Of a stretch of 64,000 bases of DNA, positions 1-64,000 are shown one piece after another. Numbering within the stretch: the first letter of the stretch is position 1; every line of letters starts with the position of its first letter. A model generated the notes under the pieces. It was not told where the DNA came from and did no database searches. It saw nothing but the letters and a program-made list of their open reading frames with translations. The position numbers and the translations under genes are program-made. The stretch lies in NCBI GenBank assembly GCA_964016885.1, contig OZ024765.1, forward strand, positions 9,610,001-9,674,000, written 5' to 3'. This DNA comes from Eledone cirrhosa (taxonomy: Eukaryota).

Positions 1-15280: not shown

Positions 15281-15615
15281 ATGTGTGTGTGTCTATGTAT
15301 CTCACATTCTCACACTCTCTCTTCCATTCTATACCTCTCTCCTCTCTCTCTCCCTCTCCCCACTCTCTCTTCCATTCTATACCTCTCCCCTCTCTCTCTC
15401 CCTCCCCCTCTCTCTCTCTCTCTCACACTCTCCAGCCAACAAGCCATATGACCAGTCCCAGCCATATATATACAGCTCTTCACAGGCTGACTCTCGTTGA
15501 TTTATGGGGGTGGCTGTGGAGGAAGTAGGGGCTGTGGTGGGTGGGTGGTGAATGTATCTTGAAGGAGTGTTAGTTGTACTCTGCGCATGTGGGTGGATGG
15601 GTGTGTGTGTATATA

Positions 15616-15659
<44 letters not shown>

Positions 15660-15794
15660 CACATATATATATAAGTATGTATGTATACATATATATATGT
15701 ATATATATATGAATATATATATATATGCATATATATACATATATATATATACAAGCAGGGAAAAAGCGGACGTAAAATGAAATGAATGAATGAA

Positions 15795-15838
<44 letters not shown>

Positions 15839-15839
15839 C

Positions 15840-15913
<74 letters not shown>

Positions 15914-15915
<2 letters not shown>

Positions 15916-17036
15916 CATCATCACCGTTTTACGTCCGTTCTTCCACGCTAGCATGGGTTAGACGGGTTGTCCTGTTGTGGGCAGTGTCTGGTCGGCTGAC
16001 CATGCCTTGCTCATACAGGAACTGATCTGGCTTGATTTCTACAGCTGGATGCCCTTCCTAACACCAACCTCATTTACAGTGAGTGCTGGGTGCTTTTTCG
16101 TGGCGCCTACACGTCCACTTTACAGTGTGGGCTGGGTGCTTTTTTGCCGTGGCACCTCCGCGACCACCTTGCGGTGGGGGGGGGGGGGGCATATTGTTTA
16201 TATGCTTCAGCATGTACCCATGGGAGGTCGGGTACCCTGTATTACTGCGTGACGCCAGAAGTCACGGTCGTGTGTCATTGACTTTGAGAGGTGTAGTTGG
16301 GTAAGGTCGGCTTTTATCACCTCATCCCAGGTCATCTTGGGTCTCCCCACTCCGCGGTTTCCATCAACTTCTAGTGCTCTGCACCTTTTTATGCAGCTGT
16401 CATCCTTCATACGCATCACATGTCAATACCAGCGTAACCGCCTCTCCTGCACGCAGCCTTTGATTCCTCTTATGCTCAGTCTCTCTCTCAATTCCTTTAT
16501 GCTTTGTCGTTCACGTATATTACTGTTACACATCCATCGGAGCATGCAGGCTTCGTTTCTCTCTAATCTACGTAAGTCTTCCACCTTCAGCGCCCAGGTC
16601 TCTCTACCATGCAACATCGCTGTTCGGATACACGCATCATACAGTCTGCCTTTCATTCTGAGGGAGAAGCCTTTTGCAGCTAGCAGTGGTAGTAGTTCCC
16701 TAAACTTCTTCCATCCCGTTCTTACCCTAGTTATTGTACTTTCTGAGCACCCACCTCCATTGCTAATTCGGTCACCTAGGTAGCAGAAGCTGTCTACTGT
16801 TTCTACAGGGCCCTCCCAGAGATTGGTGGTACTTGTTTCCTGTGGCTGTTTGCTTGCTGTTTCAGCACAGCTGCTGCATGTGAATCCTACATTCTTAATT
16901 AAGCTTCCTGAGATCCCGCTACATCTCTTGTGTACCCATTGTTTGCATTTGGGGCAGAGAATGGAGTTCCTACCTACACCTTTCCTACATACTGAGCAAG
17001 GCCATTTCCCTGAGGGGATCTGGGTTCTGTTTTCTG
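15914..17036 (-). mobile_element. 5'-truncated RTE-clade LINE (post-RT C-terminus plus 3' tail)
   Basis: ORFs with PHD-like CSVC..CPKC..HKRC, FCYLGD, MLHGRETW, ERRLRWY, GRPKMTW; tail CCCATGCTAGC...GACGTAAAACG(GTGATGAT)n. Confidence 0.92.
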
Positions 17037-17076
17037 TATATATATATGGGTTCTGTTTTCTGTATATATATACAGA

Positions 17077-17557
17077 GCAGAGCACTAGAAGTTGATGGAA
17101 ACCGCGGAGTGGGGAGACCCAAGATGACTTGGGATGAGGTGATAAAAGCCGACCTTACCCAACTACACCTCTCAAAGTCAATGACACACGACCGTGACTT
17201 CTGGCGTCACGCAGTAATACAGGGTACCCGACCTCCCATGGGTACATGCTGAAGCATATAAACAATATGCCCCCCCCCCCCCACCGCAAGGTGGTCGTGG
17301 AGGTGCCACGGCAAAAAAGCACCCAGCCCACACTGTAAAGTGGACGTGTAGGCGCCACGAAAAAGCACCCAGCACTCACTGTAAATGAGGTTGGTGTTAG
17401 GAAGGGCATCCAGCTGTAGAAATCAAGCCAGATCAGTTCCTGTATGAGCAAGGCATGGTCAGCCGACCAGACACTGCCCACAACAGGACAACCCGTCTAA
17501 CCCATGCTAGCGTGGAAGAACGGACGTAAAACGGTGATGATGATGATGATGATGATG
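17077..17557 (+). mobile_element. Second RTE 3' end, inverted near-identical copy of 15914-16382
   Basis: Direct reverse-complement match over about 465 bp. Confidence 0.92.
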
Positions 17558-17559
17558 AC

Positions 17560-17599
<40 letters not shown>

Positions 17600-17928
17600 A
17601 CATGCATGTATATATATATGTATATACATATATATATACATATATATATATATATACACATCCATATATATATATATATATATGCATGTATATATATATA
17701 TGTATATACATATATATATATATATGCATGTATATATATATATGTATATACATATATATATATATATACACATATAAATCAAGATGGATTTGGAGACTGG
17801 TTAGACCATTACTCACCAGAGTACTGAATACTTGGAAAAGTAGAGTGTGGTTATATGAATGAGTCAGGACCCCAATGGCTGAGCTCCTGCTGTTTTAACA
17901 GCTAATTCCAGAGTCTCATTCACATGAA

Positions 17929-18321
17929 GGCACATGGCTTAGTGGTTAGAGAATTGGGCTTGCAATAGAAAGGTTGTGAGTTCAATTCTCAGACCGGGCG
18001 ATGTGTTGTTTCCTTGAGCAAGACACTTTATTTCACATTGCTCCAGTTTACTCAGCTGTAGAAATGAGATGATAGGGACTAGGTTCCCTATCATTCCACT
18101 GCAAAGTGGACGTGGAGGTGCCACGGAAAAAAAAGCACCCAGAACTCACTGTAAATGAGGTTGGTGTTAGGAAGGGCATCCAGCTGTAGAAATCAAGCCA
18201 GACTCAGTTCCGTATGAGCAAGACAAGGTCAGCTGACCGGACACTGCCGACAACAGGACAACCCGTCTAACCCATGCTAGCGTGGAAGAACGGACGTAAA
18301 ACGGTGATGATGATGATGATG

Positions 18322-18322
<1 letters not shown>
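17929..18322 (+). mobile_element. tRNA-derived SINE sharing the RTE 3' tail (copies 7414-7785 plus, 22115-22432 minus; same head with a different tail at 29480-29703 minus and 46763-47010 plus)
   Basis: A-box TGGCTTAGTGG, B-box GAGTTCAATTC, central CCTTGAGCAAGACACTT, hairpin ATGATAGGGAC..CCCTATCAT, tail matching the RTE 3' UTR. Confidence 0.85.
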
Positions 18323-18356
<34 letters not shown>

Positions 18357-18519
18357 GTATTAAGGATACTATTTATGGTTATGTATATAATAAAACCTTT
18401 TATGGTTATATATTTTTTATATACAAACCCCAAATAGTGAAAGATAGTCATTCATTACTATCTTATTACCAGTAAGATAAATAGCTCAATGTAATAACAT
18501 CAGTTGTTTTACAGAGCAG

Positions 18520-18572
<53 letters not shown>

Positions 18573-18744
18573 TAAAAAAATAATGAATAAAACAATGAAA
18601 CAGTTCCTTATATTAAACAAAAAAAGTTCATTATTTAACGATCGTTTCTAGGACATATATGTGTTAGAATTGGCATGCATATTCATATTACATTGAGTTC
18701 TTCATACTGATTGGACACTACCGTAAACTCTTGGTAGATTTATC

Positions 18745-18783
<39 letters not shown>

Positions 18784-19124
18784 CCTTGGAACTATATATA
18801 TCATCAACACCGTTTTATATCCATTTTCCACACTAGCACAGATGTATGTACGTATATATGTATATATGATAGTGGGGCATGGGCACTGTGTGCAGAGGAC
18901 TTGCGAAGATTGGAAAGAAATGAATCCTGCATGCTCCAATAGGTGTGTAATAGTAATTGTTTCTACTTTAGGCACAAGGCCAGCAATTACCCAGTGCACT
19001 TTATTTTATCGACCCCGTAAGGATGAAAGGCAAAGTCAACCAATCCACCACCCTCTGTGAGGGCTAGTGCCTGTGCATGTTATGGGAAGTGTTTGTGGCT
19101 GTTAGGGGTCGTGGATTAAAAGAT

Positions 19125-19312
19125 CATTGTTTCTACGTTAGGCACAAGGCCAGCAAAATACCCAGTGCATTACTGGTACTTTATTTTATCGACCCCGTAA
19201 GGATGAAAGGCAAAGTCAACCTCGGCGGGACTTGAACTCAGATCGTAAAGGGACGCAACTATGCTGGAAAGCATGGCGTCCGACCCTCTACCGATACTGC
19301 CAATCCACCGCC
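19125..19312 (-). mobile_element. Second tRNA-derived SINE family with Meta/Nin-like central domain (copies about 4185-4580, 31745-31952, 37560-37690, 40480-40655, 46200-46395)
   Basis: Head GGCGGTGGATTGGCAGTATCGG..GAGTTCAAGTCCC, core GCCTTTCATCCTTACGGGGTCGATAAAATAAAGTACCAG. Confidence 0.8.
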
Positions 19313-19321
19313 CTTGTGGTA

Positions 19322-19580
19322 ATGATGTGTAATAGTAATATACATGAATGGTAAAGCATAAACAAACTAGGCCTAAGAAGAATCTGATGCAGTATGCAGG
19401 AGAGGAGATTACATTGGTATGGACATGTGATGCATATAAAGAATGACAGCTGTATAAAAAGGTGCAGAGTGCTCAAAGTTCATGGAAGCCATGGAGTGAG
19501 GAGACCCAAGAAGCCTTGTAATGAGGTGATAAAAGCTGACCTTGTACAATTGTACCTCTCAAAGGCAATGACATAGGATC
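19322..19580 (+). mobile_element. Degenerate RTE 3' coding end, directly followed by the 48-bp array
   Basis: QERRLHWYGHVMH...RRPKKP. Confidence 0.8.
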
Positions 19581-19585
19581 AGGAT

Positions 19586-20513
19586 CAGTCCACACTGTAA
19601 AGTGGTCATATAGATGTCAAAACAAAAAGCACCCAGTCCACACTGTAAAGTGGTCATATAGATGTCAAAACAAAAAGCACCCAGTCCACACTGTAAAGTG
19701 GTCGTGTAGGTGTCACAACAAAAAGCACCCAGTCCACACTGTAAAGTGGTCATGTAGATGTCACAACAAAAAGCACCCAGTCCACACTGTAAAGTGGTCA
19801 TATAGATGTCACAACAAAAAGCACCCAGTCCACACTGTAAAGTGGTCATATAGATGTCACAACAAAAAACACCCAGTCCACACTGTAAAGTGGTCATATA
19901 GATGTCACAACAAAAACCACCCAGTCCACACTGTAAAGTGGTCATATAGATGTCACAACAAAAAGCACCCAGCCCACACTGTAAAGTGATCGAGTAGGTG
20001 TCACAACAAAAAGCACCCAGTACACAGTGTAAAGTGGTCGAGTAGGTGTCACAACAAAAAGCACCCAGTACACACTGTAAAGTGGTAGTGTAGGTGTCAG
20101 AACAAAAAGCACCCAGTACTCAATGTAAAGTGGTCATGTAGGTGTCACAACAAAAACCACCCAGTCCACACTGTAAAGTGGTCATGTAGATGTCACAACA
20201 AAAAGCACCCAGTACACACTGTAAAGTGGTAGTGTAGGTGTCAGAACAAAAAGCACCCAGTACACACTGTAAAGTGGTAGTGTAGGTGTCAGAACAAAAA
20301 GCACCCAGTACTCAGTGTAAAGTGGTCATGTAGATGTCACAACAAAAAGCACCCAGTCCACACTGTAAAGTGGTCATGTAGATGTCACAACAAAAAGCAC
20401 CCAGTCCACACTGTAAAGTGGTCAAGTAGATGTCACAAAAAAAAGCACCCAGTCCACACTGTAAAGTGGTCGTGTAGGTGTCAGAACAAAAAGCACCCAG
20501 TATGTACTGTAAA
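19586..20513 (+). repeat. 48-bp minisatellite, about 19 units, derived from the RTE/SINE 3' tail
   Basis: Unit GCACCCAGTCCACACTGTAAAGTGGTCATGTAGATGTCACAACAAAAA. Confidence 0.95.
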
Positions 20514-20724
20514 GTCTCATCTTTCTCTCATTCTGCCTTCCAAAGAAGGACTAACATCTGAAACATAAAGACTCTCCCCTAGTATGTCAAGTGTTACACT
20601 AATATGTCATCATACTATTGCATTGTTGCATTGTTAATAACTAATAATAAAGTTGAAGTGAAAATCAAATAGTGCATGTATTTCTATTGATAATATTGGC
20701 AGCATTATCATACCAAAATATGTA

Positions 20725-20756
<32 letters not shown>

Positions 20757-21277
20757 CATATATACATATACATATATATACATCTTTCATCATCATCATT
20801 TTACGTCCGCTTTTCCCTGCTTGCAATGGTGTTAGGAAGGGCATCCAGCCGTAGAAAACCCGCCAGACAGTCCTATACAAGCAAGACAACCAATCTTGCC
20901 TCACGTGGGACAATTCCCATCTAAACCCATGCTAGCATGGAAGATAGATGTTAAACGATGATGATGATGATGTGATATATATATATGCATATATATATAT
21001 ATATACATATATATATGTATATATAATATAAGATCAAAAGATGGTTAAAGGAGTTCCATATATTTTATTATGCGCATTTCAAAAACAAACATCATCAAGC
21101 AATAATATTTGTGTTTTCATCAGATAAAACAGGAGAACATGATATGAAGGCTAAAAAACACTTGTGGATAGTGCAGTTTTAAATCAACATATCATCAATA
21201 TATATGTTGATTTAAAATATGTTGATTTAAAACTGCACTATCCACAAGTGTTTTTTAGCCTTCATATCATGTTCTCC

Positions 21278-21348
21278 TGTTTTATCTGATGAAAACACAA
21301 ATATTATTGCTTGATGATGTTTGTTTTTGAAATGCGCATAATAAAATA
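21278..21348 (+). ncRNA. Minimal type-I hammerhead motif (inverted copy 21061-21131)
   Basis: TGTTTTAT CTGATGA [long stem II] GAAA T-GCGC-A TA^ ATAAAATA; stem III plus loop form the palindrome ATGCGCAT, typical of dimer-forming minimal hammerheads. Confidence 0.8.
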
Positions 21349-21473
21349 TATGGAACTCCTTTAACCATCTTTTGATCTTATATTATGCATACTCCAGTCC
21401 CAAAAACTGTAGAGTGCTTCTTATCCGATATCTGCATTGCTTTATTGTACTACAATAAAACTCACCTCCTACA

Positions 21474-21515
<42 letters not shown>

Positions 21516-21627
21516 CATATATCTATATATATATATATATATACATACATATATCTATCTATATATATATATATGTATATATACATACATATATCTATAT
21601 ATATATATATATATATACATACATATA

Positions 21628-21697
<70 letters not shown>

Positions 21698-21958
21698 TTC
21701 CAAATATTAACAAAACAGATATTCTTGTGATCAATTAAATTTTATTATACATTACAAGAATATCTGTTTTGTTAATATTTGGAATTAATATTAATAACTC
21801 TGGAAAAAATATTTTTTTCTTGTAGAGTGCTTCCAATCTATTGTAAAATTCATTCTTTGATATACTCATTGAATCTTGTTTAACTCTTAAATATATATAT
21901 ATATATATATATATACCAAGATAATAATAAATGGAAACTTTATTTATAAAACCATATT

Positions 21959-22023
21959 TATTTTATTATATATATTTCAAGGGCGACCAAGCAAAACTTG
22001 GTGCGCTTTCATCAGATAAAATA
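21959..22023 (-). ncRNA. Minimal type-I hammerhead motif
   Basis: TATTTTAT CTGATGA AAGCGCACCAAG-TTTTG-CTTGGTCGCCCTT GAAA T-ATAT-A TA^ ATAAAATA. Confidence 0.75.
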
Positions 22024-22431
22024 TAAAATTTGTTTTATAAATAATGACATACCCATGGGGATCACACCTTAACTGTCTGAAATTTGCTGGATAGTATATC
22101 ATCATTTCATTTCATTTTACGTCCGCTTTTCCCTGCTTGCAAGGGTGGGACGGGAACTGATTCTGGCTTGATTTCTACAGCTGGATGCCCTTCCTAACAC
22201 CAACCTCATTTTTACAGTGAGTGCTGGGTGCTTTTTTGCCGTGGCACCTCCACGACCACTTTGCAGTGGAATGATAGGGACCCCAGTCCCTATCATCTCA
22301 TTTCTACAGCTGAGTAAACTGGAGCAATGTGAAATAAAGTGTCTTGCTCAAGGAAACAACACATCACCCGGTCTGAGAATTGAACTCACAACCTTTCGAT
22401 TGCAAGGTTCTAACCACTAAGCCATGTGCCT

Positions 22432-22524
<93 letters not shown>

Positions 22525-22898
22525 ATAATAATAAAATTGAAGACTAAAATCCAAAGAGGGCTCGAGAAGATCCCGTTAAGGGTGAAAGCAGCGATTCTTT
22601 GCTTAAACTTTAATCTGTTATTTTAATAAATATATATATATATATATAAAAGAAGAAATTAAAAGATGGTTAAAAAAGTTCCATATATTTTGTTATGCGC
22701 ATTTCGAAAACAACATCATCCTGGGACATTTCGAAATACGTATAATAAAATATATGGAACTCTTATAACCATCTTTATTTCATCTTTATTATATATACTC
22801 CAGTTCTACCAACTGTTGAGTGCTACTTATCTGATATATGCATAGTTTTATTGTTCTACAATATTACTCACCTTCTAGATACATATATATATTATACA

Positions 22899-22966
<68 letters not shown>

Positions 22967-23068
22967 GTGTGTGTATATATTATATATATATATTATATAT
23001 ATATATATATATATACATATATAAATGCACATATATATATGTATATATATATATATATATACATATAT

Positions 23069-23319
<251 letters not shown>

Positions 23320-23346
23320 CATACATATACATATATATATATATAT

Positions 23347-23473
<127 letters not shown>

Positions 23474-23986
23474 CACAGAGGCAAACATATACACATGTAG
23501 AGGGAGAGGAGGGGGAGGGGGAGGGGGGAAAGAAGAAGAAGATTAGGGGGGGGGAGGGGTTAGGAGGAGTGGAAGGCGGAGGAGGAAGAAAACAAATACC
23601 TGAGTGGTGTGTGTAACAACAACAACAACAAACTACTTAGATTATAAAATCACTGATAAGGCCTGTCTTGTACCCCATATATTTACAAATCTGGGTTGCT
23701 GGGTAGCCGTGTGCCAGGGGGGTAGGTCTGTGAGAGTGGGGTGTGTGTGTACATGAGTGTGTCATTACATGTGTGTGTATGTGTGTGTATACTGACTATT
23801 GTGTGTGTATGTATGTATATGAGTGAGGTATTCTCAGGAAGTGACACTGTGTGGCTGAGTGGTTAGGGTGTTCGGCTGAGGATCGATCGTAAGGCTGTGA
23901 GTTTGATTCCCTGGATTGAGCAGCACATTATATCCTTCAACAAGACACTTTACTTTTTATTTCTCCACCACTCTACTCAGCTGGCA

Positions 23987-24036
<50 letters not shown>

Positions 24037-24621
24037 GCGCACCAGGACGGAACAAAGTCTGATTCACCGCCTTGGGTCCTATTCCCCTCTTGGACTCAAC
24101 TCACCTTCCCAAATTCTCTAATACCCCGTCCATTATCACACCCCTAGATTCCTATCACTTTCTCTTGATCATTAACATCTTCTCTTACAACTAATACAGG
24201 CCGACTATATATGCTCACTCCACATTTCCCTTCACTGCTCGGTATACACACATACACACCCTTATATTAACATACTGTTGCTCATAGCTTCGTACTTACA
24301 TGCACACACACTCTTTTACTCACATATACACACATATTTCTTCTTAGCTTCGTACGGACGTATAATAACACACACACACTCTCACACACACATGCTTACA
24401 CACGTGCACAAGTATAGCTCGTTTTACAAAACGTTTTTTTTCCCATTTCAGGTAGACGCGCTCCATCATCCACTTTTCTAAAAAATAAATCATACACAAA
24501 ACGCCTGCACCAACAGTTTTGCAAGAGATGTCAACATGAATGGACCTGTTATTTTTATCTAAACACATTTTTTCCAATTCCATCCCACCTGTCCCCTCAA
24601 TCTATCTTATTTTTCATTCTT

Positions 24622-24657
24622 TCTTCTGATGAAGGACTAGCGTCCAAAACATTAAGA
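24622..24657 (+). ncRNA. Decayed minimal hammerhead motif (related copy near 20535-20575)
   Basis: TCTT CTGATGA A GGAC-TAGC-GTCC aAAAC aTT^ AAGA; the two deviations are consistent with CpG decay of CGAAACGTT. Confidence 0.5.
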
Positions 24658-24955
24658 CCCTCTTCTTGCTATATCAAGTGTTAACCTAATATATCCCTTC
24701 CATATATTGTACCGATTGTGTTGTTATTTCTGTTTATATTTTATATACATCATCATCACCGTTTTACGTCCGTTCTTCCACGCTAGCATGGGTTAGACGG
24801 GTTGTCCTGTTGTGGGCAGTGTCTGGTCGGCTGACCATGCCTTGCTCATACAGGAACTGATTTGGCTTGATTTCTACAGCTGGATGCCCTTCCTAACACC
24901 AACCTCATTTACAGTGAGTGCTGGGTGCTTTTTCGTGGCGCCTACACGTCCACTT

Positions 24956-25006
<51 letters not shown>

Positions 25007-25108
25007 ATAATAATAAATTTGAAGACTAAAATCCAAAGAGGGCTCGATAAGGATAAATATATATCAAATATATAAGAACCGTAGAGCAATGTTTAAGCAA
25101 AGAATCGC

Positions 25109-25159
25109 AGTTTCAGAAGATCCCGTTAAGGGTGAAAGCAGTGATTCTTTGCTTAAACT
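25109..25159 (+). ncRNA. Hammerhead-like motif with CAGAAGA core
   Basis: AGTTT CAGAAGA TCCC-GTTAA-GGGT GAAA GCA-gtgattctt-TGC TT^ AAACT. Confidence 0.6.
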
Positions 25160-26269
25160 TTAATCTGTCATTTTAATAAATATTTGCTAGATCTGTCTCA
25201 AACAATGTCAGATTTTCCCATGATGTGATCAGCCTGGTATGCTTTAGATCAGGTGTCAGTGAAGCAATTAAAAAGAATAATAGATAATAGTCATTATTTG
25301 TATATGTGTATTGACAGAGGTCTCCATTCAGAAGTATACTAAATGATATTATGTGACCATGTATAGCAGCAAGTAATATGTAACCAGTTTATGTAACACT
25401 AATGTATTGTTTGCAATTGGAAAGGTATGGTTTGTTATATCAATATATGTAAGTCTCAGTTCTGTTGCTGCTGTGAATATAACTCTGGAAAGAATATTTC
25501 CATATACACCCCGTCCCACCACCCCGACCCCATCCACACCGCCCCTTTCAATGTAAAGTTATGTTGGTGCCACAACATCCAGGCCGAAACAAATGAGATC
25601 GTGTAGGGGTCACAACAAAAAAAAAACACACAGTCCACGCTGTAAATGTGGCCGTGTAGGCAACACGGTAAAAACCTCCCAGTCCCACACTGTAAATGTG
25701 GTTGGTGTTAGGAAGGGCATCCAGCTGTAGAAAACCCGCCAGACAGTCCTATGCGAGCAAGACAATCACTCTTGCCTCAAGTGGGAAAACCCCCGTCCAA
25801 ACCCATGCAAGCGTGGAACACGGACGTTAAACGATGATGATGATGATGATGATGATTACATTTAAAGGCAATGTTGTGGTAAATAGCATCACAAGACTTT
25901 AGCATGTTTTTATATAATTTATTAACAAAGATGAGAAGAGCTGGATTAAGCTAGGTTGTCATGCCAAAATAAATGAACAAACAAAATTAAGGTTTAGAAG
26001 GTATGGGCAACTGGCTGAGGTGTTAGCCAGGCCCGTAGTTATTGTTGTCGTTACATATTGGAATGATGTTTGCGGAGCAAAAGAAGAATAGGTTTTTACG
26101 TTACCGCAGTTCACGCGCAAAGAGATCGAATTTATTAAAAGAAGCGGAAAATTCTCCCGCTTGGGTGGAAGTTGAAAATACATATCCATGCGCGGGTAAC
26201 GATTGGCTTAACTTAGCCAAATCACATACGGAAAGAGTATCAATGCGCCAAAGGAAAGTAGCTTGCTTC

Positions 26270-26812
26270 ATCAGAAGACAAGGCAGAAACCTTTGTCATG
26301 TCAAGTTCATTGTGCAGAATATTCTCAACTCTCTCACAGGATATGCTAATAGCATTGGTTATTGGATTTATAGTTAATCGCCTGTCACCCATTACCATGT
26401 GGTGAACACGATCAATGTTTTCCTTGGTGGTGGCAGTTGCAGGACGTCCAGACCTTGGGTCATCTTCAAGACTCTCCCTTCCCTTCCTAAATTCAGCTGC
26501 CCCCTTTTGTACTGTTGATAAAGCTGGAGTGTCATCCCTTAATGTAGCAGCCATGTCAGCATAAATGTCCTTTGAGGCTAAACCCATTTTCTGCCGGTAC
26601 TTCATAGCACCATGATGCCAAATTTTGTCTATTTTGAAGAGAAGTCACTACTAGTTACTTTTGAAGTCTTCTTTGAACAGTCAGGTGTCAGTTTACCTGG
26701 AAAGGAACAATGCAGCTATTAATAAGAAGAGTTGAAATTAATGCATGCAAGATTTCACAGCTCTAGCATCACTCCTTCATAGTCAGCCTGTGAACTTTTC
26801 AGTCCACCCTCT
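26270..26812 (-). mobile_element. Mariner transposon 5' fragment (TIR plus HTH region of transposase)
   Basis: ORF with FRKGRESLEDDPRSGRP..RRLT; TIR TA|GAGGGTGGACTGAAAAGTTCACAGGCTGAC at about 26783-26811. Confidence 0.85.
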
Positions 26813-26817
26813 ATTTA

Positions 26818-26897
26818 TACGGGGTGTCCCCAAAAAATGTATACACACTTCAACGGCATTCTAATAAATATGTGTATACATTTTTGGTAACTCCATG
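26818..26897. mobile_element. Tiny Tc1-like MITE
   Basis: TA-CGGGGTGTCCCCAAAAAATGTATACAC ... GTGTATACATTTTTGGTAACTCCATG imperfect TIRs. Confidence 0.5.
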
Positions 26898-27073
26898 TGT
26901 GTGTGTGTGTACATGCGCGCGCGTGTGTGTGTGTGTGTTCATGCATGTGTATGTGTACACTTACTTTGTAACGTGGCATTCAAAAAAAGCAAAAACAATA
27001 AATAAAGAAATAAACGATCGCTACCATAGGAATAACGGAATAGCAGAATTAGAATGAATGTACACACGGTATG

Positions 27074-27103
27074 TGACGTAACACTCAACATTCTGTGACG
27101 TCA
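27074..27103 (+). promoter_or_regulatory. Tandem CRE/ATF-like sites upstream of TMCO1
   Basis: TGACGTAA (27074) and the perfect palindrome TGACGTCA (27096), about 130-155 bp upstream of the ATG, in a locally CpG-containing patch. Confidence 0.5.
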
Positions 27104-27228
27104 GGTGAAAACAACGTCTCACCGGATTCTGCTTTCGAGCGATTTAATAACTTTATATTACATATTATACACATATATACATACATTTATATATATTATA
27201 TTACATAGTTTTATATATACGTTTAAAT

Positions 27229-27289
27229 ATGTTAGTGGATTGCCTTCTTATTGTGTTTATATCAATTTGTACGGCGTTACTTGGTGAAG
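27229..27289 (+). CDS. TMCO1: TMCO1 exon 1 ([20 protein letters not shown])
   Basis: ATG at 27229, donor GAAG|GTAAGC, phase 1; matches the TMCO1 N-terminal TM segment. Confidence 0.93.
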
Positions 27290-27359
27290 GTAAGCTGTGT
27301 AATAGAAATATATTATATATATATATATAGGAATAGGCTATGTGTGAGTGTATATATAT

Positions 27360-27392
<33 letters not shown>

Positions 27393-27452
27393 CGGGAAAA
27401 CCATATATATATATATGTATACATATGTATGTATATATGTGTTTTCCCGATA

Positions 27453-27502
<50 letters not shown>

Positions 27503-27579
27503 TATACACATATATACACGTATATATCTACCTACCTAGCTTTGTATCTATCAGTGTACCCATCTATCTATCTCTCTCG

Positions 27580-27617
<38 letters not shown>

Positions 27618-27620
<3 letters not shown>

Positions 27621-27718
27621 TTCTACAGGACTAAAACTGTTTCATTCGAAGGAAATCATCAGAAAAGGCTTTCCTGGTGATTTCCTTCGAATGAAACACT
27701 TCTAGTCCCGTAGAAGCC
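27618..27718. ncRNA. Head-to-head pair of hammerhead motifs (diverged relative of 27993-28100)
   Basis: Minus strand reads CTGATGA TTTC-CTTC-GAAT GAAA CAG-ttttagtc-CTG TA^ GAAGCC; the plus copy has CTGGTGA. Confidence 0.6.
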
Positions 27719-27883
27719 ATTTCTATATTAAATATTGTATATATTCTGCTAATGTATTGAGTACCTTACTTACTATGGTTACCCTGATCGAACCCGGGAT
27801 ACACACACATATCTATCTATCCATCGATATATCTGTCTACCTACCTACCTACTTATTTGTGTATCCATGTACCTGTCTGTCTA

Positions 27884-27957
<74 letters not shown>

Positions 27958-27992
27958 GCCATCTACCTATCTATATATATCTACATATCGAT

Positions 27993-28100
27993 GAGATTCT
28001 ACAGGACTAGAACTGTTTCATTCTTTAGAAATCATCAGGAATCTCCAGGGATTCCTGATGATTTCTAAAGAATGAAACAGTTCTAGTCCTGTAGAATCTC
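27993..28100. ncRNA. Head-to-head pair of type-I hammerhead motifs forming a near-perfect palindrome in TMCO1 intron 1
   Basis: Plus 28048-28100: GGGATTC CTGATGA TTTC-TAAA-GAAT GAAA CAG-ttctagtc-CTG TA^ GAATCTC. The minus copy (27993-28045) has a perfect 7-bp stem I. Confidence 0.78.
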
Positions 28101-28174
28101 ATCTATATTAAAACTTTTATACTCTGCAATGTATTGAGTACCTTACTGTGGTTACCTCCGATTCAACCCGGAAT

Positions 28175-29265
28175 AATATATCTACCTATCTATATATATA
28201 TCTACCTATCTATATATCTATATATATCTACATATCTATATATATCTACATATCTATATATATCTACCTATCTATATATATATCTACCTATCTATATATA
28301 TATCTACCCATCTATATATCTATATATATATCTACATATCTATATATATCTACCTATCTATATATCTACCTATCTATATATCTACCTATCTATATATATC
28401 TACCTATCTATATATATATATATCTACATATCTATATATATCTACCTATCTATATATATATCTACATATCTATATATATCTACCCATCCTTATATATCTA
28501 CCCATCTATATATCTACCTATCTATATATATATCTACATATCTATATATATCTACCTATCTATATATATATCTACATATCTATATATATCTACTCATCTA
28601 TATATATCTACCCATCTATATATATCTACCCATCTACATATCTATATATATATATCTACCTATCTATATATATCTACCCATCTATATATCTACCTATCTA
28701 TATATATCTACCCATCTACATATCTATATATATATCTACATATCTATATATATATATCTATCTACCTATCTATATATATCTACATATCTATATCTATCTA
28801 CCTATCTATATATCTATATATATCTACCTATCTATATATATCTACATATCTATATATATCTACCTATCTATATATATCTACATATCTATTTATATCTACC
28901 TATCTATATATCTATATATATATACCTATTTATATATATCTACATATCTATATATATCTACCCATCTACATATCTATATATATCTACCTATCTATATATC
29001 TATATATATCTACATATCTATATATATCTACCTATCTATATATATCTACCTATCTACATATCTATATATATCTACCTATCTACATATCTATATATATCTA
29101 CATATCTATATATATCTACCTATCTACCTATATATATCTACCTATCTACATATCTATATATATCTACCTATCTACCAATCTATATATATCTACCTATCTA
29201 TATATATCTACCTATCTATATATCTACATATCTACATATCTATATCTATCTACCTATCTACCCAT
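28175..29265. repeat. Compound (TA)/(TCTA)/(CCTA) satellite
   Basis: Direct reading. Confidence 0.95.
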
Positions 29266-30372
29266 CCATTTGACCATAAGAGAACCCTAACTTTATGGTA
29301 TATATATATATAAACAATGGAGATATATTATCAGTGGTACCCCTTCCACCAGTCTTAGAAACCCTCAAGAATGTTATGTACACTGCTCTACCCTTCCTTG
29401 CTAAACCTTTGATTTTCATTAGCTTTCTTGCAAGCAGGTGCTGTGGGCCTCACCTGTTCTCTAGTCCCGTGTGTGTGACATCACACCTATGCAGGTTCAG
29501 CTGGCCTCCTCCAAGGTATATCTCGTTGGAGGTGTCTTGGGTAATTTTAATGATGGGGACCCCAGTCCCTATCATCTCATTTCTACAGCTGAGTAAACTG
29601 GAGCAATGTGAAATAAAGTGTCTTGCTCAAGGAAACAACACATCACCCGGTCTGAGAATTGAACTCACAACCTTTCGATTGCATGGCCAATGCTCTAACC
29701 ACTGATAAATACACACCGTACACTCTGTAAAATGGTTGGTGATAGGGAGAGCATTCAGCTGTAGAAAACCTGCCAAACAAAGGGCTGGGATTGAGAGGAC
29801 TCTTCATCTGTGTTAAGGACATGACAATTTCCCTAGTGCTTATGCCATGATAAAAGATGAAATGCATTCTGTAGAGCAAGGGATCCTATGTCAGGCTCCC
29901 AGCTCACCTGGAAGTCAGAGTACTCTTGAGTGCTGAGCAGTCTGTAATATGTCTAATTCTTGCTAGCAGAGAAAACTAATGTTAAACAATGATAATGATG
30001 AGGTTTCTCTAGCCCAGAGCCTCTAATATATTTAAACCGGCCATATCCAGCCAGAATTTTCTTACCTCTTTAAGTCCAAACCAGCCATAACTGGCTGCTT
30101 ATACTGATGTTAAGGTTTTGTTCTCGAAATAAATAACATCAAAATCTCATAGAATCGATATTATGTGAGATAATTAGGTAAGATAAAGCCTTTCCCACAA
30201 AAATACAACAGTATATATAGAGTAATTTAAATGCTAAAGGATTAATCCAGCTTTCATTAATCCTGTTTATTTAAAGATGTCTGGCTGCTATTTCTACCAG
30301 CTTGATTAACTACATGGAACCCTCTCCCTTTCCCACATGGATTTATGTTTCTTTCTCTATCTGTTATTGCAG

Positions 30373-30450
30373 GTTTAACATGGCTAATGGTTTACAGAAC
30401 AGATAAATACAAAAAACTGAAATCTGAGGTAGAAAAACAGAGTAAAAAAT
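30373..30450 (+). CDS. TMCO1: TMCO1 exon 2 (GLTWLMVYRTDKYKKLKSEVEKQSKK)
   Basis: ttgcag acceptor, GTAAGT donor, 78 nt, phase-compatible. Confidence 0.96.
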
Positions 30451-30499
30451 GTAAGTAAAATTCTTCAGATATTACAGTGTGGTTTCTAGTTCAGTCCCA

Positions 30500-31188
30500 C
30501 TGTGTGGTACCTTAAACATATATGTCTACTGTAACCCCAGCTTGACAGATATTACAGTGTGGTACCTTACATATATGTCTACTGTAACCCCAGCTTGACA
30601 GATATTACAGTGTGGTACCTTACATATGTATATCTACTGTAACCCCAGCTTGACAGATATTACAGTGTGGTACCTTACAAGTGTATGTCTACTGTAACCC
30701 CAGCTTGACAGATATTACAGTGTGGTACCTTACATATGTATATCTACTGTAACCCCAGCTTGACAGATATTACAGTGTGGTACCTTACAAGTGTATATCT
30801 ACTGTAACCCCAGCTTGACAGATATTACAGTGTGGTACCTTACATATGTATATCTACTGTAACCTCAGCTTGACAGATATTACAGTGTGGTACCTTACAT
30901 ATGTATATCTACTGTAACCTCAGCTTGACAGATATTACAGTGTGGTACCTTACATATGTATATCTACTGTAACCTCAGCTTGACAGATATTACAGTGTGG
31001 TACCTTACTTATGTATGTCTACTGTAACCCCAGCTTGACAGATATTACAGTGTGGTACCTTACATATGTATGTCTACTGTAACCTCAGCTTGACAGATAT
31101 TACAGTGTGGTACCTTACAAGTGTATATCTACTGTAACCCCAGCTTGACAGATATTACAGGGTGGTACCTTACTTATGTATGTCTACT
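30500..31188. repeat. 55-bp tandem repeat, about 12 units, just after TMCO1 exon 2
   Basis: Unit GATATTACAGTGTGGTACCTTACATATGTATATCTACTGTAACCCCAGCTTGACA. Confidence 0.95.
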
Positions 31189-31959
31189 TTATATAATATA
31201 ATGGTTTTGTAGTGACCATACATTCTCTATGCGTGATTTGGCTCAGTTCAGCCAATCAGCGCCAGTAGAAGAGGATGTATCCCTACGCGCCCTGAGGAAG
31301 AAATTCCCCACGAAGATTTGAAGAATCTCTTTCTTGTACCAGAAACTTCGAGCCAGCAATGCACATAATGTAACGGTGCGATATTGCACCCTAGCCTCGC
31401 CGGCTTAACGGCGCTATGGCAAATTCCCTTTTGTAACCTCTTCTTATCTGTAACTTCAACCATATAAGTTAACAAACATTGTTTGTGCTACATCAAAAAT
31501 AAACATACATTTCATCTCTAATTTCTGCTGTTGAAATCATTATTATGTTACTCGTGTCTCAATAACATCTATAATCCATGCTGCTGGAATTGGCGACCTG
31601 ACGAAAGGAATGTTGTAAATACAAAGATGGTAAATAGATCGAGGGACCTTCCCTCACGTCTATCTCGACAAGATAATCCAACGAGGATACTATCACCTAC
31701 CACACTGGCAACTAACGACCCTTCATTCTACATCCTGTTAAAGTTTCTTATATAGGCACAAGGCCAACAATTTTGGGGGAGGGGAAAGTCTATTAAATCG
31801 ACTCCAGTGCGTGACTGGTACTTTATTTTATCAACTCCATAAGGATGAAAGGCAAAGTTAACCTCGGCGGGATTTGAACTCTGATCATAAAGGGGCGTAA
31901 CTCTATGCTGCAAAGCAGGGTGTCCGATGCCCTACCGATACTGCCAATCCACCAATGAA

Positions 31960-32215
31960 AATTATTGTGTACAGTTCTCAGGTGCACTACAACTTATCAA
32001 AGGTGCATGTATAGTACATAGAATAATGTACAAATGTCAGGAAAGTGAACAGTGTATGAGTCATGATATACATGTGAGCCTGTGTATGGAGGGGGGGATA
32101 TCCGGTGTAGTGTTGGTGAATCTCAGGAAGCATGGAGGTTTTAAAGGATGCAGTGTCTCGGCAGATAACAACTGATGCTGGTAGTTTGTTCCATGCTTCT
32201 TCAACTCTGAGCGTG
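31960..32215 (-). mobile_element. CR1-like LINE 3' end
   Basis: FTLRVEEAWNKLPASVV...TASFK motif. Confidence 0.65.
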
Positions 32216-32419
32216 AATTGGCAAATATCAGCCAACACCTCTCCCCTTCATTTTACCATCAATTTTTTTTTTTGGCGGGGGGGGGGGGGTTTACATATTC
32301 CTCGGCTTATATTCAAGTATATACAGGAGCTAATTTAATCATTATTAAGTTGAGGTTTGGAACATAACTTAAGAAAAGTTGTCACATAAAATTATGATGG
32401 AAGGTTTTTTTAGCACTTG

Positions 32420-32880
32420 GTCATCAAAAGAGGGAGATAGGTGTAAAAACCAAACTCACTATCTTCAATTCAGTATTTGTGCCTACTGATAGCTATGGCC
32501 GTGAAGTTTGGTTAATGGCTGAAAGAATTTGATAGCAAATACAAGCAACCGAAATGGGGTTCCTCTGAAGGGTCTTTGCAATTGTTACTCAGTAGGGTGT
32601 GTAACTCAGAGAGTCACTATTTCTCCTTATCAAGCGATCACAGCTCTGATACGGACGTGGTTAGAATGGCTAAGGAAAGAATTGCTGGACAGATTTTACA
32701 GGCAAAAAACCAACCCAAGGGTAGATCCCGAGCGAGATGATTGGATAACATCCATGAACTTGGTTAGTCTCACCTGGGGGGATCCAGCCGGGTTAATTTG
32801 AGACAGCTGCTTCTGATAGGACCCTCTAGAAGGTGTGTCTGATGAATGTCCCCACAACTTACCCAGAAATAAATGGGTGA
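32420..32880 (+). mobile_element. Degenerate RTE/Expander-like LINE fragment
   Basis: LTIFNSVFVPT.SYGREVW..., QATEMGFL, with stop codons. Confidence 0.6.
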
Positions 32881-33227
32881 AGAAAAAGGAAGTTTTTAGA
32901 TAAATATATTTTAGCAACAACAAAAAAAGTTTTAAAAATCAATGAGATTGTCCATATATTTTTCGAAAATCCGGTGCACCCATTATTTATAATATAAACA
33001 GCGGTAATTCGGTGAAATAAGTCTTGGAAGTGATGAAAAAATCGCTCGAAGAGCAAAATTTATTTAAATCGGATTAATTTAACAGTCCAAGGGAAGTAAA
33101 TCTTGTAACGTATCTAGATTTTGATCCTCCCTCTATTGCTATTTTACTCTCTCTATTTCTCCTTTAAACCCTCTATCTATCTCTTTCCTCTCTCTCCCTC
33201 TGTCTCTATAATTGGAAGAAATATATC

Positions 33228-33770
33228 GAGAGAGTAGGTTACATATATTGAGAGGGGGGTAAGAGAGTAAGTTACGTCTATAATGAGAGGGGGAAGAGAG
33301 TAAGTTACGTATATTGGGAGAGGAGGAAGAGAGTAAGTTACGTATAGTGAGAGAGGGGGAAGAGTAAATTACGTATATAGTGAGAGAGGGGGAAGAGAGT
33401 AAGTTACGTATATTGGGAGAGGGGGAAGAGGGTAAGTTACGTATATTGGGAGAGGGGGAAGAGTAAATTACGTATATAGTGAGAGAGGGGGAAGAGAGTA
33501 AGTTACATATATAATGAGAGGAGTAAGAGAGTAAGTTACGTATATAATGAGAGAGGGGTAAGAGAGTAAGTTACGTATATAGTGAGAGGGGGAAGAGAGT
33601 AAGTTACGTATATAATGAGAGGGGTAAGAGAGCAAGTTACGTATATAATGAGAGAGGGGTAAGAGAGTAAGTTACGTATATAGTGAGAGAGGGGGAAGAG
33701 AGTAAGTTACGTATACTGGGAAAGGAGGAAGAGAGTAAGTTACGTATAGTGAGAGAGGGGGAAGAGAGTT
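33228..33770. repeat. Purine-rich 31-36-bp minisatellite
   Basis: GAGAGTAAGTTACGTATATAGTGAGAGAGGGGGAA-type units. Confidence 0.9.
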
Positions 33771-34419
33771 AATATTAAATGTTTTAATACCTCCCTTACT
33801 CTCTCTTCTTCCCCCTCTCTGTATCTTATCTCTTTACTCTCTTTCCCCCTCCTATGTCTGTTTAATTCGTTCTCCCTTACTCTCTCTCTCTGTCTATCAT
33901 TTACTCTCTTTCCTCTCCCTCCCTGTATCTCATCTTTTTACTCTCTTCTCCCCTCCGTCCTTGCCTGTTTAATTCTATCTCCCTTACTCTCTCTATATCT
34001 ATCTATCTTATTGCTATAAACTGAAATCGTAGGTAAATAAATTAATGGCTAATTATTATATAACTAATCAAATAAATAAATATACGTATCGAAATTACGT
34101 TGTTTGGGGGTTGACCGATAAGGAAAATGTGTTGCATTATTTTACTTGCCCAACTTTGCTATATATAGAGAGAGAGAGAGGAGAGAAAGTTTTATTTTAT
34201 TCCACACGGTTAAAAATATAAAGATAAGTTGAAAATACACTTGGAGCTTTTAAGGTTTATTTTCAACGACATATTTGACCGGTTTCACGATTGTTGACGA
34301 TGTATTTAATTAATTATATATATAACAACGTCTGCATTCGGTCGGCAAAAAATTATTCAAACCCTATAAAAGGAAAGGAGATATATTGTGAAAAATAATA
34401 TCTATGTAATATTTTCATA

Positions 34420-37400
34420 AATGTTTATTTTATTCGTGAAAAATAAAAAATAAATGGTGAAAATACGAGGTGACTATATATACATGTCTCTATCTCTCCC
34501 CCTCTCTATATATACATGTCTCTATCTCTCCCCCTCTCTATATACACATGTCTCTGTCTCTCCCCCTCTCTATATATACATGTCTCTATCTCTCCCCCTC
34601 TCTATATATACATGTCTCTGTCTCTCCCCCTCTCTCTATATACATGTCTCTATCTCTCCCCCTCTCTATATACACATGTCTCTGTCTCTCCCCCTCTCTC
34701 TATATACATGTCTCTGTCTCTCCCCCTCTCTCTATATACATGTCTCTGTCTCTCCCCCTCTCTCTATATACATGTCTCTATCTCTCCCCCTCTCTATATA
34801 TACATGTATCTGTCTCAGTCTGTCTGTACTAAGCCACTCTCTGTTGTGTCTCAGAGATTCCTGACAAAGTTTTGGTCAGCCAAAGGTTCCACGTGGTTAC
34901 TATGACAACGTCCTTCCTAACCTTACTGCCATGTCTCTCCCTACAATACTGAGAGGAATAGATATTATGGCTGTTTATATATATATAAATATACATATTA
35001 AATTACATATATATATATATTATATATTATATATGCATTATAAAAATATATATTACATGTATTATATATTCATAATAATATATGTATTATATATATATAT
35101 ATATATATATATAATTATAAAGTATATGTGTTATATATATTATACTATATATATAGTACCAGTAATGCACTGGGTAATTGCTGGCCTTGTGCCTAAAGTA
35201 GAAACAATTATACTATATATATATTTATTGAAACAAATGATAAATGTTTATTCCATTCGTGAAAAATAAGGAAAAATAAGTAAAAAATGGTGAAAATACG
35301 AGGTGACTTGTTAGAAAGTCTGTCAGCAGACGACATTTATTTGGGGGACGCTTGTTTTACCTTACCTCCCACTCCTCTAGATATCTTTACTCCTCCTTCT
35401 ACTCACTTGTTAGTCTTCTCTCTCTATATATCCCCTTTACTTTCTGTCCTTCTCCTTCTCTCTATATATATATAGGTGTGTGTATTTATAACCCTATATG
35501 TATGTGTGTGTCTTTGTATATATATGTCTCAGTGTGTTTACACTACGGAATATGTGTCTCTCGCTCCTCTCTCTCTCTCAATACATGTATGTTTGTCTCT
35601 ATCTCAATGTCTCTCTCCCCCTCTCTATATATACATGTCTCTATCTCTCACCCTCTCTATATATACATGTCTCTGTCTCTCCCCCTCTCTATATATATAC
35701 ATCTCTCCCCCTCTCTCTATATACATGTCTCTATCTCTCCCCCTCTCTATATATACATGTATCTGTCTCAGTCTGTCTGTACTAAGCCACTCTCTGTTGT
35801 GTCTCAGAGATTCCTGACAAAGTTTTGGTCAGCCAAAGGTTCCACGTGGTTACTATGACAACGTCCTTCCTAACCTTACTGCCATGTCTCTCCCTACAAT
35901 ACGGAGAGGAATGGATATTATGGCTGTTTATATATATATAAATATACATATTAAATTACATATAAATAAATATATATATAATATATTATATATGCATTAT
36001 AAAAATATATATTACATGTATTATATATACATAATAGATATATGTATTATGTATATATATAATTATAAAGTATATGTCTTATATATATTATACTATATAT
36101 ATATTTATTGAAACAAATGATAAATGTTTATTCCACTCGTGAAAATAAGGAAAAATAAGTAAAAAATGGTGAAAATACGAGGTGACTTGTTAGAAAGTCT
36201 GTCAGCAGACGACATTTATTTGGGGGTGCGCGAGCGCGTGCTGTGCCTCTTGGACGCTTGTTTTCTACCTCACCTCCCACTCCTCTAGATATCTTTACTC
36301 CTCCTTCTACTCACTTGTTAGTCTTCTCTCTATATATATATCCTTTACATTCTGTCCTTCTCTCTCTCTCTATATGTGTGTGTGTATTCATATCCCTATA
36401 TGTATGTGTGTGTCTTTGTATATATATGTCTCAGTGTGTTTACACTACGGAATATGTGTGTCTCTCGCTCCTCTCTCTCCCTCAATACATGTATGTTTGT
36501 CTCTATCTCAATGTCTCTCTCCCCCTCTCTATACATGTATCTGCCTGTCTCTGTGTCTCCCCCTCTCTCTATATGCATGTATCTGTCTCTCCCCCTCTCT
36601 ATATATACATGTCTCTGTCTCTCCCCCTCTCTATATATACATGTCTCTATCTCTCCCCCTCTCTATATATACATGTCTCTATCTCTCTCCCTCTCTATAT
36701 ATACATGTATCTGTCTTAGTCTGTCTGTACTAAGCCACTCTCTGTTGTGTCTCAGAGATTCCTGACAAAGTTTTGGTCAGCCAAAGGTTCCACGTGGTTA
36801 CTATGACAACGTCCTTCCTAACCTTACTGCCATGTCTCTCCCTACAATACTGAGAGGAATGGATATTATGGCTGTTTATATATATATAAATATACATATT
36901 AAATTATATATAAATATACATATTAAATTACATATAAATAAATATATATATATATTATATATTATATATGCATTATAAAAATATATATTACATGTATTAT
37001 ATATACATAATAGATATATGTATTATGTATATATATATATATATATATAATTATAAAGTATATGTCTTATATATATTATACTATATATATATTTATTGAA
37101 ACAAATCATAAATGTTTATTCCACTCGTGAAAAATAAGGAAAAATAAGTAAAAAATGGTGAAAATACGAGGTGACTTGTTAGAAAGTCTGTCAGCAGACG
37201 ACATTTATTTGGGGGTGCGCAAGCGCGTGCTTTGCCTCTGGAACGCTTGAGTTTTCTACCTCACCTATCTATGAAGAAGTACATATATGTTATGCAGTTC
37301 AGACTAAAAATAAACTATGTTGAAATTAAAATTTATTTGTAAATAATTATTTTTAATAATTAAGATAGAAATAAATATATTAAAAGTCACTCAATTTTTT

Positions 37401-38320
37401 TTTTCTTCTTTTTTGACGATTAAAAATAATTAAAACAAGTCCAAGGGACATAAATCTTGATATTGCACGCATTCTATTCCTCCCCCTTCAATCAATATTT
37501 CTACTCCTCCTGCTACCCCAACGTTAAGTCTTTCTCTCACATTATACCTGTGTATTATACGTCCCTTTACGATCTGAGTTCAAATCCCGCCGAGGTTGAC
37601 TTTGCCTTTCATCCTTACTTTGTCGATAAAATAAAGTACCAGTAATGTACTGGGTAATTGCTGGCCTTGTGCCAATAGTAGAAACAATTATATAAATACA
37701 TCAAAAATACGCCTGTGTTTCACTAAAGCTATTGAAACACTAAACATATAACAAAAAATACAATGGCTTGAGAGAGAATAAATCTATATCTTCATATATA
37801 TGTTTATTCCAATATATATATATTTATTTTCTTCGATATTTATACATTTTCTTTTCTTGTGTTTATTCTGCGAAATATTTGTCTCTCCCCCTCTCTCCTA
37901 TATATATGTCTCTGTCTCTCCCCCTCTCTATATATACATGTCTCTGTCTCTCCCCCTCCCTATATATACATGTCTCTGTCTCTCCCCCTCCCTATATATA
38001 CATGTCTCTGTCTCTCCCCCTCTCTATATATACATGTATCTGTCTCTCCCCCTCTCTATATATACATATCTCTGTCTCTCCCCCTCTCTCTATATACATG
38101 TCTCTATCTCTCCCCCTCTCTATTTAATTGTCTCTGTCTTAGTCTGTCTGTGCTAAGCCACTCTCTGTTGTGTCTCAGAGATTCCTGACAAAGTTTTGGT
38201 CAGCCAAAGGTTCCACGTGGTTACTATGACAACGTCCTTCCTAACCTTACTGCCATGTCTCTCCCTACAATACTGAGAGGAATGGATATTATGGCTGTTT
38301 ATATATATATAAATATATAT
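34420..38320. repeat. Tandem duplication of a roughly 0.95-kb unit (3 adjacent copies plus a 4th partial), each with an internal ~32-bp CT-rich minisatellite
   Basis: Shared block CTAAGCCACTCTCTG...CCCTACAATAC at about 34830, 35782, 36730, 38153. Confidence 0.92.
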
Positions 38321-38879
38321 AAGCAGAAGGGATATTTAATTTGTTGGAAATTCAACAAATATAATAGAATAAATATGGTTTATAAATATAGTTTCCATTT
38401 ATTTACTATCATTGTATATATATATATATAGTAATAATAATAAATGTGAAGACTAAAATCCAAAGAGGGCTCGATAAGGATAAATATATATCAAATATAT
38501 AAGAACCGTAGAGCAAATATTTATTAAAATAACAGATTATTATTATTACTATATATATGTATGTATACACAGTGTAACCCCCCCCCCCCCTTCCTCGGTA
38601 TTCGTGGTTCTGGTTATTCGCGGAATTTTCCTTAGAACCTAACTAATAAATGTTCATGAAAACCACCACATATTCGCGGAATCGTAAATATCTTCCGCGG
38701 TTTTTTTTATGGGGGTATTTTTTTTTTTTGTGGCAATATATATTTTTCACGCTTTTTAACGTCAAATTGTTAATAACAATATACCGTATTTGCCGGCTTA
38801 TTGAACGCCCCCTTTTTTATATATTTTTTGACATTTATAAGCATTTTTATGGACCACGTCCAATTATCGCGGTTTTTCA

Positions 38880-38911
<32 letters not shown>

Positions 38912-39399
38912 TTAGGTTTGTTGGTTCACCACTGGATAGAACTGGCCATTCCGTATAGCCAACCTTGGTGTAATATTAGGGAGAGCACTCGACGAATTCG
39001 TCTTCGTTTGTGTTGTTGGTGGTACGAGTACGGACTTAATTATTATAAAATAACAAGAGGTTGGACTGGTGTAATTCCTTAAAGGTTTATTATACTATGA
39101 ACATTTCAATGACCGGGTTCAGTATGAATCCGGTGACATCATCAGGTATTCGAAATTTAACAAAGGAATATAATAGACACAATCCATGGGGCTGAAAAGG
39201 CCGAGAGACATTTAGCAGTTTCCAGTCCGGTTGGCCGCCCTCAACATATATATATATATGGCTTTAATGATTCATTTATATTTTGTACATTGCATTATAT
39301 ACTGTCCAACCAGGGATGTAGAATTTCTCCCTTCCATACTCTCTCCGCTAGTTTTTATATTTTTTCTCTTTTCTCATTTTTATAAATATGTGTTCTTAT

Positions 39400-39580
39400 A
39401 AGAATAGATCCCCCATTTAAGGACAGTTTTTAAAAAATTAACAGTACAAGGGAAATAAGTCTGTATAAGAAGACGTACAGGATTTACTTCCCTTTGGGCC
39501 GATAATTGAATCGTTTGTATTTGTTTTTAAGTTACGATACAACACACCGAGCCTTTAGCTGGTTGCTCTACCAGCTAAAA
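39400..39580 (+). mobile_element. Possible Helentron/HINE-like 3' end
   Basis: AAGGGAAATAAGTC...GATTTACTTCCCTT subterminal inverted repeat and terminal hairpin TTTAGCTGGT-TGCTCT-ACCAGCTAAA; related motifs near 33090 and 37440. Confidence 0.4.
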
Positions 39581-40069
39581 TATGTCTCACGAAATAAATA
39601 AATGAATAAAACTTGACCAAGAAACACCAACCTATTTGCCGTTATCACATTCATAACCTTATAATTAGACATTGTTCGTGAAAAACAATGTAGAAAGGGT
39701 AGAAGTAAATCTTAAACTTCGCAGACGATAAACACATGTTTGTGTTTATACGTACATATACACCTCTATTATGAATTTCAACAATAATTATGTTTATTAT
39801 ACATAAATATATTGTATATGCCATTATGTACATCTTATTTATGAATCACGCTATATTAATGCTAATTAATATATGAAATATATATGAATTCACTACGCCT
39901 GTATTTGGTTAAAACTATTCAAACATTTAACATATAAAAGAAATCATTGCTTTGAGTGAAAAGAGGGAAAATATTAAGGAAACGAATTTATATCTTCATA
40001 CATATTTATTCCATTATATATTTTCTTTTTTCCTTTTTTTTTTAATATATATATATAAATTTAAAAAAA

Positions 40070-40320
40070 ATGTGTCCCTTAATCGGGTCCGCAAAACACA
40101 TGCCAGGACAGTCCATCATCTCCATCGATGGGAAATGAAAGACAGCCCAGCATGTGACTGTGTGGACCCTGGCTAGACAGTACTGCATTTTGTACGGGAT
40201 TGCTACCTCAGTTGTTTTCCTCGGGGAAATCTAATGCTACAAAAGACGCCTTAGTCTGGCTCATTAATCTCGATCTGCCTCTCTCTAACTATTGTACACA
40301 TGTCGTACGACAAGAAGAGT
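40070..40320 (+). mobile_element. Ingi/Vingi-like LINE 3' end with CCHC knuckle
   Basis: LNRVRKTHAR..HLHRWEMKDSPACDC..*TVLHFVRDC, tail CGTACGACAAGAAG. Confidence 0.6.
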
Positions 40321-41732
40321 AAATAAAAGCTGTAGTTATGTATAAAAACGAAGACAAAAAATAAATCATAAATGTATGTCTATTTTAATAAATATTCTCC
40401 ATCCTGTCGTCAGGGAGCAACATGGCGGGTGACATATTAGGGAGGGGGTAAGGTGGCAGGAGTCTTCAGACGAAAGGGTTAATAATTGTTTCTACGTTTG
40501 GCATAAGGCCAGCAATTACCCAGTGCATTACTGGTACTTTAGTTTATCGACCCCGTAAGGATGAAAGGCAAAGTTAACCTCGGCGGGATTTGAACTCAGA
40601 ATGGCAAGGACCGTAACTCTATACGTCAAAGCATGGCGCCCGACCCTCTACCGAAATAATGATGACACACACTCACACACAACAACATATCAGTTATAAT
40701 AGGCACTCAAAACAACCAGGAAGCATGTAATCAAAATTTTCAATGAATGTTTATTCCATTCTTCAATTGTCACTGTCCACCCCTCTCAGCAACGCCTTCG
40801 CTATTTTGTCTGCGAGGCGCAGCTAAAACATTGCCTCTCGGATTATGGTGGACACTGTCGCTTCTTCCCCCAGTTTCCTGTCTTTCGCTGTTTAATTTCT
40901 ATACCTTATTTTTCTTTCTATAATTATTGTATAACATTTTTTTTTTTTTAAATACACACACGCACAAACGAAGATCACGATGAAATATCTTACAAAATTC
41001 TGAGCAGACGACATTAAATCGTGTATATGTCTATGTGTGTGATTGCGTGTGGGTGTGTCTTTGTATGTGTGTAAGTGATCATATACATAATTGAGTGTGT
41101 CCTTATAAGTAATCGTGTGTGTGAATGTCTAGATAGGTGATTACGTGTGTGTGAGTGTCCATATACTTAATTGTGTGTGTGTTTTTATACGCAATTGTGT
41201 GCGTAAGTGTCTATATACGTGATTGTGTGTGTGAGTGTCCATATATGTAACTGTGTGTGTGAATAATAAATAAATATGTCTTGGCATGAATGTTTCAAGC
41301 TGTGATTATGTCACAGCTATCTCATAGATTCGATATTATGTGAGGTAAAGCCTTTACCATTAAAATATAATAGTATATATAAAATAATGTGAGCGCTAAA
41401 GGGGTCGTATTGCTGACATGACAAAAGGCACCTAGTCCACCCTGTAGATGTGCTTGGTATTAGGAAGTGCATCCAGCCATAAAAACCAAGCCAGAAACAG
41501 TTCTATGTGAGCAAAATACAACCATCTGATCTGGTCTCACAATCAGACAACTCGTCTAACCCATGCTAGCCTGGAAAAATGGATGTTAAACGATGATGAT
41601 GATGATATATATGAATTATGTTCTCTGTGTCTTGTTCTTCTCCCTTTTCAATAGCCCCTTGCAATTTAGTGGCTTTATTGCCTTGCTTGTTTTGAGTAAA
41701 TTAAAAAATGAAATGTGTTTTGTGTTTTCCAG

Positions 41733-41792
41733 TGGAAAAACAAAGAGAAGCTGGATTAGATGCAGCTGACAGGAACCAGAAGAAAAAATTAG
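41733..41792 (+). CDS. TMCO1: TMCO1 exon 3 (LEKQREAGLDAADRNQKKKL)
   Basis: ttttccag acceptor, GTAAAT donor, 60 nt. Confidence 0.93.
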
Positions 41793-42189
41793 GTAAATAT
41801 GGGCTAAACTGTATCATTTTCTTTCTTTATGTGTGTCTGTCTATCTATCATTCTCCCTCTCTCTCTCTATCCAATCCAATCCCTTCTCACTCCTATTGGA
41901 GGGACCTCCACTGCTTTCTGTTTGGTTTTGGTCATGTCAGGGGTGTAACCATACTTACCACACTTAGCCAATTGTGGGTTGGTGAGGCTATTTAACTCAT
42001 AGTGGAGGTGAATAGCTGTTGACTCTGTGGAGTTCATCCGCCCTTTTTAACAGCTCTTGTTTTTTATGCTGCTAAAGTTCTACCTACCTTCCTCACCAGA
42101 TCAGGGTCTGGTACAGGAGCTGGTTTGGTTGCCGACCATTCAACCATGAAGCAGGTTGTACATGGTATCTGCAGCAAGCCTGACCTGGC

Positions 42190-42231
<42 letters not shown>

Positions 42232-42451
42232 TTTCTATTCTAAGGCGGGTAAAATTCCCGATGGATCCATGGACGAGTTCTCTCCAGCGGTCTCTGTCCC
42301 TCATTATCGCTGCCATGTCCTGCGTTTCCAACAGATCAGTGTCTGTCCTTAGGGCATCAACATACGTTAACCTTGGTCTTCCTCTTCTAGTGAGTCCATG
42401 TAGGGGCTCCCAAATTAGCATTTGTATATATATATATATTCATATTTATAT

Positions 42452-43857
42452 ATCATCATCATCATCATCATCAACGTTTAACGTCCGTGTTCCACGCTTG
42501 CATGGGTTTGGACGGGGGTAGTCCCACTTGAGGCAAGAGTGATTGTCTTGCTCGCATAGGACTGTCTGGCAGGTTTTCTACAGTTGGATGCCCTTCCTAA
42601 CACCAACCACATTTACAGTGTGGGTCTGGGAGGTTTTTACCGTGTTGCCTACACGGCCACATTACAGCGTGGACTGTGTGTTTTTTTGTCGTGACACCTA
42701 CACGATCTCATTTGTTTCGGCCTCGATGGCGCGGCACCAACATAACTTTACATAGAACGGGGTGGTGTGGATCGGGTGGGGGTGGTGGTGGTGGGACGGG
42801 GTGTATTTTGTTAGAGATGCCTACTGGCTGGAGTAGGTTTTACTATATATTTAGGTAAGGCGGGTCTTCTCTGTTACTGAGTACCGCCAAAGGTCTCGGT
42901 CCAGTGACATTGTCTTGGAGAGGTGTAAGTGTGTGATGTCGGAGTTTATCAGCTCGTCCCAGGTTTTTCTAGGTCTGCCTATTCCGTGACTACCGTCTAT
43001 CTTTATTGCCCTGCACTTTGTTATACAGCTATCGACTTTCATGCGCATCACGTGTCCATACCAACGTAGCCTTCTCTCGAGTAAACAACATCTGATCCCT
43101 CTTATCTCTAATTTTTTCCTTAGTTCGTTTATGCTTTGCCGTTCACGTATATTACTGTTACACATCCAGCGGAGCATGCAAGCTTCGTTCCTCTCTAGTC
43201 TGCATATATCCTCTGCACACAATGCCCAGGTCTCACTGCCATGCAGCATTGCTGTTCGTATGCAGGCATCGTACAACCTGCCTTTCATTTTTAGTGAGAA
43301 CCCTTTAGCAGCTAATAGTGGTATAAGCTCTCTGAACTTTTTCCAACCAGTTCTGACTCTAGCTACAGTACTTTCAGAGCACCCTCCCCCACTGCTGATT
43401 TTATCGCCCAGGTAACGGAAGCTGTCCACTATTTCTATAGAACCCTCTGCGCAATTGAAAGAGCTAGTAGTTTGTGGGCACTTGCTGCTACTTATTGCAC
43501 CAGAGCACCGGCCACATGTAAAATCTATGTTCTTAGTTAGCTTACCTGTGATCCCACTACATCTTTTATGCACCCATACTTTGCATTTAGGACATAAAAT
43601 GGAGTTTCTACCTACGCCTTTCCTACACACCGAGCACGACCATTTCCCAGAAGGGACCGCCGCCTTGTTTTCTTTCCTACAAACTAGTACTTTGGTCTTA
43701 GCCAGGTTAATTTTAAGTCCTTTTGACTCTAGGCCGTGCTTCCATGTTTGGAATTTCTTCTCTAGCTCGGCCATTGATTCCGCTATGAGTGTCAGGTCGT
43801 CTGCGTATAGGAGTTCCCATGGGCAGCCTGTCTTGAACTCCTCTGTTATAGCCTGAA
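42452..43857 (-). mobile_element. 5'-truncated RTE-clade LINE with intact frame in TMCO1 intron 3
   Basis: PWELLYADDL RT motif near 43800, a 307-aa ORF to 42851, then a roughly 400-bp 3' UTR and (GAT)n tail. Confidence 0.93.
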
Positions 43858-44047
43858 GGGCTATATATTCATATTTATATATATATATTTGTTCAATGAA
43901 AAAGAGTTAGTTGATTTAGAATCAGCTGACATATATATATACAGGGAGTTATAACGTGAAGTTACTGTAGGTTCACATCAGTGGCAAAGTGTAGAGCTAA
44001 ACAGAAAACATAATGAAGGCTTAACAAATTGTCCTTGTATTATTATT

Positions 44048-44079
<32 letters not shown>

Positions 44080-44434
44080 TTATATATAGTAATAATAAAT
44101 GAATATGAAGACCAAAATTCGAAGAGGGCTTGATAAGAATTGTATGTATATATATATATATATATAATAAAAAAAGTATATATAAACCTGTAGAGCAAAT
44201 ATTTATTATTAGTACAGATTAAAGTTTAGGCAAAGAATTGCTTAATAGGGTGAAAGCAGCAATTCTTTGCTTAAACTATAATCTACACTAATAATAAATG
44301 TGTGTGTAAATATATATATATATATAGTGTGTGTGTGTGTGTGTCTATATATTTCTTTCTATATATAATATTTATGTGCATGTGTATATATAGATATATA
44401 TATATATGTTTATATATTTATCTGTCTTTCCCAG

Positions 44435-44481
44435 AACGCCAAGAAGAAAAGTTAAAAAACAACAGTCGAGATTTGTCTTTG
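44435..44481 (+). CDS. TMCO1: TMCO1 exon 4 (ERQEEKLKNNSRDLSL)
   Basis: tttcccag acceptor, GTAAGT donor, 47 nt. Confidence 0.95.
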
Positions 44482-44661
44482 GTAAGTTTACTAAAATATT
44501 TTCTACATGCAAATTATTAATAGTTGCCTCTGCTGCTGTTTAGTCTTGCAGTTGAACCATGTTCTAGCCATAACTATACCATCCTTTTTTTTTTATTTTG
44601 CATGTACACAGTCACTTCCTCCAGACTAATGGAAAAAATTGTCATTTTTATGGCTCTAAGT

Positions 44662-45407
44662 CAGTAGTGCTGGTATCATAACAAAATGCACCCAATCTAT
44701 CGTGTAAAGTGGTAGTGCTGGTGTCATAACAAAATACACCCAATCTATCGTGTAAAGTGGTAGTGCTGGTGTCATCACAAAAGGCACCCAGTCCACCCTT
44801 TAAGGTAGTAGTAGTGCTAGTGTTACAACAAAGAGCACCCAATCTATCGTGTAAAGTGGTAGTGCTGGTGTCATCACAAAAGGCACCCAGTCCACCCTTA
44901 TAAGGTAGTAGTGCTAATGTTACAACAAAGAGCACCCAGTCTATCGTGTAAAGTGGTAGTGTTAGTGTCATGACAGAAGGCACCCAGTCCACCCTTTAAG
45001 GTAGTAGTAGTAGTGCTAGTGTTACAACAAAGAGCACCCAATCTATCATGTAAAGTGGTAGTGCTGGTGTCATCACAAAAGGCACCCAGTCCACCCTGTA
45101 AGGTAGTAGTGCTAGTGTTACAACAAAGAGCACCCAGTCTATCGTGTAAAGTGGTAGTGCTGGTGTCATCACAAAAGGCACCCAGTCCAGCCTTTAAGGT
45201 AGTAGTAGTGCTAGTGTTACAACAAAGAGCACCCAGTGTATCGTGTAAAGTGGTAGTGCTGGTGTCATCACAAAAGACACCCAGTCCACCCTTTAAGGTA
45301 GTAGTAGTGCTAGTGTTACAACAAAGAGCACCCGGTCTATCATGTAAAGTGGTAGTGCTGGTGTCATCACAAAAGGCACCCAGTCCACCCTGTAAGGTGG
45401 TAGTGCA
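44662..45407 (+). repeat. Alternating dimeric (about 96-102 bp) version of the 48-bp minisatellite
   Basis: Alternating CTATCGTGTAAAGTGG and CCACCCTTTAAGGTAG units. Confidence 0.9.
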
Positions 45408-45559
45408 AGTCTGATTTCTCTTAAGCCCAGTTTTCCTCACCTGATCCATACAAGAAAGTATTTTCTTCCCTGATAAAACATCCCTGTAGTGTACAAACTT
45501 ATCTAAATATCGAAGTACAATGTATGAATATTGATTGATTTATATTTGGTTTATTCCAG

Positions 45560-45627
45560 GTAAAAATGAAATCAATGTTTGCCATTGGTTTTGCCTTTAC
45601 AGCACTTTTAAGTATGTTTAATTCCAT
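45560..45627 (+). CDS. TMCO1: TMCO1 exon 5 (VKMKSMFAIGFAFTALLSMFNSI)
   Basis: ttattccag acceptor, GTGAGT donor, 68 nt. Confidence 0.96.
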
Positions 45628-45663
45628 GTGAGTATATTCAATTTCTCTTGTTTGGTCTCTCTA

Positions 45664-45694
<31 letters not shown>

Positions 45695-45710
45695 ATTTAT
45701 ATACATATAT

Positions 45711-46157
45711 CTAAGGCGGGTAAAATTTCCGAGATCCATGGAAGAGTTCTCTCCAGCGGCCTCTGTCCTTCATCTCCCTGTGACCACTGTCTGTCCTTAG
45801 GGCATCAATATATGTTATCCTCGGTCTCCCTCTTCTAGTGTGTCCGTGTAGGGGCTGCCACGGGAGCACTGAGTGCAGTGTCAACTCTGAATGTCGGTGA
45901 GCATGTCCAGCTAATCTCAGTCTCCTCTGTGTCACTCTCGAGCTGACTTTTGGGAGGCCCCCCGTACAGCTCTGAGTTCTTCATCCTCAGTGTATACTGA
46001 TTAATGTTCAGAGCCATCCTCAGCAGTCTCGTGTAGCAGACATCCACCATCTGAGTGTGTCTCTTGGTCAGTGTCTGAGTCTCAGACCCGTACAGCAGCA
46101 GACTCCACTGTAGCAACGAAGAGACAGATCTTCAGGTCTTTACGAAGGTCCGACCTC
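45711..46157 (-). mobile_element. Second RTE-like LINE family, 3' fragment (other copies about 42235-42420 minus and 48790-49312 plus)
   Basis: LLYGSETQTL...RRLRLAGHAHRH...RRGRPRITYIDAL. Confidence 0.8.
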
Positions 46158-46536
46158 ACATAAAACATGGTAAACTCCCCAGTGTTGGTGATTTACAAGA
46201 TAATAATTGTTTCTACTTTTGGCACAAGGCCACCAATTATCCCAGTGCATTACTGGTACTTTATTTTATCGACCCCGTAAGGATGAAAGGCGAAGCTAAC
46301 CTCGGCCAGATTTGAACTCAGACCGCAAAGGGACGTAACTCTATGTTGCAAAGCATGGCGTCCAACCCTCTACCGATACTGCCAATCCACCGCCTTCTAC
46401 ATGATAATAATAATAATAATATTAATTGTTTCTACATTTGGCACAAGGCCAGCAATTTGTTTTGTCCATTTTTAATTTAATTTTTTTTTTTTTTTTTTTG
46501 TTTTTTCCCTTCATCTCATCTGAAAATCTGATCCAG

Positions 46537-46681
46537 TTTTGATGGCCGAGTAGTTGCTAAGTTACCATTTACACCGATCTCCCTGATGCAGGGACTGTCA
46601 CATCGTAACCTTGCCGGAGATGACTACACCCATTGTTCATTCATCTTTCTGTATATACTCTGTACTATGTCTATACGTCAG
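46537..46681 (+). CDS. TMCO1: TMCO1 exon 6 (FDGRVVAKLPFTPISLMQGLSHRNLAGDDYTHCSFIFLYILCTMSIRQ)
   Basis: atccag acceptor, GTAAGA donor, 145 nt; strongly conserved TMCO1 motif. Confidence 0.97.
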
Positions 46682-47679
46682 GTAAGAACATATATACATA
46701 CATATATATATATATCTTTTCTACATTTCATTTCTTTACAAACTGTCTCCATTATATGTGAAGGCGCATGGCTTAGTGGTTAGAGCATTGGGCTTGCAAT
46801 CGAAAGGTTGTGAGTTCAATTCTCGGACTGAGTGATGTGTTGTTTCCTTGAGCAAGACACTTTATTTCACGTTGCTCCAGTTTACTCAGCTGTAGAAATG
46901 AGATGATAGGGACTGGTGTCCCTATCATTAAATCACCCAAGACACCTCCAACGAGATATACCTTGGAGGAGGCCAGCTAAACCTGCATAGGTGTGAGCTG
47001 TCACACACACATTATAGAGAAGCTGTCTTCATTTTTTCTTTCAGTTTGTGACAGCGACTCTCTCACTATGAGACATTTCACTGCGTTCTCCACGCTCTAC
47101 CTATGAAGATCATGTTTACAATTTTCAAATTTTTTTAAAATGCCAAATTAAACAAGGCCGACACTAGGCACATAAAAACAGCTTACCCTTCTCTGTTAAA
47201 GGAAGCACTTTATGGTTTGTCTCCCTGTTGACCAGTGGTCATTGGTCTCTGTCCTCTGAGGCAATTTTGCCCATCGCTGTATTTGACAGCACTTAGCTGT
47301 TCTTGAGATGAGTTTTCTCATTTTTATATGTATTCAATCGAATACACTCTCGCTTCATCTTGATCAGAGACCACATTGTTGTATATATCATCATCATCAT
47401 CGTCATCGTTTAATGTCCATCTTCCAAGCTAGCATGGGTTAGACGGGTTTGTCCCACTTGAGGCAAGATTGGTCAGGTGACCATGTCTCGCTCATACAGA
47501 ACTGTTTCTGGTAGGTTTTCTAAGGCCGGATGCCCTTCCTAACACCAACCACATTTACAGTGTGTACTGGGAGCCTTTTTACCTTGTCTCCTACACGACC
47601 ACTTTACAGTGTGGGCTGGATGTTTTGTGGTACCAACATAACATATATATATATATATCATGATAATGGTATCATCATC

Positions 47680-48420
47680 ATCGTTTTACGTCCGCTTTTC
47701 CCTGCTTGCTAGGGTAGGACAGGTCCTATTCAGCACAGCATCTCTCCATTCGTCATCTCCTCCGTAAGCTTCAGTGATCTGAGGTCTGTTCTCACCACCT
47801 CTGCCCATGTTTTTTGTGGTCTTCCTCTACTGGCATTTCTTGGCACTTCTTCACCCAGTGGTCATCCTCCATGCGCATCACTTGTCTATACCATCTCAGT
47901 CTTCTCTCCCACACACTACAACTTATCCTTCTTATACAGTTTCACTCTCAATTCGACCATGCTTGGTCGTTCACACACATTGACATTGCACATCCATCAG
48001 AGTATTCTTGCTTCATTTCTCTCCAGCCGTCACATATCCTCAGCAGTGGCTGCCCATGTCTCACTACCATGCAGCATCGCACATCTTACACAGGAATCAT
48101 ACAACCGGCCTTTCGTACGCAGGGAGAAACCCTTCTTTGTCAGCAGAGGAAGCAGCTCCCTAAACTTCTTCCAACCCGTTCTTATTCTAGATACTATGGC
48201 CTCAGAACCCCCCTCCTATGCTAATCTGATCATCTAGGTACCTGAAGCTATCAACCACTTCTATAGAACCTACCTGCATTTGAAAAATCTGTCTATCACT
48301 GCCACTTCTGTCAAATTTCCCTGTTCACGTCTACTGATACGTAGTTTTCCCTACCTGTTAGTTTGCCTGCTATCCCTCTACATCTCTTGTGTACCCAAGA
48401 TCTGCATTGTGTACATTTTA
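47680..48420 (-). mobile_element. Degenerate RTE LINE fragment
   Basis: Similar to the copies at 16400-17000 and 43000-43600 (GWKKFRELLPLL, MLHGSETW), with frameshifts. Confidence 0.8.
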
Positions 48421-48529
48421 TAGAATTTATATATATATATATCATGATGATGGTATTTATATATATATGTGTGTATATATATTTCATTTTATTGTTTTCC
48501 ATTCTAATTGTTGTTCTTGTTGTTTCCAG

Positions 48530-48622
48530 AACATCCAAAAATTGCTGGGTTTGGCCCCATCAAGGGTTGCTAATAAACAAGGAGTAGGGTTTTTCTCACC
48601 CCCGCCTCAATTTGTAAAATAA
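48530..48622 (+). CDS. TMCO1: TMCO1 exon 7, terminal (NIQKLLGLAPSRVANKQGVGFFSPPPQFVK*)
   Basis: tttccag acceptor, TAA stop; spliced CDS totals 552 nt = 183 aa + stop. Confidence 0.95.
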   Translation, partial: NIQKLLGLAPSRVANKQGVGFFSPPPQFVK

Positions 48623-48650
48623 CTTAAAATGAAATGAGATGAAATATGAA

Positions 48651-48670
48651 AATAAATACTTCGTAATAAA
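48651..48670 (+). terminator. Candidate TMCO1 polyadenylation signals
   Basis: AATAAA at 48651 and 48665, followed by a GT/T-rich tract around 48690-48720. Confidence 0.5.
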
Positions 48671-49364
48671 TGATAATCGAAATCTCATATTTGTAGTTTG
48701 TTGTAATTTTTTTTTTGTTATTTAACAGCCATTGTCCTTGATAGCAAGAGTTTGTTAGAAGGATGTATAAAAAGTTAGTTTGAAAGTAGCACAGAGGAGA
48801 CCGAGGTTAGTTGGATATACTCACTGACATTCAGAGTTGACACTGCATTCGGTGATCCTGCGGTAGCCCATACACAAAGATCTGTCTCTTCGTTGCCACA
48901 GTGGAGTCTGTGTTGCTGTACAGGTCTGGGACTCGGACACTGACCAAGAGACTCACTCAGATGGTGGATGGGTGTACATGGGAAAGCTGAGGATGGCTCT
49001 GAACATTCATCAATATACACTGAGGATGAAGAACTCAGAGCTGCACGAGAGCCTCCCAAAAGTCAGCTCGAGAGTGACACGGAAGAGACTGAGGTTAGCT
49101 GGACATGCTCACCGACATTCAGAGTTGACATTGCACTCAGTGACCCTATTGGAGCCCCTACACGGACACATTGGAAGAGGGAGACCGAGGATGAAACATA
49201 TTGATGCCCTGAGGACAGACACTGGTCACTGGGAGACGCAAGACATGGATGCGATGATGAAGGACAGAGACCGCTGGAGAGAACTCGTCCATGGACCTCG
49301 AGTATTTTACCTGATATGTATGAAAGAGAGAAAGAGTAGATAGACAAGGAGGATGAATGAGAAA

Positions 49365-49825
49365 GAGAGAGACAGAGGGTTGTGTGGGAGGGAGAGAGAG
49401 ACAGAGGGTTGTATGGGAGAGAGAAAGGCAGTGGAAGGTTGTATGGGAGAGAGAGACAGTGGAAGGTTGTATGGGAGAGAGAGAGAGAGACAGTGGAAGG
49501 TTGTATGGGAGGGAGAGAGAGAGACAGTGGAAGGTTGTATGGGAGAGAGAGTAGGAAGAGAGACAGTGGAAGGTTGTATGGGAGAGAGAGTAGGTAGAGA
49601 GACAGGGTTGTGTGGGAGAGAGAGAGAGAGGCAGTGGAAGGTTGTATGGGAGAGAGAGAGAGAGACAGTGGAAGGTTGTATGGGAGAGAGAGAGAGACAG
49701 TGGAAGGTTGTATGGGAGAGAGAGTAGGAAGAGAGACAGTGGAAGGTTGTATGGGAGAGAGAGTAGGTAGAGAGACAGGGTTGTGTGGGAGAGAGAGAGA
49801 GGCAGTGGAAGGTTGTATGGGAGAG
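49365..49825. repeat. Purine-rich minisatellite (GAGAGACAGTGGAAGGTTGTATGGGA)n
   Basis: Direct reading. Confidence 0.9.
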
Positions 49826-50340
49826 AAAAAGGAATGTTATATGGGTGAGAGGAGGCAGATAGAGAGACAGGGTTATGTGTGAGAGAAAGAGTAAGTAGAT
49901 AGAGAGATAGTACAATAGTGTGAGAGATGTTATGACCAAAATAAAACAGACCAGATCTTCCAGAACATTCTTTATTTCAATATAAAAATATATTTTTCCC
50001 AAAATATTACAACTGTTTGTTTTTGTTTGTTCAAGAAAGCAACATGGCATTGTGTAATGTGTATGGGGCGGGGTCTTTATATGTGTGTGTCAGTGTGTGA
50101 GTCTTTATGTGTGGGTGAGTGTATGAGTGTGTGCCTTTATATATGTGTGTACATGTTATATGTATGTCTTAACCCTTTAGCATTTAAACCTGCCATATCT
50201 GGCCAGAATTTTCTCACCTCACGGCCACAACCAGCCACTCATACTGATGTTAAGGTATTGTTCTCAAAATAAATAATATCAAAATCTCATAAATTCAATA
50301 TCATGTGAGGTAAAGCCTTTACCACTAAAACAAGGGTTAA

Positions 50341-50381
<41 letters not shown>

Positions 50382-51041
50382 AACATCTGTATATATGAGT
50401 TTTAATGTATATATGTTATCTACATCTCATAAGTGTGTTTATGTGTTTATATCTGTATGTATAATCCAGTCCAAATAAATGAGATAATGAGATCGAGATC
50501 GTGTAGGTGTCACGACAAAAAAAAACACACAGTCCACGCTGTAATGTGGCCGTGTAGGTAACACGGTAAAAAGTTCCCAGTTCCACACTGTAAATGTGGT
50601 TGGTGTTAGGAAGGGCATCCAGCCGTAGAAAACCTGCCAGACAGTCCTATATGAGCGAGACACGGTCACCCAACCAACCTTGCCTCAAGTGGGACAACTC
50701 CCGTCTAACCCATGCTAGCGTGGAAGATGGACGTTAAACGAAGATGATGAGTATTTGGATGAATATATTATCTATATGTCATAAGTGTGTATATCTGTAT
50801 GTGTGCTTGTGTGTGTCTGTATGTGTGTATAACTGTATATGTGAGTGTTTGTGTGTATATCTGTGTCTGAGTCTTTTTCTGTATATGTGTATGTATGTGT
50901 ATCTGAGCATATTAATGTCTCTATGTATGTGAGTGTATATCTGTGTATGTATGTATATATTAGTCTGTATTTATGTATACATCTGTATGCACAGGTTTAT
51001 ACTTGTGTATGTGTGCTTGTATGTTGAAGTTGTCTTTTTAA

Positions 51042-51259
51042 CCCTGTAGCATTTAAACCGGCCACATCCGGCCGGAATTCTCTCACCTCTTTCTGTTCAA
51101 ACCAGCCATAACCAGCAGCTCATACTGATGTTAAGGTATTGTTCTTAAAATAAATATCAAAATCTCGTAGATTCAATATTATGTGAGATAATTATGTAAG
51201 ATAAAGCCTTTACCACAAAAATACAATAGTAAATATAGAGTAATGTAAATGCTAAAGGG
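51042..51259. mobile_element. piggyBac-like MITE with TTAA target duplication (related copies about 2931-3158, 30030-30245, 50170-50340, 61672-61753)
   Basis: TTAA|CCCTGTAGCATTTA...TAAATGCTAAAGGG|TTAA. Confidence 0.75.
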
Positions 51260-51393
51260 TTAAATATACAGTTCCATTTTTTCCATGTGGAAGAGTCCAT
51301 TTCTTTAGTGGAGGGGAGTCACCTTTTCTACAGAAGTAATTTTTTTTTTCTTTTTAACAAGGTGTTTATACTTAGTATGGGACCCAATCTTTT

Positions 51394-54300
51394 CTATAAA
51401 TAAGGGGCCCATCCTATGTACATCTGGCAAAGGAGTTTCTCATTTGTGGCTTCATGAATCAGGTAGTTCACTTGACCCTCAACTGACAAGGGCAAGCCTC
51501 TGGGTTTGGTTTTCGATGCATGGATTCCTCGCATGCGATGTTCAATCATCTGTACGTGGGTCATTGCTTGCTCGTTGGTGATCTCACCAGAACTGACCTG
51601 GTGTGAGCGCTGTCCCCGGGTCAGTTTCTGCCATTCGACGAGAGGGTCATAGATAAATGGCTTCAACACACTCATCAGAGGGTCCATCTGATTGCGTAAC
51701 ACTTTAAGGGTCACTTCGCAGGCCTGTCGGAAAATGCCTTCGTAACCCATGGGTCCCATAGCTTTGACCATATTGTTGGTCAGTCGGAATGGCACACGCT
51801 CGGGCCACTCAAACGTCTCACCTTTGTTAAAGAGGCAGTTAAAATCAACGTGGACGCAGTCGCCTGTGGTGGAGTCCATCAGAATATTTTCTCCGTGTCG
51901 ATCACCAAGTCCAAGGATGTATCCAACCATATCCATGACGGCGGAGGTCCGAGCATAAGCAAGCCTGCCGTTATACCAAGCTGTCGGGTCAGGAAACGTG
52001 CGAAGGAACCACTCATAGAAGACACAGGGGTGCAGCCCAAGAAGCAAGTTGAACAGGTCCAACTTCCTTTCCAGCGGCGCCTGAAGAGCTGGGATGTGGT
52101 TCTTCAACTCCCTATTACTAATCTGTAGCCCCTTCTCACGGTACAACTTGCGCAGTATGTACTGCAACCCACTCGTGTTGGTCACCCACTCGATGATGCC
52201 ACATTCTTCATTCAAAGGTATCACGGTGTATGTACGGATGTGGAGCTGACGTTTCCTCGCCTCCGGGTCTTTGCGCAGGAATTTATTAACAATCGTTGTG
52301 AACTCCATCAAACGACAGTCCTTCCTGAGGTCATCTTTCGGTTTACACATCATCACGTACAGGTGACCGTCACTGCCCTTTATCGTGATCTTTTTCGGTT
52401 TCTGCAATGATGGTAAGATCTCAATTGTGTCCTCGAAGCTACTAATGTACACGGTGTCCCCTGGGAAAGGGTCGTGGTCTACTTTGTTGTCGGTCTGTGT
52501 CATCGGTAGCGTGACTGTCATCGATGACTGTAAGGGGACGATGATGTTACTGAAATTTGGATCATCGAGAAGACGTTTCAGAGATTTGAAGTGTTGAGAG
52601 AGACTGAGGGGTTGTGTATCTGGACAATGTCGTTCGGACAGTTCCAACAGACGCTCTGTGAGTTTATTGGCATCAAGTAAGAACTTGCCAAGCTCTTCCT
52701 TCATAAGTTTCGCTTGGTTAAATATCTCCTGGCACCTCTTCACACGTTTCGGATATGATGATTTTGAGACAGCCATCAGCATCCAGACGGCCTGAGCTGG
52801 GAATGTGTATAACAGCTTTGCAATTATTTTCACAAGGTGGCGAAAAACATCCGAGTTTGCGTGACAGATTCGAGAGATGAGCTGTGAAAAAGCTGTGAAG
52901 AGTTGGTACGGTGCCAATTTGCGACTTATCTGCTCTATAACTTTATTCAAGTTCTGTAAAATGGTTTTCTGTGACTGTAGCTTCTGAAGATAAACTGTTT
53001 GGTTGGATGTCAATGATGTCTGCTCTCGTAGCTCCGACTGTACGACAATTGAGCCGTAATCTAACCACAGACTAAGAAGCCTCGGCAGAGACTGGTAGAT
53101 GTATTGGTTACCGTACTGTAGCGATGTACCGTAGTTTTTTACAACAAATATGTTAAACTCGCCCTGCTTCACCGAGTTTTCGTTGTCATCTATTAAACTG
53201 CTCTTCATCTTGTCGTAGTATTTAGCGAGGTAGAAGTAACCGTCTTCCCATGCTGAGCAAGAGTCTGTGACTTCGCGGTACTGCTTCAGTACAGTGTTGC
53301 TGTCGGTGTTGGCCGTCTCGTCACAGTAGTGGGTGTATAGAAGTTGAGCCTGGGCATACGTAAACAGCTTCTTTTTCGCATCCTTCGACATATCTTTCTT
53401 CAATTGGGCCAAGTTGGGGAAATGCACAGCCATGCCTTTCTCGAGGCAAGAGAGGGCCTGGTCATTCTGGCCCTTTTCCCAGAACCATTTCGCTTTCTCT
53501 AGACAGTACTCGGGCAGATTTGAAGAAGCCGCTTGAATGAGCGAGCCGTAGGCTGTCTGGAGGTAACCAGCTTCACGTGCTGCCGTCGCTGTGTCGAGAA
53601 GCCATTTTCCAATCTGCTCGGTGCAATTGGAACAGTTTGCCAGCGTGATAAGGGTGCGTCTCAGTGTCAGCACGGGCTCCTTGATGCGAAACGGGGACTG
53701 CATCAGTTTCAAGCGTGCGTCCCACTGTGACAGGAGTTCATCGAGACTCATGGAATCGGCCAGGTGCTGCTGGTTGCTATGGTTCCAGCCGAACTGATGG
53801 CCCGCCTGCGAGTCAAATATAATCTTTTTGGCCTGTTCAATCTCATTGAGCATGTGCAGTCGGACTATGTATTCATAGCCACGAAGGTAGGAGCAGCTCT
53901 CCATACTAGCAGCTGACAGTGGACCCATTAATTCTATACGTGCACTGTTCAAGAGCTTCTGATAGCTTTCTTCCCGTTGGTCCTTAATGGCTAAAAGGAT
54001 TTTCCCCAAATTCACAACCCAGGCATTGTTTTCTTTCTCCAGCTTAACATAGGATTCCAGTTTGCTCCAGTCCCCTAGTTTAGAGGTGGCCTCAATGCGG
54101 TAAGTGTTTAGCTGTGTGCTCCACGAAGGGTGATTAGCAATAATTCCATCGGCATGGAGGAGGGCCTTATTCAGCTGTCCCAGTTCCATCAAACTACGTA
54201 ACCATCCATGATGATGCGAGATTTCTTCCGGTTCCAACTGGACAGCCCTTTCGTAACAGGCCTCTGCGTCTTGATACTGCCCGATGCTTTGATGCGCCAG

Positions 54301-64000: not shown

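What the first reader, a model, noticed from the sequence alone, without database searches (positions are those of the whole stretch)
51394..59457. Intronless 8-kb ATR in an intron-rich genome
Seen: 2687 codons without an intron, stop or TE, next to a TMCO1 whose 552-nt CDS spans 21 kb. Established: vertebrate ATR has dozens of exons. Inference: a functional retrocopy of an unusually long mRNA, or RT-mediated wholesale intron loss, possibly replacing the parent gene. An A-rich run (minus strand A5GA10, 51355-51340) preceded by TATAAA lies about 40 nt after the stop and could be a poly(A) remnant (weak evidence).
Basis: partly seen in the sequence, partly recalled or inferred. Interest (0 to 1): 0.72.

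Follow-up and report, generated by a model that had tools for sequence, protein, structure and literature searches.

The report
Intronless ATR kinase replaced its parent
This octopus-type animal's only detected copy of ATR, a central DNA-damage kinase, is one unbroken 8-kb coding stretch, likely a reverse-transcribed mRNA copy that replaced the original intron-containing gene, and a group of worm-like (annelid) sequences shows the same loss, apparently independently.

Summary
Confirmed. Window 51394-59457 (-) is one stop-free 2687-codon frame with the complete ATR domain set. It is the only ATR detected in the 3.0-Gb genome, while four other genes tested (three sister kinases, RAD17) and the neighbour TMCO1 are exon-split. 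Short-read contigs of the same organism and of a second octopod (8.5% diverged, mostly synonymous) cover it with no gaps, so it is not an assembly artefact or contaminant. An intron position shared by mussel and vertebrate ATR (residue 404/405) is absent, so this is loss, not the ancestral state. An uninterrupted 2645-aa ATR on a 58.6-kb contig of a squid/cuttlefish relative suggests, indirectly, that the loss predates the octopus-squid split. Four metagenome contigs of an annelid-like clade also carry uninterrupted full-length ATR frames: a probable independent loss. Best reading: an orphan retrogene of unusual length (0.6); in-place cDNA-mediated intron loss is the main rival (0.25). Synteny cannot separate them, because coleoid chromosomes are mixed. 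The poly(A) remnant is weak: no target-site duplication, not conserved. No RNA data. Not found in my literature searches or in the scan's earlier notes.

The parts
51394..59457 (-). ATR coding sequence, single uninterrupted frame, 2687 aa (N-HEAT 71-557, UME 1142-1243, M-HEAT 1497-1720, FAT 1789-2129, kinase 2367-2610, FATC 2656-2687)
   Evidence: covered without gaps by contigs of runs X1, X2 (5' part) and X5
51340..51370 (-). TATAAA followed 9 nt later by an A-rich run; possible 3' end signal or poly(A) remnant, weak
   Evidence: no flanking duplication, not matched in run X5
59708..60055 (.). CpG-rich non-coding block conserved in the second octopod; likely the ATR promoter or 5' UTR region (candidate donor at 59948, acceptors at 59819-59793 on the minus strand, untested)
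   Evidence: X5 contig matches with 42 substitutions and 17 gap letters; CpG o/e 1.27 against 0.54 for window 1-51393 and 1.33 at the TMCO1 start
27229..48625 (+). TMCO1, 7 coding exons; intron-rich neighbour, convergent with ATR
62523..62773 (-). Last exon (PAN domain) of the upstream neighbour, a lectin/TSP1-like/PAN gene; shows that ATR is not nested in that gene
   Evidence: Pfam PAN_1; homologue P0455 aligns through to the stop and to upstream exons in L013 and L014
42851..43774 (-). LINE-type retrotransposon fragment inside a TMCO1 intron (context: reverse-transcriptase sources are common here)
   Evidence: PHD hit; RVT_1 weak hit in flank L015; family label RTE-like is recalled

Best explanation
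This is the only ATR kinase gene detected in the genome, its whole 8,064-nt coding sequence lacks introns, and it is likely an orphan retrogene: a full-length spliced ATR mRNA copied into DNA by a retrotransposon's reverse transcriptase, which then replaced the multi-exon parent. Shown: intact frame and catalytic motifs, one copy, mostly synonymous change against a second octopod, absence of an intron position shared by mussel and vertebrates. Inferred: germ-line reverse transcription by a LINE enzyme, insertion beside or evolution of a CpG-rich promoter, loss of the parent, and a date in the coleoid ancestor (before about 275 Mya). The gene has also changed place at least once since Argonauta and the Octopus group split. 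The protein is predicted to do the ordinary ATR job, replication-stress and DNA-damage checkpoint signalling.
For: Single copy: 1 of 6 kinase-domain matches is ATR, the other 5 are 34-47% identical short exons of other PIKKs; 6 FATC loci, only one ATR-type; the middle 700 aa match one place only (stricter first look). Not an artefact: one 8269-nt X1 contig covers 51273-59511 with 4 differences and 0 gaps; two X5 contigs cover 51391-59510 with 568+119 differences and 0 gaps. Selection: 33 of 35 listed C-terminal X5 differences are synonymous; 21 of 33 changed N-terminal codons are synonymous, none a stop. Ancestral intron lost: Mytilus DNA-derived exon fragments end at the column where vertebrate isoforms skip or extend, window residue 404/405. 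Gene-specific: SMG1-, mTOR- and DNA-PK-like kinases, RAD17, TMCO1 and ARPC2 are exon-split. All-or-none loss up to the ATG fits one retroposition. CpG-rich upstream block parallels 9 of 10 mammalian orphan retrogenes (PMC4772013). Position differs in Argonauta. Age: P0004 is decapodiform, 2645 aa on a 58.6-kb ENA contig, and 7 of the 8 ENA rows on contigs over 100 kb were single-exon fragments, i.e. called without splicing.
Against: No target-site duplication and no remnant of a parent. Synteny is uninformative: ATR and TMCO1 lie on different sequences in 17 of 17 non-cephalopod molluscs compared, but TMCO1 and ARPC2 are also apart in 5 of 5, as expected from coleoid chromosome mixing (PMC9068888), so the ancestral site is unknown. 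Retroposition often truncates the 5' end (PMC5470649), which makes a full 8-kb copy rare. The decapodiform evidence is one protein call without its DNA, and one ENA row (P0286) is a full-length TMCO1 on a 104.7-kb contig, so ENA calls are not proven intron-blind. Exon structure in Argonauta, Sepia and Nautilus was not seen. Only one ancestral intron position was demonstrated; the number of introns lost is not measured.
Confidence: 0.6

Rival explanations
1. In-place loss: full-length or overlapping ATR cDNAs recombined with the native gene and erased every coding intron while keeping the native promoter; the now compact gene later moved with ordinary rearrangements.
For: Explains the single copy and the absence of a parent remnant or target-site duplication without needing a new promoter. 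Synteny does not exclude it (PMC9068888).
Against: Such loss is recalled to be 3'-biased and partial; here no coding intron remains even near the ATG while neighbours and paralogues are exon-split.
Confidence: 0.25
2. Several younger, separate retropositions: one in the Octopus-group ancestor (landing between TMCO1 and the PAN gene, leaving the A-run) and another in decapodiforms, with Argonauta keeping an intron-containing gene at the old site. This is still retrogene replacement, with a different date.
For: In Argonauta TMCO1 and ARPC2 share a 35.66-Mb scaffold 19 accessions apart, but ATR is on a 5.38-Mb scaffold. The A-run is uncommon by chance. The annelid-like clade shows that the event can recur.
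Against: Needs two rare events where one suffices; a 15-nt tail is unlikely to survive since the split from Octopus (87% protein identity) and is not matched in X5.
Confidence: 0.12
3. Ancestral intron-poor state in molluscs, assembly artefact (mRNA contamination) or foreign DNA.
For: An annelid-like clade is also intronless, which could hint at an older shared loss.
Against: Mytilus has coding introns, one shared with vertebrates; scallop, abalone and Mya models have isoforms; the protein nests among cephalopod ATRs and apart from the annelid clade; genomic contigs of two species reproduce the frame.
Confidence: 0.03

Closest known systems
Amphioxus SYCP1 retrogene replacement (Garstang and Ferrier 2018, PMC5803294; passages read)
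   Same: Single coding exon, multi-exon parent absent, multi-exon orthologues elsewhere, invertebrate.
   Different: About 3.2 kb against 8.06 kb here; the new site of SYCP1 is known, the ancestral site of ATR is not; SYCP1 is meiotic, ATR is a general checkpoint kinase.
Human and mammalian orphan retrogenes (Ciomborowska 2013, PMC3548309, passages; Carelli 2016, PMC4772013, passages and section 13)
   Same: Parent lost, strong purifying selection, CpG-rich promoter in most; RNF113 shows repeated replacement.
   Different: Those sets hold 25 and 10 cases in mammals; I did not see their length tables, so 'longest known' is not claimed. Expression and rescue data exist there, none here.
Human ATR / yeast Mec1 (PDB 23ew_A, 9l4d_A, 5x6o_C)
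   Same: Whole domain order and kinase motifs; orthology by tree.
   Different: Gene structure only: vertebrate ATR is multi-exon with exon-skipping isoforms, which this gene cannot make.

Membership tests
ATR/Mec1/Rad3 PIKK | N-HEAT, UME, M-HEAT, FAT, kinase, FATC in order, ending at FATC | tested here: met
ATR/Mec1/Rad3 PIKK | Kinase motifs intact (KPKDD, DRHGEN, DFN; motif roles recalled) | tested here: met
   residues 2370, 2516, 2536
ATR/Mec1/Rad3 PIKK | Closer to ATR than to ATM, mTOR, SMG1; nests among named ATRs | tested here: met
   1818 vs 237 bits; tree
ATR/Mec1/Rad3 PIKK | ATRIP binding and CHK1 phosphorylation | not testable with these tools
   needs experiment
Orphan retrogene | No introns in the coding sequence where orthologues have them | tested here: met
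   one ancestral position shown directly
Orphan retrogene | No multi-exon parent in the genome | tested here: met
   limited by assembly completeness and search sensitivity
Orphan retrogene | Intact and under purifying selection | tested here: met
   on the 71 X5 differences that the tables listed within the ORF, of about 687
Orphan retrogene | Located at a site other than the ancestral parent's | tested here: inconclusive
   neighbours are themselves unlinked in outgroups
Orphan retrogene | Poly(A) remnant and target-site duplication | tested here: inconclusive
   A-run present and uncommon, no duplication of 9 nt or more, not conserved; expected to decay in old copies
Orphan retrogene | Transcribed from a recruited or new promoter | not testable with these tools
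   no RNA run was listed; CpG-rich conserved block is indirect
In-place cDNA-mediated intron loss | Gene stays among ancestral neighbours | tested here: inconclusive
   ancestral neighbours unknown
In-place cDNA-mediated intron loss | Partial, 3'-biased loss with 5' coding introns kept (recalled feature) | tested here: not met
   no coding intron left

The most novel reading that the evidence does not exclude
ATR, one of the longest essential conserved mRNAs, has been wholly replaced by a processed full-length copy at least twice independently in lophotrochozoans, in coleoid cephalopods and in an annelid clade (where new single introns have since appeared), and has moved again within octopods. 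That would make ATR a recurrent retro-replacement target and suggest selection for a compact, splicing-independent checkpoint gene in transposon-rich, large-intron genomes.
Probability: 0.4. Interest if true: 0.72.

Novelty: new member of a known kind. Interest (0 to 1): 0.56.

Why it matters
Retrogene replacement is described as rare and the example I read in detail is 3.2 kb. An 8-kb essential kinase, stripped of coding introns in two animal lineages while its sister kinases keep theirs, shows that full-length copying of very long, mRNAs can be fixed. It gives a natural test of whether losing introns changes ATR regulation (no exon-skipping isoforms, faster transcription under replication stress), a rare genomic marker for dating cephalopod and annelid splits, and a practical convenience: cephalopod ATR can be amplified or targeted from genomic DNA.

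Tried and rejected
Nesting of ATR in an intron of the upstream PAN gene: rejected, that exon is terminal. Target-site duplication: only a 7-8-nt chance-size match at 61035. Second ATR or parent remnant: none (one search used a stricter first look). Pathway-wide intron loss: the one RAD17 match sits in a 70-aa frame, so not supported; ATRIP, CHK1 and TOPBP1 were not searched. Expression: no RNA holder listed, no evidence either way; the RAD-seq run X6 barely covers the ORF. Neighbour genes of the annelid-like loci: 0 of 91 flank frames hit Pfam, and flank similarity was repeat-like, so their synteny is unknown. Synteny as a discriminator: uninformative. Most vertebrate and mollusc isoform differences could not be matched to shared intron positions; only 404/405 was. 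No structure or complex prediction was run; it would not bear on gene structure. Literature: 8 searches and a term search in the Sepia officinalis genome paper (0 hits) found no report of an intronless ATR; database gene pages with exon counts were not available, and supplements were not read, so the exon count may be on record unremarked. Scan notes: nothing on ATR.

Full report
Observation. The window holds one long non-repetitive reading frame, 51394-59457 on the minus strand, 2687 codons. It carries every ATR domain in order, intact kinase motifs, and matches ATR structures at 1818 bits against 237 for ATM. Against Octopus bimaculoides (87.2%), Argonauta (81.4%) and a decapodiform protein (65.8%) the largest indel is 8 aa, so nothing intron-like is read through. 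TMCO1 next door has 7 coding exons over 21.4 kb. The upstream neighbour ends in a PAN-domain exon at 62523-62773; a WD40 gene I read as NUP43 (label recalled) and ARPC2 lie about 70-110 kb further on. ATR sits between two gene ends and is not nested.

Real and single. A contig of run X1 covers 51273-59511 with 4 differences and no gap, and two contigs of run X5 (another organism, rich in the same repeats, matching the PAN exon but not its introns, hence DNA) cover 51391-59510 with 687 differences and no gap. X1 may be the assembly's own sample and is not independent; X5 is. A search of the 3.0-Gb genome with the last 368 aa gave 6 matches: this gene and 5 short exons at 34-47% identity, which I read as SMG1, mTOR and DNA-PK from their motifs (labels recalled). 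FATC gave 6 loci, one per expected PIKK, the other five in frames of 27-85 aa. The middle 700 aa matched only here (stricter first look). RAD17 gave one match in a 70-aa frame. The tree of the last 1050 residues of 45 sequences puts the protein next to the Octopus cluster inside a cephalopod clade (support 1.00).

Under selection. Of 35 listed X5 differences in the C-terminal part, 33 are synonymous taken singly (two of the rest and one of these share a codon, leaving one amino-acid change). Of 33 changed codons in residues 117-207, 21 are synonymous, 12 not, none a stop. These 71 are the differences that the tables printed, of about 687. A block at 59708-60055 is conserved in X5 and has CpG o/e 1.27, like the TMCO1 start (1.33) and unlike the window (0.54): likely the promoter.

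Loss, not ancestral state. Two Mytilus protein calls on 1.5-1.7-kb contigs are one exon flanked by read-through, and the exon's end falls in the same alignment column where piranha, snake, reedfish, budgerigar and donkey isoforms skip or extend, window residue 404/405. That intron is therefore likely bilaterian and is missing here. Scallop, abalone and Mya models also list isoforms. Only this one position was matched; the total number lost is not measured, and 'dozens of exons' is recalled.

Age. Besides X5, P0004 is a 2645-aa ATR, sister to the Sepia cluster, on a 58,557-nt ENA contig. I examined 15 of the 25 ENA rows seen in the TMCO1 and ARPC2 look-ups; 11 are single-exon fragments with read-through, including 7 of the 8 on contigs over 100 kb; one (P0286) is full length on a 104.7-kb contig and is a counter-example. 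P0004 thus likely marks an uninterrupted or at least very compact gene in a decapodiform. The Sepia pharaonis model equals the last 1637 aa of a relative without a gap, compatible but not proof. With the octopus-decapodiform split at about 275 Mya (PMC9068888, passages) the loss would be coleoid-wide; I put this at about 0.65. No Nautilus sequence appeared among the 120 listed of 1662 hits.

Position. ATR, ARPC2 and TMCO1 share a chromosome and near-consecutive accessions in O. bimaculoides. In Argonauta, TMCO1 and ARPC2 share a 35.66-Mb scaffold but ATR is on a 5.38-Mb one, so ATR moved in one lineage after that split. Using contig length as a label, ATR and TMCO1 are on different sequences in 17 of 17 non-cephalopod molluscs (10 with both sequences over 20 Mb), and ATR and ARPC2 differ in 3 of 3 Mytilus species and 2 limpets; but TMCO1 and ARPC2 also differ in 5 of 5. 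Coleoid chromosomes are mixtures of ancestral groups (PMC9068888), so this cannot show where ATR came from.

A second lineage. The metagenome scan matched 596 stretches, confirmed 181 and kept 80, ranked so that uninterrupted genes are favoured; I analysed the first 27. Nine have Paralvinella as best hit; the eight placed in the tree form a clade sister to it (1.00). Four (L034, L036, L037, L039) hold uninterrupted frames of 2690-2702 codons on 8-15-kb contigs; three more are partial and unbroken to the contig edge; L038 has one 481-nt intron with an 8-nt direct repeat across both junctions, absent from five relatives; L033 has an acceptor before residue 2105. An acceptor-like motif lies 22-38 nt before the ATG in 4 of 5 by pattern and in the fifth by eye, pointing to a 5' UTR intron and to genomic DNA. 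Whether these hosts are generally intron-rich was not shown, and the exon structure of Paralvinella ATR was not seen. Since Mytilus keeps an ancestral intron, the annelid and cephalopod losses are likely independent.

Mechanism. Complete loss in one gene while neighbours and paralogues stay split is most simply one reverse-transcription event. LINE families including RTE-BovB and CR1 belong to an old expanded coleoid repeat set (PMC8967140, passages); an unchecked scan note reports spliced retrocopies in this genome (e1-9581210). Orphan retrogenes are a known class (PMC3548309, PMC4772013, PMC5803294). The hallmarks of young insertions (PMC5470649, passages) are weak here: the A-run is uncommon but has no duplication and no match in X5. 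I give retro-replacement in the coleoid stem or with unknown date 0.6, in-place cDNA conversion 0.25, separate younger retropositions 0.12, ancestral state or artefact 0.03.

Novelty. A new, unusually long member of a known kind. Eight literature searches (listings and abstracts seen; passages read only for the papers cited) found no report of intronless ATR; supplements and database gene pages were not seen. Interest 0.56.

Noticed in passing
L034:6570-14678, L036:2127-10205, L037:2134-10206, L039:137-8209: Uninterrupted full-length ATR frames in an annelid-like clade, each with an acceptor-like motif just before the ATG.
   Followed up: partly
L038:7559-8039: Single 481-nt GT-AG intron with an 8-nt direct repeat across both junctions, absent from five relatives: looks like a transposon-derived intron gain.
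   Followed up: partly
L033:568-569: Acceptor before residue 2105 in the most divergent member of that clade; a second, different intron, gain or remnant not settled.
   Followed up: partly
P0286 (ENA, 104,737-nt contig): Full-length 181-aa TMCO1 of the Aplysia cluster on a long contig; either an intron-aware call or an intronless TMCO1 in a gastropod.
   Followed up: no
L040, L042: Uninterrupted 1004- and 422-codon ATR frames grouping with the coral sequence on 2-3-kb contigs; DNA or transcript not known.
   Followed up: no
window 62523-62773, L013:6646-6825, L014:1429-1683 (all minus): Exons of a gene with C-type-lectin-like, TSP1-like (recalled) and PAN modules just upstream of ATR.
   Followed up: partly
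L031 (about 30 kb left of the window), minus: Exons of a charged coiled-coil gene with a weak DUF4670 hit (KIAA2012-like, label recalled).
   Followed up: no
window 56394-58393: CpG o/e drops to 0.34-0.50 in this part of the ATR frame against 0.7-0.9 elsewhere, a pattern that could reflect gene-body methylation.
   Followed up: no
window 52027: Runs X1, X4 and X5 all differ from the window at this synonymous site: a polymorphism or a base error in the assembly.
   Followed up: no
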